Shown here: one piece after another, positions 1 through 64,000 of the stretch
Layout: each line of letters begins with the position of its first letter
Numbering within the stretch: position 1 is the stretch's first letter
Virus record (IMG/VR): IMGVR_UViG_3300010412_000005
Span: 12,546 to 76,545 of that record
DNA length: 64,000 bases
DNA from: a virus
Direction: 5' to 3' (one strand)
Made by a program: the position numbers and the translations under genes
Notes under the pieces: generated by a model
Databases searched by the model: none
The model's input: only the letters and a program-made list of their open reading frames with translations
What the model was told of the DNA's origin: nothing

Positions 1-1
1 A

Positions 2-505
2 GACGGTCAGGATCGAATCAACGACGTCCAGATCGCAGCCGCGATGACCAATGTGCTGCAATTCGCCATGTCCAATCAGGTTGCCAGCTTGGCAATCGGC
101 GCTGATCAGTTCATCAAGGTTGTCAACGAGATCGCCCGTATTGCTGGCCTGCCTCGCGACTTCAAGCTCGTGGTCAAGAACCGCGAGAAGATCGCTGAGA
201 TCGAAGGTGGGCAGCCGAACCAGCAGGAGCAGATGCAGCAGATTCTCGCTCAGTTGTCTGAGCAGATCCTCAATAAGGCTGGAGAGCAGTCTATGCAGAT
301 TGCCCAGGAAACGGTTGGGCAGGCAATGCAGCCTGTGGCTGAAGCCGTCCAGGGCAACGCTCAGCAAATCGCTGCCACTCAGCAGGCTATCGAGCCGATG
401 TCTACCAGCATCGAAGAAATTGCCACTCGACTCAATGAGCTGATTCAGATAGCAGGTATGGCTGATGGACGTGAACCTAATAGAAATCAGCAGCCCACAG
501 CGTAA
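2..505 (+). CDS. probable portal protein, C-terminal part (5'-truncated)
   Basis: Frame open from position 2 (DGQDRINDVQIAAAM...); Q-rich helical tail; precedes small gene-scaffold-capsid as in podovirus head modules. Positional inference. Confidence 0.55.
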   Translation, partial: DGQDRINDVQIAAAMTNVLQFAMSNQVASLAIGADQFIKVVNEIARIAGLPRDFKLVVKNREKIAEIEGGQPNQQEQMQQILAQLSEQILNKAGEQSMQIAQETVGQAMQPVAEAVQGNAQQIAATQQAIEPMSTSIEEIATRLNELIQIAGMADGREPNRNQQPTA

Positions 506-749
506 CGAGGTTCGCAAGCTCTTCACAGACAGTAAGTTCGACCTGCTCCTGCGGTGCATCCAGGCAGAGTGTGATTGGCTCACTTGGAATGCCCAAGTAA
601 ACAAGGTCGAGTTCCTCTACAAAGAGGAATTTGACCGTGAAGCTATGGCAGGATTCAAAAAAGCATCTCGACTTGCTGTTGCACTTGAGGTTCTAAGAGA
701 GTATGCAGACGATAAGAAACAGCTCTGCACACTCTCTATTGAACCATGA
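465..749 (+). CDS. hypothetical head-module protein
   Basis: 94 aa between portal and scaffold; ATGA overlap with next gene. Confidence 0.65.
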   Translation: MDVNLIEISSPQRNEVRKLFTDSKFDLLLRCIQAECDWLTWNAQVNKVEFLYKEEFDREAMAGFKKASRLAVALEVLREYADDKKQLCTLSIEP

Positions 750-2500
750 GCGACAGACCAGCTAGTGAAGAAATCCGAGATACTCTCGGAGCACCCACAT
801 TATTGGAATCAGCGCGAGAAGCGCAAAGACGCGCCGGTTCGTCTTCGTCAGGTGACGGAGATGGATCAGGAGAAGGAGGAGGGGATAACAACCAGTGGAA
901 GGTTAAAAGCCTCAATCCTATGGCTATAGGAGAAGAGGAAGGCGGTAAGAAGAAAGAGAGGCAAATCACCCAGAAGAACGGGGTTGTTGAGGACGATGAT
1001 GGAGTTGAGGACGTTAGAGGAGCAGCTTCATTCCTTGGCAAAAAGCTTTTCGGAGAGCGCTTCTCTGGCCGAGTGAATGAGAAGGGTCAGCAGCAAGAAG
1101 GAGAGGGTGGGGATGGAGAAGATGGCAATGAGGGTAATCGCCAAAAGACTGATGATGGTGCAGCAGGCGACAAGGGCGGTAAGACAGGGAAAGAAAAGCA
1201 GGGTCAGGATGGGACGGATGATTCCTCTGGCAAGAAAGGGGTGCGCGTCACCAAAACGCTGAAGTCCAGTCCAAGGCTTACCAGTGAAGATATTGCCAGT
1301 GTTGTAAAGGCGACCATTGAAGCGACTCGTCCTGGGTCTGGGACTTCCACAGCTGCTTCTGGGGATGGAGAAGGTTCTGTGCATGGCTCTGAAGTTGATT
1401 CAGTTCTGAAGTCATTGTCTCCCAAAGACAAGAAGAACTTCGAGATCATCTCCAAGATGTCGGAACTGAACGAGTCCTACAAGGAGTTGCCTCAGCAGTT
1501 TATTGACTTCCAAAAGGCCAAGAAGCAATACGCCGACGACTACAAGAAGGAGCACGGAGAAACCGTCAACTGGGAGGACGAAGAGCATGCAAACTGGATC
1601 GAAGAAAACCAGCCTCAGTTTGATGAAGAAGACTTCGTCGACGCTCGCATTGAGCTTCGGGCCGATGCTGTGGCGAGTAAGAGGATGGAAAAGCTCCAAG
1701 AAAAACTTACCGAAACAGAAAGACGTGCTACTGAGGGAACCCTCAGAGAGCGAATGACTGAGACAGCCAAGGCTGAAATCAGTGCATTCACTGAGGCTTT
1801 TGTCCCTGAAGCAGAATGGGATCTGACGACAGCAGCAGGCAGGAAGGCTGCAGCCGAGGAAGACCCTGTGCTTGGTGGGATAGCTTCAAGGTGGGCCGAA
1901 GTCATGGAGCAGGCAGCTGAAAAGCTGATCAGGCTGTATGACGGTGGTGGTCTGTGGAAAGCCAGCATGAATGACCCAGTCGACCGATATCTGGCAACAT
2001 TGGCCCAGAATTGGGAGAAAGCCCTGGCTGATCAGGACCCAGAATCCACACTGAACAAGGACGGCAAGCAGTTCGCAACAAGGGCTGAATTCCGCAAGAT
2101 GACTCCAGAAGAGCAGGATAAACACTGGATCATCGGGCGTGAGGAAATGCTCTGGATTCTGCCTAGGGACATATCTGAGAAGGCAAACATTGAGAAAGAT
2201 GAGGAGCTTGTGAGGCTTGAGAAGATCGCCAAGGCACGTGGTTGGAGGTTCGACAAGGAGTCACTTTCGACACAGAAGAAACGCGTTCGTCAGAACCCTG
2301 ATGGAATCGACGAGGATGGGCAACGTGCGACAAGAAGCGCGTTTTCTGAGCGCCGTGGCGAAGAGGAGGTTTCATCCCCAAGCTCAACGAACGGATCAAA
2401 AGTCACTACCGTTCCGAATAATCGCGCTGCTTCCAACAAGACTTTTTCGACACTGCTGGTGCAAAAGTTGTTTGGGAGGCAAAGTGGTAGCAGCGAATAA
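746..2500 (+). CDS. probable capsid scaffolding protein
   Basis: 584 aa, G/E/K-rich disordered N-terminus, charged helical core, directly upstream of capsid gene. Confidence 0.6.
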   Translation: MSDRPASEEIRDTLGAPTLLESAREAQRRAGSSSSGDGDGSGEGGGDNNQWKVKSLNPMAIGEEEGGKKKERQITQKNGVVEDDDGVEDVRGAASFLGKKLFGERFSGRVNEKGQQQEGEGGDGEDGNEGNRQKTDDGAAGDKGGKTGKEKQGQDGTDDSSGKKGVRVTKTLKSSPRLTSEDIASVVKATIEATRPGSGTSTAASGDGEGSVHGSEVDSVLKSLSPKDKKNFEIISKMSELNESYKELPQQFIDFQKAKKQYADDYKKEHGETVNWEDEEHANWIEENQPQFDEEDFVDARIELRADAVASKRMEKLQEKLTETERRATEGTLRERMTETAKAEISAFTEAFVPEAEWDLTTAAGRKAAAEEDPVLGGIASRWAEVMEQAAEKLIRLYDGGGLWKASMNDPVDRYLATLAQNWEKALADQDPESTLNKDGKQFATRAEFRKMTPEEQDKHWIIGREEMLWILPRDISEKANIEKDEELVRLEKIAKARGWRFDKESLSTQKKRVRQNPDGIDEDGQRATRSAFSERRGEEEVSSPSSTNGSKVTTVPNNRAASNKTFSTLLVQKLFGRQSGSSE

Positions 2501-2538
2501 GACATCAGATCCAATGCCGGTTGTCGCGCTATTAACAC

Positions 2539-4239
2539 ATGCCTAGTAACATTGGTTCCAACATCTTCAGCACGGTCAATCGCTGCGCACCAGCGATAGG
2601 CACGAGCTACGACAGTTGCGGAACCGTGACCCGGTGTAATGTGATCGGGGCGACTCCGTCCGATCTCGAAAGCATTTTCACCGATGGCACGGACTTCCGA
2701 GACATGTCGTCGCTGTTGGCTGTGCAGTTCGAGATGAAGGCTTGCGGAACTCGCATCAATGGTCTGTTCGACTTCTTGATGGCCAGCTCTCGCAACTTCA
2801 GCGGCTTCATCAACAAGAAACGGATTCGCGGAAGCGAGTCGCTTGTTGAGCCGTTCATCCTTGGACAGCAGAAGTCCATCATCAACGACGAGTATTGGGC
2901 AGTCGTCTCTGGCTCTGGAGACGCGGCTTCCTATCAGGTGCACGTAGTCAACCGCTACGGCATCGAGCTGGATACCGCGTGGTTCGTGCCTGAAGGCAGA
3001 GTGTTCATCTTCTCTCGCACCGCTGGCGGATCTGCTACCCGCACCGCTTGGCGTATCGTCTCTTCGGAGGATTCCACCTACGCCGGTCAGGCTACGATTC
3101 TTCTCACGCTCACGTCTGAGAACGCTGGTTCCTACATGAGCGCTGCGAAGCTGACGTTCCCAACGACTGGCTTCCTGGTGCTCGGCACCAACAACGTCTC
3201 CGACTGGGAGCGCTACTGCCATAACCGGCCTGCGCTCAACCCGAACCGCTATGTGCCGTTCTGGTTCCAGACCAGCCGATGGACGATGTGCACGGACTCG
3301 CTCTACGAGGAGTGGTTCAACAAGCTCCTGACGACCAACGAATACTTCCGTCAGTTCGGTGATGTGAACATCGCTGAGCGTAACCGGCAGTATGCCATGC
3401 TGTTCCAGCGCGAGTGGCTGAACAGCTTCTTCTGGAACAAGCCGATCTCGGCCAACCAGACGTTGTCTCTCTGGAAGAACCTGGAGAAGATCTACACCTA
3501 CGGTGGTTCTCCGCTGTATCTTCCGAACGAAACCCGCTGCGTTGGCTTCCGCGCCAATGCCGTTGGTGTTTACGAGCAACTCTACCAGTGCGGTCAGGTG
3601 CTCGATCTGCAGAATCAGCAGCTCAACATCATTGAGTTGCTCGACAAGATCTACGCGATCCACCGATCTCGCAGCTCTCAGGGTAAGGTTGCCGATTCTA
3701 TCGACATCTACACGGACTCGTTCACGGCCCATCTGTTCCACCGTGCGATGATCCGCTACTACAACGCCCAGTATGAGGGTCTCGCTCGGTTCAATATCGA
3801 GGTTCAGGACGGCGAGCATGGTGTGCTCGGGTTCCGCTGGAGCAGCTACTACCTGCTGTTCCCCAAGGGTGTGACGATCAACATCATCACGCACTTCTTC
3901 TTCGACGACATTGGCGATGCCGGTGAAGCCGAAGACATGACCAGCACCGCTCGGTTCCTGTGGATTCTGGACCTTGGTGGTGGAATCTATCCTGGCATCA
4001 TCGCCTCCAACCGAAAGGTCTTCACGACCGGCAGACTGGAGGATCTGGCCAAGGTGGACAGCGCGTATGCGTGCGTCATGGAGAATCCTACCCAGGAAGT
4101 CTCCCTGAACTCTGTCACCTGGACTGGCGTTGTCGAGTGTCCGCCAGACAACCTGATCATTGAGAACTTCCGAGATGTGATCCCCGATCACGACGAGAAG
4201 TCTGGTGATTATGGCGATGTCTACACCTACATCGACTAA
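2539..4239 (+). CDS. probable major capsid protein
   Basis: 566 aa, strong C-ending codon bias, follows scaffold, followed by an intrinsic terminator. Confidence 0.7.
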   Translation: MPSNIGSNIFSTVNRCAPAIGTSYDSCGTVTRCNVIGATPSDLESIFTDGTDFRDMSSLLAVQFEMKACGTRINGLFDFLMASSRNFSGFINKKRIRGSESLVEPFILGQQKSIINDEYWAVVSGSGDAASYQVHVVNRYGIELDTAWFVPEGRVFIFSRTAGGSATRTAWRIVSSEDSTYAGQATILLTLTSENAGSYMSAAKLTFPTTGFLVLGTNNVSDWERYCHNRPALNPNRYVPFWFQTSRWTMCTDSLYEEWFNKLLTTNEYFRQFGDVNIAERNRQYAMLFQREWLNSFFWNKPISANQTLSLWKNLEKIYTYGGSPLYLPNETRCVGFRANAVGVYEQLYQCGQVLDLQNQQLNIIELLDKIYAIHRSRSSQGKVADSIDIYTDSFTAHLFHRAMIRYYNAQYEGLARFNIEVQDGEHGVLGFRWSSYYLLFPKGVTINIITHFFFDDIGDAGEAEDMTSTARFLWILDLGGGIYPGIIASNRKVFTTGRLEDLAKVDSAYACVMENPTQEVSLNSVTWTGVVECPPDNLIIENFRDVIPDHDEKSGDYGDVYTYID

Positions 4240-4263
4240 GCCTTACAGGCAGTAGCCTGCACG

Positions 4264-4297
4264 AAAGGGGCGGGGCTTGATCGCCCTGCCCCTTTTT
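4264..4297 (+). terminator. Rho-independent terminator after capsid gene
   Basis: aaaGGGGCGGGGC-ttgatc-GCCCTGCCCC-ttttt hairpin plus T-tract. Confidence 0.85.
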
Positions 4298-4314
4298 CGT
4301 ATAGAAGGTCCGTT

Positions 4315-4755
4315 ATGCCAAAGTTCTTCAAAAAAGAAATCCCCTCACGTCCACTGTATTTGCCCATCGGCAGGCCGATTACCTTCGAGCACTACGATGA
4401 CGACTACGGATACCTCAAAACTGATGATGGCTACATCATCGACCAACTATTTCAATGCATAGCTTCCTCTCAGGGTGGCGTATCAGAGGTAACCGAAGCG
4501 GAATACATGGACTGGCTAAAAAAAAAGAGCAGCATGACATTGCCGCAGCTGCGGCAGAGAGAGTCAATCGGCCCAGGAGGACGAAGAAGAGCCGGGTTCG
4601 GTCAGGTTGCAGCGCCTGTGGTCACTGACGAGCGCACCATTATTGGAACGGCTAACGATGCACCTATTACGAACGTCGCAACGCCTCAGCGAAGTGAGGG
4701 GTTGAAGGTTGAGCGCACGTTCGTGAAACCGCGAATAGGCAAACTCAATGATTGA
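4315..4755 (+). CDS. hypothetical virion-module protein
   Basis: 146 aa, overlaps start of next gene. Confidence 0.65.
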   Translation: MPKFFKKEIPSRPLYLPIGRPITFEHYDDDYGYLKTDDGYIIDQLFQCIASSQGGVSEVTEAEYMDWLKKKSSMTLPQLRQRESIGPGGRRRAGFGQVAAPVVTDERTIIGTANDAPITNVATPQRSEGLKVERTFVKPRIGKLND

Positions 4756-5629
4756 GCCAGAGTCAGCAATCACTTACACGACGTTCACCGACTTTTGCTC
4801 GCGGGTTCGGAAAATTGGTTTTCCTGACGGAGTGGGCGAAACATTGGTAACTGCGCACACGAACTGGGTCAAAAACGCATTGATCAAGGCGCAGCGATAC
4901 ATCGCGTGCATGCGCAAGATCCAGGTTAGCTTTTACTACAAGGATCAGGTCAATGATCACTGTGGTGTGAGCACATTCCAGGGACCGCGTGGGAAGATCA
5001 ATGCAGTCTATGCGTTCAAGCCTAACGACCCAACAGCATCAGTTGGCAGCGAAGATGAGGATGCGCTCTGCAGGAAGTATTTCTACAAAGCCGTAACGCC
5101 TCAGCACATCACTAATTGGTCTCGCATAAATGACTGTAGATGGCGAGATCCTTCGACTGTGGATTGGCAGACTGGTGCTGAAGTCTGCTATCCATACTAC
5201 GACTCTGACACTGAGGAAGATGACTGCAAGTGGAAGTATGAAGAGAAGTTCTTCGCTCGCGGTCAGACAGGCCAGATCTACATGGCTCCTCGATTCCCAT
5301 GCGGATACATAGTTGCCGTCCACTGGGAGGGAATCAGAAGGAAGTGGGAATCTTCAGATGCTGTCCCTGATGACGAAGACCTGATTGACTGGGCTGCTTC
5401 GTATATGCAAGTCGAGCACATGCTCAGGAACGACCATGACGCTGGAGGCTTGCTTGCTGCTATGCAGATGTCTGAGCGGACAAAGTTCGCAGACCTGATG
5501 TATTGGTGTAATGAGGAGCGAATGATGGCTGCCAAGATGGATGCAACGTCTGGCATCGACACCGGCAACCTGCAGGAGATGTTCCAGTCGATTTACCCGC
5601 TGCCGACTACTGACGCAGCTAACCCATAA
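4748..5629 (+). CDS. probable head-tail adaptor (tail tubular A-like)
   Basis: 293 aa; size and position between capsid and nozzle-like gene. Confidence 0.45.
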   Translation: MIEPESAITYTTFTDFCSRVRKIGFPDGVGETLVTAHTNWVKNALIKAQRYIACMRKIQVSFYYKDQVNDHCGVSTFQGPRGKINAVYAFKPNDPTASVGSEDEDALCRKYFYKAVTPQHITNWSRINDCRWRDPSTVDWQTGAEVCYPYYDSDTEEDDCKWKYEEKFFARGQTGQIYMAPRFPCGYIVAVHWEGIRRKWESSDAVPDDEDLIDWAASYMQVEHMLRNDHDAGGLLAAMQMSERTKFADLMYWCNEERMMAAKMDATSGIDTGNLQEMFQSIYPLPTTDAANP

Positions 5630-5635
5630 CGAATC

Positions 5636-6358
5636 ATGCCCTCACCAGTAAGACCCAACGACCTTTGCTCACTGATTCCTGGAGCGTCTGATCCAGCGTG
5701 TCAGTCTGTGAAGTCAGTGTTTCGCGAGATTCCAAATCTAATCTGCGACTTCCTGTCGTGGATGCTTGATGCAAATGGAAATCTGAGCGACGACTTTATC
5801 GCCGACATTGGCGCAACTCTGTCTCCTCCAGGTGCGATCATTGACTATGGCGGCATAGCTATTCCTGATGGTTGGCTGCTCTGTAATGGTCAGGCTGTCA
5901 GCAGGACAACCTACGCATCCCTGTTTGCTACGATTGGGACCATATGGGGCTCAGGAGATGGAACAACTACCTTCAATGTTCCTAACCTTCAGAAGCGTTT
6001 CACCATTGGATTGTTCACTGGTGTGAACATTGGTGACTTTGGTGGGAGTGCTGATGCTGTGGTGTTAAATCATAGTCATGGTTATGGTCGCTTTCAGCTT
6101 GGAAACGACAACGTGTGGCTTACTATGGAAAGCTACATAATGCCTGAGACCATGAAGGCTGGGTTTGTTCGTGGTGATGGTTCAAGCTGGGGAGGAACAA
6201 CCACACTAACTGAGGGAACAGAGTTTGCTGATGATAACTCGTCTGGACCAAACCGACCTGGATTGAAGACCACTATCCCAATCCCTGAAGACAACGCGTC
6301 TGGGACTGACCTGAATCTGCCGCCTTACGCTGTAGTCTACAAGATCATCAAGACATAA
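5636..6358 (+). CDS. phage tail collar domain protein
   Basis: PPGAIIDYGG...PDGWLLCNGQAVSRTTYASLFATIGTIWGSGDGTTTFNVPNL and terminal NLPPYAVVYKIIKT are classic tail-collar motifs. Confidence 0.9.
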   Translation: MPSPVRPNDLCSLIPGASDPACQSVKSVFREIPNLICDFLSWMLDANGNLSDDFIADIGATLSPPGAIIDYGGIAIPDGWLLCNGQAVSRTTYASLFATIGTIWGSGDGTTTFNVPNLQKRFTIGLFTGVNIGDFGGSADAVVLNHSHGYGRFQLGNDNVWLTMESYIMPETMKAGFVRGDGSSWGGTTTLTEGTEFADDNSSGPNRPGLKTTIPIPEDNASGTDLNLPPYAVVYKIIKT

Positions 6359-8733
6359 TGTCATTCAGACCTGTCACGATCAGGAACCTTGGCGGGTTCT
6401 TTGATACTCGGGCGATGCCTGATGAAGTTGGCATCTCCAACTACACTCTTTTACTCAACAGCAGCATGCGGAGCAGAGGAAAGCGGTGCAGGCGTGGCGG
6501 GTGGAAGCGGTTGTTCGATGGAGTAAATGACAACTACAACAACGAGGATCTTCACGATCAGCTTCTTGGGCTTCAGTTCTACTACACAAATCTGAGCGCA
6601 GTTATCACGACTCAAGAGACTGTTGGTTATCAGTATCCATATTGGATTCCTGGTGTTACAAACCCAACATCATTTGACGACACGTTCTACGGAACGCAGC
6701 CTCAGTATTGGCCAGACCTAATTAACAACGGATACACATTTTTCGATTCTGAGGCAGAAGGATGGGCGTTTGACAATGAGTTTGTAGGATACCCATACAC
6801 GCCTTGCGTTGATGGAGTAACTCCGTATTACCCTGGAACGACCTGCCAAAACAGCTACGCAGACATCTACTGGAGAGAGCTGATTGGTGGAGAATCGTAT
6901 CCTGGTTACTCATACGGAACACCAGTTCCTGTAGTAACACCAGCCAGGACGTATCTATACAGCTACTGTGATACCTATCCCTATGTTAGAGATGGGTGCA
7001 ATGAAGCTGTGACAATGCTCAACAGCATTGGTCAGTTCGACGGAAATCGGGTTTTGGTAGCCGCAACAAAGAGTCGTATCTATGCGCTGAACTTCGCGAC
7101 TGGAAACTGGAAGATCGTTGCTGACGGACTTGGAACTGACGAGGGATCTCAACCGTGCGACACATGCTCGCCTGAAAGATGGATGAGCGCTGTGGTTCAA
7201 AACGTCATGGTGCTGACAAACGGAGTTAATACTCCGATGACTTTCAACCCAATAGACAGCCCTACGACTTGCGCATTGTGGAGAGCTGAAGTCATTGCAG
7301 ACATGGACACTCTGAACATCTCGTCTGCTGGCTGTGTTGGGAGCTGGAAAGGGTTTTCCTTCATTGGAGACGTCGTCCAAGACGGCGTGCGCTACAGGAA
7401 TCGCATACTGTGGAGTGACTACAATGACCCATACACTTGGGTTCCTGCAGACGACAACATCGCAGGGTTTCAGGATCTTGGTAATGACGAGATCATTCTC
7501 CAGATCCAACCGCTCAACGACTTCTGCTTCATCTACACAGATCGTTCTATCTATCGGCTCGCATTGATCGCTACCGATCCTGCGGCTCCCACGTTCGCGT
7601 TCGAGGAGATCTATCGCGGAGACGAATCGCTGAAATACAAGTATGCATTCGTCAATACTGGCGCGGCTCACATCTTCTGGTCAGAGAACCGAGTCCTGCA
7701 AATGACCAGCTTCGACAAGCGCCCTGTTGAACCAGACTGGTTTAGGGCTGTGTCAAATACTGTGTTCGATGGAATGAGCACTGAGGAGATCGCGTTCGAT
7801 GGTCTGAACGAAGAGCAGTGCGATCATTTCATCGGAGGATACAACCCTGAGTTCAAGGAAGTCTGGTTCTCTTGGCCGACTGGTAGCAACACCTGCCCAA
7901 ATATGTCGCTGGTGTTCAATCTAACGCGCGCTGAGGAAGGTGCAGACTTGGTCGACCAAGGATTCACAGCATTCCACTGGTATGACGGGCGCAAGCAGCT
8001 GTCTGTCTTTGAGTGGTGGGAGGACATGCAGGTATGCACACGCACTCAGTCTCTTGATGAGATGGTTAAGGAAGGTCTGCCATACCAAACAACCAGTGAT
8101 CCCTTCGACAACCCGGTCGCTTCAACATGGAATGCAGCTGATGATTGGGATGCTGAATCAGATACTGACTCACTGTGCAGGCGCATGGAAGAGTTCTGGA
8201 TCAATGTGATCTGCAGTGACTGCAACACTGAGAGTCGTTTCGTGATGGCTCACGCCGACGACAAAGCGCTGAAAGAATACGCAGACAAGACATACTATCG
8301 ACAGGAACTCGATGGCTCCCTCTACGTTCTCAACGGATACGACACTGTCATACGTTCTGGACAGTGGGACTTCAAAGACTCGAAAGAAAAACGGATACGT
8401 GAGCTTTGGGTTCAGTTCTTGGCTGAAGAGCAGACTGTGCCAAATCTCCTGTATGGATACATCGGAATCGCACCGTCACCTAATTGCATCACGTGGAAGC
8501 AGATCAGGTCTTATGACGACTGCGAGACAGTCACTGAAGGCATTCCGTTGGCGTGTCCCACTTCGAAAACAGCCGAAGAGCACGAAGAGGATTACACTTT
8601 TGCGAACAACCCAACGCACTTCCAGACTCTACTGCGCAGTCGCTACCTTGCATGGAAGCTGAAGGTGACTGGAACTGGTGGAGGCGTATGCTTCTCCCAG
8701 GTGACTCTGGACGTTGAACAAACTCAGAAGTAA
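6358..8733 (+). CDS. probable tail nozzle / stabilisation protein (tail tubular B-like)
   Basis: 791 aa beta-rich; RILWSDYNDPYTW and YNPEFKEVWFSWP segments resemble podovirus nozzle beta-propellers; position. Confidence 0.6.
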   Translation: MSFRPVTIRNLGGFFDTRAMPDEVGISNYTLLLNSSMRSRGKRCRRGGWKRLFDGVNDNYNNEDLHDQLLGLQFYYTNLSAVITTQETVGYQYPYWIPGVTNPTSFDDTFYGTQPQYWPDLINNGYTFFDSEAEGWAFDNEFVGYPYTPCVDGVTPYYPGTTCQNSYADIYWRELIGGESYPGYSYGTPVPVVTPARTYLYSYCDTYPYVRDGCNEAVTMLNSIGQFDGNRVLVAATKSRIYALNFATGNWKIVADGLGTDEGSQPCDTCSPERWMSAVVQNVMVLTNGVNTPMTFNPIDSPTTCALWRAEVIADMDTLNISSAGCVGSWKGFSFIGDVVQDGVRYRNRILWSDYNDPYTWVPADDNIAGFQDLGNDEIILQIQPLNDFCFIYTDRSIYRLALIATDPAAPTFAFEEIYRGDESLKYKYAFVNTGAAHIFWSENRVLQMTSFDKRPVEPDWFRAVSNTVFDGMSTEEIAFDGLNEEQCDHFIGGYNPEFKEVWFSWPTGSNTCPNMSLVFNLTRAEEGADLVDQGFTAFHWYDGRKQLSVFEWWEDMQVCTRTQSLDEMVKEGLPYQTTSDPFDNPVASTWNAADDWDAESDTDSLCRRMEEFWINVICSDCNTESRFVMAHADDKALKEYADKTYYRQELDGSLYVLNGYDTVIRSGQWDFKDSKEKRIRELWVQFLAEEQTVPNLLYGYIGIAPSPNCITWKQIRSYDDCETVTEGIPLACPTSKTAEEHEEDYTFANNPTHFQTLLRSRYLAWKLKVTGTGGGVCFSQVTLDVEQTQK

Positions 8734-8945
8734 TGCCGATCAATGTTCAAGTAACTAGGCTTGGTCGCGTCAGACAGCGCGTGCGCACTGATCTCTGGCC
8801 TGATCCTCCTATGTTGCCTGACTCGATCTGCGAGCGGTTCCCTGAACTGCGAAAGTTCAACGAGGATATGAAGCTCTGGTCAGAACGCGTGAAGAACGCT
8901 TGGGAGTTTGAACCAGAAACAACAACAGAAGTTTGTCCAGACTAG
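8733..8945 (+). CDS. hypothetical protein
   Basis: 70 aa, TAATG coupling to nozzle gene. Confidence 0.6.
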   Translation: MPINVQVTRLGRVRQRVRTDLWPDPPMLPDSICERFPELRKFNEDMKLWSERVKNAWEFEPETTTEVCPD

Positions 8946-9052
8946 ACAAGTTTCACTATTGAATCATTCGACGCTCCAGATCTTGTTGGCTTGCAGGTAG
9001 TTCTTGCAAGTAGGGCATGTGAAGGAGCATCGTGCAACTAACTGTAGAAGCC

Positions 9053-9250
9053 ATGATGAAATATACCTCCAAAGGAATTGGGATGGGAACCGGCACGAAT
9101 CCATCAAAGACTCGCGACTTCAGTCCTAAGTTCGGTGGATCTGAACAGGGCACGAGCCGCAAGGCCAAAGGCAACGACGCCAAGTATGCCATCCCTGGAC
9201 GCCCTTGGTCTCGCAGTGGTCAGGAAACTGACATGCGGGGCTTTAGGTAA
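9053..9250 (+). CDS. small basic hypothetical protein
   Basis: ATG at 9053 (MMKYTSKGIG...), G/K/R-rich. Confidence 0.5.
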   Translation: MMKYTSKGIGMGTGTNPSKTRDFSPKFGGSEQGTSRKAKGNDAKYAIPGRPWSRSGQETDMRGFR

Positions 9251-9276
9251 ACCACAACCTCAACCCAGGAGTCCCC

Positions 9277-9321
9277 ATGCCAAAGAAAGGCTGCAAAAAA
9301 GGCGGCAAGAAGATGAAGTAG
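9277..9321 (+). CDS. 14-aa Lys/Gly-rich peptide MPKKGCKKGGKKMK
   Basis: AGGAG at 9267-9271 then ATG; stop overlaps the AGGAGG upstream of the next gene. Below ORF-track cutoff. Confidence 0.45.
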   Translation: MPKKGCKKGGKKMK

Positions 9322-9333
9322 GAGGATGAGACT

Positions 9334-10296
9334 ATGAGCTTTGGAATGCTCAACGCTGCTTTTGGTTCTGACAAACCGAACCTTGGAATGGTTACGGTTG
9401 TCAAGAACAAGGAGATCCAAAAGCTTATCGACGAGGGAACCAGTCAGGCTGGGGCTACCCAAAAGGCAACAGCTGCAGGCGTAGAAGACTGGCGATCTCA
9501 GTGGCAGTCTCAATACCTGCCCACGATTCAGCGTCAAATGGGACAGGAGTCTGCTCTTCTTGATACCCTATACGGAGGCGGATTTGAGCAGAAGCTCGCT
9601 CAGCTACGGCAGGGTGAAGCGACTGCTCAAAACCGCGCTCTTGAGCAAACTCTTGGCAGGCTAAGGTCTGGGCAGGATTTGCAGCGTGCTCGCCTTGGTA
9701 TCGGCGGAAGGAACACCCAGCAGGACATCATGGAAGCTCGCCTGATGAACGATCAGGCTACCAGAGTTGCGTTGCAGCAGGCGGCACAGGAGCGAGCTGA
9801 CTTTGGCAATTTGTGGCAGCAGCAGTTGGCTGGCATGGGACAACGTCAGGCAATGCAGGAGAAGCTTTCGACGATGCCTTTGCGCGAGGGGCAGATCATG
9901 GCCCAGGCGTATGCTACTCCTTTGCAGCTTGCTGAGCAGGTTCGGCAGATGGATGAAGCCAATAAGTTCCGCAGCCTCTATCGTAAGCGTGATGCGCTTG
10001 AGCGCCTGTCCGACATGGAACAGGTTGGAATGCAGCAACTCGGTCAGCTTACTGAGATGGCTGGCAACGTAGCATCAGTGGCTGGTGCATTCTGCTGGGT
10101 TGCTCGTGAGGTTTACGGTGACGAACGGTGGTTGCTGTTCCGTCATTGGATGCTCACCCAGGCTTGCGACGGGTTCTTCTATTGGTATGCAATGCTCGGT
10201 GAGAAGATCGCCAGAGTCATTCATGGCGATGAGTATTTGAAGAGCTACATCCGTAACTGGATGAACACGAAGATCCGCAATGGCAATCGCAGGTAA
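9334..10296 (+). CDS. probable ejection/internal virion protein with C-terminal CFI-box-CTERM-like domain
   Basis: Q/A/G-rich helical body; C-terminus FCWVAREVYG...FRHW...YWYAMLGEKIA. Confidence 0.55.
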   Translation: MSFGMLNAAFGSDKPNLGMVTVVKNKEIQKLIDEGTSQAGATQKATAAGVEDWRSQWQSQYLPTIQRQMGQESALLDTLYGGGFEQKLAQLRQGEATAQNRALEQTLGRLRSGQDLQRARLGIGGRNTQQDIMEARLMNDQATRVALQQAAQERADFGNLWQQQLAGMGQRQAMQEKLSTMPLREGQIMAQAYATPLQLAEQVRQMDEANKFRSLYRKRDALERLSDMEQVGMQQLGQLTEMAGNVASVAGAFCWVAREVYGDERWLLFRHWMLTQACDGFFYWYAMLGEKIARVIHGDEYLKSYIRNWMNTKIRNGNRR

Positions 10297-11512
10297 GCCA
10301 ATCTACGCAGGCGACGTCAATACACTCGCTCAGCTTGATCTGCAGCGATCTATTGCACAGTCAAAAGCAACTCAGGAAGGCATTGCTGGTGCCAGTCGTG
10401 GAGTTGGAAATCTCCTCAGCCAAAAGCAGCAGGAGCAGTATGGAAAGCTCAAGGGTCGAGAGCTTGACATCCAGGAAGGTCAGCAAGAGCGAGAAGACAA
10501 GGAGCGCATGGAGCGCTACACGTTCGAGTCTGCTCAGCGTGCTGCTCAAGAAGGTTTGCTGGATGCTGACCAGCTCGAAAACATTGCCCCAAGCTTCAAA
10601 GATCCAACCCGTCAGGCAATCATAAAGGAAGAAGCAAATAGGCTTCGTGGGCTTGAAGAGACGATGGATGAGGAAGGTCCTCAGATTGCCAACAGACTGA
10701 ACCAGTTCACTGGATACGAGCAAAGAACCCTGCAGAGAGCGCGTGAAGATTTGGCGAAAGCTGAGCAGGGATGGAAAGTCCCTGGAGTCGGCTGGGGTCC
10801 TGGGTCACAGGCTAACATTGAGGATGCTCAGAACCGCGTAGCGATGGCTGAGGCTGCAATCGCAGCCAAGGAAGCTCAGATCTACGAGGCGTATCCACAG
10901 TATGCAAACAGACTTCAGCTTGGCGAAGGTGGATACACCTATCTTCCTCGAAGCGGTAAAAGAAGGGGCATGGGATCTCAGGCTGATGTTCTTCCTCCAG
11001 CTGGTGGAGCTGCACAGGGTATAATGGTTGCCCCTCAAGAGCCTGTTGTTGGTGCGGATATCCTTCCAGAGGACCAGGGTTATGCTCCTCCTACTGGTCA
11101 ACCAAGCGCAATGGCTCCTGATGTTCTTCCTGCTGCTGAATTTCCAAGGTCTGCGCGAGGAACAACTATGCCTCGGTCAGCTCCTCCGACAGGACCAGTT
11201 GCTGGCAGGGGTTCACGCAGAGCAATAGGGCCAATCCTTGGAACGCCTACAGGGCGAAATCCTCGTGGTGCGTATCGCCCATCTGCAGTTCAACAAGTCC
11301 AGCCGACGACTGAGACAGCAACAACTCCTAGCCAGGAAACGCCTAGCCAAGGACTATTACCTGCTAACATCTCAGACCGGCTCGATCAGGAGACACTTAA
11401 CGAGTTCTACTCGCGAATGGCTCAATTCCAGAGACAAGGTATGTCTTTAGATGAGGCAAGACGCCGCGCCGGTCTGTGGCTAAAGCAACAGATTGACGCG
11501 GAGGTTTTCTAA
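10280..11512 (+). CDS. probable ejection/internal virion protein
   Basis: 410 aa Q/E/A-rich with Pro-rich linker; between two other ejection-type genes. Confidence 0.55.
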   Translation: MAIAGKPIYAGDVNTLAQLDLQRSIAQSKATQEGIAGASRGVGNLLSQKQQEQYGKLKGRELDIQEGQQEREDKERMERYTFESAQRAAQEGLLDADQLENIAPSFKDPTRQAIIKEEANRLRGLEETMDEEGPQIANRLNQFTGYEQRTLQRAREDLAKAEQGWKVPGVGWGPGSQANIEDAQNRVAMAEAAIAAKEAQIYEAYPQYANRLQLGEGGYTYLPRSGKRRGMGSQADVLPPAGGAAQGIMVAPQEPVVGADILPEDQGYAPPTGQPSAMAPDVLPAAEFPRSARGTTMPRSAPPTGPVAGRGSRRAIGPILGTPTGRNPRGAYRPSAVQQVQPTTETATTPSQETPSQGLLPANISDRLDQETLNEFYSRMAQFQRQGMSLDEARRRAGLWLKQQIDAEVF

Positions 11513-14500
11513 TGCCTGAGTCATACGATCCCTTCTCTGATCTCCAAGATCCAAATGTAGCCGTATCTGAACCTCCGTTGCCTCCTGCCCCAGGCAGGCC
11601 AGCCGCGCCTCAAGAGCAGCAATTCGACAGAAAGCAATTTGTCGTTGATGTCCTTGAGGACATTGAGCGGTCGCCTGAGTATCAGGCATACAAGCGCAAC
11701 AGAAAGGAGGCAGCGCTAAAGGAGGAGCTGCGCCAACAGCGTCAAAGGACGGCAGACTTTGGCGAGTCTGTTCTTGGCAACCTCCTACACCTTAAAAGCG
11801 GTGACCTTCAGCTTGCCAAGATAGGCGCGATCTTCAGCGGTTGGGCCAACAGGAAGCTTGGAATGCCAGAGGCTGCTGCGGTAGCAGACCGCAAGGCAGA
11901 TGAATATCGACAAGAGCAAAAGGAGATTCGGTCTGCTATCGACGGTCTGAATATGGGTGCTGTTGCAAGGACAGCAGGTCAGTTCGGAGAGTCGTTCATT
12001 GTTTCTTCTCCAACGCTGGTGGTTCCAGGAACAGCTGCTACCGCTGCTGCGCGTGCTGGGTTAGGTGTGGCTGGAGCGAGCATGGTTGGGCTCGGAGCTG
12101 GCGCTGGTGTCGGCGGTGGGATCTCTGGCATCTCTGTCTATGACGATGCTCGCGATCAATACATCGCTCAGGGATTCTCAGAAGAAGAAGCCAGCGAGAT
12201 GGCCAAGTATCCAGGCTGGGTGTCTGGTATTGGAACAGCAGCTATCACTGCGTTGTTCGGACGCACTGGTGTTGAACGCAGCGCATTCCTCAAGCTTCCG
12301 AAGGACAAGGTAATTGGAGTTCTGCGTCAGGTTTTCAATCAGGCTGGACTCGAAGGTCTTGAGGAAGGTGCTGATGAAATCTACCAAAAGATCACCGGCT
12401 ACCTCACCTACCATCCTGACATGCCTGTTGAACAGGCAATATCGGAGGTTGGAGCAGCGTTTGGACTTGGTATGGCAATGGGCGGCGGCGTTGAGATCCT
12501 TGGTCAGATCGTCAACATGTCCCCTCCTGAGATCAAAGCTCTCAATGAGAGGGAGTTCCCACGTCCACAAGAAAGGCCAAAGACACGAAAGGAAGCTGAA
12601 GGCTCCCCAATTCTTCCAGCGTCTACTCCGAAGCAGGGACAGACCAAGCCTACAGTCAAATCTGTTCAGTCCAATGAAGAGGCTGCTCGCCAGCTGTGGG
12701 GAGCAATGAAGCCTGAAGAAAGGCTGAAGGTCATTGGTCCTCAAGGTGCAGCTGCTCCACTACCTCTTGAGGCAATCAACTGGGAAGATCTGACTGAGGA
12801 AGAGCAGCTCAAGGTCTACGACCAGTTCAATCTGAGCGTTGAACCAGTTGGAGGCAGGATACCCGCAACGGCTCCTGCGATGCCAACAGCTGAAGATCTT
12901 GCTGAAAACGAGAGACTAACCAAGGCCATGAGAATGTCCTTGATTGGGTCTCCTGAGCATGAAGCTGCTTGGGCAGCTAAGGAACAGCTCAAAGCCAAAT
13001 ACGGTGGGCATGATCTCACCAAGATTGGGACAGAGGTTCCAGTGGCTGAAGCTGCCGCACCAGCTGAACCAACTGCTCCTGGAGATCAAGCTTGGGCTAC
13101 GAGGCTATCTCCAAGCGACAGCTTGGCAGTCAGGAGTGCTGAACCTATTGATCCAACCACAATAACCAGCGTCACCAAAGATACGAACGACGCTGGTCAG
13201 ACTGTGTATGCGATCATATACGACAACGGAAAATACATTGGATACGATGACAATCCAGCGTGGGAGCTTCATCCGTTATTTGGAAAGAAGATAACTCCTG
13301 CAGCTCCTGCAGCTCCTGCTGAGCCTGGAGCACTGGCTAACCATGCTGATCAAGTCACCGTTCCTCAAGGCATCCCTGCTTCTGAGAATACTGCCTACAG
13401 ATCTCTTGAGACCAATCCCCAGATTACTGTCGAAGAGTTTGCTGGCATGGATAACGAGCAACGCGCCAACCATGCTCGGTCGATTGGTCTAAATGCTACA
13501 GGTCTGTCCTACGCTGTAGGTCACAATGCAACCGTTACCGAGAATGATATCCTTCTCCTCAAGACTGCATACGATCAGGCTCGCGCAAGAGGCCAACAGC
13601 TTGCTGATGAATCTTCGAAGAGGACGCTGACAGACGCTGAGCTGAACGAGTTGTCTCAGCTTGGTCAGGTTGAGAACGCGATGGCTGAGGCCATTGGTGC
13701 TGCCACTGATACAGGCAGCGCTGGGTTCACACTGCGCAAGCTGCCGAATTACAGGCCGAACTTCAGGGGTCTGATCAATGAGCCGAAGAGGCAGTCAAAC
13801 CAGCCAGAGGTTAAGGCAGCCAAGAACCGGGCAGTCACTGAGGTAACTGCACAGACATCCGATATCCCCACCACTCTTGCCACAAACCTCCCAGACGACC
13901 AGGAGCAGCTCGCTCGCGAGCAGGTGTTCAAAGGACTGAAGCCTGCCGAGTTCAGCCCAGCCCAGGCAAAGATCTACAAGGGCAGAGACAGGGCTAATTA
14001 CGACAAGCGCGTGCTTGAGCTTAGGGCTCTTGCCTTCATCGCACCTACCCTGGCGCGTGGTGAGACTCTTGTGTTCCCTGACACCGCTACGCTTGGGAAG
14101 ATCAAGAAGAACCATCCTGGCATATACAGACTCTTACAGGATGAGATTTCTAGGCTTACGACTCCTCCAAGGGCAGACACTCCGTCCCAGGAGGCGGCTG
14201 CATCGACTCCCACTCAAGACCTTCCGAAGAACGAGGATCAGTCTAACCCTCTCAGCTTGAAGGAGATGAGCAAGTCTGCTGTTGAGCATTTCATCTCAAC
14301 GCTCAACCTTCTGAAGCAGGCTGCAGAGTCAAAGGTCAGATCAGCTAAGCACGTCAAGAAGCAGAAGAGCGTCCTGGCGAAGCAAGGGAAGACCTTGAAG
14401 GAGTTCAAAAAGGTCCAAGCCCTGCACGCTGAAGCACTCCAAGAGGTATCCAGAATCGAAAAGCGGGTTGCCGGTTTGAGGAGCCAGCTCGCAGAAGCCG

Positions 14501-17500
14501 CCGCTGTTGCGCCTACGGCTGAGAATGCGCGGTCTATCCTGACCACCCTGGTGTCCAGGACCCAAAACAAGTTACGGCTCGCCAGAATCAATTCTCAGCG
14601 TTTGCAGGAGCAGCACGATTCCCTGATCGCTCAGGCTCAGGCAGCACTTGATGCAGTCCCAGTCGGTCCAGCAAGCCCAACCACCCTGGCTAAGATCGCT
14701 GATCTCAGGGCAAGAGCTGAGACTCTTGGCAAAAAGAAGATGGCTCAGGTCAAGACCGTTGAGAGCCTTCAGGCAGAGATCAAGGAATACCAGCGCCAGA
14801 TCGAGGACATCAAGAGGATGCCCAAGGATGCGCCCATTGATCGCGAAGCTATCAGATCTCAGATCAAAGACCTTGAGGCTCGACGTCAACGTGTATCAGA
14901 AAAAATTCCAGGCAGGGCTGAGGCGATGGATACCCTGCGTAAAAGGTTGGTAGACTTGGAGTTGCAGTATCGCAAGGCGTTCTTGGAAGAGGTAGATGAG
15001 CGATCTGGTGGCAAAGTCTCCGAGTTCATGCAGAAGCGAGAGGCTGCTGGTGCTGAATACAGAGGAACATCATGGGCCATTGCAAACATCAGGGCCGCAT
15101 TGGCGACATACGGATACCAGTTCGATGTCCAGCCATACGTGAGGAAGTTCGTAGAAAGGGAAGTCACTGATCCTGTCACTGGTCAAAAGGCAGTCATTAA
15201 GGAATACACCAGACGTATCGGTGGGACAGTAGGGGCGGTAATTGCTCAGAGACTAAGGGCTGGCGATGTTGAGGTTGCGGAACAGTTTGAGGCTAATGAC
15301 TTTCTGACTATCAGACCAGTTCCAAACTTCTTCGTAAGAGAAGGTGAGGAGATCAACTGGCCAGAAGCCGCCAAGTCTTTCCTGACGCTGATCGAGAAAC
15401 CAACAGAAGCCCAGAAGAAATCTGCTGAAGGCGTTACGAGTTCAGACTCATTCGTTGCGTGGTTTAAGGAGAACATCGTTCCAGCCGTCATGGGGATTCA
15501 GGAGCGTTTGTCGAAGGCTGAAGCTGCTTTGACTGAACTGCAAAACAGCGTGTCTGACTTCGGGCTGACCAAGCAGTCGACGTGGTCCTATGATGCGAAG
15601 TCGAACGAATTCAAGTGGGGCATTGACTCGTTCCTGGCACCAGATCCGAACTACGTGGTCTGGATGTCTGAGATCAACTCACGAAGCCCTCTCGGTTCTG
15701 ACCCTTCCAGCACCGTTGTAATCCCTCCTGGAGCAGGGCAGAGCTTGCCGCTTGAGCCAGACTTCGAAGGTGAACAGGTCAAGATTCCGCATGTTCACCC
15801 TGGAGATCGCCCTCAAACCAAAGAGGGTATGTTCAACCCTGGCAAAGGAGACGTCACGTGGCAGATCGCATACTACACCCAGGATGATGATGGCAGGATG
15901 GGTGACACGATTGTGGTCTTGCAGCGCAGCCATCATAGGGTGTTTCACATCGTCACGATTAAGGATGGTGTTGTCGTTGAAGATGTTAGGGCTCCTCAAG
16001 ACAAGACAACTGGACGGACAAACTACAAGACAGCTGTCCAGGCTGCTCAGTCAAAACTCAAGGGTAAGATTCAGTCTGCGTTCTGGACAGCTGAGCGAGG
16101 TTTCCAGATCCCAACTGTCTACAGCCTGTCTCCTCTCACTGATGGAACAGTTCCTTCAAACGTGAGTGGGCAGGGAAGCGTTCTTTGGACTCCTGCCGTA
16201 GAGCTGGACAGTATCGAGGATGCTCTCTATCGAGCTGCTGCAGCTGGTGAACTCCGACCAGGGATGAGCAAGGATGCCATCTCTAAGGCAGTAACCAAGG
16301 CTGTTGCTGGCATAAGCCCTTGGCACTATAGCGCTTACAAAAAGAGCTTCCAGGCTCAGCGCTATTGGAGATCTCAAGCCGAGAACATCATTCGCAACGC
16401 TACACAAGACGCGATCATGGCGACACAGATCGCCAGTTCTGGTCGAAAGCCAAACACTGAAGTTCTCGCACGGGCATTTGGAATCGCAAACCCAACATTC
16501 ACGCCGAAGAAGATGCCTAAGCTTGAACTGGCTCAAGCTGAATACATCAGAAGGGCTCTGAGTGTTCCACGTGGAACAACGGACTTCCAGGAGACAGTCG
16601 AAGTTGAATCGACGTTTGAAGTCAAATACCCGCGCACGACGCAAACCAGAGAGAACGGTTCTCGCGTTGTGTCAATCGAGCTGGATCATCCGACAGCACC
16701 AGCCGTTTTGGGGACTCCGTATTTCAGAAGGACTACGCCGCTGGTAGCCAAGCAGGAAGACTCAATCATCATTACCAAAGATGGCAGAGCATACGGATGG
16801 TTCGTGTTTACTGAAGCCACCACAGCTGCTGAGAAGAACAACATCTTCGCAACAATCGACGGAAATCCATCTGCCACTGCATACACTGAGACAGTCACTA
16901 AGCGTGCACCGCGCATGAAAATGGACCCCGCTGACAGGGTGGAGCACGCTGAGGATTATCTGCAATCTCGTGTTGTTCAACGACTTGAGCAGCCAACGAA
17001 CAATCCTACCACCCAGCAGCTTGCAGCTGAAGCCGCAGCTACGGTCGACAAGCTTAGAGAAACGAAGACTGGCAGAGATATTCTGCAGAACTTCCTTGAG
17101 GATGCGCGTGATGTCCGACTTGGCAGAAGCCGGTTCGTCAACAACATGCTGCGGCTCTTCAACACTGCTTCATTCAGTGAGCAATACGCCGTTCAGGTTG
17201 ATGACAGCACAGTCGAGCGATACGTGGATGTCTCCATTCCAAACGTGATGGAGAAGACCAGGGTTCTGGTCGAAGCAAACACCACCAACGAAGAGGCGTA
17301 TGCTGCTGCTGTTTCCCAGTTGGTAGACCAGATGTCGATGGCTGTGTCTCCACAGATGCTCAGGATATTCGGAGTCAGTGGAGCTACCTACAGCGAGATG
17401 TCCTACGAGCCAAACCTGGACGGCTACGTCAGGCTCAAGAAGGGCATGGAGGCTCCTGAGAACCGCGTTCGAATCAAGGAGCTGAACGACATTGCTGACC

Positions 17501-20500
17501 TGGGCAAGAACCACCCAAGCTACAAGCTGGTCAAGGGCAGGTTCACGATGGGTGTTGGGTATGAGCGCATGGCTGAATTGCTTGCGGAGGTTGGGCTTAA
17601 CCCAAGCCTGCTGACAAAGCCGAAGCCGGGTCAGAACGTGCAGCTTGAGTTCGTTGGGGACGATGGCGTGACCAAGATCATGCACACCATCGCGACTCCG
17701 AAGACCAATGAGCGTGTGCTGCGTAGGAAGACGAAGGCTGGCAAGGTTGTCGAGACGAAGATTCCGTTCGAGTCTGTGGTGGTTGGAAAAATGTTCGACT
17801 ACTACGTCGAACGCATCCAGCAGATCTACAAGCGCATCCAGGATCATCAGGTAGCCAGGGCAAACATGAAGGCTCTGGTTGCAAGAAGGCTGTTCGCTGA
17901 GGCTTTCAGGCTTCCAATCATCGAAGGTCCGTTTAAGGGTGTTCTCCTTCAGGCCAAGAACCAGCAGAGGAATCCAAGACATCAGATGCTTGGGCGAGCC
18001 AAGGCTGTCATCGGGGCAGAGCAGGCTGCTGCTGGAAAGAAAGCTGAGGAGGAATACCTGCCTGAAATTGATACGAGCGGCTTCTACGAGTATCGACTCG
18101 TCAGCAATAAGATCTGGACGAAGGCCAAGTTCGAGACCGACGAAAACGTCAAGTTCCAGGCGTCATTCATTCCGCTCGGAACTGTTTTGCTTCAGGTTGA
18201 AAGCGAAGGCGAGTTCCACAATCGTCAGACAGTCAGCACCAACGCAATGGAGGCTGAGGAGGTTGAGCTTGAGCGAAAGAAAGGCGAGACTGACGAGGAA
18301 TATGAAGAGCGAGTTGAGATGGCAAAGCTCAAGTCTCGCTTTGATGTTAAGGCTGTAGAAGCTTTCTTGGCTGTAGAGAAACAGCCTAAGACAGGACGAC
18401 ACTTTGCACGCATAGTCATTCGCGGTGGAACTAAAGCAAAGCCTGAATGGGAAACTATCTACCGCGTAGACCTTCAGAAGCTTCAGAATAGCGGACTTGC
18501 AAAACCATTTACCAAAGAAGAAACCAAGAGTGGGAAGACTGATGGCTGGTATATCAACAGGCATGCAGTCAACAACTCTGCATGGTGGGAAGTCGCTAAG
18601 CCTGATAGGCGTGACTATCTGAGTCCTGAAGACTTTGCAAACTACTATCCACACAAGCTCGGGCTTCTTCCTGGAGATGTGCTTGCACAGGCTCGGTGGG
18701 TTTCGATGGTGTCTGAAGGAAGTGATGCAGAGAGAATCATCAATGAGCGCGTCAGTGGATTGAGCAGCACATCGGTAGGGACGTTCAATCAGAAGATCAC
18801 TGAAGCTGCACCAGATACATTCTCTGCTACCCGTTTCAACATGGAAGATGTTGAGGGTGGAAACTTGATGGATTGGCTTGAGGAGAATCTAAGCAAGTCA
18901 GCCAAAGGTATAGAGATCCTCAAGCGTATTCACTCCATTGACCCTCTTGCTGAGTTGACACCTGAAGGTAGAGATCCTTGGCAAATCGTCAGGGATGAGA
19001 TCCTTGTCATAAACGGAATTCCTATTGGCAAGGATGCTACTAAGACTCAGGAACAGCTTGCTCTTGCTGACAAGATTGAGAAATCTCTGAATCGGGTTCA
19101 TGAGTCTCGCGTGTCTGGTGGTGTTCAATTCCGTGGCGGTGGTCGCAGGACACGCATAAGCGATGTCAATCCAGACGTCATCAACAAGCCTGCTATAGGC
19201 AAGGCTGCAATTCGCGAGCTGATCAACACTGAGAACAACGGATTAAGCCCAAGAGCGAAGCGGCTTGCCAACCTGATGCTCGATGTGCTTCCTGATACGA
19301 TCCTTGAAGATCTTACGTTTGTGATCACTCCTGGATACGAGATCGGCAACGACGCGACAGTCGAATACACCGGGTCATTTAGCCATGCTTGGAGAATCGC
19401 AAGGTTCGTCAGCACATCTGGAAGTGTTCACACAGCTGCTGAGGAACTCGCGCATGCTGCTGCCATGTTCCTTCCTGCTGAGCACAAGGGAGCCGTTGAG
19501 GAATATCGGCAAATTGAGATACGTCAGGCTCTTGAGAACCCAACCACTCCTGAGATCGTAAAGACTTTCCTGAAGGACATGGAGGCTAACGGTGGTGCGT
19601 TCACCAGTGAAGACTTCATGCACCGCAGGGGTAATCAATACCTGCTGCCTTACTACCACCTGATCAACACAGATGAGTTCTTTGCCCATAACATGGTTGC
19701 TGCCACTGATCGTAAAGGCAGGACAAACCTGCAGAAGGCAGTTGATAAAGCAAAGAGCATCATCTCTGGGTTCCTGAAGGGAATCAAAAAGGCGATGCGC
19801 ATGATGAACGCGCAGCGCGATTCTTACTTCGACGAACTGATCGCCAAGTTCGAAGCCGGTGACTTTGAGGTTACAGCCAACGGTGGGTTCTTGCATGAGA
19901 TCAATAAGGACGTAGACATGGGCGCTGTTGCCGTCGCGTGGACTGCTGGTCAGGTCAAGCGCCAAGCAGAGACTATCCCAGTTTCTACTGCGGGTGGTCC
20001 TGCTTTGGCGTTTACCAAGGCGCAGCGAGGGACTGTAATCGCGGCTGGAAATGTAGAACCATATACCATCCTTTCCGCCCTTACTGCCAAAAGAGAGGCA
20101 CAAGGAAGAAAGCTCAGCGCAAAGGCAAAGCAGATCTGTCTGATCGACAACTTCCAAGAAGTGATCGAAACCGTCCGTAATGTGTTCAAGGTTCCGATTG
20201 GACAGTTCAAAGACACGATCACCAATCTTCCAGCTGTATGGCTGAAGGAACAAACAATCTTAGCTGCAAGCTCGTCCGTGAACTTCATACGCGAGCGAAT
20301 GAACAAGGTTAAGAAAGCCAGGGATACATGGATGGCTAAGCTAACGTCTCCTAAGTTCATTCAGGACATGAGGAAGTTTGCTAAGCTGAAGATCGAGGTT
20401 CTTGGCCAAGAGGCAATCGCTGCAAGACTCGAAGAGCGCATTAAATCTCATCTTGCTTTGCTGCGTGCGCGTCTTGCAGATCCGAATCTTGATCCCAACA

Positions 20501-23500
20501 GCCCATTGGCAGCCAATGCAGCTCGCGAAATAGATCTTTATGAATCATATATGACCTACTCTATGGGCATCGCCCAGAAGGTAGAGCAGATGATCACAGC
20601 ATTGTCGCTGACTGAGCAGGGCAACGAGCTGCTGCAGAATCCTTGGGGAAATCTTGATCCTCGCGCAGTAACGAAAGCATATAAAGACACTGCTCCTCCT
20701 CCAGAACAGCTTCAGGTTGGCAATGCAATCATAGAGGCAGCTGCATACTTCATAGCAACTGAACCAGCTATAAGGCAGTTGATGGCAGCTGCTGTGTATC
20801 AGGCTGACCCTGAAGTAGCAAACTTGACTGATCAGTTGACGATGGACATGACCAACATGATGGACGAGTTGGTCAAAGCTCCAGCTGGGTTACGTGCAGT
20901 CGGCAAGGGCGACGACTTGGTTAACAAGTTCATGCGTCTGATCAGAGCCACGCAGAAGTCGACTGCTGCCGAGACGAAGGCAAAGACTGTTATGCGAGCG
21001 CAGCAGATTAAGCTTCGTAAAGTGATCAACAGGGCTCAGATGCTTGATGAAGCATACGAGTTCTACCAGGAGCTGATGGCAGATCCTGATTGGATCGCAT
21101 ACGAAGGTGAGATTGCCGATCTTGCTGGTGCTCTTCACATTCCAGAGAACTGGAAACATGTCGGTAGCGATCCTGTGTCAGGCATTGTGAAGATGCCGCT
21201 TCCGATGACTGCTCCGAAGGTAACGACCAGTGGAACTGAGAACGCATACCATGTTGTAAAACTGCACGACAACTTGGCCAGATGGGAGGCTGAGCGCGTA
21301 AAGGTTCAGGAGTCCATTGATCAGATGACTCAGTGGCTAGTAAACAATGGCAACGATGAAACTCTTGATGCCAAGTATTTCAAGTCGATGATTAAGTATG
21401 GGCAGATGCTGCTCGACTCATCCTTGGTAAACGACATACAAGGCAATCACCAGGGTGGGTTCAACTTCATCAACGCGATCTTCAATAAGTGGACCGCAAT
21501 GTGGGAAGGTATTGCTCGTTCGGCTCCAGTGCGTGCAATTCAGAATTCGCGTATTGCTGTCAGAGCGTGGAGCGATTCGATGTTGCTCATGAACAAGTGG
21601 TATCAGAAGTGGGGTGATCGGATTGCAACACTTCTGCATAAAGCCACAGACTCTCACAGCGACATCGTTGATATCAGTGACAGAAACAAGTCTGTCTACG
21701 ACTGGTTCAATGAGGTAGGCAGAGAATTGTTCCACCTTGCCAACGAGGGATACGATCCGAAAGCAGGAGATACTCTTCCTGATGCTCAAATAGAGATCAC
21801 GCAGGACGATATCAACTGCCTAAAGGAAATGGTTACTGCAGCAGACGAGGCATACGAGATTGATGTCACGCGAGGGCGAGAAGTAATTCCTTCAAGGACC
21901 GTAACTGACGAGTTCATTCCTGGAATGCCGTATCAACGTCGTGCTATGAAGCTTGTTCAATACATGCTTCCACGCACGTTCAACAAAGCTGCAATGGACT
22001 TTACTAAGAAGTGGCTCATTGAGCATGCTGGTTACGACGCTGATCGTAATAACTACAGTTTCAGGGATATGGCTGGAGCTACTGAGCTTCTCGATCAGCA
22101 CTGGTATCTGTTGAAGGCGTTCCTCAGCGACAGAGACCTTGGTTTCACTGACAAGAAGAGCCCACTGGAAGTAGGTGCATACCCGGCATTGCTTGAAAAG
22201 ATCAGAAATGAAGAGATAACCAACGTAGAAGACTTCCTGGCTGCGCTCGATACGTTCAGCATCACTGAAGAAAACTTCGATGCACGACAGCAGTTCTGGA
22301 AGGACTTCTTCCATCTGCAGAAGGGAATCTACAATAAGGCTGTTACTGACAAATCGTCAGAGACGGATTCACAGCGTAAAGGGGTTTACATTCCATTCGA
22401 GCAGGAGAACTCATTCACGCGTGGTCGCGGTCAAAGGATCGCGCCGTATGCATGGTATAATCACGGATTCCACAGCACGGCACAGACAATGTCGTTCATG
22501 CTGAATGGATCTTCCCACTATCTGAACTGGGTAAGCAGATCAGTAGAGGACTCTATCCTTGTATTGAAGGACATGCAGGACGATTACCAGAAACGCATTG
22601 ATGCGTTGGAAGGAAAGAGAGAGCCGAGTAAGGAGACAAGGAAGCGTAGGCTGATTGAGGAAACCAAAGCGAATCGTCAGGCGATGCGCCTGAACGAGGA
22701 GCGAATTAAGCTTGAGGATATCGACAGCACTATCAAAGCGCTAAGAGACTTCAGAACTGAACTTCAGAAGGTATTCGCCTCTGAAGGTAAGCTGCTTGAA
22801 GAAGAGACGCTGCAGTGGAACAGGTTCTTTGGCCTGTATATGGGTGGTGCTATCTCAAGCTTCCGCACTGGCATTCAGAACATGCTGCAGTCAGCAATCG
22901 GTTACTCGTCTTGGAGGTTGCAGCGTCTGCGTGGTGGAATCTTCAGTGTGTGGCCACAGCATGCGTTTAGGCTGACCTGGGATCTTGCACAGATGGCACC
23001 ATACTCAGCTATCCGTGCAATCTACGATGCTGCTCCATTCATTGGGAAGGTGCATTACATCAAAGCTCTCAAGGAAATGGGCATGCTGTTCAGCGTGTCG
23101 AACTATCAGAAGTATGGTCTGGCTAACATCCCTCGTCAGGTAACGCTCACGTTGAATGAGTTGTTCTCTGACATGGTTCAAGACCTTGCTGATGGAGCGT
23201 GGAAGCGAGGAAGGATTTACAGAGAACTCGCAGAGCGCGGACTTAACAACCCGTTCAACACGCGCTACCACCTTGAGTCGGTTGCGGAGTCGTTCACAAG
23301 CCTTGGAAGGATTACATACAAGGAGACTGACAAGCCTGTTGCTGCAGAAGGTCCTGTTGATTGGGTGTGGAAACAGATGTGGAACGTGCTCAAGACTACC
23401 GGCAAGGGTATGCTTGGAGCTGTTGATATCGGCATGGCGCTTACGATAAGGCCATTCCTTCCTCGCGCTGGTGACATGATGGCTAATCAGGTTGCAGCTG

Positions 23501-24996
23501 AGACAGTGTTCTCAGCTATGCACGCAGTAGAAAGCAGCCTTCGGCACAACTACCTGAGAGCTAAGGATCGTGGTGCTGATCCTCGCATCGTTGGAACAAT
23601 TCTTCCAACTGATGTGCTGCCGCGTTGGTTCAGGCTTCCGCGCAACAATCTGTCGGCGCTGTCTGATCTGAAGAACTGGTTCCAAGGTGCTGCCGTTGAT
23701 CTCAAGGGCGCAATCAATGACTTCTATGATCGCCTTGATGCTGCCGGTGATGATCCGAAAGCTCTTGGTGAGGTTCGGTTCCTTGATCATGAGCAGATCT
23801 GGAATCTTGCTCAGCAGCATCTTGAGGATGTTAACGTGGCAACGCCCGCCAACCGTCCAGCCATCGCAAAACGGAACACGATCAACCGTATTCTGTTCGC
23901 ACTCAAAGGATGGAGATGGAACATGTTCAGCAAGATCATGGACATGATGGGTGGTGCCATGATGAAGCATGAGAGCGTGGCGCTAAGAGCATGGGAGAAG
24001 TTTGGAAATATGTATTACATCCTATCCGCAGCAGCCATCGGTGGTCTCGCTGGGTATTGGTTGTTGGAGACGCTGACAAGGGCGATCTACCTTGCGCTAT
24101 TCGGAGAGATCCGAAGCGTCAGAAAGCTTGAGGATGTGTCTGCTAAGCCAACCGAAGTTGCTGTCGGAATGGCATCCATCGTTCCGTTCCTCGATACCGC
24201 TGTGAACCTCACGTTCAACACGCAGCCTTCCAAGGCAAGATTCAGTCCTGGAAGTCTGGTCGACAGCATGATGCTTCAGGTCATGAACTACGTTGCTGGT
24301 GCATACAACAGCAAGGATCTGACTTACGGTGTCGACCGCGCTGTCGTGACGTTACAGCCGACAATCGGCAAGCTTGTGATGAACAGGATGCCGGGTGCTA
24401 CCGGCAAGATCGAGAACTGGAATGCCAGCAGGCTCCTGATCAGGCATGGCGAAGATTCGTGGCTCAGGGAGTCAAGGTTCGGTGGTCAGATGTCTGGAAT
24501 GTTCGTGACTCCATACACGCCAATCGCTGACCGCATGGTGAACGCAGCCATGCAGAACGATATCGGAAGGGTCCAGGAAGAATACATGGACGGCGTGACT
24601 CAGATGGTGATGAACGAGAACATCCCATACGAGGAAGCCCAGCGTCGTATGCGTCAGATGTTCACCAGTCGCAATCCATACGACCGCGCATACAAGCGCA
24701 GGCTGACATCTATGGAAAGGGCTCAGGTCCTCAACAAGATGGACATGGACGACAGGGACAGAGTCCAAGCTGTTGAGCGCAAGTTTGAAGCAGCAGCCAA
24801 CGCCATCGGCGCGAACGTGAACTTCGAAAAGCAGGAGCGTCTGTTCAAGGCTGGAAAGACAGCAGTATCGCGGTTGCAGGCCATTCGAAAGCAGAGACGT
24901 GCAATGCTCATGAGCAACTCTGCAGCTCGCAGGGCGAGCATAAACATCATGGATCGCAGTCGTGGACTGTTGACTCGTGGACGAGTCTTACTATGA
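11512..24996 (+). CDS. giant (4494 aa) ejection / polyvalent-type virion protein
   Basis: Uninterrupted ORF; Gly/Ala hydrophobic segments near N-terminus, coiled coils, degenerate zincin-like EELAH...DEFFAH near aa 2644, hydrophobic C-terminal region. Confidence 0.75.
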   Translation: MPESYDPFSDLQDPNVAVSEPPLPPAPGRPAAPQEQQFDRKQFVVDVLEDIERSPEYQAYKRNRKEAALKEELRQQRQRTADFGESVLGNLLHLKSGDLQLAKIGAIFSGWANRKLGMPEAAAVADRKADEYRQEQKEIRSAIDGLNMGAVARTAGQFGESFIVSSPTLVVPGTAATAAARAGLGVAGASMVGLGAGAGVGGGISGISVYDDARDQYIAQGFSEEEASEMAKYPGWVSGIGTAAITALFGRTGVERSAFLKLPKDKVIGVLRQVFNQAGLEGLEEGADEIYQKITGYLTYHPDMPVEQAISEVGAAFGLGMAMGGGVEILGQIVNMSPPEIKALNEREFPRPQERPKTRKEAEGSPILPASTPKQGQTKPTVKSVQSNEEAARQLWGAMKPEERLKVIGPQGAAAPLPLEAINWEDLTEEEQLKVYDQFNLSVEPVGGRIPATAPAMPTAEDLAENERLTKAMRMSLIGSPEHEAAWAAKEQLKAKYGGHDLTKIGTEVPVAEAAAPAEPTAPGDQAWATRLSPSDSLAVRSAEPIDPTTITSVTKDTNDAGQTVYAIIYDNGKYIGYDDNPAWELHPLFGKKITPAAPAAPAEPGALANHADQVTVPQGIPASENTAYRSLETNPQITVEEFAGMDNEQRANHARSIGLNATGLSYAVGHNATVTENDILLLKTAYDQARARGQQLADESSKRTLTDAELNELSQLGQVENAMAEAIGAATDTGSAGFTLRKLPNYRPNFRGLINEPKRQSNQPEVKAAKNRAVTEVTAQTSDIPTTLATNLPDDQEQLAREQVFKGLKPAEFSPAQAKIYKGRDRANYDKRVLELRALAFIAPTLARGETLVFPDTATLGKIKKNHPGIYRLLQDEISRLTTPPRADTPSQEAAASTPTQDLPKNEDQSNPLSLKEMSKSAVEHFISTLNLLKQAAESKVRSAKHVKKQKSVLAKQGKTLKEFKKVQALHAEALQEVSRIEKRVAGLRSQLAEAAAVAPTAENARSILTTLVSRTQNKLRLARINSQRLQEQHDSLIAQAQAALDAVPVGPASPTTLAKIADLRARAETLGKKKMAQVKTVESLQAEIKEYQRQIEDIKRMPKDAPIDREAIRSQIKDLEARRQRVSEKIPGRAEAMDTLRKRLVDLELQYRKAFLEEVDERSGGKVSEFMQKREAAGAEYRGTSWAIANIRAALATYGYQFDVQPYVRKFVEREVTDPVTGQKAVIKEYTRRIGGTVGAVIAQRLRAGDVEVAEQFEANDFLTIRPVPNFFVREGEEINWPEAAKSFLTLIEKPTEAQKKSAEGVTSSDSFVAWFKENIVPAVMGIQERLSKAEAALTELQNSVSDFGLTKQSTWSYDAKSNEFKWGIDSFLAPDPNYVVWMSEINSRSPLGSDPSSTVVIPPGAGQSLPLEPDFEGEQVKIPHVHPGDRPQTKEGMFNPGKGDVTWQIAYYTQDDDGRMGDTIVVLQRSHHRVFHIVTIKDGVVVEDVRAPQDKTTGRTNYKTAVQAAQSKLKGKIQSAFWTAERGFQIPTVYSLSPLTDGTVPSNVSGQGSVLWTPAVELDSIEDALYRAAAAGELRPGMSKDAISKAVTKAVAGISPWHYSAYKKSFQAQRYWRSQAENIIRNATQDAIMATQIASSGRKPNTEVLARAFGIANPTFTPKKMPKLELAQAEYIRRALSVPRGTTDFQETVEVESTFEVKYPRTTQTRENGSRVVSIELDHPTAPAVLGTPYFRRTTPLVAKQEDSIIITKDGRAYGWFVFTEATTAAEKNNIFATIDGNPSATAYTETVTKRAPRMKMDPADRVEHAEDYLQSRVVQRLEQPTNNPTTQQLAAEAAATVDKLRETKTGRDILQNFLEDARDVRLGRSRFVNNMLRLFNTASFSEQYAVQVDDSTVERYVDVSIPNVMEKTRVLVEANTTNEEAYAAAVSQLVDQMSMAVSPQMLRIFGVSGATYSEMSYEPNLDGYVRLKKGMEAPENRVRIKELNDIADLGKNHPSYKLVKGRFTMGVGYERMAELLAEVGLNPSLLTKPKPGQNVQLEFVGDDGVTKIMHTIATPKTNERVLRRKTKAGKVVETKIPFESVVVGKMFDYYVERIQQIYKRIQDHQVARANMKALVARRLFAEAFRLPIIEGPFKGVLLQAKNQQRNPRHQMLGRAKAVIGAEQAAAGKKAEEEYLPEIDTSGFYEYRLVSNKIWTKAKFETDENVKFQASFIPLGTVLLQVESEGEFHNRQTVSTNAMEAEEVELERKKGETDEEYEERVEMAKLKSRFDVKAVEAFLAVEKQPKTGRHFARIVIRGGTKAKPEWETIYRVDLQKLQNSGLAKPFTKEETKSGKTDGWYINRHAVNNSAWWEVAKPDRRDYLSPEDFANYYPHKLGLLPGDVLAQARWVSMVSEGSDAERIINERVSGLSSTSVGTFNQKITEAAPDTFSATRFNMEDVEGGNLMDWLEENLSKSAKGIEILKRIHSIDPLAELTPEGRDPWQIVRDEILVINGIPIGKDATKTQEQLALADKIEKSLNRVHESRVSGGVQFRGGGRRTRISDVNPDVINKPAIGKAAIRELINTENNGLSPRAKRLANLMLDVLPDTILEDLTFVITPGYEIGNDATVEYTGSFSHAWRIARFVSTSGSVHTAAEELAHAAAMFLPAEHKGAVEEYRQIEIRQALENPTTPEIVKTFLKDMEANGGAFTSEDFMHRRGNQYLLPYYHLINTDEFFAHNMVAATDRKGRTNLQKAVDKAKSIISGFLKGIKKAMRMMNAQRDSYFDELIAKFEAGDFEVTANGGFLHEINKDVDMGAVAVAWTAGQVKRQAETIPVSTAGGPALAFTKAQRGTVIAAGNVEPYTILSALTAKREAQGRKLSAKAKQICLIDNFQEVIETVRNVFKVPIGQFKDTITNLPAVWLKEQTILAASSSVNFIRERMNKVKKARDTWMAKLTSPKFIQDMRKFAKLKIEVLGQEAIAARLEERIKSHLALLRARLADPNLDPNSPLAANAAREIDLYESYMTYSMGIAQKVEQMITALSLTEQGNELLQNPWGNLDPRAVTKAYKDTAPPPEQLQVGNAIIEAAAYFIATEPAIRQLMAAAVYQADPEVANLTDQLTMDMTNMMDELVKAPAGLRAVGKGDDLVNKFMRLIRATQKSTAAETKAKTVMRAQQIKLRKVINRAQMLDEAYEFYQELMADPDWIAYEGEIADLAGALHIPENWKHVGSDPVSGIVKMPLPMTAPKVTTSGTENAYHVVKLHDNLARWEAERVKVQESIDQMTQWLVNNGNDETLDAKYFKSMIKYGQMLLDSSLVNDIQGNHQGGFNFINAIFNKWTAMWEGIARSAPVRAIQNSRIAVRAWSDSMLLMNKWYQKWGDRIATLLHKATDSHSDIVDISDRNKSVYDWFNEVGRELFHLANEGYDPKAGDTLPDAQIEITQDDINCLKEMVTAADEAYEIDVTRGREVIPSRTVTDEFIPGMPYQRRAMKLVQYMLPRTFNKAAMDFTKKWLIEHAGYDADRNNYSFRDMAGATELLDQHWYLLKAFLSDRDLGFTDKKSPLEVGAYPALLEKIRNEEITNVEDFLAALDTFSITEENFDARQQFWKDFFHLQKGIYNKAVTDKSSETDSQRKGVYIPFEQENSFTRGRGQRIAPYAWYNHGFHSTAQTMSFMLNGSSHYLNWVSRSVEDSILVLKDMQDDYQKRIDALEGKREPSKETRKRRLIEETKANRQAMRLNEERIKLEDIDSTIKALRDFRTELQKVFASEGKLLEEETLQWNRFFGLYMGGAISSFRTGIQNMLQSAIGYSSWRLQRLRGGIFSVWPQHAFRLTWDLAQMAPYSAIRAIYDAAPFIGKVHYIKALKEMGMLFSVSNYQKYGLANIPRQVTLTLNELFSDMVQDLADGAWKRGRIYRELAERGLNNPFNTRYHLESVAESFTSLGRITYKETDKPVAAEGPVDWVWKQMWNVLKTTGKGMLGAVDIGMALTIRPFLPRAGDMMANQVAAETVFSAMHAVESSLRHNYLRAKDRGADPRIVGTILPTDVLPRWFRLPRNNLSALSDLKNWFQGAAVDLKGAINDFYDRLDAAGDDPKALGEVRFLDHEQIWNLAQQHLEDVNVATPANRPAIAKRNTINRILFALKGWRWNMFSKIMDMMGGAMMKHESVALRAWEKFGNMYYILSAAAIGGLAGYWLLETLTRAIYLALFGEIRSVRKLEDVSAKPTEVAVGMASIVPFLDTAVNLTFNTQPSKARFSPGSLVDSMMLQVMNYVAGAYNSKDLTYGVDRAVVTLQPTIGKLVMNRMPGATGKIENWNASRLLIRHGEDSWLRESRFGGQMSGMFVTPYTPIADRMVNAAMQNDIGRVQEEYMDGVTQMVMNENIPYEEAQRRMRQMFTSRNPYDRAYKRRLTSMERAQVLNKMDMDDRDRVQAVERKFEAAANAIGANVNFEKQERLFKAGKTAVSRLQAIRKQRRAMLMSNSAARRASINIMDRSRGLLTRGRVLL

Positions 24997-25771
24997 TGCG
25001 CACATGACCTACGCTGTAGCTATTGGCGCTGCTGGTTACCCTCACTTCGTTGAGTTGAACATCTGCCTTGTCAGGGACGTCCTTGGCAAGGACACACCTG
25101 TCGTTGTGTGTGACGACTACTCACAGGATAGCCCACAGATTGAGCGAGTAGCAGCGAAGCGAGATTGTTTCTACATGCGCAATGACGTTCCCCTTGGCCA
25201 CTTTCAAGGGGATGTCCAGGCGTTTATACATGCCCTATCACTTGCTGAGGTAGAGAAGCGAGACATTGCTTTGAAGCTTAGCCAACGCTGCTCGATCTGC
25301 AGTCCAGATGTGAAGGCTATCGTTGAAGCAGCGTTCCTAGCAGACGATAAGATCTCAGTTGTATGCCCAGGAAGACCTGACCCTCGAAGAATCAGGAAGG
25401 GTCACGAACAGTTTGCTCGCTTCCCAATCCTCACCGACATCGTATTCATGAAGGCGAACTCAGTATCGCCAGAGTTCATCAAAGAAGCGTATCTCCAGCA
25501 GGTAAGGAACGGTAAGGCTTACCACGATTGCTTCGTTGAGGTTTTCTTTTGGAACCTGAAGGAGAAGCAGATGCCGAACCGCGTCCACCTTTGCCCCGCT
25601 TTGACCGACCATCGCGGTGGGCAGCCGCCGCTTTACTTGCGCCGTTATCAGAACACGCAGCTTGACTACCAGCGCTACGGCGACCGATATGGGATACATC
25701 CAGTCGCTTGGGAACTGGAGGAGCGGGTGAAGCTGACGAAGCGCTACGATCCACGTCCGAAGGCGTTTTGA
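24977..25771 (+). CDS. GT-A fold (family 2-like) glycosyltransferase
   Basis: PVVVCDDYS followed by YMRNDVPLGHFQGD, like GT2 N-terminal motifs. Confidence 0.65.
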   Translation: MDESYYDAHMTYAVAIGAAGYPHFVELNICLVRDVLGKDTPVVVCDDYSQDSPQIERVAAKRDCFYMRNDVPLGHFQGDVQAFIHALSLAEVEKRDIALKLSQRCSICSPDVKAIVEAAFLADDKISVVCPGRPDPRRIRKGHEQFARFPILTDIVFMKANSVSPEFIKEAYLQQVRNGKAYHDCFVEVFFWNLKEKQMPNRVHLCPALTDHRGGQPPLYLRRYQNTQLDYQRYGDRYGIHPVAWELEERVKLTKRYDPRPKAF

Positions 25772-26156
25772 TTCCAACAGCTTTCAGGTATTTCTGGAAT
25801 GCTTCTCTGCACAGCCACTTCGTTTTGCTTGATCTGATCACATCATCATCGCTGTGAGGAGTGCTGGTCTCGACGATGACGTTCGAGGAATCAACACCTA
25901 TGAACGAGTGCCAAGTCTTGCGAGGAATAGTTACGCAATCAGATGGAACAAGCAGCGTGCATTCGTTGCCTATGACAAGGATCACCCGGCCACTCATAAC
26001 TGTGAACGTCTCGGTCTTCTTCGGGTGCTTGTGGTAGCTGCACTGCCATGCCTTGTTGAGGATGAGAATCTTGCCGCAGTATAGAGAGTTGTTCTCAAGC
26101 CACAGCTCTTGACCCCAGTCTTTGTGGTGTATTTCCCAGGTGCGTTTCTTGATCAT
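25479..26156 (-). CDS. cupin (sugar isomerase-like) protein with long C-terminal extension
   Basis: KDWGQELW...YCGKIL...CSYHKHPKKTETF...IPRKTWHSF...VETSTPH cupin motifs in the first ~110 aa. Confidence 0.8.
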   Translation of the reverse strand: MIKKRTWEIHHKDWGQELWLENNSLYCGKILILNKAWQCSYHKHPKKTETFTVMSGRVILVIGNECTLLVPSDCVTIPRKTWHSFIGVDSSNVIVETSTPHSDDDVIRSSKTKWLCREAFQKYLKAVGIKTPSDVDRSASSASPAPPVPKRLDVSHIGRRSAGSQAACSDNGASKAAAAHRDGRSKRGKGGRGSASASPSGSKRKPQRSNRGKPYRSLPAGDTLL

Positions 26157-27673
26157 AGGACCATCTTTCTCATTTCATCTACGGCGTTTATTACTTGGTC
26201 GATTGTGACTGCACGCATACACTCACCGTTGCTCTTGGTGAATGTCGTTCCTCGTTCTCTATGCCTCGCTCCAATCTCGGGGAAAAGATCCTCATCAGCC
26301 TGAAGTGTCACGCACCATCCAGAGCTTAGGATGAACTCTGGATATGTGACTCCGAATATGGCAATGGATGGGAGCTTTTGAGACATGGCTAGATGAAGTG
26401 GAAAGCTGTCCAGACCTATGAACATGTCTGACTCTGCCATGATTGCCGCGCTTTGGTGAATGTCAGTGCGTCCTCTGTAGTCTAATGAAGCTGAGATTGG
26501 AAACGTGTTGTGACTTCCAAGGACAATCACCGCCCATCCGTTCTGCTTCAAGTAATTCGACACTGCAGCAAATCCACTCATGCTCCAGTTCTTTCCAGCC
26601 CATGTGGTTGGACCTGGGGCTATGACTGCTCTTGGCCTGTGAACCTGGGCCAGTTGTTGCTTAGCCCATTCAGTGCTCTCCTCATTTACAGGCATGTCCA
26701 GAGAATAGTCAGTCACCTTCACATCAGCCACTTCAGCGTAGCTGTCGATGATGTGCTTCATCGGCCTGTTCTCATACGCCATGTTCAGGTCAATGATCAG
26801 TGAGTCTGCACCTGGACGCAGGCTTTTCGTAGCTGTGTGAACCAGAGGATTGTTCGCAAACAGAGCTGGGAACTGCGTGATGATGTATATTGGAGACAGG
26901 GGCTTATCCTTCTTCAACTGCTTGATGATTGGAGTTGTCAGAAGAACGTCTCCAATAGCCGCATCGCGCTTGATGACGATTGGGTAGTTGAACTTGCGCA
27001 CCTTCAGATAATGCGCCCATACCCTACAGAGTGTCAGGTGGTTTTTCTCCTGAAAGAACCGAACGCGAGATACATGACGGGCAGTTGTGTTTGGCCAATG
27101 AAGAACCCTGATGCCAACTCTGTGTATGCTGTATCCTTTTTCCCTGCACCGCAAACTCAGATCAGAGTCCTCTCCGTAGGCAAACTCCAGGTAGTTGCTA
27201 AAAAGACCCAGCCTCTTGATAACTTCGGTCCTGCACATGAGGCAGGAGCCTTCAAGGTATTCGAATGCTCCTGGCTTTCCGTGAAAGTGCGGCGTGATCT
27301 CTGAGCAGTTTCCGAAAGGTCCACTAAGAGCAGCCTTTGGATCAGTCTTAAATGGTTGCTCAAGCTGTCCCAGCCAATGGGGTGGAACGGCGGTGTCGTT
27401 GTTGAGCAGGACGAAATAGGGAGTGTCGCATAGTGAGAACGCATACTTGTGTGGAATTTGGAATCCGTAGTTCTCAGGATTGTTGACTATCGTAACTGAA
27501 CCTGCTGGAAGCTTCTTCTGCACAGACTCGAATAGATTGAGAGTCCTATCTGTGCTTCCGTTGTTCGTTAGGATGAGATTGTAATCCCTGCTGTGCGCTA
27601 TGACTGACTCAAGGCACCGCTTGGTTACGTCCACCTTATTGAAGGCAACAATGCTGACAGTGTATCGCGCCAT
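26153..27673 (-). CDS. GT2 + GT9 (heptosyltransferase-like) fusion glycosyltransferase
   Basis: N-half NNGSTD, LLNNDT, YGEDSDLSLR (GT2); C-half AAIGDVLLTTP, KNWS, FIGLDSFPLHLA, IAIFG (GT9). Confidence 0.88.
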   Translation of the reverse strand: MARYTVSIVAFNKVDVTKRCLESVIAHSRDYNLILTNNGSTDRTLNLFESVQKKLPAGSVTIVNNPENYGFQIPHKYAFSLCDTPYFVLLNNDTAVPPHWLGQLEQPFKTDPKAALSGPFGNCSEITPHFHGKPGAFEYLEGSCLMCRTEVIKRLGLFSNYLEFAYGEDSDLSLRCREKGYSIHRVGIRVLHWPNTTARHVSRVRFFQEKNHLTLCRVWAHYLKVRKFNYPIVIKRDAAIGDVLLTTPIIKQLKKDKPLSPIYIITQFPALFANNPLVHTATKSLRPGADSLIIDLNMAYENRPMKHIIDSYAEVADVKVTDYSLDMPVNEESTEWAKQQLAQVHRPRAVIAPGPTTWAGKNWSMSGFAAVSNYLKQNGWAVIVLGSHNTFPISASLDYRGRTDIHQSAAIMAESDMFIGLDSFPLHLAMSQKLPSIAIFGVTYPEFILSSGWCVTLQADEDLFPEIGARHRERGTTFTKSNGECMRAVTIDQVINAVDEMRKMVL

Positions 27674-27674
27674 A

Positions 27675-28436
27675 TCACAGCGACCCTCGTTCTCTCAGCC
27701 ACTGATGTGCGAAAGTTGGGTGGTATCCTTTATAGGATTGAAGCTTGTCGCACCAGTCGCCAACTTCCCACCAGTCATGCCTGTTCTGTTGTTCAAATTC
27801 AATGAACCTTTTGTCTGCCTTGCCAAACCAGAGCATGTTGTTCTCCCTGTTCTTCCTGTAGAACGCCTGATAATCGCGGAGGAATCCGTAGTGAAAGATG
27901 CGAAGCTCAGGGTGCCTCTCTGCACGTTCTCTTATAGGAGGTTCGCCATCGTGATACGGTTCATCTGATGGCATGAACAGCTCTGACGGACCCATTCGAG
28001 CAACGTATCTGCCAACGCAATGGCCATCAGGTATCAGCGTCCACGCATCTCTTACGAAGTTGAGTCTCTCAAACCATGCGCATGCTTTGCGTTCTGCAAT
28101 ATCCAAGACTCGCTTGTGGCATTCCTCGCTGTCATCGAGAACCTCGTCTGCATCTAGCCACAGTTGCATTGGATGCTTCAGCAGCTTACGAGCTTCGTTG
28201 ATCGCATTCACAAACCAACGTGGCTCACCGACAGGATACGTCCAAGGGACCTGGACAACCTTGATCCTTGGCCATTCAATCGACAGTGCAGCCAGTCTGG
28301 ATTGAGTGTCGTCTGTGCTTTCAGCATGACAGATGACTATCTCATCGCATACAGGGACTAAAGACCGCACGCACTCTTCGATGCAGATATCGAAGGTGGT
28401 AGCGTTTCTGACGAATGTGTAGCCAGAGATCTTCAC
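27675..28436 (-). CDS. family 2 glycosyltransferase
   Basis: ISGYTFVRN, CDEIVI, STDDT, WLDADEVL, IFHYGF. Confidence 0.85.
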   Translation of the reverse strand: MKISGYTFVRNATTFDICIEECVRSLVPVCDEIVICHAESTDDTQSRLAALSIEWPRIKVVQVPWTYPVGEPRWFVNAINEARKLLKHPMQLWLDADEVLDDSEECHKRVLDIAERKACAWFERLNFVRDAWTLIPDGHCVGRYVARMGPSELFMPSDEPYHDGEPPIRERAERHPELRIFHYGFLRDYQAFYRKNRENNMLWFGKADKRFIEFEQQNRHDWWEVGDWCDKLQSYKGYHPTFAHQWLRERGSL

Positions 28437-29194
28437 AGTGCTCCGCGTTCTTTGAGCCAGTCGTGGGCAATAAGGGGATACCTGCCGTCATGGGTAAGGC
28501 ACCGATCCTTCCAAGGAACGTAGTGCCAGTATTCCTTACCCTCGTTGACAGCCTTTTCGATTGTTCTGTCCCATGTTCCGAAGAACATGTTCTGCACGTC
28601 CTTGACCTTCTCAACCATCACCGATTGCTTGCGCATGAATCCAAGATGGTAGATGACGAACGAAGGATGGTTTCTGCCCATACGGCGCATGTCGCATTCT
28701 CCGTTCGGTTGCGGTTCATCGGCTGGCATGAAGAGTTTCGTAGGCCCAAGTCTGGCAACTTTGTGACCGCATACAACGTCATGAGGAATGATTGTGCGGA
28801 CGTTTCTGATGAAGTTGACTCGGTAAAACCATCCACACCAACCATTCTCTGCCCATCTTCGCATGACTTCATAGGTCATCTTGTCGTCGTTGAGGACTTC
28901 GTCGGCATCCAGGTAGAACTGACAGTCATACTTCAGGTGCGCACGAACCCTGTTCATCCACTTGATGATACAGTAAGGATCGTTGACTGGGTTCGGCCAA
29001 GGTAGGTTGATGACTCGTAATTGAGGAACCTGAGATTTGAGACTTTCGAGAAAGTCACGCGTTCCATCATCAGAGTCGGAGTCGCAAGCCACGATCTCAT
29101 CGCATACAGGAGCCATTGATCGGATCGCCAGATCCACGCAATAGTCATGCTTGATGACGTTCCTTGCACATACATAGCCAGAGATGTTTTTCAT
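28433..29194 (-). CDS. family 2 glycosyltransferase (paralogue of neighbour)
   Basis: ISGYVCARN, CDEIVA, SDDGT, YLDADEVL, IYHLGF; start set at ATG 29194 (ATGA overlap). Confidence 0.85.
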   Translation of the reverse strand: MKNISGYVCARNVIKHDYCVDLAIRSMAPVCDEIVACDSDSDDGTRDFLESLKSQVPQLRVINLPWPNPVNDPYCIIKWMNRVRAHLKYDCQFYLDADEVLNDDKMTYEVMRRWAENGWCGWFYRVNFIRNVRTIIPHDVVCGHKVARLGPTKLFMPADEPQPNGECDMRRMGRNHPSFVIYHLGFMRKQSVMVEKVKDVQNMFFGTWDRTIEKAVNEGKEYWHYVPWKDRCLTHDGRYPLIAHDWLKERGAL

Positions 29195-29442
29195 TTGAGT
29201 CTCTTCATCCAATCTTCAGCTGCACCAGCTTTAATAAGGAACTCCTTCAGAACATTGATGACATCCTCGCGACGTGCATTGGACACGTAGTTCATCGTTC
29301 CTTGCTTGTCCTTGTCGTCGTTAAACCCGAAGGTGAACAACACAAATCCAAACCCATCAGGAATAGTTGCCTCGATCTGCTGAGCGGCATCTTGGAGGTA
29401 TTGCTTATATCCGTCTGGTAATGGCTGGGGATCACTTGTCAT
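29191..29442 (-). CDS. hypothetical phage protein
   Basis: 83 aa coupled to neighbours; GFVLFTF...NYVSNARRED. Confidence 0.7.
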   Translation of the reverse strand: MTSDPQPLPDGYKQYLQDAAQQIEATIPDGFGFVLFTFGFNDDKDKQGTMNYVSNARREDVINVLKEFLIKAGAAEDWMKRLK

Positions 29443-29998
29443 GTCTAACCTTGAGAACTGCCAGCATTGTTCCTTCTATGTGCATGACGTCATACTCGGG
29501 CGGCAGTTCTTTTAAGACCCGAGTAGGACCATCCTCGCACTTACTCTCCACGTCATGCCACATGATCGTCAGGTCACGTGTCTTGGCGTAGTCCAAAGCT
29601 TTCATGGTATCCACTCTGACATAGTCATACTGATGGTTTGCGTCGATGAACACGAAGCCAATGCCATCTGGATACGGAAAGATCCTGCTGTCGATGCTGT
29701 ATGTTCTGACGTTAGGAAGATGCTTTGCCTTAACCGCTACGCGAGCAGCAGCGTCCTCGCATGTTAGGGTTGGCATGTTCTTATTGTCTTCCCAGTCAAC
29801 CGCATGGACAATCCTGTCTGGAAATCGAAGAGCAAAGTTCAGCGTTGTGTGACCTACGTTGGCTCCAATTTCGAGGATGTCACCTTTGCACTCACCAGCA
29901 AGTTGGAGGAGAATCTGCGTCTCTCCAGGTCCTGTGTAGTGCGGTGGAGCTGGTAGTGGTTTCTCAAACCAACCTGGGTTCTGTGGAATCGTTCGCAT
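29432..29998 (-). CDS. class I SAM methyltransferase (Methyltransf_24-like)
   Basis: ILEIGANVGHTT, VHAVD, FVFIDANHQYDYVRVD, IMWHD. Confidence 0.85.
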   Translation of the reverse strand: MRTIPQNPGWFEKPLPAPPHYTGPGETQILLQLAGECKGDILEIGANVGHTTLNFALRFPDRIVHAVDWEDNKNMPTLTCEDAAARVAVKAKHLPNVRTYSIDSRIFPYPDGIGFVFIDANHQYDYVRVDTMKALDYAKTRDLTIMWHDVESKCEDGPTRVLKELPPEYDVMHIEGTMLAVLKVRHDK

Positions 29999-30767
29999 CT
30001 TGCATCAATAAGTTAAAGAATTGCTGGTTTCTTTTACGGCAATCATCGAGCAAAAGTCTAGGAGCTACATTAAGGACAGCGCTACCAGTCTGCTCAACGT
30101 AGTTCTCTTTGTTTGCATACACTCCATGCCAAGGAAGACCTGCGAAGAATCTGCTCATCCACGCATTCATTACAATGACTGGCTTTTGTATGAGCATGCT
30201 CCAATACGCACCGTGATATGAGTTGGTTAGGACCACATGCCCCTTGCTCAAGAAGTCGATGATCAGCTTCATGTCATCGGTCTCGAAGTTGGACATTCTT
30301 GGGTGCGGAAGATCGAGCGGAAAGTCATCGTGGTAATACATCACGTATGCCTCATTCGGTCTCGGTCTATGGATCAGAAACTCAGAATGCATGCATGAAG
30401 CGCACGGAACGTAGTGGAATGGATTGGTCCTATCCCTGAGTCCAACGATATCAAACTCTTTAAGCCACTCATGCCAATGACCATGACACATGTGGTGGTA
30501 ATTACTCCCAACACCCCACATGACAACCTTACAGTCAGGGTTCAACTCCTTAGCCTCATGCAACGCCTTTCTCATTGCGTCATCTACCTGCGTATGAAGC
30601 ATCCCTCCACCGCCGAAGATCAACATGTCGATAGGAACGCGCTGCTTCCACTTGAAGATGTCAAAGCTTTGGCACTCGTGCTTCGACCAATCGAAGTAGT
30701 GGAATGGATTACATAGTATATCCCCTACGTTCGATGTGTCATGGAAATGGACGAAGGCAATCTTCAT
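29964..30767 (-). CDS. polysaccharide pyruvyl transferase-like protein
   Basis: NVGD, IFGGGGML, WGVG, VGLRD, VLTNSYHG. Confidence 0.75.
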   Translation of the reverse strand: MKIAFVHFHDTSNVGDILCNPFHYFDWSKHECQSFDIFKWKQRVPIDMLIFGGGGMLHTQVDDAMRKALHEAKELNPDCKVVMWGVGSNYHHMCHGHWHEWLKEFDIVGLRDRTNPFHYVPCASCMHSEFLIHRPRPNEAYVMYYHDDFPLDLPHPRMSNFETDDMKLIIDFLSKGHVVLTNSYHGAYWSMLIQKPVIVMNAWMSRFFAGLPWHGVYANKENYVEQTGSAVLNVAPRLLLDDCRKRNQQFFNLLMQDANDSTEPRLV

Positions 30768-31444
30768 TTAGTTGTTCGATACAACTTTGCGAAGTCCCAC
30801 TCTTTCTGGATACCGATGCCAAATCGTTGAGGAGGCATCACATGCGTATTGTCTTGAAGCCCAGCATCAATGAAGTGTTGGTTCCAATCGGAGTGTGGAA
30901 GCGTGGTCAGATGAGGCTCGTTGCCTGCTCGTGGACCTGTCTGTCCTGGGTTGATCAGCAAGATGTGAAGCAAACCACCTGGAGCCATGATGCGATTCAG
31001 TTCCCTGCATGCATTAGGAACGTCCTTTAACGGAATCATTGTCATGACTCCGATGCAGTAGACAAAGTCGAACGAGTTATCATCGAATGGAAGCTTGGCT
31101 CTGAGATCTCCAAAAGGAATCTTCAGGTCGAAGTGCTCAAGTCCAAGCCGTCTCGCTGCCTCAGAAAACTCGCAACCCATGATGCGGAATCCATGCTTAT
31201 GGAAGTCCACCATCATGTTCCCAGGCCCACAGCTAACATCGCATATCCTGGGATTGGAAGGCAGCAAGCTGTCCTTAACAAGGGCTGACACATACTGGCG
31301 AAGGCTGTGCGCATCCCTATCAATGCGTCTTCGGCCAACCCTGTTTGGTGCCATCCAATACTTCTCTCCGAAGTCCTCTGGGTTGTATCCATTCTGGATA
31401 ATCTCAGGTGTCTTCTTACGCTCTGGTAAAGATTGAACTATCAT
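30764..31444 (-). CDS. class I SAM methyltransferase
   Basis: ICDVSCGPG, LPFDDNSFDFVY, ELNRIMAPGG. Confidence 0.88.
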   Translation of the reverse strand: MIVQSLPERKKTPEIIQNGYNPEDFGEKYWMAPNRVGRRRIDRDAHSLRQYVSALVKDSLLPSNPRICDVSCGPGNMMVDFHKHGFRIMGCEFSEAARRLGLEHFDLKIPFGDLRAKLPFDDNSFDFVYCIGVMTMIPLKDVPNACRELNRIMAPGGLLHILLINPGQTGPRAGNEPHLTTLPHSDWNQHFIDAGLQDNTHVMPPQRFGIGIQKEWDFAKLYRTTK

Positions 31445-32181
31445 AGGCGATCAGTGTGCGGCATTGGGACTCGTCCGTCTATTCCAACCCATAGATTTGG
31501 CCTTCTCCAGACCGTGTTTCCGATTTTGCGGCTGCTCTCAAGAATTGTGTTCTGCTTCAGCCCCTCTGCAATGGCGCGGCAGACGGATTGATTGCCAATG
31601 AACAGCTTCGCCCCGGCTATGAGTCTTGCAGCGTCAATGAGCTGAGGAGTCTCAGCGTATGGGATTGGACCGCATTCCTCTTGGAAGTTGTCGTATTCGT
31701 CCAGCCTACCTATGAAGACAGCCACGTTCTTGTAGCGCTCATAGATCCTCTTCCAGCTGAACATTGGGTTCCTATATCGAGGGGTCCGATTGATTATGAC
31801 CGGCCTGCCTGGAACCTCTGCCTTGTGATCGACGGTCAACCAAGGATGGTTAGACTCATCAGGAACCTGGATTAACTCTGCATGATACTGGCACAAATTC
31901 TTCCAGCGCTTGAAGTTGTTGATCAGATAGTTGCGGTATGGATCGAAGTCAACATCCCATCTTTGGCTTGGCTTCTGGATGTAGCAGTCTTCGATGTATG
32001 GCTGGACCCGTATCAAAGACGCAACGCTCTCACCCCATTCATCAGTAAATGGGTGGAGGGTTCCCTGCTTCCTTCCTAGGACGAACGTGAACTTCTCGTG
32101 ACCCCTTTTCTTAGCCAGAGTTCTGGCAGCAGGAAGGCTGTAAAGAACATCCCCTGCATCTCCTGAGTGGATGAACGTCAT
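31441..32181 (-). CDS. GT9-like (GT-B) glycosyltransferase
   Basis: HSGDAGDVLYSLP and LIAGAKLFIGNQS...AIAEGL. Confidence 0.7.
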   Translation of the reverse strand: MTFIHSGDAGDVLYSLPAARTLAKKRGHEKFTFVLGRKQGTLHPFTDEWGESVASLIRVQPYIEDCYIQKPSQRWDVDFDPYRNYLINNFKRWKNLCQYHAELIQVPDESNHPWLTVDHKAEVPGRPVIINRTPRYRNPMFSWKRIYERYKNVAVFIGRLDEYDNFQEECGPIPYAETPQLIDAARLIAGAKLFIGNQSVCRAIAEGLKQNTILESSRKIGNTVWRRPNLWVGIDGRVPMPHTDRL

Positions 32182-32184
32182 TGA

Positions 32185-32469
32185 TCAAGCTCCGAAGCTA
32201 TATTCAATTCCATACTTTTTCTTCAGGTCTGTCGCCTTGATCTTTGCCCATTCCCAAGCAGAGGACGAGTGGATGAAGTGCTCAGTCTTGCGTTTCTGGT
32301 GGAGGACTGGCTTGCCGTAGTGCACCCTCCCCTGGCACACCGCTGGTTCCTTCCATCGGAATACCCAAGCTTGCCCGTCTCTTGTTTCCCTTCCTGGCAC
32401 CTTTACGAAAGATATTCTTGCGTTGAACCTTCTTTTTCGGGGCTTCTTGTTTGGATTCTGGTCGCTCAT
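32185..32469 (-). CDS. hypothetical basic protein
   Basis: 94 aa ORF filling the gap to the next gene. Confidence 0.5.
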   Translation of the reverse strand: MSDQNPNKKPRKRRFNARISFVKVPGRETRDGQAWVFRWKEPAVCQGRVHYGKPVLHQKRKTEHFIHSSSAWEWAKIKATDLKKKYGIEYSFGA

Positions 32470-33058
32470 TTTGGGGTTGTGGGTTTGGAGTTGGTTCGAC
32501 AGCTACCTGATTCGGTTCGCTGTTCCGAAGCGCTTCTGGGTGTGTCGGTCTGCCGTGCATCTCTCTGGCATTTGGCCCAGCAAAGACGGCTGGCTTCAGC
32601 AGATCTGGGTTAACGTCATCGCCCTTGGTCGGGCGTGGACGCAGGTCGATAGACTCAGAGTCCACCCCAAAGGCAGGCTTGGCAGCGCTTGGAGCAGGAC
32701 TAGGGGCAGGGCGTGGCGCTGTCCTGGGCGTAGGAGGCGTTTGGGGTTGGGGTGGTGTCTTGGCACCCGACAAACTCCTGACGGCTCCTTGGGGCATCTT
32801 AGGCTCAGGAATGGCCTGTTGCTCCTCAGCCTTGGATTTGGGCCTGATCCTCCCCTTACCGATATACATGCACTCGTAGTCATTCGCCTTGAACGTGAAC
32901 GACATTGTGCCTGGAACGCTGCTTGGGGTTCTACCCCAGCACAGCAGCTCGCTGCCTTGGGTTGATATTACGATGCCAGTGGTTCCAATGTCTTGGCCCT
33001 TAACTACTTGCACGCAATCGTTTGGCTCGATGATGATAGCGCCGTCGATCTCTTTCAT
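32282..33058 (-). CDS. hypothetical protein, KOW/SH3-like N-terminus and Pro-rich tail
   Basis: PNDCVQVVKGQDIGTTGIV resembles KOW; ATGA coupling to recombinase. Confidence 0.55.
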   Translation of the reverse strand: MKEIDGAIIIEPNDCVQVVKGQDIGTTGIVISTQGSELLCWGRTPSSVPGTMSFTFKANDYECMYIGKGRIRPKSKAEEQQAIPEPKMPQGAVRSLSGAKTPPQPQTPPTPRTAPRPAPSPAPSAAKPAFGVDSESIDLRPRPTKGDDVNPDLLKPAVFAGPNAREMHGRPTHPEALRNSEPNQVAVEPTPNPQPQNERPESKQEAPKKKVQRKNIFRKGARKGNKRRASLGIPMEGTSGVPGEGALRQASPPPETQD

Positions 33059-34071
33059 AGGTTCTTTCTGAGTGTGAGCATTGCTGTCTTTGCTGAAGCC
33101 GCTGTCGGCACAAAGTAATGGTCGAGTGTCTGCCTATCCTTGATCCCAACGATTGAGCGAACCGCTTCGCTGTCTGCTCCGTTCGTTATCAGTCTGGTAA
33201 TCAACGTCCTACGGAATGTGTGGAACGTCTTGTCGACGATCTTGCACTTCTTGCGGAGCCATCGGTTGAACTCAAGGACTGCCTGATACCCTCCGCGCTT
33301 GTCGCTGGTCATTGCCTGGAGGACAGGGCAGAGATACCCACTGTCGTCTGGAGGGTTGAACTTTAGGTAGACTAGCAGCTTGGCCAAGTCAGACCCAGAC
33401 AACCAAGGTATGCACACAGACATTCCACTGCGCTTGGTCTTACGTGGGACCAGCGTGATGACCTGCTCTTGCCAGTCAATGTTCTCGTAGCGCAGGTTGG
33501 CAACATCAACCATCCGAAGTCCTGTGTTCCAGCCGACAATCGCTGCGTAGTTCCAGATCGTGCCCTTCGATTTCTTGACGATCAGATCGTATTCATCCTC
33601 AGTGAACGTCTCTCTCTTGAGGGGCTTAGATCCAATGCGAACCCTGACGTCATCCCAAGGGTTCCCATCTATTGAGCCCATCTGTAACAACCACGCAAAG
33701 AACTGCTTAACGTGTATTCGGTAGCTGTCTATGGTGTTGGGAGACAGGGCTCTATCTTTGAGAGCCTCTATCCAAGTCTCAAGCAGCTTCGCTGTGATGG
33801 TCTGTGTGTCTAGCAAGTCGGTGAATGCGATGAAGTCTGTTAGAGCTTTGCGGTCTTGCCTGATGGTTTCGTAGGTCAGCTTTCTCTTGGCTCGTGTCTC
33901 CAGATATTGCTCAGCTGCCTGAATGATGGCCTGCTGATTCAGGTTCACCTTGGCCGATGGGCTTCGCTTTTCGAGGGCGACCGATAGTCTTGGGAGCTTT
34001 TCCGCTTTCTTCGTAGTCGGATCTGATTCTAATTTGTTGGGTGACATAACCTTGTGTAAGGCCACGCCCAA
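33055..34071 (-). CDS. tyrosine recombinase / integrase
   Basis: LSPNTIDSY core-binding domain; TGLR, KTK, FHTFRRT and terminal HY catalytic residues; true start uncertain. Confidence 0.9.
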   Translation of the reverse strand: MGVALHKVMSPNKLESDPTTKKAEKLPRLSVALEKRSPSAKVNLNQQAIIQAAEQYLETRAKRKLTYETIRQDRKALTDFIAFTDLLDTQTITAKLLETWIEALKDRALSPNTIDSYRIHVKQFFAWLLQMGSIDGNPWDDVRVRIGSKPLKRETFTEDEYDLIVKKSKGTIWNYAAIVGWNTGLRMVDVANLRYENIDWQEQVITLVPRKTKRSGMSVCIPWLSGSDLAKLLVYLKFNPPDDSGYLCPVLQAMTSDKRGGYQAVLEFNRWLRKKCKIVDKTFHTFRRTLITRLITNGADSEAVRSIVGIKDRQTLDHYFVPTAASAKTAMLTLRKNL

Positions 34072-34351
34072 TAGTCTTCAGTCCATCTCGACTCCAGGCG
34101 CGGCGTAGATAGAACAGTTTCTTGCGCGGTCGGAGAAGGTCCAACCCGCAACCATCAGCAAATCTGAGAGCGTCACCAACAGCCACGTGCTCCCAGGTTG
34201 GCTGCAGCGCAATCCAGTTGGTGACCTGATACGATAGCCCAGCGTCCTTAGCTATCTCGCGGAGTGACTTAGCCTTGGCCTTTCTGCGTGCACAGAGTCT
34301 GGCTATGCAGGGTGGAATTTGGTCGAGATGTTGAAGCAGGTTGCTCTTCAT
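33911..34351 (-). CDS. probable HTH DNA-binding protein
   Basis: SLREIAKDAGLSYQVTNWI helix-turn-helix pattern. Confidence 0.6.
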   Translation of the reverse strand: MKSNLLQHLDQIPPCIARLCARRKAKAKSLREIAKDAGLSYQVTNWIALQPTWEHVAVGDALRFADGCGLDLLRPRKKLFYLRRAWSRDGLKTIGRGLTQGYVTQQIRIRSDYEESGKAPKTIGRPRKAKPIGQGEPESAGHHSGS

Positions 34352-35121
34352 AGATCCGCGTTATGCGGAACAACATGAGGCAATTCTGTCTCCTGTGTCA
34401 ACTGCCTATCTACCAGCACCGGCTTACAGATGAGGTTGAGTCTCTCGACTATAGGAATTCCGATTGAAGGAGTGAACATGGCAGCCAGCTCATTGCCATC
34501 ACAGTTGCTCGTCACAACTAGGCCAAGCTTCTGCTCGTGTCTCAGCTTGATGAAGTTGAATACCTCTTCCTCGATCCTCCTTCCCTCGCCCCTGAACTTT
34601 CCAAGATCATCGAGAAGGAAGAATGGAACCATTGCATCATTCTCATACCAATCCCATAGCGTCTTGTTCGCTATGTTTCTCTCAATCATAGCGCGGAATG
34701 AGCGAGGATCGTAGCACCTGACTTCGTTGCCAAGCTTGAGCTGGTTGATTGCCATCTGGTATGCCATGCGGCTTTTGCAGCACTGCGGTGGACCATAGAA
34801 GATCACGCCTCTTTGACCTTTAACCCAGTCTCCGTGCGTCTTCCAGATGTTCTGAGGAAACCGTTCCTCTTCGCTGTCTTGGTAGATTGGAGGAACCCAG
34901 GTCTTCAGTCGTTTATCGAACTGCGTCTCTGGTCTTCCCCTGGTCTGCTCAGCTTTGTGCCTGAAGTATTCGACAGTCGATGGTCCGAGTTGACCGTCGC
35001 ACTTTGGGCAAACAATCCTGAGCATGATTCCACTATCTCGATAGAAGTCCAATCCGTGCTTATCCACTTTGACACAGCGCTCTTGTCCGCAAACTGAGCA
35101 GTTGTATCTGAAGTCAACCAT
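34348..35121 (-). CDS. DnaC/IstB-like ATPase (helicase loader) with N-terminal Zn finger
   Basis: CSVC..CPKC; IFYGPPQCCKS, FLLDDLG, VVTSN, IVERL; start set at ATG 35121. Confidence 0.8.
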   Translation of the reverse strand: MVDFRYNCSVCGQERCVKVDKHGLDFYRDSGIMLRIVCPKCDGQLGPSTVEYFRHKAEQTRGRPETQFDKRLKTWVPPIYQDSEEERFPQNIWKTHGDWVKGQRGVIFYGPPQCCKSRMAYQMAINQLKLGNEVRCYDPRSFRAMIERNIANKTLWDWYENDAMVPFFLLDDLGKFRGEGRRIEEEVFNFIKLRHEQKLGLVVTSNCDGNELAAMFTPSIGIPIVERLNLICKPVLVDRQLTQETELPHVVPHNADL

Positions 35122-35155
35122 CTCTTCTTGGTAAACTGTTTGGACATCTATCTGC

Positions 35156-35446
35156 TCACAGGCATGGTGCGTCAAATGGGGCTGGTGGTGTAAGTGTCGG
35201 GTCCTTGGGTGGTGTGGCATCGAAGAACTCCTCATGTAGTCGTTCAAGCTCAAGTATCTGAGAGCGTTTATCAGGAGGAAGGAGATCTATCAGGATCTTC
35301 TTCTGATTCCTCAGATTCTTGATTTCCTTGAATTGATCTATCGTCTGGTTCACGTAGAAGTTTACCTTCGCTTGCAGCCTTCCGTTCTCCTTCTTTAACG
35401 AAAGGATCTTCTCCTTCAAACTGATCAAGATTTCGTCGTTCGACAT
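35156..35446 (-). CDS. hypothetical coiled-coil protein
   Basis: 96 aa heptad pattern. Confidence 0.55.
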   Translation of the reverse strand: MSNDEILISLKEKILSLKKENGRLQAKVNFYVNQTIDQFKEIKNLRNQKKILIDLLPPDKRSQILELERLHEEFFDATPPKDPTLTPPAPFDAPCL

Positions 35447-35684
35447 TTCGCCTTAGTCCTTTTTCTTTCGCCATCATCATGGCGATACATTTCCTGACTT
35501 CTCTCTGCCACTTGCGGTGCTTCTCTGATTTAGGATCTTCGTTATACAGATTGTTCAGAAGCGCACGTGCATCGGCTGGGATCATGTCCCAGTGCATGGC
35601 ACAGAACAAACCGTTGTCGTCAATCGCCTCAGATCCGCACGCGAACGCTTGGCACTCTTTCTTTCCGTTATTCGTTTTGGTCAT
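35271..35684 (-). CDS. hypothetical Zn-binding protein
   Basis: CQAFAC...FCAMHW. Confidence 0.55.
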   Translation of the reverse strand: MTKTNNGKKECQAFACGSEAIDDNGLFCAMHWDMIPADARALLNNLYNEDPKSEKHRKWQREVRKCIAMMMAKEKGLRRNVERRNLDQFEGEDPFVKEGERKAASEGKLLREPDDRSIQGNQESEESEEDPDRSPSS

Positions 35685-36099
35685 ATACTCTGTTTAATGG
35701 ACCGAACCCCTTACTGATGTCAAACGTATCACCCAGAAGAATCATTTTGTTTTGTATCTCATCTCGTATTTCTTCTGGTAGCATTTCCATTAGCTCTTTC
35801 AGCTTTGTCTTCCAGTCATCTCCTGGGTTGTTCTGAAGCTCATCAACCTTCTTAATCAGGTCGTTAACATCTGGAACCTTTGGAGTGAGAATGGCCTCAC
35901 GATCTTCATCGCTCAGTTCCTCGGTCTTCACTTCACAGCCAGTGACTTCAGCAAGCCACTGCGGAATACCCTCAGCCACTTTCTTTGCCATGAGCATAGC
36001 AACAGCTCGCTCAGCATTTGTCATATTCTCTTCATCAGTGCGCTGATGGCATGCAATGCATCCGTCTATGTCTTCGATCCTGAAGCTTAACGTAACCAT
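35668..36099 (-). CDS. hypothetical protein
   Basis: 143 aa, coupled to neighbours. Confidence 0.55.
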   Translation of the reverse strand: MVTLSFRIEDIDGCIACHQRTDEENMTNAERAVAMLMAKKVAEGIPQWLAEVTGCEVKTEELSDEDREAILTPKVPDVNDLIKKVDELQNNPGDDWKTKLKELMEMLPEEIRDEIQNKMILLGDTFDISKGFGPLNRVYDQNE

Positions 36100-36593
36100 G
36101 TTGTTTTTCCTTTCTGTGTGGTTTGTTTGTTGTCAACCTGAGACTCAAGTGAGTTCAGGTAGCTTCCCCGGTTAAACCACGTTGCCGGGTAAGGTATCTT
36201 GTCTTTATCAACCCTACGCGTAATAACGTAGGCTGCATATACCTGGACAGCTTTTAGAAGCCATGCCGCTTTGTCTTGCGTTCGAACTGGTATAGCTGCG
36301 TCGGACATAGCTTTGCGAATAGCTTTGTATGCAGCATGCCTGTCCCTTCGTCTTGGATATGCGTTGTAGATATCTGCGACAGCATTCTCAACGAGTTCAT
36401 CCTTTCGTTTCTTTGGTTGTCCAAAGATGTGGTTGGCAATCTCTTCAGATGAACGCGATACTGCAGCAGTGGCCATGTCATAGCGCAGAACAACAGCAGT
36501 TTCTGAGATTCTGATGCTTGTATCCTTTGCTGGGCATGCTGCGACTACCTGCCTGATGCATTCAATCGCCTTGATGAAATCGCTTCGCCTCAT
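36087..36593 (-). CDS. phage replication initiator-like C-terminal domain protein
   Basis: IYNAYPRR...AAYKA...IPYPATWFN resembles phage replisome-organiser C-termini. Confidence 0.6.
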   Translation of the reverse strand: MRRSDFIKAIECIRQVVAACPAKDTSIRISETAVVLRYDMATAAVSRSSEEIANHIFGQPKKRKDELVENAVADIYNAYPRRRDRHAAYKAIRKAMSDAAIPVRTQDKAAWLLKAVQVYAAYVITRRVDKDKIPYPATWFNRGSYLNSLESQVDNKQTTQKGKTTWLR

Positions 36594-37456
36594 AACGGCA
36601 ACCTCCTGTCAAGAAGTGATCTTTTGCAGAAGTATATGTGTTGGTTTTCTCTGCTGCGTGCCAGTAAAGAGTGAGCGAACTGATCGTGACTGGTGCTAAC
36701 CTCGATGATTGTGTTCTTGTTGCCTTGAATGACAGTTCCGCTTGACGAAATCCAACATCTATTCTTTAGACGTTGGAAGTTGTTCGATGACAATGCACAC
36801 GCTCTTCTTGTATGCCCTGTGTCGTTCCATAGTATAACCTGCTGTCTGCGTGCATTCATCTTTTCCATGCTGTGACCATTCCAGCTTTTCTCACCAAGCC
36901 AGTAAGATCGCATCCAGTCTCCAATTATTGCCTGCGTAGTTGTGAACCAACTTCGGATTCTGACTACGTTCATACATGTAACAGAGACTTCGTAAAATGG
37001 AGGATACTTCCTCATCTCGTCCCTGCCTTTACTACAGCACGATGTCGCAGGGAATACCCTGATATGCACATGTATGTAGCAATCGGACACAGCCTCGAAC
37101 TCGTCCTTCTTTTTGTGATGCTCACTTGCAAGTGTGGACTCTACTGAATTGTGACCAAGCTGGAATGCGCGCTGGTTGAGTGCATAAGCTGTCACAGCAA
37201 CAGATCCATCTCCGCACGGAAACACAGAAACAGCTGCTGGTGCAACCCACAGAGCCAATGGTGTTGGCCATGCTGCAATCAAAGTGATGGACTGACTGAA
37301 GACAGCGCGGTCGAACTTCAAGCTCGCATCCCTTGAGAACCAGTCTATCGCTGACTGAGTTGTTTCATCGTATATTTTTGTCAGCGGTTCCTTCTGATCT
37401 ACGATTCCTTTGAGCATTCCTTTTGCGTCAGGTGGATACGCCTTTTGTAGAAACAT
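36590..37456 (-). CDS. hypothetical protein
   Basis: 288 aa, GGAG upstream, ATGA coupling. Confidence 0.6.
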   Translation of the reverse strand: MFLQKAYPPDAKGMLKGIVDQKEPLTKIYDETTQSAIDWFSRDASLKFDRAVFSQSITLIAAWPTPLALWVAPAAVSVFPCGDGSVAVTAYALNQRAFQLGHNSVESTLASEHHKKKDEFEAVSDCYIHVHIRVFPATSCCSKGRDEMRKYPPFYEVSVTCMNVVRIRSWFTTTQAIIGDWMRSYWLGEKSWNGHSMEKMNARRQQVILWNDTGHTRRACALSSNNFQRLKNRCWISSSGTVIQGNKNTIIEVSTSHDQFAHSLLARSRENQHIYFCKRSLLDRRLPL

Positions 37457-37503
37457 ATAACTCCACTCTCATTCCTTGTAATGACGGACGTTGCCGTCAG
37501 GGT

Positions 37504-37962
37504 TTATTGTTTTTCGCGAACGATCTGACTCACTCGCGCTTGTGTTATTCCGAACTTGTTTGCAAGTTGCTTCTGCAGAGCTTGCCCGTTGGCATATAGC
37601 CTGCGGATCTCGTCACGCTGTTTGTCTGTTATCTTTGCATTCGAATTGTTTTCTCCATGCCCAATAGGAGGACGAATTGGAACTCCTTTGGAGATTGCAT
37701 CCTTGATGTTGTCTCTGTTTGTTCCGAGCCAAAGGTGATCTGGATTGATGCACCTTTTAACGTCGCATGTGTGGCATACAAACATGCCATCTGGAATCGC
37801 ACCCTTCCATACTCTGTAAGCCACCCTGCTTGCTGCCATTGTCACAGTGCAGACTGCAATGCATCCATATCCCTTGCCATAAGATGGACCTGTGAAGATC
37901 CAACATCCATTGTCGTCAATCCGATACCGTTTGAGATGCGTCAACGCCCGTTGTTGGATCAT
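37504..37962 (-). CDS. HNH endonuclease with C-terminal HTH
   Basis: GCWIFTG, GYG, VCHTCDVKRCINPDHLWLGTNRDN, QKQLANKFGITQARVSQI. Confidence 0.9.
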   Translation of the reverse strand: MIQQRALTHLKRYRIDDNGCWIFTGPSYGKGYGCIAVCTVTMAASRVAYRVWKGAIPDGMFVCHTCDVKRCINPDHLWLGTNRDNIKDAISKGVPIRPPIGHGENNSNAKITDKQRDEIRRLYANGQALQKQLANKFGITQARVSQIVREKQ

Positions 37963-38347
37963 GGATGACAGTCTCGGTCCAACTTCCTTTGATCCTTTGA
38001 GCCATAACCCAACGAAACGTCGGGTATGCCTTGGCAGCTGCCCTGAGTTTAACCTTTGCGTCGTCATAGATGTATTCACCTTTCACTTCCCAAAAGGTAT
38101 TCACATCCCCAACGAAGAAGTCGCATTTATACCACGCCTTACCTTCACCAACTCTTAGGTTGATATCCTGACAGTGGATGTATTTGTAACCCCTTGCTTT
38201 GAGGATTTCATACCACTCCTGCTCAGCCTTTGTCATCTCGACAGGCTGATGCTCCACACGCTTAACGTGTGGCTCTGGCGGTGGAAGCTGCCCAAGCTGG
38301 GCAAGGGCTTGCCGTTGATACTTCTCTGGTAGATCAGAGATCTTCAC
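37916..38347 (-). CDS. small PD-(D/E)xK nuclease / resolvase-like
   Basis: YKCDFFV...FWEVKG...AKVKLRAA. Confidence 0.7.
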   Translation of the reverse strand: MKISDLPEKYQRQALAQLGQLPPPEPHVKRVEHQPVEMTKAEQEWYEILKARGYKYIHCQDINLRVGEGKAWYKCDFFVGDVNTFWEVKGEYIYDDAKVKLRAAAKAYPTFRWVMAQRIKGSWTETVIHDPTTGVDASQTVSD

Positions 38348-39494
38348 GAATCGGCCTCACCCGCTTCTGAGGTTCTTTGACAACCAGATTCGGTTCGATC
38401 TGTTCACGCCATGCCTTGAGCGCAGCTGCTTTGTTGCACTCAGCCGCATCCATGAAACGTGACACCCATACCTCCCTAATCTTTCCTATTGGAACTGTCA
38501 GAAGCGATGCGAACTCCTTGCCATCGCTGAAGTATTCCTTCACCAACTTGAATAGATCGTTCGGGTGGTTGACCGTGTGACCTGATGGATGGTCATAGAT
38601 CTCATATTCCTTGATCTCTCCACGTGCAACGCGCTCCTTGAATAGGTCCCTCACCTTCGTGCAGACCTGCTCGATCTGCGTGAGCTTTGGATATAGCGCA
38701 AGAAGCTGCTCATTGCTGAGAGAGTTGCATAGTGAGAACTCATGCTGCAGCACAAGCCCAAACGATTGACGTTGTGGGCACACCGCTGACACAGGACAGT
38801 ATGTGCAGTGATCTCCTGGTATGCGTGGCTGGTTTGCGTCGTCTGCTTTCCACAGCGCACGCAGCAGTTGATTGCGTATGGAAAGGCAGTCGTCGACAGT
38901 CATCCTGACTATGATGGCGCGTGAGCTAACAAGAGGTTGGAAGATCGCACCGTAAAGCTTTTCGAACTTCAATCCATTGAGCTTCTCATCGAACGCCATC
39001 AGCGTAAGGTATGTCTGCAGCTGCCAGTTCTTTGTGGCAACAGGAACAGGCTTTGGTCCGCGCTTGTAGTCTTCACAATACCACGTGCCTTGTCCGTCAG
39101 TTCCGAAGTAGTCTGGCTCACCAGACATCACGAACTGGTCCTTGTGCTTCATCCATAGACGCATGCGCACCCAGTTCTTGTTGATCTTGTCAGGACCACC
39201 AAACAGATCCTGAACTGTCATGTCGTGCATCAGTGTGCACTTCTCCGCTACGAACTCCTCGATCTCACCAAGCCCAATCTCAACAGGCTTGCCGTCGATC
39301 ATGCATTCGATGGCATCGTGAGTCTCGGTGCCGCTTTTCGCGATGGGGCTTTCTTCTTCTTGCGAGTGCTCCCACGTTTTTTTGGCGTAGAGGTAGCCTG
39401 GGCAGGCGATGATTCGGTGGGCTTCGCTTGCGCTTGGGAGCCCTCTGCGCTCATCGGTCTGATCCTGTTCTGCGGTCTGATTGATTTGAGCCAT
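38334..39494 (-). CDS. PD-(D/E)xK exonuclease (DUF2800/Cas4-like)
   Basis: SASEAHRIIACPG, GTETH, SGEPD, EDYKRG, WQLQTY, PGDHCTYCP...CP. Confidence 0.8.
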   Translation of the reverse strand: MAQINQTAEQDQTDERRGLPSASEAHRIIACPGYLYAKKTWEHSQEEESPIAKSGTETHDAIECMIDGKPVEIGLGEIEEFVAEKCTLMHDMTVQDLFGGPDKINKNWVRMRLWMKHKDQFVMSGEPDYFGTDGQGTWYCEDYKRGPKPVPVATKNWQLQTYLTLMAFDEKLNGLKFEKLYGAIFQPLVSSRAIIVRMTVDDCLSIRNQLLRALWKADDANQPRIPGDHCTYCPVSAVCPQRQSFGLVLQHEFSLCNSLSNEQLLALYPKLTQIEQVCTKVRDLFKERVARGEIKEYEIYDHPSGHTVNHPNDLFKLVKEYFSDGKEFASLLTVPIGKIREVWVSRFMDAAECNKAAALKAWREQIEPNLVVKEPQKRVRPIREDL

Positions 39495-39766
39495 GACATT
39501 ATCTCCACTGTGCTTGGCGGTTCTCTCCTGTTAAGCAGCTGGATCAGCCTCTGCAGTTTGCGTAGATCTGCTCCAACTTTTGATTGCTTGCCGGTTCCCC
39601 AGCACTCATCGCATGTATCCTCAGTAAGAGCAGCCCCGCCAATACCCTCCATATATGTGGAGGAACTAGCGTAGATCTTGTTTCCTGATCCACCGCATTG
39701 AGGACAAACGTCCCAGGTCTGGATGCTCCTTAGAGAGAGCATCCTCTCATAGACTTCATCTGTCAT
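39299..39766 (-). CDS. hypothetical protein with DnaJ-like Zn-finger motifs
   Basis: CPQCGGSG and CDECWGTG. Confidence 0.6.
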   Translation of the reverse strand: MTDEVYERMLSLRSIQTWDVCPQCGGSGNKIYASSSTYMEGIGGAALTEDTCDECWGTGKQSKVGADLRKLQRLIQLLNRREPPSTVEIMSWLKSIRPQNRIRPMSAEGSQAQAKPTESSPAQATSTPKKRGSTRKKKKAPSRKAAPRLTMPSNA

Positions 39767-39775
39767 GTTACCTCC

Positions 39776-40690
39776 TTATTCTTCAGGGAACATTTCGTCT
39801 GATCCGCCGTCTGGTGCAGGATTCGACGAAGGAGGCTCTGCCCCTGGAGGGGCATCGTTGGGGTCTGGCTCCTCTTGCAGTTGTCGTCTGGCTCTTTTCT
39901 TCGGAGCCGGTGCTGCAGGTGGTGTGGTCTGCTCTTTCGTGAGATCGCTCTCCCCTGGCTCAGGAGTCTCAACACTTGCAGGGATGTCGATTGCTCCCTC
40001 GATCTCGGCTGCTCTGCTGACAACCTCACGCACGTCAGGCGACAGGTCAGCAGTCTTAGCCAGCTGTTTGAGTGCTGTCTTGGCCCACATTGCTTCAGGC
40101 CATTGGACCCAAGGGCTGGATGCGGACGATGCACCACGCGCCGACTTCTTGACTCTCTCGACGTAGTCAGCATCAACCCACACGAAATCCTCGCCGTCCT
40201 CACTGTTCTTTTTGTAGGACACGTAGGCTACGGCACCGATCATCTTGCCGCGATCACCGCCAATGCGCGGCTTGTGAACCATGTGCCTGTTCGAGCCAAA
40301 GCTGATATCAAACTCATCATTCGCACAGACAGTGGCTGCATACACGTTGGTAACGGTTGCGCTACGGCGCATCATCTTCAGGTAACCCTGGTATCCGATC
40401 ATCAACTGGCACTCGTAGTTGGGACCATTGCGGAACGGAATCAGGTAGGCTTCACCTGTGATTGAATCAGGGACAAGGCGGATCTGTGCGAGATCCATCA
40501 TGCATTGCATCAGGCTGTCCTGAGTGCAGCGATACAGCAGTGGGTTCTTGCGCATGGCTGTCAGCGCCACACGAACGAAGAAGTCTGCTGGTATTTGAGA
40601 GCCAAGGGCTTTCGAAAGTTCACCCTTCTGCCGGTCAAGCAGAGCGATGATGTCCTTGGGTTTGGTAGTGGTAACTGCGGTTGTCGTCAT
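39776..40690 (-). CDS. recT: RecT-family single-strand annealing protein
   Basis: FFVRVALTAMRKNPLL.CTQDSL, EAYLIPF, CQLMIGYQG, SPWVQWPEAMWAKT; acidic tail. Confidence 0.92.
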   Translation of the reverse strand: MTTTAVTTTKPKDIIALLDRQKGELSKALGSQIPADFFVRVALTAMRKNPLLYRCTQDSLMQCMMDLAQIRLVPDSITGEAYLIPFRNGPNYECQLMIGYQGYLKMMRRSATVTNVYAATVCANDEFDISFGSNRHMVHKPRIGGDRGKMIGAVAYVSYKKNSEDGEDFVWVDADYVERVKKSARGASSASSPWVQWPEAMWAKTALKQLAKTADLSPDVREVVSRAAEIEGAIDIPASVETPEPGESDLTKEQTTPPAAPAPKKRARRQLQEEPDPNDAPPGAEPPSSNPAPDGGSDEMFPEE

Positions 40691-40723
40691 AGGTGTTTGT
40701 TCTGACTCCAGGTTTTCTGTTTG

Positions 40724-41041
40724 TCAAGCAGCGCCATCACTGGATTTCTGACGCTCTTGTTTGCATTGTTTTGCAAATTCTGTGGCCATCGTAAACAGGG
40801 GATCAACCTTCTGTTTTCCTGCGAATGTGTTTCCAAGTGCTACGTCTTCATGGAACCACATCAACCATACATCAGCATCGTTTGGCATTCGATTCCACTG
40901 CTTGTAGAACTTACCAATACGAAGGCCGAGTAAGTAGTATAACATGCATACGTTCTCGTCAGACATGCCATCGCCAACAAGTCCCAATACCTTCAGCAGT
41001 ATCTCAGGACTAGATAGTTCAGTTGTGTTCTGGGTGGTCAT
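40724..41041 (-). CDS. hypothetical protein
   Basis: 105 aa in a tightly packed operon. Confidence 0.55.
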   Translation of the reverse strand: MTTQNTTELSSPEILLKVLGLVGDGMSDENVCMLYYLLGLRIGKFYKQWNRMPNDADVWLMWFHEDVALGNTFAGKQKVDPLFTMATEFAKQCKQERQKSSDGAA

Positions 41042-41459
41042 GATCCTTTATGGCTGTGTCGTCATTGGAGGCGAATACAACTCCGACTTCATTAAGGTTA
41101 ATAGTCTTGCCTACCTTCTTTCCTGTTTTCTTAGCTATCACTTCAGAAAACTTCTTCATGACTACTTGCTTGCAGTCGTCGCAGTCATCAACGAAGTGAG
41201 CATGCAGACAGTTGCCTTGCTCAGTGTAGTGAACATGAAGTTCATCACCTTTGTCTACCAAACTCTGGCACACGTAGACTGCAAATGATTCATCCTCGAT
41301 GTTATGAGCAAGCAAAGAGATCTTGCACGCGAACTCAGCTGGATACTTATCCGCTTTCTCTCCAAGCTTTTCCTTAATCCTTGCCATGTCTTCGTCAGAT
41401 GGTTTCTTTACTGCGAAGACAACATAGTATTTGTGCGGTTTAGTTTTTACTTCCTTCAT
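41019..41459 (-). CDS. hypothetical protein
   Basis: 146 aa; CLHAHFVDDCDDC possible metal site. Confidence 0.6.
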   Translation of the reverse strand: MKEVKTKPHKYYVVFAVKKPSDEDMARIKEKLGEKADKYPAEFACKISLLAHNIEDESFAVYVCQSLVDKGDELHVHYTEQGNCLHAHFVDDCDDCKQVVMKKFSEVIAKKTGKKVGKTINLNEVGVVFASNDDTAIKDHDHPEHN

Positions 41460-41877
41460 CTGTTGGTCTTTCTCTTCCGAGTATTTCGTCCATTTTGTCT
41501 TCAGGTATGTAGATAACCTTGCCTCGGAAATCAGGGTTTATCTTTTCGTTAGCAGCAAGCGTGAGCATCACGCCTCGTGTGTCGCTGTAGAAAGCAGTGT
41601 GTCCTGCTTGAATCATCTTCCAATGCTTAACGCAAAGGCCGCGCCTAAACATGTGCTGACTCGCATCAGCTATCTGACCGGGCGCTATGATGTGATCTCT
41701 GAATGAGGATGTCTCCCCTGTTGGTTCAGCGCATATCAGACACACGTGAATCAGCATGTCTGGTGTGGGCATCTTTGGTGTTGATTCGGGTATGTTACGA
41801 GCCATCTGCCCGTCATACGCCCACACAATGCGTGTGTCAATCTGGTGTGTCAGGATTATCAAGAGTCGACGTCTCAC
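41440..41877 (-). CDS. hypothetical Zn-binding protein
   Basis: CLIC...LCVKH; start probably internal. Confidence 0.55.
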   Translation of the reverse strand: MRRRLLIILTHQIDTRIVWAYDGQMARNIPESTPKMPTPDMLIHVCLICAEPTGETSSFRDHIIAPGQIADASQHMFRRGLCVKHWKMIQAGHTAFYSDTRGVMLTLAANEKINPDFRGKVIYIPEDKMDEILGRERPTDEGSKN

Positions 41878-42085
41878 CGAAGTCGACGATCTTGGTTCCC
41901 TTGTCTGCGAGCCTCATTACAACGAAGCACTCAGCTTGTGCATCTAGCTTTTTCTGGATTGCTCTTGCCTGTCGTGCAGCATCCACATAGTTCTGCGCCT
42001 TGACTGCAATCTCCCACGTCACAATGAACTCTTCATCTGGATGCCCGTTTCTTTTGAATCGTTCTCCGTTGAGGTAGTCGATCAT
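41837..42085 (-). CDS. hypothetical protein
   Basis: 82 aa, VTWEIAVKA..VDAARQA motif; ATGA coupling. Confidence 0.6.
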   Translation of the reverse strand: MIDYLNGERFKRNGHPDEEFIVTWEIAVKAQNYVDAARQARAIQKKLDAQAECFVVMRLADKGTKIVDFGETSTLDNPDTPD

Positions 42086-42588
42086 ACCTTAAACTGATTA
42101 GATCCTGGTGGATTGCCCATGCGTTTCTTGATCGCATCTGGAATGCTAGATGAATCAACTGGCACCTTTTTGATGTTAATGAATGGAGGAGGATCTTCTC
42201 TCAGCTTATCGAAGAAGTCCTTGATTGAACACCAGTCATACTCAGTGAAGTGAGCAGTTGTCTTCCACCTGCTACACCAGTTGGCTACGACGTCGATTGC
42301 TTTCTTGATAGCATCATCACGCGAAGCCTCCGATCTCTTCATCACGTTGTTAGACGCCAACCTCATGTCTTTACTGTCGAATACGTTGTAATCTAAGTAT
42401 AGCCGTATTCTCCAGTGCATAGTGTAGTTGGTGTCATCCTCAACCAGTATTGCTGTGATATTGGCAACAGGTCTTTTGTCAGGTCTGTCGCTAAGCTCAA
42501 GAAACCACATGCCTCCCATCTTGTAGCTCGCCTTCAGTTTGACACCTGCGAATACCATCGTGTCTCGTTGTCTTTTTGCATCAGCCAT
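42082..42588 (-). CDS. hypothetical protein
   Basis: 168 aa coupled ORF. Confidence 0.6.
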   Translation of the reverse strand: MADAKRQRDTMVFAGVKLKASYKMGGMWFLELSDRPDKRPVANITAILVEDDTNYTMHWRIRLYLDYNVFDSKDMRLASNNVMKRSEASRDDAIKKAIDVVANWCSRWKTTAHFTEYDWCSIKDFFDKLREDPPPFINIKKVPVDSSSIPDAIKKRMGNPPGSNQFKV

Positions 42589-43273
42589 TAGGTCTATCTT
42601 TCTTTTCTGCCGCTTGGTTTATTACTTGTTCTGAGTGCTGCTTGTATAGCTGGCAGATCTTGACGGCAGTATCTACCTTGCACTCCATACTTATGCGTAT
42701 GCTTCCACCTTTGCATACAACTGTGATGTGCTCTCCGTTGGGTAGCCGGTCGTAGAACATGTATCTACCCATTGAGGATGTAGTTGTCGTAATTCCGCAT
42801 TCAGCTTTCAATAGATCAATCTCTTGAAGTGAAGCGCGGTGATTGCTTTCAGCTGACAGCATGCGCGTAACGCAGTTGTCAAACTGCTGCAGATACTCAG
42901 GCAGGAACCGTTTACGAATTGCATCTGCGATTCGTATTATAGGCTTCATCCTGCTTGATGTTATGCTCCTTGGAACATCACTGATGTCTGGAGCAAATCC
43001 AACTTCGAGTTCTTCAGACGTTGGATACTCTCCATATATCCTAACATGTGTCGGCTTGTTCTCCATCACCAGGATGCAGATAACCGGGTTGACTCCTTTG
43101 ATCGCAGCGTTGAGCTGGATCTTGCACGCTATAGGATAGTGATACTCATGATAGCGTGGATTGATTGGCAGCACTGTGCCGTTAATGATTGGTGCAAGGT
43201 CTTTGCACAGTTGCTGTGTTGCTTCTATTAGTATTGTAGCTTTTGATCTCCTTTCATCGAGTGACTCATTCAT
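42581..43273 (-). CDS. hypothetical protein
   Basis: 230 aa coupled ORF. Confidence 0.65.
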   Translation of the reverse strand: MNESLDERRSKATILIEATQQLCKDLAPIINGTVLPINPRYHEYHYPIACKIQLNAAIKGVNPVICILVMENKPTHVRIYGEYPTSEELEVGFAPDISDVPRSITSSRMKPIIRIADAIRKRFLPEYLQQFDNCVTRMLSAESNHRASLQEIDLLKAECGITTTTSSMGRYMFYDRLPNGEHITVVCKGGSIRISMECKVDTAVKICQLYKQHSEQVINQAAEKKDRPNG

Positions 43274-43533
43274 GCAAACTTCTTTCCAAGTGTTCGCTTG
43301 AGCTTTGGCATGATTTGTCCAGCGCAGTTTCTGACCACAAGCTCAGCGGTTTTGCTTTCGCCATCACGATACGACTTCCTCTTTATCTCCGCTTTCTTCA
43401 AGCGATAGTTAACCTGACTCTCAGACAGGTTCGTTCGTGCAGATATAGCTCTGCTATGCCATCCAATGTCACCAAGGAATGCGCAGAACAGGTCGTTATC
43501 ATCCATGAACGTGATCTTGGTCTTCTTCATCAT
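43270..43533 (-). CDS. probable HTH protein
   Basis: SRAISARTNLSESQVNYRL. Confidence 0.6.
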   Translation of the reverse strand: MMKKTKITFMDDNDLFCAFLGDIGWHSRAISARTNLSESQVNYRLKKAEIKRKSYRDGESKTAELVVRNCAGQIMPKLKRTLGKKFA

Positions 43534-43706
43534 AGCGTCTTGCCTTTCGATGGTGCTGCGTTCACGACTGCACGAATGGCAGCCTCTGCTCCACGCTCGA
43601 CACGATCAAGTGTCGCCTTGCTAACCTGTGTCCAGGTATGAGCACGCGTTTGCTTGGCGTATTCGAGCACTCGCTTCTTAACTGCAGCTCGATTGATTAG
43701 GCTCAT
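43530..43706 (-). CDS. 58-aa probable histone-fold protein (absent from ORF track)
   Basis: Hand translation MSLINRAAVKKRVLEYAKQTRAHTWTQVSKATLDRVERGAEAAIRAVVNAAPSKGKTL; ATGA overlaps with both neighbours. Confidence 0.6.
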   Translation of the reverse strand: MSLINRAAVKKRVLEYAKQTRAHTWTQVSKATLDRVERGAEAAIRAVVNAAPSKGKTL

Positions 43707-43963
43707 CGACTCCTCATTCGGTTGGCCAGCGTCATTCCCCTGGTGAGAACGTGCAGGTTCATGCCACAGCTGGGACAGAAGTTCGCAATGACAGTCTGTT
43801 CAGGCTCGTCACCCTGAACAATCTCTTTGCTTCTCCTTCCACCGCCACGCGTTGTCATGCCTCCATGCACGCGTGACGTGTGCATAGCTAGAGCCTGCTT
43901 GGCTGACTTGATGTTGGTCTTGTGGAACTTCTTACCGCATTTACCGCATGTAGTTGTTGTCAT
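43703..43963 (-). CDS. C2H2 zinc finger / Zn-ribbon protein
   Basis: CGKCGKKF...LAMHTSRVH and FCPSCG. Confidence 0.7.
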   Translation of the reverse strand: MTTTTCGKCGKKFHKTNIKSAKQALAMHTSRVHGGMTTRGGGRRSKEIVQGDEPEQTVIANFCPSCGMNLHVLTRGMTLANRMRSR

Positions 43964-44018
43964 TGTTTTCCTTGTGATTGCTCGGGTTCGTTGAGATCAG
44001 AGTTGAGCAGGCTCTGGT

Positions 44019-44942
44019 CTAATCGGATTCGATGTCGTCGTTGATGAACTGGCGAGACGGGCGAATGGTAATCATCTTGTCGATCTCACCCTTGAGATCA
44101 GAGAACTGAGATGCCATGCGCTCTCTCATTCCGTCATCACCACGCATCATTTCACTGAACGCTTTGGGATCGTCCACGTCTGACATGACAGACTCAGCCT
44201 TCTTAACAAGCTCTGCCAAGTCTTTATCATTCATGATGTTCCTTGCATTGAACGTCTCAAGGAACTCTCTGATGTTTTCAATAGTCGAAGACTTGAAGGT
44301 CTTCGCTTTCTCGCCTGGAGCGACGGTCAGTCGCTCGACAGCATGGTCGATGAGTTTGGAGAATGACATGCGTAGTGTCACAAGGATCTTCTCCTGCGCA
44401 TCCAACCATATCTGCTCACTCTTCTTCTTGGCTGCGAGGTAGAGTTCTTTCGGAAGATTCTCAGGCACGCCAAACGAGACGGGTAGCCATGTGAACCCGA
44501 ACTTAACCTCCATGATGTTCGCCTCTGGATAATCACCAGGGCTGTAGTAAGGACCAAGCTCCTGTCTGTCCAAGTATTCGATGGACTTGATGTCAGCGCA
44601 CAGGTCAGGAACCATCACAGACTTTAGCGTCTGCTGGTCCTGTGTGATGCGTGAGTTGATGGAGTCATACTCGTTGAGTTTGACCATGAAAATGCCAACC
44701 TTGAAGAAGGATGGCATTGACCTGCTTTGGACCCAGGCTTTCGTCTCGTTCTGGAACTGAACGATGCGGTCGTATTGCTTCGATGTAGTCAACCGCACAG
44801 TCTTTCGCAGGCGTTTGGCATTGACCTTGTCACGGTCTGCCTCCTCCTGTGATACCTTGACTGTCTTGCGGTTTGACCAGCGCTGCACACTGAAGTTCAG
44901 AGCGCAGCAATCCTTGAATAGTTCTACACTGAGTTGCTTCAT
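44019..44942 (-). CDS. DUF3150-like helical protein
   Basis: 307 aa; WSNRKT, SRSMPS, KTFKSSTIENIREFL...NIMNDKDL resemble DUF3150 proteins found near AAA ATPases. Confidence 0.5.
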   Translation of the reverse strand: MKQLSVELFKDCCALNFSVQRWSNRKTVKVSQEEADRDKVNAKRLRKTVRLTTSKQYDRIVQFQNETKAWVQSRSMPSFFKVGIFMVKLNEYDSINSRITQDQQTLKSVMVPDLCADIKSIEYLDRQELGPYYSPGDYPEANIMEVKFGFTWLPVSFGVPENLPKELYLAAKKKSEQIWLDAQEKILVTLRMSFSKLIDHAVERLTVAPGEKAKTFKSSTIENIREFLETFNARNIMNDKDLAELVKKAESVMSDVDDPKAFSEMMRGDDGMRERMASQFSDLKGEIDKMITIRPSRQFINDDIESD

Positions 44943-45232
44943 TCTTGCCTTGTTGATTCGGCACGTTGCCGAGAGGTTATGTCTAAGACCCAGCCCATAG
45001 CCTTTATGACAGTCTCAAATGGAGCGTCACCAGGACCAGTAAGCCGCATCACTACTCTATTCTTCTTATCGAACTGATACACTGTGTTTGATCGTGGAAC
45101 ACCGTAGACACCCATGTCTTTGAGAATACTGATCAACCCTTGCGTCCATGTGATCGCTCGATCCATTCCTTCTGGTGTGTTGATGTTCCATTCCTTCATC
45201 ATATAGTTCCTTCCTCTCCGAATGTTGGGCAT
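44939..45232 (-). CDS. hypothetical protein
   Basis: 97 aa coupled ORF. Confidence 0.55.
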   Translation of the reverse strand: MPNIRRGRNYMMKEWNINTPEGMDRAITWTQGLISILKDMGVYGVPRSNTVYQFDKKNRVVMRLTGPGDAPFETVIKAMGWVLDITSRQRAESTRQE

Positions 45233-45591
45233 GGATCTGCATCAGCCCGATGCCATAGATGCAGACAGTTCTTGGCGATGTTCACATGCACCCGTGCCTT
45301 TGGCCAGATGCTGATCGCCATACGTTCGTCTCCAATGAAGACGCGTTTGATCTCCTTCATCTCTTGATAGGATGGGAGTCTGTCCTTGTGGCTCACCGAT
45401 ACGTGAATCCATTCCTGGCCATCGCAATACTCAATGAACTCCTCGTTGTCAGGGATGGTGATGATAACTCGGAGCGGCAGTGTCTTGTGTTCAAAGACCT
45501 TGCCTCGTGGACCCCAGTCTCCGAGTTGTTTCCAATACTGCCGCATCTCTGGTGGTTGCGGCAGGAAACTCTCGACGCTCGTGTATATCAT
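45199..45591 (-). CDS. conserved phage hypothetical protein
   Basis: WIHVSVS..RLPSYQEM..IKRVF...HVNIAKNCLHLW, a widespread phage motif. Confidence 0.75.
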   Translation of the reverse strand: MIYTSVESFLPQPPEMRQYWKQLGDWGPRGKVFEHKTLPLRVIITIPDNEEFIEYCDGQEWIHVSVSHKDRLPSYQEMKEIKRVFIGDERMAISIWPKARVHVNIAKNCLHLWHRADADPCPTFGEEGTI

Positions 45592-45794
45592 GCGCGGAGT
45601 TTCTGCTTCTGCTTCTGGCTGCGGTTGCCTTGCTTCTGCCTGCGAACAGGACCACCCATTCCTTTGCTGATCTCAGCAAGCAACTGCTCAGCCGTTGCGT
45701 GGTTTGCACCGCTGATCTTGTCAGTGGTAAACTTCATGCTGCCATCTGCCAGCATTTCGAACTCGATCTCGTCGTATTGTCCTTCGTCTTGCAT
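45588..45794 (-). CDS. DUF2997-like small protein
   Basis: EIEFEMLADGSMKFTTDKISG pattern; position after AAA and DUF1257-like genes. Confidence 0.55.
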   Translation of the reverse strand: MQDEGQYDEIEFEMLADGSMKFTTDKISGANHATAEQLLAEISKGMGGPVRRQKQGNRSQKQKQKLRA

Positions 45795-45802
45795 GTTATT
45801 CC

Positions 45803-46234
45803 TTAGTGTTTACCCCAGCAGAACCCAGTGAAACCGCCTTTGTCTTCCTGCTTTCCAAACTGCGAACCGAAGCCAGTGCCGATTCGCTTACGCAGTTTGC
45901 CTTTGCCAGTCTTCTGGTCATAAGAGAACTCCCAACCAGGAAGACTGGTGACCCTCTTCTTCATCATCTCCCAGATGTAGCTACGCTTGATCTCTCTCAT
46001 CATAGCTTCATCACCCTGGTCTCGATACCACCGAAGGGAGTTAGGAACTCTCCTCCTGTCATACGTTATCACGCCAGTCCTCTGGTTGTAATTAACTCCA
46101 TCGCCATAGACTGACTTGTTGACGTGATCGACAGACACGCTTCGCCAGCCATCTTTCTCAAGAGATCTGGCAAGTATGTCTAGGTCGAGTGCTAACATGT
46201 TCAGCTCATTGAGCTGCACCGTATCACATGGCAT
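45803..46234 (-). CDS. DUF1257/Ycf35-like protein
   Basis: DLDILARSLEKDGW...IKRSY...GWEF layout and synteny. Confidence 0.45.
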   Translation of the reverse strand: MPCDTVQLNELNMLALDLDILARSLEKDGWRSVSVDHVNKSVYGDGVNYNQRTGVITYDRRRVPNSLRWYRDQGDEAMMREIKRSYIWEMMKKRVTSLPGWEFSYDQKTGKGKLRKRIGTGFGSQFGKQEDKGGFTGFCWGKH

Positions 46235-46239
46235 AACTG

Positions 46240-47892
46240 TTACTCCTTGCTGGATGGTTTAGTGAAACCGAATAGAGTTCCAGCCGCCTCCATCACGGTT
46301 TGTTTAGCCTGAGAACTACTGTTCCCAGGATATTGGTAAGGACCCTCGTATGATGCGCTGATGTAGTTGCCGTGCGCAGACTTGCGAAGTGATTCTATCC
46401 TGTCACGCGCAGAGATGGCAACAGGCACAACAAACGAACTCGCTTGCTTGAGCGAGCACCCTAGATTGTAAGCATTGAAGCAGCACTGCTTTATTTCAGC
46501 ACCAGTCCAGCGCTCGTCAATGAACCCAAGCTCCTGCTCAGGGATCTCGTATTGCTTGCGGTAGATGTCCCAGATCATCTGCCGCTCATCATCATCAGGA
46601 AGGTCGAAGAAGAATGTGCCGAGACCGAAGCGGCGTCTCAACTCAGGAGGAAGAGCAGTAATCGAGTTACAGGTTGCAATGAAGATGATGTTTGATCTCG
46701 CCATAGAAAGGATGACTTGCAATCCGTAACGCAAGCGTGCCTCAGACTCGCCAACGTAGCTCGCTTTCATGCCTGCGAAGTCAAGCTGTGCTGTCAGGAT
46801 GCCAGCCTCGTTGCCGGTAGCCTTGGCCATCGCTGACTTGGCTGCACCTGGAGGACCAATAAAGATCATGCCGGTCACGTCGTTGTCCTGCATCCAACTG
46901 AGCAGATACCCAGTCAGTGATGTCGTGACACCGCTCATGTCTGTGCCGGTGCCAGCAAAGTGTTTCTCGATCTCGTCGATAAAGACCACAAGCCTTGGCC
47001 TACGCTTACCATTGATCAGCAGCTTCATGAATGTCTTGATGTTGCTGCAACCTCCGATGGTAGAGAATGTCTCTGCACCTGCGAACACAGACAGGCCAGG
47101 GGTTCGGTTCAGCTCCATGATCTTCTGGCTACGCAGCAATCCCATCTCAACCTTTCCCTTGCGTATGCTGAGACTGAACACCTGCTCGACACCGAACGCA
47201 TTCAAGCCAGTAAGCGTGTCGACAATGGAGTCAACGTCCTCCAACTTAGGAGTATTGTCTGCGCCTGCATGAGCGTCTTGCCACGTGGATTCCGCAATCT
47301 CGGCAATCTCATCGTCGGTAGGTAGCGTCTGCCTCAGCGTGAGAACATCGCTCTTGAGTTCTCTTGGTAACTGGAATGAATTGCCCATCATGATGAGCAT
47401 GCACGAGCGAGCCTTGAACAGATCTCTCAGGTTCCAGATTGCTTGTTTGATACCCTCATTCTCCATGAACCAATGAGCGTTATACATCACGAACGTGGTG
47501 TTCTTTGGAGCAACAGTAAGGAAGTCCAGGCATGCACCAGGAGCTTGAGTTGCTGACTTGACGTTGTTGTCGAACGCAAGAACCTCACCTTTATTGTTCA
47601 TGTCAGGTGGTTGGATCTCCTGCCCAGTATAGGCGACAAGCATCTGACACAGCAGCTGCCTGCCAGTGCTGCCCTTGATGCTAAGACATGACAGACCGTT
47701 GCACAGGTCCCACTTGAACAGAACAGGAGCATCGCTGATTGTCTCATACAATCTGGCGATGTTCATCAGACTGTCGCGTGGATCTGGAGTCTCAAGTGCC
47801 ACAATAGGAACACCGCAGTTGCGTGCATACCTAAGTGTGATCATCCACTGGGACTGTTTCTTTTTACTTTCCTTCGGTTTCGCTTTGACCAT
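46240..47892 (-). CDS. Ycf46-like AAA+ ATPase with swapped Walker A/B order
   Basis: FSTIGG, VFIDEIEK, LLSWMQD, GPPGAAKS, YVGESE, IATCN...LPPELRRR, FFFDLP. Confidence 0.88.
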   Translation of the reverse strand: MVKAKPKESKKKQSQWMITLRYARNCGVPIVALETPDPRDSLMNIARLYETISDAPVLFKWDLCNGLSCLSIKGSTGRQLLCQMLVAYTGQEIQPPDMNNKGEVLAFDNNVKSATQAPGACLDFLTVAPKNTTFVMYNAHWFMENEGIKQAIWNLRDLFKARSCMLIMMGNSFQLPRELKSDVLTLRQTLPTDDEIAEIAESTWQDAHAGADNTPKLEDVDSIVDTLTGLNAFGVEQVFSLSIRKGKVEMGLLRSQKIMELNRTPGLSVFAGAETFSTIGGCSNIKTFMKLLINGKRRPRLVVFIDEIEKHFAGTGTDMSGVTTSLTGYLLSWMQDNDVTGMIFIGPPGAAKSAMAKATGNEAGILTAQLDFAGMKASYVGESEARLRYGLQVILSMARSNIIFIATCNSITALPPELRRRFGLGTFFFDLPDDDERQMIWDIYRKQYEIPEQELGFIDERWTGAEIKQCCFNAYNLGCSLKQASSFVVPVAISARDRIESLRKSAHGNYISASYEGPYQYPGNSSSQAKQTVMEAAGTLFGFTKPSSKE

Positions 47893-48112
47893 GTTGTTTT
47901 CCTTTTTCTTCGTCGGGTTGTTGTTGTTCGATCTGCTCAGCGACGAACCTAAGCAGCTTCGGCAGCATGAACACGACTTGAGGGTCGTAAGTGGTCACGC
48001 TAAATCCACTTCCTTTGGAGCCATCAATGACTATCAGTAAGGTTCCACGCGCACGTTGATCCATGAAGATCTGCGTGCATTCAGGATCATATTTTCCAGG
48101 TCCTAGTGCCAT
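47864..48112 (-). CDS. hypothetical phage protein
   Basis: 82 aa, GPGKYD...G.KGSGFSV. Confidence 0.65.
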   Translation of the reverse strand: MALGPGKYDPECTQIFMDQRARGTLLIVIDGSKGSGFSVTTYDPQVVFMLPKLLRFVAEQIEQQQPDEEKGKQHGQSETEGK

Positions 48113-48115
48113 AGC

Positions 48116-48625
48116 TTAATCCAGTTGCCAATCCGCCTTGGCTTGCGTTTCGTTAGGGTAAAAGACTTCGGCAATGATGTTGCCGGGTATGTCTTTGATA
48201 CCAATGATCAGTCCGCTGATGCCAAACTTGCCAATGAATCTGGCAAATCCACTGCCGTATAGTGTGGCATAGCGGTCCTGTGTTTTGAGATGAACACCGA
48301 TAGTTGCTTCATCTCCCCAGTCATCTTGTGTCTCAGGCACACGCTGGCCTGGATCTTCAAGATAAATGCTTTTCCATTGCTCGAAGCCGATAACTGTCAG
48401 CCCATCGGGTGCTGACAACACGTTTCTTGCTTCGTATGAGTATCCGATGCTGTTGAAGTAGCTGTTCATCAGCCGTGCACACTCCTCTGCCTTCTCTCGT
48501 GACATGATACATGGAGATGGCATTCCACTATTACCGTCGACACAAGCGAACGGTCGAACCTTACCGGGTGGATCTCCAACCTGATGGAGATACCACTTGT
48601 CGTTGGCTTTAATTGGATTGCTCAT
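48116..48625 (-). CDS. hypothetical protein
   Basis: Start at ATGA overlap 48625. Confidence 0.6.
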   Translation of the reverse strand: MSNPIKANDKWYLHQVGDPPGKVRPFACVDGNSGMPSPCIMSREKAEECARLMNSYFNSIGYSYEARNVLSAPDGLTVIGFEQWKSIYLEDPGQRVPETQDDWGDEATIGVHLKTQDRYATLYGSGFARFIGKFGISGLIIGIKDIPGNIIAEVFYPNETQAKADWQLD

Positions 48626-49416
48626 GTGTATTTCACATTGATTGCACTGTTGAGACACTTACGACAGAACTTCTCACCAAGAGGTTCCTTGATGAGATCA
48701 GCCATTGTGTATTCGTCGTCTAGCGGAGTGCTTCGCCATGTCTTGAGATACTCAATCAGATATGAAGGCATGTGCAGCAAGCCTATAACCCTGAACTGCA
48801 GCAGCCATAGCATGATAAGCTCCCATCCCCAGAAGCAGTATTCACGGAAGTCGTTGTGCTTCCTGTAGAATCTGCCATCTGTGATAACGTCATCGCTTGC
48901 AAGCGATTGGTATGTATCCATCCAGCAGTAGTCTGCTTTCTGTCCTTTGATGACTTTGCGTGCGTCACCAACGTGGATGTGAATCTTCTTCATCTCTGGT
49001 CGACGTTCGTGCATGCGTGCGAACAACCTGATCACATCCGTGTTGATCTCAGCAACGTGAACCTCCTTGACGTCTTTCTTGCGTGCGCAGCGCAATGGGA
49101 AGTAGCCAAGGCCAAGGCCAGCAGTCCATACGACACCGTTGGCTCGCTTAATTGACAACTCGGATGCCTGCACTTCCATAGCGGTAAGAGACATCCATAG
49201 TTGCCCGTCTACTTTGAGCTGTGGAATCGCACCTGGAACGGATGCTCTGAAGTTCTTGTTGAAGTAATCATCGCATCGCATCGGTGGTTTTGTAGCCAGC
49301 GTGATCGTTGCTGTGCCTTCCGTCATCTCACGTTTCACATCCAAGAAGTCGAGTGCCTTCTTCCAGAATGCATCCGTGAATGGATTGCCTACCGGCGTGT
49401 TTCTTCTGGTGCCCAT
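48622..49416 (-). CDS. spermidine-synthase-like SAM-binding protein
   Basis: VWTAGLGLGY, VHVAEINTDVI, IHVGDA, DYCWMDT. Confidence 0.75.
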   Translation of the reverse strand: MGTRRNTPVGNPFTDAFWKKALDFLDVKREMTEGTATITLATKPPMRCDDYFNKNFRASVPGAIPQLKVDGQLWMSLTAMEVQASELSIKRANGVVWTAGLGLGYFPLRCARKKDVKEVHVAEINTDVIRLFARMHERRPEMKKIHIHVGDARKVIKGQKADYCWMDTYQSLASDDVITDGRFYRKHNDFREYCFWGWELIMLWLLQFRVIGLLHMPSYLIEYLKTWRSTPLDDEYTMADLIKEPLGEKFCRKCLNSAINVKYT

Positions 49417-49643
49417 TGCAGATACCTTTCGCATTCAGCTTTGTTGAATCCATCGACATAACCAACGCCATCCCACCGTATGCTGACACCAGGATCACTG
49501 CCTATTGAGTAGTGCTCGATCACAGTGCCAACTGTGTTGGCTGGAACACCTGCCCAGCTCACGATGGTTTGGACTCGGTCACCTATTTTAATTGTGGTGA
49601 TGTCCATGATGGTCATGGTGGTCTGGCTTGGAACAGTGACCAC
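49389..49643 (-). CDS. small SH3-like hypothetical protein
   Basis: IKIGDRVQ...TVGTV...VSIRWD; start probably internal. Confidence 0.5.
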   Translation of the reverse strand: MVTVPSQTTMTIMDITTIKIGDRVQTIVSWAGVPANTVGTVIEHYSIGSDPGVSIRWDGVGYVDGFNKAECERYLQWAPEETRR

Positions 49644-49923
49644 CTGGGATCTCCTTTTCCAACTCTTTCACAACAGGATCGTCGTGTCCTTGCACTACGC
49701 TTTGCATGGTAGATCTGAGCATTCTCAGCTCCTGCGTAGACTCAGCAAGGTAGTTAGTGATTCCATGAACATGATCATGAAGCATGCGGCGTGTCCTCCG
49801 CTGCTCAGTAATCAGTTGTCCAATGCCTGCTGCTATTAACGCAAGAAAGGTTAACAGCCCGATGATAGATATGAGTTCAAACATACTTAGTTCCTTTTTC
49901 ATAGCAGAGTGAGTCGAGCACAC
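49588..49923 (-). CDS. small membrane protein
   Basis: Hydrophobic ISIIGLLTFLALIAAGIG; start probably at MFELIS. Confidence 0.5.
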   Translation of the reverse strand: MCSTHSAMKKELSMFELISIIGLLTFLALIAAGIGQLITEQRRTRRMLHDHVHGITNYLAESTQELRMLRSTMQSVVQGHDDPVVKELEKEIPGGHCSKPDHHDHHGHHHN

Positions 49924-50203
49924 TCAGGAACTCTGCCCTTTTCCTTGGGTGTGCCATGATGTCAACGAGCAAGCGAAATACCTGCTCGTTCTCTGGGTCT
50001 TTGTTGCCTGCGCGTATGAATCGAGCATTCCAAAACAGAAGATCGAATCCATCACACACAGCTATCCATACTCCCTTGTTGGTTGTTGTTGTTTTCTTTT
50101 CAAGGACTACACGCTGAGCATGAATGTCCCAAGTTACCTTGAGCCATCCCTTGATTAGCTTCTTGTCCTTGCCAGTGGCTTTAACTAACGCGTATGTATC
50201 CAT
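49877..50203 (-). CDS. hypothetical protein
   Basis: 108 aa, GGAG upstream. Confidence 0.55.
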   Translation of the reverse strand: MDTYALVKATGKDKKLIKGWLKVTWDIHAQRVVLEKKTTTTNKGVWIAVCDGFDLLFWNARFIRAGNKDPENEQVFRLLVDIMAHPRKRAEFLSVLDSLCYEKGTKYV

Positions 50204-50393
50204 GCGATAGCTCCTCTACCTTCTTGCAGATGTCATCGTATTCCATGTCCATCCATACGCAGTCATCAAGAAACGTGTCGATGCGTGGGGTCTTAATGCG
50301 CTTGCGCTGCATCGCTTTCCGATACTGCTGCAGATAGGCTAGAACTACGTGAACATTGCCTTCAGGCGAACCTCGCTTGATAGTTATGCTCAT
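50181..50393 (-). CDS. hypothetical protein
   Basis: GSPEGNVHVVL; ATGA coupling. Confidence 0.6.
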   Translation of the reverse strand: MSITIKRGSPEGNVHVVLAYLQQYRKAMQRKRIKTPRIDTFLDDCVWMDMEYDDICKKVEELSHGYIRVS

Positions 50394-50590
50394 CGTTTAC
50401 GGCGCTGCATATTCCAGATCACCAGACTTTTGCCATGCGAGCTGAACTGTGCGTGTTCCATAGGAACCAGCGACTTGATAACTGGATGTCTCCAGTAGTC
50501 AGGTTGCTTACGCCTGTTCGACTTGTGACGCGGGTCAGTGTGTCTGGTTTGCTGGCCTTTCCTCCTGAACTGTGTGAAGACGCCACTCAT
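50390..50590 (-). CDS. hypothetical basic protein
   Basis: ATGA coupling on both sides. Confidence 0.5.
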   Translation of the reverse strand: MSGVFTQFRRKGQQTRHTDPRHKSNRRKQPDYWRHPVIKSLVPMEHAQFSSHGKSLVIWNMQRRKR

Positions 50591-50835
50591 CGCAGTGCGG
50601 CGTCAAGTTTTCGGATCTCGTCTGCTGACAATCTGGCAATTCTGCCAGTGTTGACAGCCCTCATAATAGCTCGTGCGCAACGCGCATAAGCCTCGTGGTT
50701 TGCCTGTTCACGGGTGCTGCCGAAGCCGGTGATACCGTTCGTCAGCCTGCACATGAACACGGTGTTGTTCTTCACAAGTCTAGTCTCTTGGATCTTGACG
50801 TGTGAAGCCTCTGCCTTTGCTTGACGTGTTGTCAT
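50587..50835 (-). CDS. hypothetical protein
   Basis: 82 aa coupled ORF. Confidence 0.55.
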   Translation of the reverse strand: MTTRQAKAEASHVKIQETRLVKNNTVFMCRLTNGITGFGSTREQANHEAYARCARAIMRAVNTGRIARLSADEIRKLDAALR

Positions 50836-50894
50836 TGCTTACCTTGTCTACAGAGCCCCAACTCTGTGTTGTTCTACCTCCTTGAAAACTTGCT

Positions 50895-51173
50895 CTACAC
50901 TTTGAACCTGCGCTGAACCAACTGATACTGAATGTCAGTGAGTTGTTTCATCACTCCTTCTGCCTTGATCTTTTCAATCTCATCATTCGGAAGCTTCCTC
51001 GTCTTGCCTTCACTGGTGAATCCGAACATCTGTGTGCACGCTGAGCAAAAAGACAAACAGTTCTCGTCGATTTGAAACTTCGCATTCTTGTTGCATACAG
51101 GCAGCTGACTGATGACCGTCATCTTGTTGCCGCAGTGCGGACATTCATGTGGGTGAATAAGGTGTGTTCTCAT
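50895..51173 (-). CDS. Zn-ribbon protein
   Basis: CPHCG...CSAC. Confidence 0.6.
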   Translation of the reverse strand: MRTHLIHPHECPHCGNKMTVISQLPVCNKNAKFQIDENCLSFCSACTQMFGFTSEGKTRKLPNDEIEKIKAEGVMKQLTDIQYQLVQRRFKV

Positions 51174-51541
51174 AGTTCTTGTAGGTCGAATTCATATTCC
51201 AATCCTTTCTCTAGGCACATGCGAAGATCTAAGTTTGGAATCACGTGATAGTCGATGTCGTCGATGCTAACTCCGTCATCCAGAAGATATTCAACTGCTT
51301 TGCTAAGTCTGTATGGCTCAGCGACAGCAACTCTTCCAGTCTCACCTTCATACCTTGCTTTCCAAAAGCGCTTCTGGTGAAGCAGTGTGCAATCATTTGC
51401 AGTGTCTGACGTGATGATGATTACATTGGTGATCTGAGGATTGACGTGTAGATGCCCATCACATACACCCATTGCCTCTACATGACTCCAGTAGTGCATC
51501 GTCTTCACTGGAGTATTCTCTCCATCGACGAGGTTCCACAT
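51170..51541 (-). CDS. hypothetical protein
   Basis: 123 aa, GGAG upstream. Confidence 0.6.
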   Translation of the reverse strand: MWNLVDGENTPVKTMHYWSHVEAMGVCDGHLHVNPQITNVIIITSDTANDCTLLHQKRFWKARYEGETGRVAVAEPYRLSKAVEYLLDDGVSIDDIDYHVIPNLDLRMCLEKGLEYEFDLQEL

Positions 51542-51542
51542 G

Positions 51543-51758
51543 TCAGTCTCCCTGCACAGGAACCATTGCCTCGTTCAGCGTTTTGCCAACCTCGGCAAAT
51601 GGTTTGCATCCAATGTTGATGTTGGCATCGCATACAATTCTGCATGCCTCCTCCTCTGTGTATTTGCCTGCCTCAGCAAGCACATCAGTGTATCCGCATG
51701 CGGCATACCTCCACCACATGCCTCGCTCGAAGTTCCAGATCCAATAGAGTTTGCTCAT
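51543..51758 (-). CDS. conserved small phage protein
   Basis: YWIW...WW..ACGYT...EAGKYTEEEA. Confidence 0.7.
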   Translation of the reverse strand: MSKLYWIWNFERGMWWRYAACGYTDVLAEAGKYTEEEACRIVCDANINIGCKPFAEVGKTLNEAMVPVQGD

Positions 51759-51815
51759 AGCAGCAGCAATAGGATTGAGAACGCAACGAATAGTGCGAAC
51801 AGCACATACCAGATC

Positions 51816-52559
51816 TTAATGAGTCGTGTCATTGGCAACCTCCCCAACAAACGCGTCGAGATAGTTGATGCAATCAGCCACGTTGCCTGCGTTCTGGCTC
51901 ATGCGATCACGCAGCAGCTGAAGCCTATCACGTAGTAGTGACCATCTGTCTTGCAAGTCTCCAACAGTTTTGTTCGCATCGTTTCTCAGGTCCTGCAGCT
52001 GTGACAACATGCCTTTGTTGCGCCGGTCCAACGCCTCGATCACGCCGACCTTCTCTTTGAGCGCATCGTTCGTGACATCGAGCCTACGTTTGATCTCATC
52101 TAGCGACTTGACTAGATTGTTGTTCTCGCTCTTAACCCCTGCACACTCTTGCGCGATTCTGCTATTCTCACTCACCAGCTCTCGAATGCGCTCGGCTTGC
52201 ATTTCGTTGACATCGTCAAACTTGACCTTGTCAAACTCCTTCAGGTCATGAAGCTCTTTCTGCGTGGCATCGAGAGCTTTCGCCAGCTTAACGCATTGGT
52301 CATTTGCATAACGCTTATCCTCATACAGCCTGCGGATATAATTCTCAAGGGCATCGACTTTCCATGAACATCCCTTAGCGAATCCAGGAACAGTGATGCG
52401 AATATCCCCACCTTCTGCCTTCATTGCCTCCAACTCAGCGCTCTTGCGCTCGTAACGCTCGTCTTGCTCATTCAATGTCTTGAGTAAGGCTGTGCCTAAC
52501 TCTGCGTTCGCTTTACATAGATCAACGAACGTCTGCACCGGCATCTCTGCTACTTTCAT
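51816..52559 (-). CDS. long coiled-coil protein
   Basis: AAGGA upstream of ATG 52559; extended heptads; directly downstream of the RAMP gene. Confidence 0.7.
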   Translation of the reverse strand: MKVAEMPVQTFVDLCKANAELGTALLKTLNEQDERYERKSAELEAMKAEGGDIRITVPGFAKGCSWKVDALENYIRRLYEDKRYANDQCVKLAKALDATQKELHDLKEFDKVKFDDVNEMQAERIRELVSENSRIAQECAGVKSENNNLVKSLDEIKRRLDVTNDALKEKVGVIEALDRRNKGMLSQLQDLRNDANKTVGDLQDRWSLLRDRLQLLRDRMSQNAGNVADCINYLDAFVGEVANDTTH

Positions 52560-52591
52560 AATGGTTCTTTCCTTGTGTTGTTGTGTGTGAA

Positions 52592-53194
52592 TCAAAGGAT
52601 CTCGTAGCTGAATCTCCCTGTTCCGCTGTTGCGCCACTGCCCAAACCCACGAAGAGCACCGTAGTCAAGCCACTCGATGAGACACTTCTCGTATGTGTCA
52701 TCAAGAAGAAGTGTTTCATACTCAATCCAGCTGCCTTCTGGAACAACTTCACTGTTCGCGAGCGCAACACGCTCTCCCTGCATAGTCGTTATACGCAATG
52801 GGCGCTGGCATGATCCTATCTTGCCTCCTTCAGGAAGATTGATTGGTATCCTGCGTGGGAACACGAAGATCAATCCATCAATGATCTTCTTGTATGCTCT
52901 AAGCTTTTTCGATTGTGTGTCAGGAAGCCTAGCCAGCATACCGCACGCATCTTTATACGACCCTTTGATCTGGTAGTCCCAATACATAGGACGTCCATCA
53001 TCCATGCGTGGAAACACTGACTGCAGTTTGCCTTCAACAATCTCAGGTCCAAGGGCAGCAATCTCCTCTTCAAGCGAGATTGCATTGGGTCCTTTGCTCG
53101 CAATGAATTCCTTGTGGATCTCTGGATTAGACGATGCCGTTCCGAGAACCTTCTCGTTAAACGTGACACGAACCTTGATTCTTTTCTTTGCCAT
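52592..53194 (-). CDS. stand-alone Cas7/Csm3-like RAMP-superfamily protein (200 aa)
   Basis: N-terminal strand IKVRVTFNEKVLG, YQIKGSYKDAC (KG motif), SEVVPEGSWIEY, C-terminal G-rich loop GFGQWRNSGTGRF; GGAGAG 7 nt before ATG 53194. Confidence 0.8.
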   Translation of the reverse strand: MAKKRIKVRVTFNEKVLGTASSNPEIHKEFIASKGPNAISLEEEIAALGPEIVEGKLQSVFPRMDDGRPMYWDYQIKGSYKDACGMLARLPDTQSKKLRAYKKIIDGLIFVFPRRIPINLPEGGKIGSCQRPLRITTMQGERVALANSEVVPEGSWIEYETLLLDDTYEKCLIEWLDYGALRGFGQWRNSGTGRFSYEIL

Positions 53195-53201
53195 ATCACT
53201 A

Positions 53202-53264
53202 CTCTCCGTTTCGGTCATGCTGTGACCATCATCAGCGCATCAGCATTAGATGCGGACGTGAGAA
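53202..53264 (-). ncRNA. type III hammerhead ribozyme
   Basis: UUCUCAC-GUC | CGCAUC-uaaugcu-GAUGCG | CUGAUGA-U | GGUCA-cagca-UGACC | GAAA-CGGAGAG: core, three stems and complementary loops (UGCU/AGCA). Predicted cut between 53255 and 53254. Confidence 0.88.
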
Positions 53265-53294
53265 GGCTGGGGCAACTATTGTCACCCCAGCCTT
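53263..53294 (-). promoter_or_regulatory. 10-bp hairpin between array and ribozyme
   Basis: AAGGCTGGGG...CCCCAGCCTT perfect inverted repeat, 12-nt loop region. Confidence 0.75.
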
Positions 53295-53296
53295 TG

Positions 53297-53800
53297 TGTG
53301 CCTCTGCATTGCCGCTCCACTCAGTTCCGCGCCGTTCCCTCACTCATCCGTCGCCAACACATCGGTGCCTTGCTCATCCGTAGCGAGTCGACACGATGCC
53401 TGTCCTTTCCCCTCACTCGCTATGCTGTTCGGCTCCATTCATTTCCTTGGCCCGTCCAATCTCTGCCTCACCATTCCATTTCCTTGCACGTCATTTCCTT
53501 TCCTTCGCTTCTCCTCGCCGTTCTGTTCCGTTCTATTCTCTGGCGTATCGTCTCCACTCCATGCTTCTCCACCGCTACTCATCGCTACACTACGCCGTTT
53601 CGGTTCCGCTTTGTGCTGAGCTTTTCTAGTGCTGCTCCATGCTAATCTCTTCGATTCGGTTCCACAGCGATTCCCCTCCTATCTTTTCCTTTCCACAGCA
53701 CTTCCGTTCGAAGGTTTGCCATTCCGCTGCCATGCAGCGCGTCACTGTTCCTCTTCTACGCCACGCTGTTAGCTACTCTGCGCATCTGCTCTATTGCTTT
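53297..53800 (-). repeat. non-coding degenerate pentamer array (NG[A/C]+NN), candidate guide/structural RNA
   Basis: About 90 units with G every 5 nt and one 6-nt unit per block; blocks of 26/31/36 nt mostly start GGA; no minus-strand ORF over 53297-53768. Confidence 0.85.
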
Positions 53801-54110
53801 TCACGTGCTCAACCATGCGTCGGTGCATGGCCTCAGCTTGTTCAACTCCACCGCTGCAGCGATCCATGTGTTGATCGAGGGGATCGTCCTTGTTGTCCGT
53901 AAAGATCATGGATTCCCACAGTATGGGCGGTCCATGACTTGAGTAGTTGTGATCGAGCCCAAGAAACACAGTGCTGATGCGATAAGCACCAACGTCTGTG
54001 ATCCATTGAAACTCCCTGCGTATCTCCGAACCAAAAAATGCGCACCACTCAGCAAGTGTCGCAATCTTTACCTTTCCGTTTCGATCCAGGACATATTTGT
54101 GCGGTGTCAT
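53769..54110 (-). CDS. conserved phage hypothetical protein
   Basis: ISTVFLGLDH...PILWESMIF...QAEAMH, a widespread phage motif. Confidence 0.75.
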   Translation of the reverse strand: MTPHKYVLDRNGKVKIATLAEWCAFFGSEIRREFQWITDVGAYRISTVFLGLDHNYSSHGPPILWESMIFTDNKDDPLDQHMDRCSGGVEQAEAMHRRMVEHVKSNRADAQSS

Positions 54111-54307
54111 CTACTTCCTCAATGATGATGTGCTTGCTCAGCCAGTAGTTCGCCCATCGAATTGAATACATGTGCGCCAGTATCATTACACCACAGAAAC
54201 TGGCCCAGTATATCAAGGCGTCTGGTGTTCCAATCAACACTTCACCTACCCAGTAAACGCAGCACACGCACACCATGATGTCCCAGAACTTATTCTTCCT
54301 CAACATT
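54049..54307 (-). CDS. small membrane protein
   Basis: Two hydrophobic segments; start inferred near MLRKNKFW. Confidence 0.45.
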
Positions 54308-54520
54308 GGGATCAGCTTGCGCCCATCCAGATGGTATAGCTGTTTCTTCACTTCCATCCTTAGCTTCATCCAGCGCTGCATCGGCTTGGAATAAGTGTTC
54401 CAGTTCTCTGCATACACACTGTCCAACAGCATGATCGCAGCCTCCCACGTCCTTCACGTAGTCAGCCACGTCATCACGCAGGTTTTGCAGTGCCATCACC
54501 AGCTTTTGTGCTGTGTTCAT
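54290..54520 (-). CDS. hypothetical protein
   Basis: GGAGG upstream; GGCDHAVGQCVC. Confidence 0.65.
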   Translation of the reverse strand: MNTAQKLVMALQNLRDDVADYVKDVGGCDHAVGQCVCRELEHLFQADAALDEAKDGSEETAIPSGWAQADPNVEEE

Positions 54521-54759
54521 CTGTCCTCCAGTCCGAACTCAACAGTGAACAGGCCAAGGTTGTATTCCCTGTCCAGTCTCTGCAGGTCCTCGGTGCTCAG
54601 CATGTCGCGCTTGTATGCCCACACGATTGCCTCCGTGTGATCCACAGGATACGCGCCACGCCTGCTCCAAAACGCTTCAACGCAGCGGCGTCTCAGCTGT
54701 TGTGGAGTCGGTTGCAGTGTTCTGCGCAAGTCAGCGCAGAGTTTGTCGATGTGTTCCAT
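54517..54759 (-). CDS. hypothetical protein
   Basis: AAGGAG upstream of ATG 54759 (MEHIDK); ATGA coupling. Confidence 0.6.
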   Translation of the reverse strand: MEHIDKLCADLRRTLQPTPQQLRRRCVEAFWSRRGAYPVDHTEAIVWAYKRDMLSTEDLQRLDREYNLGLFTVEFGLEDR

Positions 54760-54780
54760 CTCTCTTCTCCTTCGTTCAGC

Positions 54781-56020
54781 GTGAAATCGACACAAAAAAG
54801 CGGCAGAACTCAACATCGTGCACACGCACGCATGAGCCTGCCGCTCTGATTTCACCAGGAACTGAACCTAGCACCCTCATTTTGACAGTGGACTCCCACG
54901 TTGTCTACTTTGAGCGTGCACCAAATCGTTGGCGAGATGTCTGCCTCATGTAGTCTTTCTCTACATGTGTTCAGCCAGACATTGCATCCCCTCGCCATGC
55001 TCTTTGCACATGAACCCGATGCACGGATTCACCAGCCCGTCGACCAAGTCGCTGTCTTCCGTCATACTCAGCGCATGCTGACATTCAGCCATGACTCCAT
55101 CTACATGAGTTGAGCAACCGCCCAACAAGACGCAGACTGCTTTTCTGACTCCAGCTTCTGTCAGGACACCGTTTCGCGTATGCCCCAGGTCCGCTGTTTT
55201 TCTGCAGCCAAGTGCCTTCCCACCACGCACCTTGCCCCAATGACCACAGGATGGTCGCTGTCGCCTACCACAGCACGTTTACAATCTCCATCACGTTTAG
55301 CTACCCAGAGAATCTTACTGGCAGATAGTCGCTGCGTGTCACGTTCGCTCGTATATGCACGCTCCTTGTGCTTCCCTCTCGACGCCCTTCATCGCTCTTA
55401 CCCGTGTCACATCCATTTCCTCGCATTGTCCCTGTGCTCGTGCCCTTTGCGCCTAACGATGCTCGATCCCAGTTGCTAACTGATTGCTGATTCTTAGTCG
55501 CCTCACGGCAACCTCACAGACCTGCTCCAATCCCAGTTGTTGAGGGTCGTTGATCAGGTCTAAGCATCTACGCTGATCCTCTCGGACTTCGGACTACACC
55601 CCAGCCAATGTCTTGTCAGGGTGGATGTGCACGCTGATTTGCAATCCCCGCCATCTCCCTTCTGAGCATGTGCCCAGACGCCATGCATTCCCACAAACCA
55701 CAGCACTACCGATCCTCCAGGTTTTCCTTCGCGTAGCCTTGCAGCCCATGAACAATGGATTCTGCGGCTTCCGCTATCATCGGCAACCCCAACGCATGCA
55801 AACACCAAGACACCTTGACTAGAGACTAAGCACACGCTCAGACCGTCATCAGCACACGTTACCGTCTACCCTCAATGAACTTTCAGCGAATCACGGCAAA
55901 TCACCCGCTATCGCATCGCCAAACCCGATTCCACGCAGAGAAACCAGGAGCAAACCACTGCGCACGCACAAACGCACGCAGTCGTTTGACCCCGCTTGAA
56001 CAAGCAAGAGACGCTAAGAA
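54781..56020 (-). ncRNA. possible large structured non-coding RNA / leader region
   Basis: No convincing ORF; several hairpins, including GNRA-capped ones, on the minus strand. Confidence 0.4.
54794..54845 (-). terminator. long hairpin with U-tract
   Basis: AGCGGCAG...CTGCCGCT-TTTTT, nested in outer GTGAAATC/GATTTCAC inverted repeat (54781-54855). Confidence 0.65.
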
Positions 56021-56025
56021 ACGCA

Positions 56026-56060
56026 GCTAGGCCGCCAGATTTTACTCTGGCAGCCGTAGC
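56026..56060 (-). terminator. hairpin after 56073-56642 gene
   Basis: GCTAcGGCTGCCAGA-gtaaaa-TCTGGCGGCCTAGC; weak U-tract. Confidence 0.55.
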
Positions 56061-56072
56061 GCGTGTTGAGTC

Positions 56073-56642
56073 TTACAGCTTCACACCCTGCGCAGCCGCC
56101 CAAGCCTTGATCGCTTCACCAGCCTTACGGTGACGCTCCAGCTTGTCTTGAGCCTGCATCTTCACGTCGATTTCCTTGCCATACCGCAGACCACCCTCAA
56201 TCCGCACCATGTCGCCAGTCTTGCGGTCGCGGACGACTCGCTCAGGCTGGAATCGCAGAACGTGCGCGTTAACACCGTCGATCTTGAGAACAGTCTCCCT
56301 CGCCGTCACGGCTCGGTAGTCGCGGTCGAATGCCTTGGTCAATTCCTTGGCTCGCTCGCGCTGTTCCTTGGTAGGTTTCCAATCCTCCGCTCGCTCCGCA
56401 CCCTTGTTGCCGTAGGCGCAGTCGTAAACAAGGGACAGATTCCCCAACAAGTCGCGCAGCTGGATGACTTCACCAAACTTGCGCTCGCCATCCTTCGGCT
56501 TGCTGCTGCGTCTCGCCTTCCCAAGATACGGCAGCAGACTCTGCCACTTGCTTTGCACCGCTGGCAGCGTCGAGACCGTAGTCTCAAGCGTGAACACGAC
56601 GTTGCTTGACTCTTGCTTGTTGCTCTTTTTGGACTTTGCCAT
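56073..56642 (-). CDS. hypothetical basic protein
   Basis: AAGGA upstream of ATG 56642 (MAKSKK); 189 aa. Confidence 0.7.
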   Translation of the reverse strand: MAKSKKSNKQESSNVVFTLETTVSTLPAVQSKWQSLLPYLGKARRSSKPKDGERKFGEVIQLRDLLGNLSLVYDCAYGNKGAERAEDWKPTKEQRERAKELTKAFDRDYRAVTARETVLKIDGVNAHVLRFQPERVVRDRKTGDMVRIEGGLRYGKEIDVKMQAQDKLERHRKAGEAIKAWAAAQGVKL

Positions 56643-56873
56643 TGCTTTGCTTTCCTTCGCCGCTTGTGAATGTCTTGCAAGGGAGCGGCAAACCAGCTGC
56701 AAGACTTCGGGCAACATTGCCCTAGCCTCAGTCAACACGACTTTGACCATACCTAGCGGATTCTGCCGCTTGTAGGTATGGCATCCCATACCCAGGGCGG
56801 GGTGCCGGGTGGGTGCTCAGGCCGCATAATGGGTCTCCCTTACGAACTCACGGCCATTTTTCGGGGCATTCGC

Positions 56874-56886
56874 TATCAACGACTTA
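56874..56886 (+). promoter_or_regulatory. IHF-consensus site
   Basis: TATCAACGACTTA matches WATCAANNNNTTR, in a non-coding gap. Confidence 0.4.
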
Positions 56887-57946
56887 CGAATCCTCCTATC
56901 TGAGCATATATTCTGGTTATCGTTTTACGTTTTTACCGATAACGCTTAGGACAGTGAAATCATTGTCACTGCAAGTGCGTGGGTAGATTCGCAGGGTGGT
57001 TCGGTGTTGGGAGGGAGGGTCGAGGGAGCTGGGCATAGAACGCCCTTGTGGAAGCGAACTACGCCCAGCGTGGAAACGGACTTGGCGGCTTAGGTGCCGG
57101 TCGGTCGGTTTATCGGTCGCTGAACCCAGCTATCACGCGGTCAGGCTGCCGTTGTGCATGTTGGGCCTGAGAGGGATGACGCTCCTCTGGTGATAGGTTG
57201 TGAGATCCGCCACGATTCATGGATCGGATGGGATCTCCTTGGCCGGTCGGGTCGGCCCTGTTGGGCGTTACCGGGCCGGTTCCAGCCCCTGTCGCGGTGA
57301 ACCTCGGGCTGGCGGCATTGGCGTTTGAGACGTGCGCCCGGTCGGAAACGGCACCGGCATTGCGATTTATCGCACGTAGCCTGCGGCAGAGCTGGTGACT
57401 CTTCGTCGTTTGGGTGCTCTGCGTATGGAAAGTGACTAAGTTCATGAGAGCCCTCCTTGTCCTATGAGGCGGGGCTCTTGGTGGAATTGGCGGCTGCGGA
57501 GTTCTTCGGACTGATAGGTTCTCCAGGCGACTGGGAAGCGGTCGCGGTTCTTGAAAAGGAACGCCCCGTAGGGGTTGTTCGGGCACTTTTCTTTCTGGAG
57601 TCGCTTCTTCATCGTCCCAGTTTTCGTTTGATCCACTTCCAAGTATCTGTGCACGTGCCGTAGATTACAACAGAACACCAGAAGGCAACGATGAGAACGC
57701 CCAGAACGGTGAATGGTAGCCAAGGATCGTTCATGGGCATACGGGGAGAGAGACTGTGCGCATACGGGCACGAGGGTCTCTTCTCTTGAAATTCGGGGCT
57801 TTGGACATCACAGGAGCACTCATACACCCGAAGCGAAGTGGACGTCAACCCGAAAAAGAATTCAGCCCTCGAAGTGTGATATCCGTGAAGATCAACGAGG
57901 GCTGAAATCTTAATCGGCACCTGGACGATGCCTGCATGACTGGGAC

Positions 57947-57975
57947 AATGTGAGGCGAGGAGACGAAAGTGTCAA
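57947..57975 (-). promoter_or_regulatory. putative sigma70-type promoter
   Basis: TTGACA-17 nt-CACATT in an intergenic position. Confidence 0.4.
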
Positions 57976-58030
57976 CAGTAAATACAACGGGTTGCTACTC
58001 TATCGCACTGGACGCAACATATTGTGGTTT

Positions 58031-58252
58031 TCAGGGGTGATCTGTAGGCAGTGGGAAGTGGGCTTTGCACCCAGTTGTGTCTTTGTGGACGCATGGCCAA
58101 TGGGTGACGCCGGTTTGGGTTGGGGCAGCACCGATGAACTGAATAGTCGGTGGGAACGCTCGGCAATAGCCGTGGTTTGCATCAGGCAATGGAGGGTCAT
58201 CAGGCCCTGGCACTGCCTGGAAGTATTCACAGGTCAGGCAGGTATGTGACAT
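58031..58252 (-). CDS. small Cys-rich phage protein
   Basis: CLTCEYF...GYCRAFPP...WPCV...GCKAH. Confidence 0.7.
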   Translation of the reverse strand: MSHTCLTCEYFQAVPGPDDPPLPDANHGYCRAFPPTIQFIGAAPTQTGVTHWPCVHKDTTGCKAHFPLPTDHP

Positions 58253-58296
58253 GGCTTATCCTATCTGGTAGCAGGATAAGCCCTATCTGCAGGGGA

Positions 58297-58707
58297 TCAA
58301 GTGCTTTCGATTTGGCCTCTATCGACGTTTGCCACACCCATTTCTTGTTCAAGGGCATTGAGCGCATTGACCAGATCCTTGGCGCGTTGGCGTTTTGCAG
58401 CGTCACGGACGGCTTTGGCGCTCTGATCTTCTAGTGGCTTGAACAGTTTTGATGGTTTATCGGCTGTGTCTGCGTAGGGGTTTGGGTTGTAGTAGACGTC
58501 AGACGGTGGTTTGAGGTTGAAGGCGAGGTTGGGGTCGATGCATTTGATGTCAGGAGGGCTGACTCGCCAGAAGTTTCCCATCTCATCGACGACGAGTCCC
58601 CACCATTGATCCCTGGAGTTGTCGTAATGTGTTTCGATGAGCATGGCGGTTTTGGACGCAACGCCTTCTTTCGCCTTTTTTCTAAGTTGGACTCTAATAG
58701 GTTCCAT
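58297..58707 (-). CDS. hypothetical protein
   Basis: GGAGG upstream; coupled to upstream gene. Confidence 0.6.
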   Translation of the reverse strand: MEPIRVQLRKKAKEGVASKTAMLIETHYDNSRDQWWGLVVDEMGNFWRVSPPDIKCIDPNLAFNLKPPSDVYYNPNPYADTADKPSKLFKPLEDQSAKAVRDAAKRQRAKDLVNALNALEQEMGVANVDRGQIEST

Positions 58708-59224
58708 TTGCCATCGCCTCCTCTAGGATTTGTTTGTCGATCAGCGCTTGTTCCTGCTCGTCGATATACCACTGTGGAAACTTCATGTTCTTGATCTCTC
58801 TCTTGAGTCTTTCGGCTGGCATATCCCACCATCCCTTGTCCCTTTCGAGATCCCATATCCACACATGACGCATATCACATCCAAATAGGATCAGCTTGAC
58901 TGGGATGTGAAGGAGCTTGCCCATGCGCTTTGCAAACGCTGCTTGTCCATCGCGCTTGTAGTAACGCGTGATGATTTGGTCGAGGTAAGCCTGACTGGGT
59001 TTTGCGGGGTAAGGATGCGGATAACGCGTGCACTCGAAGTAACCTATCGGGCATATCACTTTAGTCTTCGGATATGGACGATACTCAACCTGATCCATAT
59101 CCTGCGCGTAGTAAGGTTTTCCCCAGCTTGCACGCCATTCGCGGTATTGCCACATGTGGTCTTCTTTGAAGCCGACATTGATTCCTTTGCTCCCATTGTC
59201 AGCGCGGTTGTTGGGCATTGTCAT
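58694..59224 (-). CDS. hypothetical protein (possibly nuclease-like fold)
   Basis: 176 aa; DMDQVEY...YFECT...Q pattern; ATGA coupling. Confidence 0.6.
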   Translation of the reverse strand: MTMPNNRADNGSKGINVGFKEDHMWQYREWRASWGKPYYAQDMDQVEYRPYPKTKVICPIGYFECTRYPHPYPAKPSQAYLDQIITRYYKRDGQAAFAKRMGKLLHIPVKLILFGCDMRHVWIWDLERDKGWWDMPAERLKREIKNMKFPQWYIDEQEQALIDKQILEEAMANGTY

Positions 59225-59505
59225 ACGTCGTCTCCATCATCGAGCTGGTTGAGGCGTTGGTTTACACGGGTCTCCTCGTTCATGGCGGTGAGCCATTCAC
59301 GGACCTGACCCTCCTGGGCGTAGTAGTTGCCGCGCCCTTTGGTGTATCCTTGGGTAGCGCTATCACCGTCCCCGTCAGTGTTGTGTTTGGTGCAGAAGAT
59401 CCTGACGCTGTCGAAGTGCTCAGCCAGTTGAGCCGCGTGCAGATCCACCAGTTGGTTGAGTTGTTCCTTGTCCATAGGTTTTCGGTAGCTTGTATCCGCA
59501 TGCAC
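59221..59505 (-). CDS. conserved small phage protein
   Basis: LAEHFDSVRIF...GRGNYYAQEG.VREW. Confidence 0.65.
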   Translation of the reverse strand: MHADTSYRKPMDKEQLNQLVDLHAAQLAEHFDSVRIFCTKHNTDGDGDSATQGYTKGRGNYYAQEGQVREWLTAMNEETRVNQRLNQLDDGDDV

Positions 59506-59668
59506 AAGTCAACGAAACCTCGTCCAGGAAGTTTTGAAGTTCACCCATACCTGGGCCGATCAGGAGAGAGTCCCACTCAGGACAGAAGTGCCAGCCTTGA
59601 TCAATCTCCGCTTGGGTCAGCTGGAGACGTTCGTCCTTCATCAACTCCGTCCATCGCTGCTTTGTCAT
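59420..59668 (-). CDS. hypothetical protein
   Basis: GWHFCPEWD.LLI...CAC. Confidence 0.55.
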   Translation of the reverse strand: MTKQRWTELMKDERLQLTQAEIDQGWHFCPEWDSLLIGPGMGELQNFLDEVSLTCACGYKLPKTYGQGTTQPTGGSARGSTG

Positions 59669-59885
59669 GCGTATGTTTTTCTATCTGCTGAAGGAACGGA
59701 TGTAAAGAGTCAATTTTGACTCCTGGGTAGACACCAGCGATCTTGGCAGCTGTCCACATCTTGACCCCTATGAATGAGGTTGGATGAATCCACACATCCC
59801 CGACAAGTCTCTTCCATCCGAGATCAGTAAGCTGCTCCTCCATGAGTCGAAGCTCGTCGTCTGTCAATTCTAGCTCGGGTTTCAT
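59601..59885 (-). CDS. hypothetical protein
   Basis: 94 aa ORF. Confidence 0.5.
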   Translation of the reverse strand: MKPELELTDDELRLMEEQLTDLGWKRLVGDVWIHPTSFIGVKMWTAAKIAGVYPGVKIDSLHPFLQQIEKHTHDKAAMDGVDEGRTSPADPSGD

Positions 59886-59957
59886 GGTTGACGTGCTTCA
59901 TACCGTGCGATACGTGTTCAACAGATGGTAACAGGTTGAAGTCCTTGGCGGACGGCA

Positions 59958-59984
59958 GCGCCGGTAGCTCGTCACTACCGGCGC
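59958..59984. promoter_or_regulatory. perfect 10-bp intergenic hairpin
   Basis: GCGCCGGTAG-ctcgtca-CTACCGGCGC. Confidence 0.55.
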
Positions 59985-60061
59985 ATTTCGTTACTGCGGC
60001 AATGGAGGAGGTTGGTTTGTCGATTGTGGCAGAAGGTAGCGTATAGCTTTCTCCAGCCGCC

Positions 60062-60619
60062 CTACTCTAAGCTCAAGAGCTGAAAGTTTCGGGTCGTCTG
60101 GACTGGGCGGGGTATCCAGGCGACGTTGGAAAAAGTCGATTCACCTATGACGTTCTTGGCTGTGATCGCGAAGAAAGCAGGGAGGTTCGATCCAGCCCAT
60201 GTGTTCGTCAGCGTGATGTGGTCGATGTTCAACTGAGTGCCGTCTGGAGCTTTGTTGGGTATCTCCATCAACAGCGTCCAGCCATTTGTGGCACCTGGAG
60301 CCGGTGTCCAATTCATGACATTGGTTCCACATACTCCAGTCCACTCCTCGCGCAGCAGTGAAGTTGGTGCGAAGACGTTGGTAAGCGGCATATCAGGCGG
60401 AAGAGTGTGCCTGATATAGATGCGGGTGTAGTCGATATCCTCCAACGGATCAGGCATATCCCAGCACAGGACTACTCTGTTGGTGCGTAGAGGCATTCCA
60501 GGCCAAGTCTCAGCTGCTTCAGCCCTGCACCCATAGAAGAGGGCAACGACTGCTGCCAATGCGACACCGACAAGGACTCCTCGGTTAATCCACTTCTGTT
60601 TGTGTTCTGACCACTTCAT
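60062..60619 (-). CDS. exported protein with fibronectin type III-like domain
   Basis: Signal/TM segment then VVLCWD...YTRIY...FFAITAKNVIGESTFSN; GGAG upstream of ATG 60619. Confidence 0.65.
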   Translation of the reverse strand: MKWSEHKQKWINRGVLVGVALAAVVALFYGCRAEAAETWPGMPLRTNRVVLCWDMPDPLEDIDYTRIYIRHTLPPDMPLTNVFAPTSLLREEWTGVCGTNVMNWTPAPGATNGWTLLMEIPNKAPDGTQLNIDHITLTNTWAGSNLPAFFAITAKNVIGESTFSNVAWIPRPVQTTRNFQLLSLE

Positions 60620-60998
60620 TATGTTTTCTCCGTTTCGATTTTGATAGCGCTTCAAGGACTTGCTCCCAGTCAAACACCCTATGCTTTCCTTGCCGAATGA
60701 ACGGTATCACGCCCTGGCAGGCATAGGCATTAACTGTTTTCTTGTCGTAGTCTATCCCAGCGACTTTCAGTCTGTCGGTCAGCTCAGCCAATGTTAGGAA
60801 TCCATTGTGAGTCGTTTCGGTCTCCGTCCCCTCCTCGCGTGCGAGTTGCGGACGGACGGGTTCAGTCTGGTCAATCGTGGCTGAAAACACCGCGACAGCC
60901 TCGCGAAGTTGGGTGGCGATAGCGAGAAGCCCTCCAAGCAGAGCATCTGTGCTCTGAAGGAGGGCTTTAGCCTGTGTTCGTGCTTCATCTGGCGACAT
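60585..60998 (-). CDS. excisionase-like HTH protein
   Basis: FLTLAELTDRL...TVNAYACQGVIPFIRQGKHRVFDWEQV. Confidence 0.7.
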   Translation of the reverse strand: MSPDEARTQAKALLQSTDALLGGLLAIATQLREAVAVFSATIDQTEPVRPQLAREEGTETETTHNGFLTLAELTDRLKVAGIDYDKKTVNAYACQGVIPFIRQGKHRVFDWEQVLEALSKSKRRKHNEVVRTQTEVD

Positions 60999-61010
60999 GG
61001 CCAGATGGTA

Positions 61011-61229
61011 TCACGTAAGCATCTGAGCTGGAACTGAGATCTGCTTTGGGAACAACAATGGGTTGAGCCTTACAGTCGGATCTTCTGAGGTATCCACACA
61101 GACATGACGCCCAAACACCCTGATCACCCTGCCAGCAATGGTGAGGTTGCCCATCTTTGCCTGAGCTGGGACAGGAACCCACACGATTTGGCCTGGGTGA
61201 AACTGCGGATTTGCGGTGCAGTCGATCAT
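61011..61229 (-). CDS. small SH3-like protein
   Basis: FHPGQIVWV...GRVIRV; ATGA coupling. Confidence 0.55.
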   Translation of the reverse strand: MIDCTANPQFHPGQIVWVPVPAQAKMGNLTIAGRVIRVFGRHVCVDTSEDPTVRLNPLLFPKQISVPAQMLT

Positions 61230-61444
61230 TGGTCGATCACTTTCACTGGTTTTGTATTGTGTCTGATGGCAAACAGTATTCGAACCAGTGCTTGACGGGC
61301 TTTTCCTGCTGTTTCTGCAGGTAATACGTGCTGTGCTACTTCAATTTTTCCTCTTCTTAGCTTCCATCCCCACCTTCCGTCTTCCAGGGGTATGACAACC
61401 GCTGTCAGTGGGAACTTCTCTTGGTAGTTTTCGGCGTCTATCAT
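61226..61444 (-). CDS. hypothetical protein
   Basis: DGRWGWKL; ATGA coupling. Confidence 0.6.
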   Translation of the reverse strand: MIDAENYQEKFPLTAVVIPLEDGRWGWKLRRGKIEVAQHVLPAETAGKARQALVRILFAIRHNTKPVKVIDQ

Positions 61445-61914
61445 GCCGTCCTCCCAAGGAGTTTGTGCTTTCTCAGCATCTTCACTAACCCCTCGAAAGG
61501 TAACAGCTTATCAACAGGGCACTCACATTGGCCCTTGTCATTGATCATCTTCTTCAATCGCGCTCCCCAGATCCACCCCACCGGGCGCGGAACAGGCCAT
61601 TCTTTGGAGCAATCGTAGAGCACGTAGATGTCTGACGTGCTGTCCTGCGGCCTCACCCTCAGTGGAGTGTCTCCATCGACGCAGTAGATCTGCACCTGAA
61701 ACCGAACGTCCACGACGAACGTGTCATTCTGGCTTTCAGGGCCAAGATACGGCATCAACCCACTCGCCAATCCAAAAGCGAAGTGCGCAGCGACCTTAGC
61801 GTTTTCGACTTCCACAGGCATATTGCTCACTTCTGCTCGGTTTTCTGCTGCAAGTTGCAGCTGTTCTTGAACATACGGATGTTGTTGATCCATAAGTGGT
61901 AACGGTTGTGTCAC
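61441..61914 (-). CDS. hypothetical protein
   Basis: 157 aa, AAGGA upstream of GTG. Confidence 0.6.
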   Translation of the reverse strand: MTQPLPLMDQQHPYVQEQLQLAAENRAEVSNMPVEVENAKVAAHFAFGLASGLMPYLGPESQNDTFVVDVRFQVQIYCVDGDTPLRVRPQDSTSDIYVLYDCSKEWPVPRPVGWIWGARLKKMINDKGQCECPVDKLLPFEGLVKMLRKHKLLGRTA

Positions 61915-62052
61915 GCATCCTTTGCATCCCTCATGTTTTACAGGCTGCCAGACCTGTTGGTCTGCAAAGGCTTACGTCTCTGTTTCGTCTAACCATAGGC
62001 ATCGCATGGAGATCAGCTGGTGTCAACAGAATCTCGCTGGTAACCTGCTGTC

Positions 62053-62631
62053 ATGGCTGTTGTCTGCACTTCACGTCGTTTAATCGGAGTCCGCAGCATC
62101 ATTGGTGGCGGTGATCTGTCGGCTGACAGGACGTTTGAGTTGTATGGTGACGTAAATCAGCCAGGAAACCTCCGATACTACGGAACCGATGCCTCTGGAA
62201 ACAAGGGATGGCACGCGCTTCCAAGCAACATCCTCGACCTGATCAGTCTTGAAGCGCGGGTTGCTGCGCTTGAAGACACAGCAGCAGACCATGAAACCCG
62301 CATCACAGACCTGGAGGCGACGGTCTCCGATCATGAAACGCGAATTCTTGCGCTCGAAGCCTACGTGGCGGTGGACGGCGTTACGTGGGCGATCACTGGA
62401 GTGGACTATTCTGTCGCGACAGGCGTCAACCACGTCAAGTGCACGGCGCTTGGTATTACGATTACTCTACCCGCCGCGACTTCAGTTCGGAAAATCACGG
62501 TTAAAAATCAAACGGACGGTATTGTTACTGTCACGTCTGTGTCGTTGATCGACTCAGTCAACACGGTTTACCTTGCTGGACGCGAAGCTGGTCAGTTCGT
62601 TGCTGACGGAACACTCTGGAACATCACATGA
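62053..62631 (+). CDS. probable tail fibre/virion protein
   Basis: GGGDLSADRTF, YYGTDASGNKGW, repeated DHETRI..LE heptads, ITITLPAA...ITVKN beta domain. Confidence 0.7.
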   Translation: MAVVCTSRRLIGVRSIIGGGDLSADRTFELYGDVNQPGNLRYYGTDASGNKGWHALPSNILDLISLEARVAALEDTAADHETRITDLEATVSDHETRILALEAYVAVDGVTWAITGVDYSVATGVNHVKCTALGITITLPAATSVRKITVKNQTDGIVTVTSVSLIDSVNTVYLAGREAGQFVADGTLWNIT

Positions 62632-63848
62632 GCTACATCTCAAACATCGACATCCGTCCTGATAGCGCACACTTGGACGCATTTCAGCGTCTGCGCGTGT
62701 CGAATCCTACTGGTCTGTTCGCATCGAGCTTCCAATACACGAAACAACCACTGATCTTTGAAGAGATTCTCGTCGGAGCAGGCTCAGCTACCCATCTTCC
62801 TAACGAATCATCGGTCACTTTGTCGACTGGAGGCACCACGAATGGTGATACAGCCGCTCTGGTGTCCAGAACACACATCAAGTATCAGCCTGGAAAGTCT
62901 CAGTTGATACTCGTGACGTTCGTTGGTGGAATTCCGCAGTCAAATGCTCAGCAAGATGTTGGTTTGTTTGACTCTCGCAATGGGATATTCGTCCGAAACA
63001 ACGCTGGAACACTGCAGATGGTGCGTAGAACCTATACAAGTGGTGCCACTGTAGACAATGCTGTTGATCAAGGGAGCTGGAATGTTGATCCAATGGACGG
63101 ATCTGGTGTTTCTGGCATCACACTTGACTGGACTAAAGCTCAGATCTTCTTCATCGACATTGAATGGCTTGGAGTCGGTCGAGTAAGGACTGGGTTTGTT
63201 ATAGATGGAAAGATCTACGTCGCCCACCAATTCCTCAACACGAACACCACGCTTACTGGTGTCTACATGCAGACCGCAAATCTGCCTGTTCAATGGAGAG
63301 TCTACAACAATGGCACGTCTGGTGCCGCTCAGTTGCTCAAGGCAATCTGCTGCTCAGTCAATAGCGAAGGTGGATTCAACGAAGATATTGGATACGAGTT
63401 CGGCAGGGGTTTCGTTGGAACGACTTCTGTCGGTGCAGGAGCTGAGGTTCCTATATTTGCCATCAGACCAAGGACGACTTTCGATGGAGACGTTAATCGT
63501 ATCATCACAATTCCGCTTCATTACGACGTTACGTCATCTGGAAATGCCATTGTCTATCTCATCTACAACCCGACATTTACTGGTGGAGCTTGGACTAACC
63601 ATGACACAGCGTATTCGTCCATAGAGTATTGGAGCACACTCGGCACTATCACGGGCGGTGTCAGAGTTCAGGTAGGATATGTGACATCAAGCGGTGGAAG
63701 AGGAAGCCTTAGCAGTCTGATTGGTGCGAAATACCCTATTGGGATCAACTACGCAGGAGCGAATCCACGTGGTTTGTGCTTAATTGCTCAGTCCCTGTCA
63801 GGAACAATCAATATGACAGGGGCAATGAACTGGAGAGAACTTAGGTAG
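62628..63848 (+). CDS. probable virion structural protein (beta-sandwich)
   Basis: DAFQRLRVSNP, YQPGKSQ, WNVDPMDG.G.SG, IDIEWLGVGRVR, a common phage structural family. Confidence 0.7.
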   Translation: MSYISNIDIRPDSAHLDAFQRLRVSNPTGLFASSFQYTKQPLIFEEILVGAGSATHLPNESSVTLSTGGTTNGDTAALVSRTHIKYQPGKSQLILVTFVGGIPQSNAQQDVGLFDSRNGIFVRNNAGTLQMVRRTYTSGATVDNAVDQGSWNVDPMDGSGVSGITLDWTKAQIFFIDIEWLGVGRVRTGFVIDGKIYVAHQFLNTNTTLTGVYMQTANLPVQWRVYNNGTSGAAQLLKAICCSVNSEGGFNEDIGYEFGRGFVGTTSVGAGAEVPIFAIRPRTTFDGDVNRIITIPLHYDVTSSGNAIVYLIYNPTFTGGAWTNHDTAYSSIEYWSTLGTITGGVRVQVGYVTSSGGRGSLSSLIGAKYPIGINYAGANPRGLCLIAQSLSGTINMTGAMNWRELR

Positions 63849-64000
63849 GGCTCCGCTCAGAGGCTTGCCAAGGTTTTACAAGCGCCAGGGAATGCGATAC
63901 CCCAGTTGTGAACGGTTCAGCGATTGCCAAGATGATCAGACGGCAGGCAAAGCCCACTGCAGCAACCAATCGCAGTGTGAGAGTAACCATCTGCACCCAC

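Follow-up and report, generated by a model that had tools for sequence, protein, structure and literature searches.

VIPR systems, which are related to CRISPR and have only recently been described, read DNA by means of gapped guide RNAs, the maturation of which has barely been explored. Systems of this kind, including those with ribozyme-containing arrays, have already been described in preprints that appeared in 2026. According to one of these (10.64898/2026.04.26.720920), VIPR comprises a phage-encoded RAMP protein (Vipr), an accessory gene (vap) and guide RNAs (vrRNAs) that are composed of YNNGG pentamers 'or a related consensus', and it occurs in seven types; this and a second preprint (10.64898/2026.10.21.760802) indicate that a related consensus or non-canonical units are allowed. 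The first preprint also states that the arrays of types I and V are interspersed with hammerheads, and that this was confirmed by small-RNA sequencing (10.64898/2026.04.26.720920, Figs S19-S20). Hammerhead ribozymes have also been found to flank genes in phages and prophages (Perreault et al. 2011, PMC3088659). Fast cleavage depends on loop-loop pseudoknots, which have been found in hammerheads of types I, II and III (PMC3088659), and some hammerheads are reported to fall short of the score threshold of every one of the six hammerhead models in Rfam (10.64898/2026.10.21.760802).

We analyzed a phage locus in which one hammerhead motif is situated between a pentamer array and a vipr-like gene. 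The locus lies within a stretch of 64 kb (the window), and the complete genome of the phage is 76.5 kb. We consider it probable (roughly 70%) that the motif is an active type III hammerhead in the array-to-vipr transcript and that it cuts the guide array from the mRNA.

The vipr-like gene, its array and their relatives

The locus contains the following elements, in the order of transcription:

53300..53787, minus strand: non-coding pentamer array of 103 N-G-[A/C]-N-N units, probable VIPR guide-RNA (vrRNA) array
53263..53294, minus strand: G+C-rich hairpin that closes the array, 10 bp (7 G-C), inverted repeat I2, 100% complementary, candidate 3' handle
53202..53264, minus strand: type III hammerhead ribozyme, as identified from the sequence, a single descriptor match, covariance model R1 and subfamily covariation
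52592..53194, minus strand: vipr-like gene, encoding a 200-aa Cas7-like RAMP protein
51816..52558, minus strand: next gene of the operon, 247 aa, coiled-coil-rich, its ATG at 52558 preceded by AAGGAAAG, candidate accessory (vap) gene

The 200-aa protein has no match in Pfam or PHROG, and 117 viral homologues were recovered. An AlphaFold model that was built on 17 homologues (pLDDT 79) was connected by Foldseek to type VII Cas7 and to Csm3 (E 1.8e-7), and the VIA structure comparison returned Csm3 (6ae2_B) with a Z of 12.3, the top 29 entries all being CRISPR RAMPs. As modelled, the protein corresponds to the description of Vipr, i.e. a single-RRM RAMP fold with a glycine-rich loop, and its family carries a conserved C-terminal motif, G.GQWRNSG.GRF. 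Searching the PDB sequences with the family profile yielded only a marginal Cas7 match (E 0.034), and blastn of positions 52590-53800 against the GenBank phages yielded no match. Phage SUSP1 contains a 195-aa gene with period-5 arrays on both flanks, which on account of this position is presumed to be its vipr. When the family profile was compared to the presumed SUSP1 Vipr with hhalign, the two aligned end to end over 168 columns, including the G-loop (E 6e-4, at a probability of only 28.6%). Given the Cas7 fold, the period-5 array and this alignment, the locus is a divergent VIPR system. The 247-aa ORF that follows starts at the ATG at 52558 and not at the GTG at 52637; no family or DNA-binding domain could be connected to it, the matches with Pfam and PHROG being sub-threshold.

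The array, a purine-rich stretch of about 480 nt upstream of the vipr-like gene, contains no ORF of 60 aa or more on the minus strand. Its autocorrelation is 0.46 at lag 5, against a background of about 0.25, with further peaks at lags 26, 31 and 36, and it can be parsed into some 15 blocks of 5n+1 nt (26, 31 or 36 nt). The units have a G at position 2 (94 of 103) and an A or C at position 3 (93 of 103), and the resulting consensus [G/A]-G-[A/C] is not the canonical GGY motif of VIPR. As in VIPR arrays, the units combine a fixed trinucleotide with a variable dinucleotide. The arrays of the vipr clade generally show these 5n+1 blocks, which amount to a one-base phase slip per 4-7 units, the blocks starting with GGA or GGC; the pattern was seen at 53300-53787 of the window and at L001:3586-4300, L035:3580-4100, L072:2400-3000 and L075:1700-1900 and 2750-2990, and it may correspond to the 'staggered arrays' of the first VIPR preprint.

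A period-5 array with a block structure as in the window was present in all 80 vipr homologue loci. The order of array and gene is flipped within this one protein family: most of the 80 loci have the array directly behind vipr, while it is upstream of the gene in the window and in L068, L070, L072, L075 and L080. The descriptor search recovered no hammerhead beside any of the 80 homologues (483 kb in total), a search of 20 of the homologue loci with Rfam recovered no ribozyme family, and the relatives with an upstream array (L068, L072, L075 and L080) were likewise without ribozyme. The ribozyme is therefore not obligatory in this VIPR clade, and since syntenic copies of the hammerhead are lacking, the covariation described below had to come from ribozyme relatives elsewhere. 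One homologue locus contains a FuFi-1 RNA (L061:2112-2331, minus strand; RF02986, 72.9 bits), about 700 nt upstream of vipr and on the opposite strand.

The hammerhead motif and its phage subfamily

The constituents of the hammerhead are:

53257-53255, minus strand: cleavage triplet GUC, after which the RNA is predicted to be cut (C53255/C53254)
53236..53254, minus strand: stem I hairpin, 6 Watson-Crick pairs (53254-53249 with 53241-53236), loop UAAUGCU at 53248-53242
53235-53229, minus strand: core CUGAUGA, followed by one extra U at 53228
53227-53223 with 53217-53213, minus strand: stem II hairpin, GGUCA with UGACC, loop CAGCA
53212-53209, minus strand: GAAA, of which 53212-53210 form the core GAA
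53209-53202, minus strand: 3' strand of stem III (CGGAGAG), containing the Shine-Dalgarno GGAGAG at 53207-53202
53245-53242 with 53221-53218, minus strand: kissing contact of UGCU in loop I with AGCA in loop II, 4 Watson-Crick pairs

Every one of the hammerhead elements that had been listed in the preliminary description was found in its place when the sequence of the minus strand was re-read. All residues of the hammerhead core (C3 U4 G5 A6 N7 G8 A9 ... G12 A13 A14) are matched, the pair A15.1-U16.1 is present (A53209-U53256), and GUC fits the NUH rule for the triplet (H not being G). The pair G10.1-C11.1 is present too, but one U sits between A9 and this pair. Stems I (6 bp) and II (5 bp) are closed by loops, while stem III (6-8 bp) is open. 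The latter consists of three inner pairs (U53256-A53209, G53257-C53208 and C53258-G53207) and, beyond the bulged A53259, an outer part of three to five pairs, among them C53260-G53206, U53261-A53205, C53262-G53204 and U53263-A53203. According to the inverted-repeat search the outermost positions, 53263-53264, double as the base of the preceding 10-bp hairpin, so that stem III effectively has 6-7 pairs. The minimum free energy structure calculated with a nearest-neighbour model (ViennaRNA) did not give the complete active hammerhead fold; this type of folding leaves a tertiary-stabilised active fold unmodelled.

Our own descriptor search matched this position only, both in the window and in the whole phage genome. 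When the window was Markov-shuffled, loose thresholds gave 0.013 matches per 64 kb, and with the stem lengths set to those observed, none of 300 shuffles produced a match. The search with the Rfam hammerhead models that had been proposed as a check of the motif found nothing, even when the cut-off was relaxed from the gathering threshold to E≤10: no Rfam family reached its gathering score anywhere in the window, the hammerhead models were all silent at E≤10 on 53100-53700, and RF00008 (Hammerhead_3; gathering threshold 48.5 bits) had no match over the full phage genome. At E≤1 the Rfam models also missed eight analogous type III phage loci with an extra U, yet they did detect a type II hammerhead in one of these, which served as a control; we therefore attribute the silence of Rfam to a limitation of the models.

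The pattern CTGATGATGG-N7-15-CCGAAAC retrieved more than 117 loci from IMG/VR, in most of which stem II was well paired and type I or type III surroundings were recognisable. An extra U after A9 thus seems to be common in phages (more than 100 candidates in IMG/VR), and the current Rfam models appear to be blind to a populous phage form, namely type III hammerheads in which an extra U follows A9 and the loops form a kissing contact. According to the literature, hammerheads tolerate a residue between A9 and G10.1, and in a viroid hammerhead cleavage became 3-4-fold faster upon an A10-to-U change (PMC3705267, citing De la Pena and Flores 2001). By analogy, the extra U at 53228 would be compatible with catalysis.

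A covariance model (R1) was made from an alignment (A1) of 15 type III hammerheads with an extra U from other phages, with the sequence of the window left out. Run with its filters off, R1 matched positions 53263-53203 with 56.1 bits (E 3.4e-13), while the next match in the window had 10.6 bits. A second pattern scan in combination with R1 then identified a close subfamily, consisting of L138, L162, L198, L199 and two copies in L143. Three other matches of the pattern (L200, L201 and L203) were not confirmed by R1 and a fourth (L202) was poorly aligned; all four were kept outside the covariation count. In the alignment of the seven subfamily sequences (A5), 89.7% of the cells were paired, against 37-47% when the partners were slid. 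Covariation extended across stems I to III, and in stem I all six pairs varied on both sides while being 100% paired.

The preliminary description had also proposed that UGCU in loop I pairs with AGCA in loop II, as in natural hammerheads, and this was borne out: the two are complementary here, a degree of complementarity that was equalled in 2% of the loop shuffles, and the helix was 100% paired in the seven sequences, with two of its four pairs being compensatory (UCCU/AGGA and UGCC/GGCA). The kissing loops of the window are identical to those of four other phage hammerheads. The stems had in part been preselected by the model and the descriptor, but neither of these contained the kissing helix, and its covariation therefore constitutes independent evidence. 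At the level of sequence comparison, the hammerhead is confirmed as a motif, and it belongs to a phage subfamily that shows covariation.

The closest relatives (L138, L162, L198, L199 and L143) are located 6-60 nt upstream of small phage ORFs, and no pentamer array was found within 1.5 kb of any of them. As the genes on either side of these relatives are small and ordinary, and arrays are lacking in their vicinity, the ribozyme lineage shows no specific tie to VIPR; it looks like a generic phage ribozyme that in this phage has been placed at the junction of array and gene.

Several other arrangements were encountered among the phage contigs. In L143, a stretch of 900 nt on the minus strand contains three hammerheads that belong to the same subfamily (1-57, 492-549 and 818-876), surrounded by small ORFs. 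L099 has a type III hammerhead with an extra U that is missed by Rfam, just upstream of a 151-aa ORF (3899-3958, plus strand), and about 750 nt from it, on the same strand, a type II hammerhead with an Rfam score of 45.5 bits (4701-4768). In three contigs (L142, L146 and L193) a type I hammerhead with an extra U and a period-5 array are 1-2.3 kb apart.

Proposed separation of the array from the vipr mRNA

The neighbouring genes all share the minus-strand orientation. A sigma-70 scan of the interval from array through hairpin and ribozyme to gene revealed no promoter-like site, phage or host promoters possibly being of another kind, and no terminator-like site was found there either. The hairpin at 53263-53294 is present in both the MFE and the centroid fold, yet it lacks a U-run downstream and was not scored as terminator-like. 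We infer a single transcript from the shared strand, the lack of promoter- or terminator-like sites in between and the missing U-run; the placement of the hammerhead between array and RAMP gene on one strand, as originally proposed, has thereby been upheld. Given the order array-ribozyme-gene on a single strand, with no site to separate them, a cut would yield the array with hairpin and CUCACGUC as the 5' product and the mRNA of the gene as the 3' product.

Self-cleavage by a hammerhead yields a 2',3'-cyclic phosphate and a 5'-OH end. The course of events that we propose is as follows: the minus-strand transcript would run from the pentamer guide array through the terminal hairpin and the hammerhead into vipr, and once the 3' strand of stem III has been transcribed, the RNA would cleave itself at C53255/C53254. 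This would leave, as 5' product, an array that ends in the hairpin and CUCACGUC with a 2',3'-cyclic phosphate and, as 3' product, a vipr mRNA that begins with a 5'-OH and whose leader of 45 nt consists of the hairpins of stems I and II. The products would be held together by the bulged stem III of 6-8 bp, whose intermolecular form amounts to -8 kcal/mol as a duplex and to a net cofold gain of -4.4 kcal/mol (ViennaRNA); since this is weak, they should part, after which the released guide RNA would be loaded by Vipr and the mRNA translated independently. For an array that lies upstream, a terminator would silence vipr, and the ribozyme would thus provide the array with a 3' end while transcription continues. 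In this manner a single hammerhead at the junction would let the guide array precede the effector gene in one transcript.

The locus is present in public sequence runs of seven studies (marine sediment, estuary, mangrove and soil), which contain 53100-53800 or most of it, and the contigs of three DNA runs are identical to the stretch in the window, ribozyme included. A contig from a sediment metatranscriptome (52966-53437, depth 3.7) spans the cut site, and may come from precursor that is still uncut or from DNA present in the library. A sediment RNA library differed from the window at 53159, with A changed to G.

The alternative with most in its favour, though still on the unlikely side, is that the hammerhead is a generic element for processing phage mRNA, which shortens the 5' leader of the gene that follows, for reasons of stability or insulation from upstream RNA, and has no role in guide maturation, the array being processed by Vipr or by host RNases. 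The position of the closest relatives upstream of small, array-less phage ORFs fits this reading, as does the description of the same intergenic pattern by Perreault et al. (PMC3088659), and neither the descriptor search nor R1 found a ribozyme at any of the 15 boundaries between blocks inside the array. Nevertheless, the very same cut also creates a 3' end for the array, at 8 nt past the only hairpin that the array has, and elsewhere VIPR arrays do use hammerheads for guide processing (10.64898/2026.04.26.720920). We find it quite improbable that there are two separate transcripts, the array RNA ending at the hairpin (53294-53263) and vipr having a start of its own, with a ribozyme that acts on read-through or never. 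The hairpin is strong and the sigma-70 scan may miss promoter types of phage or host, but a hairpin without U-run is a poor match to a terminator, the 8 nt between hairpin and cleavage site offer no space for a promoter upstream of the ribozyme, and a complete ribozyme would have no reason to persist there. That the motif arose by chance or has decayed, and is catalytically inactive, is highly improbable: the lack of an Rfam match, the extra U and the bulge in stem III would agree with it, but they are set against an expectation of at most 0.013 per window, a match of 56 bits to the independent model R1, and kissing loops that are intact, shared with four other phage hammerheads and covarying in the variants. 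Release of the array from the mRNA by an active junction hammerhead therefore remains our preferred reading.

Translation of vipr is a separate matter. The preliminary description had placed the Shine-Dalgarno of the RAMP gene in stem III, as its 3' strand, and indeed GGAGAG (53207-53202) lies inside that strand, 7 nt before the ATG at 53194, with all four bases of its GGAG in the paired part. It had gone on to suggest that protein synthesis is thereby coupled to RNA maturation, and for this no support was obtained from the folding energies, from 14 comparator ribozymes or from the 80 hammerhead-free vipr loci. If cleavage did gate translation, the uncut stem III would hold the Shine-Dalgarno of vipr, ribosomes would load only after cutting and release, and the production of Vipr would be tied to the release of the array. 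The complete enclosure of GGAG in stem III and the weakness of this stem in its cleaved, intermolecular form speak for such gating, and the feasibility of the principle is demonstrated by engineered switches (PMC7445771). We nonetheless regard it as rather doubtful. In the calculated ensembles (ViennaRNA) the Shine-Dalgarno gains no accessibility by cleavage, its mean probability of being unpaired being 0.59 in the precursor and 0.45 in the cleaved 3' product, which is weak evidence as the tertiary fold is unmodelled. The start codon is moreover paired with codons 9-12 in a predicted hairpin (53198-53160, minus strand), with a probability of being unpaired of about 0 for the AUG in the precursor as well as in the cleaved form. 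With a fast ribozyme the site would be masked for only a short time, and the overlap may simply reflect tight packing; none of the 14 type III comparators has a Shine-Dalgarno inside stem III, and the arrangement is absent from all 80 vipr relatives examined. More doubtful still is a natural switch in which the ribosome-binding site of vipr is usable only on transcripts that have released their array, so that the ribozyme sets the ratio of protein to guide. If true, gating would be the natural counterpart of engineered hammerhead switches of ribosome-binding sites, and the presence of an effector's ribosome-binding site within a ribozyme offers a simple test of translation gating by phage hammerheads.

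Another kind of overlap was noted in two type III hammerheads (L143:818-876, minus strand, and L189:4362-4420, plus strand), which have AGGAGG in loop II and the 3' strand of stem II; in these copies the start codon follows 6-8 nt past GAAA and the ribosome-binding region is wholly within the ribozyme.

Comparison with known systems

The predicted processing resembles that of pre-crRNA by Cas6, in that a long repeat precursor would be cut beside a hairpin, to give a guide with a 2',3'-cyclic phosphate. In the case of Cas6 the catalyst is a protein, whereas here the RNA itself would do the cutting, and no Cas6-type endonuclease gene was recognised beside the array with Pfam and PHROG. With Hammerhead_3 of Rfam (RF00008) the ribozyme shares the core and the topology, stem III being open, but not a match at E≤10. 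The intergenic phage hammerheads of Perreault et al. (PMC3088659) have a gene as their upstream partner, whereas the partner here is a non-coding guide array; Rfam models of that era fail to recognise the present hammerhead. The switches that were engineered for ribosome-binding sites in E. coli (PMC7445771) likewise have the Shine-Dalgarno within a helix of the hammerhead; in them, cutting alters how accessible it is. They are synthetic, ligand-controlled and of type I, whereas the layout found here is natural and of type III, and shows no ligand domain as far as can be judged from its sequence.

The closest known systems are the VIPR arrays of types I and V (10.64898/2026.04.26.720920). These likewise combine a phage gene for a Cas7-like Vipr, a pentamer guide array and a hammerhead in the transcript of the array; in the published arrays it sets the ends of the guide RNAs. 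The units of published VIPR follow GGY/NN and are assembled into vrRNAs of 9-16 units with a pseudoknot tail, as compared to N-G-[A/C]-N-N in blocks of 5n+1 nt in the window. The ribozymes of types I and V are placed there between adjacent vrRNAs, whereas the present locus has a single one, past the last block and at the junction with vipr, and, in a further difference from the arrays as described, it is the stem III of this junction ribozyme that contains the Shine-Dalgarno of vipr. The combination of a single ribozyme at the junction with an overlapping Shine-Dalgarno sets this locus apart from the published ribozyme-interspersed arrays.

What the first reader, a model, noticed from the sequence alone, without database searches (positions are those of the whole stretch)
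53297..53800. Two-level repeat code: degenerate pentamers grouped into 26/31/36-nt blocks
Seen (minus strand from 53751): GGA ac AGT ga CGC gc TGC at GGC agc / GGA at GGC aa ACC tt CGA ac GGA ag TGC tgt / GGA aa GGA aa AGA ta GGA gg GGA at CGC tgt / GGA ac CGA at CGA ag AGA tt AGC at GGA gc AGC act /... Hand-parsed block lengths: 26,31,31,36,31,26,31,36,26,31,31,36,30,11, then a final block from 53338. The G register is held while other bases vary, and no two blocks are identical, unlike a slippage microsatellite; a period of 5 does not fit coding. The pattern extends into the last ~10 codons of the upstream gene. Inference: each 5n+1 block is one guide or filament unit, the 6-nt unit (usually NGC-NNN before GGA) marking a boundary. 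The first triplet base also varies, so the code could be NN or NNN per unit.
Basis: partly seen in the sequence, partly recalled or inferred. Interest (0 to 1): 0.85.

Follow-up and report, generated by a model that had tools for sequence, protein, structure and literature searches.

The report
Phage VIPR guide-RNA array with RAMP gene
The odd five-base repeat is real and is the guide-RNA array of a VIPR system, a phage-encoded, CRISPR-like RNA-guided DNA-silencing system first described in 2026 preprints, here in an unusual form where one extra base is added about every six repeats.

Summary
The minus strand of 53800-53298 carries a purine-rich pentamer array, R-G-M-N-N, with G at 94% of units. 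A +1 slip falls every 5-7 units, giving blocks of 26/31/36 nt. It is the only such place in the 64 kb.

It is not a new kind of thing. The adjacent gene (52592-53194/53218, minus) folds as a Cas7-like RAMP. It aligns weakly but end to end with the experimentally studied Vipr protein of phage phiSUSP1. About 80 viral contigs that encode homologues all carry a similar array next to the gene, on the same strand. This matches VIPR systems (bioRxiv 10.64898/2026.04.26.720920 and two follow-ups).

This clade differs from the studied type II systems in four ways:
- The first scaffold G is degenerate, and both protein residues that read it in SUSP1 are replaced.
- Three positions per unit vary, not two.
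- The array is continuous, with no tail after each guide.
- A conserved boundary (NGC-NNN-G | GAA) recurs about once per six units, which equals the published six-protomer helical turn of the Vipr filament.

No targets were found, so whether each block is its own guide remains open. Another first-stage note had already flagged this stretch.

The parts
53380..53751 (-). Regular core of the vrRNA-type array. It holds 72 units in 12 blocks of 26/31/36 nt. Each block starts G-G-A-A-N and ends N-G-C-N-N-N.
   Evidence: Parse. Block logos: first unit G 9/12, G 12/12, A 11/12, A 9/12; last unit C 10/12 at position 3. Autocorrelation.
53298..53379 (-). Less regular 3' part of the array (blocks 24+6, 11, 36, 5 nt).
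53752..53800 (-). Degenerate 5' lead-in of the array (units in runs of 16, 17 and 16 nt). It overlaps the last ~10 codons and the stop (53771-53769) of the 113-aa ORF.
53263..53294 (-). Strong 14-bp hairpin directly after the array. It is a candidate 3' tail or cap of the array RNA. It has no T-run, so it is not a canonical intrinsic terminator.
   Evidence: Fold of 53195-53310: -45.7 kcal/mol, z -3.8, 0 of 200 shuffles fold as well. The terminator scan finds nothing here.
53202..53263 (-). Candidate hammerhead ribozyme with open stem III. It has the GUC triplet at 53257-53255 (cut after 53255), a stem I hairpin, CUGAUGA at 53235-53229 plus one extra U, a stem II hairpin, and GAAA at 53212-53209. 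The 3' strand of stem III contains the GGAGAG ribosome-binding site of the RAMP gene. Not confirmed.
   Evidence: Read directly from the sequence. The centroid fold recovers the three helices. Rfam covariance models give no hammerhead hit even at E<=10 on 151 nt. No counterpart in relatives. Hammerhead-associated VIPR arrays are reported in 10.64898/2026.04.26.720920 (fig. S19 legend).
52592..53218 (-). vipr-like gene, a single-domain Cas7-like RAMP. The longest ORF is 208 aa from ATG 53218. The likely true start is ATG 53194 (200 aa, MAKKRIKV...), which is where homologues begin and which lies 8 nt after GGAGAG.
   Evidence: AlphaFold2 pLDDT 84. Foldseek gives 167 PDB hits at E<=1e-3, led by Cas7/Csm3/Cmr4 chains. 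hhalign to phiSUSP1 Vipr gives E 3e-4. The alignment shows where homologues start. The identical 200-aa database protein is P0001.
51816..52637 (-). Downstream coiled-coil ORF (273 aa from GTG, more likely 247 aa from ATG 52559). It is the only candidate for an accessory (vap) gene by position, and nothing else supports that role.
   Evidence: Only weak SMC/coiled-coil matches. The Atlas gives nothing specific. It is not conserved next to vipr in relatives.

Best explanation
This is a VIPR (Viral Interference Programmable Repeat) locus of an environmental 76.5-kb phage with direct terminal repeats.

Proposed mechanism, with each step marked:
- Transcription (inferred from the shared strand and a weak RNA-library hint): the minus-strand array is transcribed together with, and just upstream of, the RAMP gene.
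- Release (inferred): a strong hairpin and a hammerhead-like motif between array and gene would free the array RNA from the mRNA.
- Filament assembly (shown for SUSP1 in 10.64898/2026.04.26.720927; inferred here from fold and conserved residues): RAMP protomers polymerise on the RNA, one per pentamer. Each grips the invariant G by stacking on the conserved Trp of the G-loop (W195 here).
- Target reading (inferred): the 2-3 variable bases of each unit are left exposed to read a double-stranded DNA target in a gapped fashion. This silences genes of competing mobile elements.

Two features are particular to this clade:
- The first scaffold G is no longer fixed, so up to three bases per unit may carry information.
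- An extra, conserved G with a fixed context (NGC-NNN-G | GAA) is inserted every 5-7 units, most often 6. This equals the published number of protomers per helical turn (six without target, five with target).

My preferred reading of the blocks is that each is a one-turn module of the filament, corresponding to the 'staggered array' architecture that the discovery paper mentions. I hold this reading weakly.
For: Protein:
- The adjacent protein folds as a Cas7-family RAMP (pLDDT 84). Foldseek top hits are type VII Cas7 at E 7e-8, then Csm3 and Cmr4. There are 167 hits at E<=1e-3 and the listed top hits are CRISPR RAMP chains.
- It aligns end to end with the validated phiSUSP1 Vipr (hhalign E 3e-4, probability 35-41%) and shares the C-terminal G-loop G-x-G-x-W-R...G-R-F.
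- Residue mapping onto the published contacts: W178 and R179, which contact G2 and Y3, are kept as W195 (204/211 sequences) and R196 (199/211). H17 and D177, which read G1, are replaced by T27 (178/211) and Q194 (191/211). This matches the loss of the first G in the repeats (G 44%, A 31%).

Comparative:
- All 80 viral loci found through the protein have a lag-5 periodic, purine-rich array touching the gene on its sense strand. It is usually downstream and sometimes upstream.
- No other neighbouring gene is shared, so gene plus array is the conserved unit.
- In relatives the mean unit length is 5.1-5.2 nt and the commonest block is 31 nt (283 cases), then 26 (137) and 36 (87).
- Among orthologous runs, minimum substitutions per site at G-anchored positions 1-5 are 0.03, 0.11, 0.29, 0.24 and 0.27. 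The extra base of the 6-mers is nearly invariant at 0.03.
- Relatives have a hypervariable 5' tract with 5n or 5n+1 indels and a conserved ~140-nt 3' tail.

RNA and context:
- The array has no secondary structure beyond chance (z -0.44), as expected for a protein-coated guide.
- The genome has no CRISPR-like repeats, one vipr copy and one array.
- Contigs of a marine-sediment metatranscriptome library cover 53498-53656 and 52966-53437. The second bridges array, hairpin and gene start. This is a weak hint only, because DNA carry-over is not excluded.

Literature:
- System, code, types, alternative repeats (NNNGG, YNNNG, NNNNG), staggered and hammerhead arrays.
- Six-protomer turn of the filament.
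- Non-canonical pentamers in 21 further clusters.
Against: - Sequence similarity to a validated Vipr is weak (probability about 40%).
- The canonical GGY/NN consensus is not met, nor is the published layout of 9-16 repeats plus a structured tail per guide.
- No accessory (vap) gene could be recognised.
- The hammerhead is not recognised by any Rfam model and is absent from relatives.
- The only RNA evidence is low-depth contigs from one library, which also span the proposed cleavage site.
Confidence: 0.88

Rival explanations
1. Same system, different reading of the blocks. The array yields a few long guides, or one long guide, each spanning several blocks. The extra G is only a once-per-turn spacer that keeps a long filament in register. 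It is not a guide boundary or a processing site.
For: - Single blocks carry only 10-14 (NN) or 15-21 (NNN) informative bases, fewer than the 18-32 of characterised 9-16-repeat guides.
- Block lengths in this window add up three times to 124 nt (26+31+31+36, 31+26+31+36, 26+31+31+36). That is close to the ~100-nt size of known vrRNAs, and lag 124 has the highest autocorrelation at 0.466.
- Relatives contain uninterrupted runs of up to 15-18 units.
- An RNA-library contig of 159 nt spans about five blocks.
Against: - The boundary has its own conserved sequence on both sides, which suggests recognition rather than a mere spacer.
- Indels between related arrays come as 5n or 5n+1 cassettes.
- The 124-nt superblocks are no more alike than any in-register comparison (47-52% identity).
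- The discovery paper describes staggered arrays as giving individual vrRNAs.
Confidence: 0.35
2. A decoy or sponge RNA. The array has no DNA targets of its own and instead soaks up Vipr protein. This could be the phage's own Vipr or that of a competing element. It could alternatively redirect Vipr to harmless sites.
For: [quoted passage not shown]
- The variable positions here are A/G-biased.
Against: - The array is always linked to its own vipr gene, in about 80 loci.
- The variable positions evolve 2.5-10 times faster than the scaffold positions. This is expected for guides in an arms race, not for a sponge.
Confidence: 0.05
3. A DNA-level element such as a centromere, an origin or a packaging site. 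A protein would bind every half helical turn, with the +1 slips keeping the repeats in phase with the double helix (372 nt / 72 units x 2 = 10.33 bp).
For: The mean unit length of 5.17 nt in the window and 5.1-5.2 nt in relatives is almost exactly half of a 10.3-10.5-bp helical repeat.
Against: - The array keeps the same strand relative to the RAMP gene whether it lies upstream or downstream, which points to a transcript.
- The partner protein has an RNA-binding RAMP fold.
- The same period is explained by the published one-protomer-per-pentamer filament with six protomers per turn.
Confidence: 0.03
4. A chance or slippage-generated low-complexity tract with no function.
For: None beyond its repetitive look.
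Against: - No two blocks are identical.
- The register is held over 500 nt (z 8.2).
- Slip spacing is regular (p about 5e-9).
- The architecture is conserved in about 80 diverged loci.
- Tandem Repeats Finder sees almost nothing, so this is not a simple microsatellite.
Confidence: 0.01

Closest known systems
Type II VIPR of Escherichia phage phiSUSP1 (Vipr + vap1 + four vrRNAs; bioRxiv 10.64898/2026.04.26.720920, 10.64898/2026.04.26.720927, 10.64898/2026.10.15.759431)
   Same: - Phage-encoded ~200-aa single-domain RAMP with the G-x-G-x-W-R...G-R-F loop.
- Flanking non-coding tandem pentamers on the gene's strand, with fixed scaffold bases and variable bases.
- No CRISPR array and no other cas genes.
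- I read the SUSP1 locus directly: L082, gene 28474-29061, arrays at about 27600-28000 and 29150-29250.
   Different: - SUSP1 has discrete guides of about 10-15 GGT-NN units with no slips, each followed by its own structured tail. Here about 90 units run on continuously, with a +1 boundary every 5-7 units and a single hairpin at the end.
- The scaffold here is R-G-M rather than G-G-Y.
- The G1-reading residues H17 and D177 are T and Q here.
- No recognisable vap gene here.
- Protein similarity is only at profile level (E 3e-4).
'Staggered' and hammerhead-interspersed VIPR arrays, and alternative repeats NNNGG/YNNNG/NNNNG (figs S17-S19 and methods of 10.64898/2026.04.26.720920); non-canonical pentamers in 21 clusters (10.64898/2026.10.21.760802)
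   Same: - A continuous array whose successive segments are offset by one nucleotide.
- Repeats with only one invariant G.
- A hammerhead-like motif next to the array.
   Different: - I could read only the figure legends, so identity with the published 'staggered' class is an inference. The legend speaks of a 1-nt overlap, while here the blocks are 5n+1.
- The discovery paper says only the latter two architectures (hammerhead-interspersed arrays and single-vrRNA systems) were confirmed by small-RNA sequencing.
- The match between block size and helical turn is not stated in the texts I read.
Cas7 backbone filaments of class 1 CRISPR-Cas effectors (type III Csm3/Cmr4, type VII Cas7)
   Same: - Same fold (Foldseek E down to 7e-8, TM about 0.52-0.57).
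- Same logic: one protomer per fixed RNA increment, with a thumb interrupting base pairing.
   Different: - A 5-nt increment instead of 6 nt.
- No CRISPR repeats or spacers, no Cas5/Cas6/Cas10/Cas11, and no adaptation genes in the genome.
- No Pfam or NCBIfam Cas family matches.
- Guide information is interleaved with scaffold bases instead of sitting in one spacer.
TRAP-type ring proteins on (G/U)AG-NN repeats and CsrB/RsmZ GGA sponges (recalled from general knowledge, considered early on)
   Same: Triplets spaced by two variable bases (TRAP), and many GGA motifs in a non-coding RNA (CsrB).
   Different: - The partner here is a RAMP, not a TRAP or CsrA fold.
- The motifs are not in hairpin loops, because the array is unstructured.
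- The array is far longer than 11 repeats.
- Rejected.

Membership tests
VIPR system | Small (~20 kDa) stand-alone RAMP with RRM core, glycine-rich loop and thumb | tested here: met
   A 200/208-aa protein. The AlphaFold2 model has pLDDT 84 and pTM 0.77. There are 167 PDB matches at E<=1e-3, led by Cas7/Csm3/Cmr4 chains. The C-terminal G-loop G-F-G-Q-W-R-N-S-G-x-G-R-F is invariant in the family.
VIPR system | Homology to an experimentally validated Vipr protein | tested here: inconclusive
   hhalign of the family profile against phiSUSP1 Vipr, and against a 5-member SUSP1-clade profile, gives E 3-4e-4 and probability 35-41%. The alignment is collinear over 100-168 columns. The functional residues W178/R179 and K82/K88 are conserved. 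tblastn does not connect the two clades.
VIPR system | Tandem pentanucleotide repeats beside the gene, with fixed scaffold positions alternating with hypervariable positions | tested here: met
   The window array is shown. All 80 homologous loci have such an array. Substitution rates by position are 0.03, 0.11, 0.29, 0.24 and 0.27.
VIPR system | Canonical GGY/NN (YNNGG) repeat consensus | tested here: not met
   The unit here is R-G-M-N-N: first base G 44% / A 31%, third base A 54% / C 38%. In relatives it is G-C-A-N-N with three variable positions. This falls under the 'related consensus' classes (YNNNG, NNNNG) that the paper itself admits.
VIPR system | Each guide has 9-16 repeats followed by an invariant structured 3' tail | tested here: not met
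   Blocks have 5-7 units and abut one another with no tail. One 14-bp hairpin follows the whole array. Relatives have one conserved ~140-nt tail after the whole variable tract. This resembles the paper's 'staggered arrays' rather than type II.
VIPR system | Viral genome, with no CRISPR array and no other cas genes | tested here: met
   The record is a 76,545-bp virus with 144-bp direct terminal repeats. It has no CRISPR-like repeat, one vipr copy and one periodic array. No NCBIfam families match the RAMP or the 113-aa ORF, and only weak coiled-coil matches are found for the 273-aa ORF.
VIPR system | Accessory vap gene with a DNA-interacting domain | tested here: inconclusive
   The only candidate by position is a coiled-coil ORF at 51816-52637. 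No domain was found and it is not conserved in relatives.
VIPR system | Array is transcribed and the RNA is bound by the protein | not testable with these tools
   The only data are low-depth contigs of one metatranscriptome library that cover parts of the array and bridge it to the gene. DNA carry-over cannot be excluded.
VIPR system | Variable bases match natural DNA targets under a gapped (xNN) rule | tested here: inconclusive
   No match was found in any of these searches:
- exact-pattern scans of IMG/VR
- one scan of JGI metagenomes
- 50 sibling phage genomes at <=3 mismatches
- a local all-against-all search with reversed controls on 22 sibling genomes plus this genome
The large collections could not be searched with mismatches allowed, so absence of hits means little.
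CRISPR-Cas class 1 effector (Cas7) | Cas7 encoded with a CRISPR array and partner cas genes; 6-nt increment | tested here: not met
   No CRISPR repeats and no cas genes. The increment is 5 nt.
Hammerhead ribozyme | Match to Rfam hammerhead covariance models; conserved core and three helices | tested here: inconclusive
   The core nucleotides GUC, CUGAUGA (+1 U) and GAAA and three helices can be read from the sequence. The centroid fold recovers the helices. No Rfam hit appears at E<=10 on 151 nt, and no covariation data exist.

The most novel reading that the evidence does not exclude
In this large and so far uncharacterised Vipr clade (about 2000 clusters at 50% identity), the guide array is written in helical turns. 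A conserved extra G with the context NGC-NNN-G|GAA recurs once per ~6 protomers, which is the published turn of the filament. It either delimits one-turn mini-guides or re-phases a very long filament. In addition, loss of the two G1-reading residues (H17T, D177Q) has freed a third base per unit, so that the code reads whole codon-like triplets. TAA and TAG are depleted to 0.43-0.44 of expectation among the variable triplets of relatives.
Probability: 0.3. Interest if true: 0.6.

Novelty: new member of a known kind. Interest (0 to 1): 0.35.

Why it matters
VIPR systems were described only in 2026. They are proposed as the ancestor of CRISPR effectors and as a very small programmable DNA-binding tool.

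This locus adds nothing categorically new, but it documents in detail a clade that the published experiments did not cover:
- The arrays are continuous and offset by one base.
- The boundary motif recurs at the filament's helical repeat.
- The scaffold has a single invariant G, and matching substitutions in the protein explain this.
- There is evidence for three informative bases per unit.

If the block boundaries prove to be processing sites, these would be the shortest known guides of this kind. If they are turn markers, they show how a long filament stays in register. Either result bears on engineering such guides.

The module also travels as gene plus array between unrelated phage backbones: a 76-kb phage found in sediment and soil metagenomes here, and ~40-kb viral contigs elsewhere (the four GenBank relatives come from human faeces).

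Tried and rejected
1. Early leads rejected once the fold was known and the array proved unstructured: TRAP-like ring binding, a CsrA sponge, G-quadruplexes, and DNA curvature or centromere.

2. Rfam: no family matches 52500-56500 at E<=1. No hammerhead at E<=10 on 53170-53320, only chance miRNA-type hits on the hairpin.

3. Pfam, PHROGs and NCBIfam give nothing for the RAMP. DNA search of the phage collection gives nothing. The upstream 113-aa protein has no relatives by the pattern search.

4. Target hunting, all negative.
   - An 11-unit conserved guide of relatives, written as NNx, found nothing in IMG/VR or in 50 sibling genomes at <=3 mismatches.
   - Two 7-unit blocks of this window, read as contiguous triplets, found nothing in IMG/VR.
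   - Two adjacent blocks read as NNx through the boundary found nothing in IMG/VR or JGI metagenomes.
   - A local search of 600 ten-unit windows under ten reading rules, against 22 sibling genomes plus this genome, showed no excess over reversed controls.
   - An earlier search on the 8-kb loci also showed no excess (the script stopped on a 4-nt unit).

5. The stop-codon depletion seen in relatives is not seen in this window's own array (3 observed, 2.2 expected).

6. The 124-nt superblocks are not recent duplicates (47-52% identity).

The blocks were then rebuilt from the reference.

8. Parts of the RNA library without cover (52625-52965 and 53657-54600) are not evidence of anything.

9. Cluster look-up of NCBI-derived homologues returned no names or accessions.
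Full report
**1.

I read the minus strand of 53800-53298 and parsed it with an unsupervised EM/Viterbi segmentation into units of 4-7 nt. Three irregular runs precede these and overlap the end of the upstream 113-aa ORF.

The unit is R-G-M-N-N. G is 94% at the second position and the third position is A or C. Information content per position is 0.20, 1.79, 0.79, 0.31 and 0.07 bits.

- Lag-5 identity is 0.453 against 0.294 +/- 0.019 in shuffles (z 8.2).
- Lags 26, 31, 36 and 124 are equally strong.
- Lag 3 is at background.
- Simple Fourier power at period 5 is flat, because the +1 slips cancel it.
- In the whole 64 kb this is the only place where sliding lag-5 identity exceeds the mean by 4 sd. 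In the whole 76.5-kb genome it is the only array.
- The slips are regularly spaced. Twelve in a row at 5-7 units has p about 5e-9 under random placement.
- Blocks have polarity. The first unit is G-G-A-A-N (G 9/12, G 12/12, A 11/12, A 9/12). The last unit, a 6-mer, is N-G-C-N-N-N (C 10/12).

**2. The neighbouring gene is a Cas7-like RAMP**

The ORF directly downstream on the same strand (52592-53218) has no Pfam, PHROG or NCBIfam match. It belongs to a large unnamed family: 2152 proteins in one database and 1986 clusters at 50% identity in another.

An AlphaFold2 model built on a 25-sequence alignment has pLDDT 84. Foldseek against the PDB returns 167 matches at E<=1e-3. The listed top hits are RAMP chains of CRISPR effectors: type VII Cas7 (E 7e-8), Csm3, Cmr4 and Csm4. 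A profile search of PDB sequences also picks Csm4 and type VII Cas7 weakly at the C-terminal glycine-rich loop.

Homologues begin at the second Met. The likely start is therefore ATG 53194, giving 200 aa.

**3. Gene plus array is a conserved, mobile pair**

A scan of viral contigs with the protein gave 80 loci at 54-62% identity. Every one has a lag-5 periodic, purine-rich array touching the gene on its sense strand. The array is downstream in most loci and upstream in a few: L070, L072, L073, L074 and L078. None of the other genes around the window's copy recurs there.

In these relatives the unit is G-C-A-N-N. The mean unit length is 5.1-5.2 nt. The commonest block is again 31 nt (283 cases), followed by 26 (137) and 36 (87).

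Among clusters of orthologous runs I counted the minimum number of changes per site:
- invariant G: 0.03
- next base: 0.11
- remaining three positions: 0.29, 0.24 and 0.27
- extra base of the 6-mers: 0.03, and it is a G

So there is one fixed G, one semi-fixed base and three hypervariable bases per unit. The phase slip is a conserved inserted G, not a scar. An alignment of 13 related arrays shows a hypervariable 5' tract with cassette-like indels (15, 21 and 26 nt) and a conserved 3' tail of about 140 nt.

**4. This is a known system**

[quoted passage not shown] It describes VIPR systems as follows:
- They are phage-encoded, with a ~20-kDa ancestral RAMP (Vipr).
- Their vrRNAs are made of 9-16 YNNGG pentamers, with a fixed GGY and a hypervariable NN, plus a structured 3' tail.
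- They read double-stranded DNA with a one-base skip and silence competing phages and satellites.
- There are seven types.
- Alternative repeats (NNNGG, YNNNG, NNNNG), 'staggered arrays' offset by one nucleotide and hammerhead-interspersed arrays are all mentioned.

Follow-up preprints give cryo-EM structures (10.64898/2026.04.26.720927), the biology in E. coli (10.64898/2026.10.15.759431) and 21 further clusters with non-canonical pentamers (10.64898/2026.10.21.760802).

**5. Direct comparison with the validated system**

I fetched phiSUSP1 (KT454805) and read its locus. The 195-aa gene at 28474-29061 is flanked by arrays of about 10-15 GGT-NN units. Each array is followed by its own tail, and none has a slip.

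Profile comparison of my family with this protein, and with a five-member profile of its clade (Gordonia, Mycobacterium and Listonella phages), gives E 3-4e-4 and probability 35-41%. The alignment is collinear and anchored on the shared G-loop. This is weak, but the papers themselves found the family by structure, not by sequence.

I mapped the published contact residues through the alignment:
- The Trp that stacks on G2 and the following Arg are conserved here (W195 in 204/211 sequences, R196 in 199/211).
- The two lysines that clamp the non-target strand also align to lysines (K105, K111).
- The two residues that read G1, H17 and D177, are Thr (178/211) and Gln (191/211) in this family.

This fits the repeats. 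The second G is invariant here and the first is not. The link is my inference.

**6. What the blocks may be**

The structural preprint reports one protomer per repeat and a right-handed helix. The helix has six subunits per turn without target and five with target. The boundaries here recur every 5-7 units, most often 6, both in this phage and in relatives. I therefore propose that a block corresponds to one turn of the filament.

The data cannot tell whether the boundary is a processing site, giving one-turn guides (the paper's 'staggered' class), or a spacer inside longer guides.
- For separate guides: the boundary has its own conserved sequence, and indels come as cassettes.
- For longer guides: a single block carries little information, three successive sets of four blocks each sum to 124 nt, and relatives have uninterrupted runs of 15-18 units.

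**7. Between array and gene**

The array itself folds no better than shuffles (z -0.44). Immediately after it lies a 14-bp hairpin at 53294-53263 (z -3.8 for the 116-nt segment).

After the hairpin comes a motif with every hammerhead core element in order:
- the GUC triplet at 53257-53255
- a 6-bp stem I hairpin
- CUGAUGA plus one extra U
- a 5-bp stem II hairpin
- GAAA
- a stem III whose 3' strand is the GGAGAG ribosome-binding site of the RAMP gene

The centroid fold recovers the three helices. Rfam's models do not score it and relatives lack it, so I list it as a candidate only. Another first-stage note had proposed it.

No sigma-70-like promoter and no intrinsic terminator is predicted in 52500-54300 that bears on the array.

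**8. Expression and habitat**

Near-identical DNA occurs in runs from seven studies, labelled marine sediment, sediment, mangrove, soil and unspecified metagenomes, plus one coded organism label. One marine-sediment metatranscriptome library has low-depth contigs on 53498-53656 (mid-array) and on 52966-53437, which bridges array end, hairpin, hammerhead candidate and gene start. A third contig lies on the downstream ORF. This is compatible with co-transcription. It is not proof, because DNA may be present in such libraries.

**9. Targets**

I could not find any. Exact-pattern scans of IMG/VR and of JGI metagenomes with guides written as NNx or as contiguous triplets gave nothing. Nor did 50 sibling genomes at <=3 mismatches. 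Nor did a local search of 600 ten-unit windows under ten reading rules against 22 complete sibling genomes and this genome, with reversed controls. The large collections cannot be searched with mismatches, so this is inconclusive.

There is one indirect hint about the code. Among 2084 de-duplicated units of relatives, the triplets formed by the three variable positions show TAA and TAG at 0.43-0.44 of expectation and TGA at 0.70, while TAT is at 1.30. This would fit triplets copied from, or aimed at, sense codons. The window's own array is too small to show it (3 observed against 2.2 expected).

**10. Verdict**

The repeat is real, functional by conservation, and a member of the VIPR family published in 2026. 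It is a new member of a known kind. It belongs to a clade with a degenerate scaffold and a continuous array phased by helical turns, which the published experiments did not cover.

Confidence in the family assignment is about 0.88. Confidence that each block is its own guide is about 0.4.

Noticed in passing
window 11512-24996 (+): A single 4494-aa ORF with no PHROG match. Most large ORFs of this 76.5-kb phage (144-bp direct terminal repeats) have no family match either, so the phage backbone is itself poorly known.
   Followed up: partly
window 53778-53901: In a soil-metagenome run the assembly breaks at the 5' edge of the array (contig ends at 53807 and 53778). A second 124-nt contig carries 9 substitutions and 2 indels in the end of the 113-aa ORF. 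This indicates strain-level variation right at the array boundary.
   Followed up: no
L074:3150-3230 and 2880-2900: A relative carries short tracts with a 10-11-nt period (GGGCA-A/G-N-CC-R-A type). They lie between two pentamer arrays, interleaved with small ORFs. This is a different repeat grammar next to the same gene family.
   Followed up: no
L014:3252-3468 and L064:3112-3331 (minus strand of the loci): FuFi-1 RNA (Rfam RF02986; 100.6 and 72.9 bits, above the gathering score) lies about 0.6 kb upstream of the vipr-like gene in two of the related viral contigs.
   Followed up: no
L086:2099-2430 (Listonella phage phiHSIC): A member of the SUSP1 Vipr clade (31% identity) has N-G-C-A-A pentamers, the same non-canonical unit as the related viral contigs. 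They are arranged as discrete runs of about 10 units with tails and without slips. Unit sequence and array architecture therefore vary independently.
   Followed up: partly
window 53380-53751: Block lengths sum to 124 nt three times in a row, and lag 124 has the highest autocorrelation (0.466). The three 124-nt segments are only 47-52% identical, so this is a register effect and not a recent duplication.
   Followed up: yes
window 52592-53218: The longest-ORF start (ATG 53218) lies inside stem II of the hammerhead candidate. Homologues and the database copy (200 aa) start at ATG 53194, so the annotated N-terminus is probably 8 residues too long.
   Followed up: yes
window 54781-56060: Another first-stage note flags this stretch as ORF-poor and hairpin-rich. 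My Rfam scan of 52500-56500 found no family there.
   Followed up: partly
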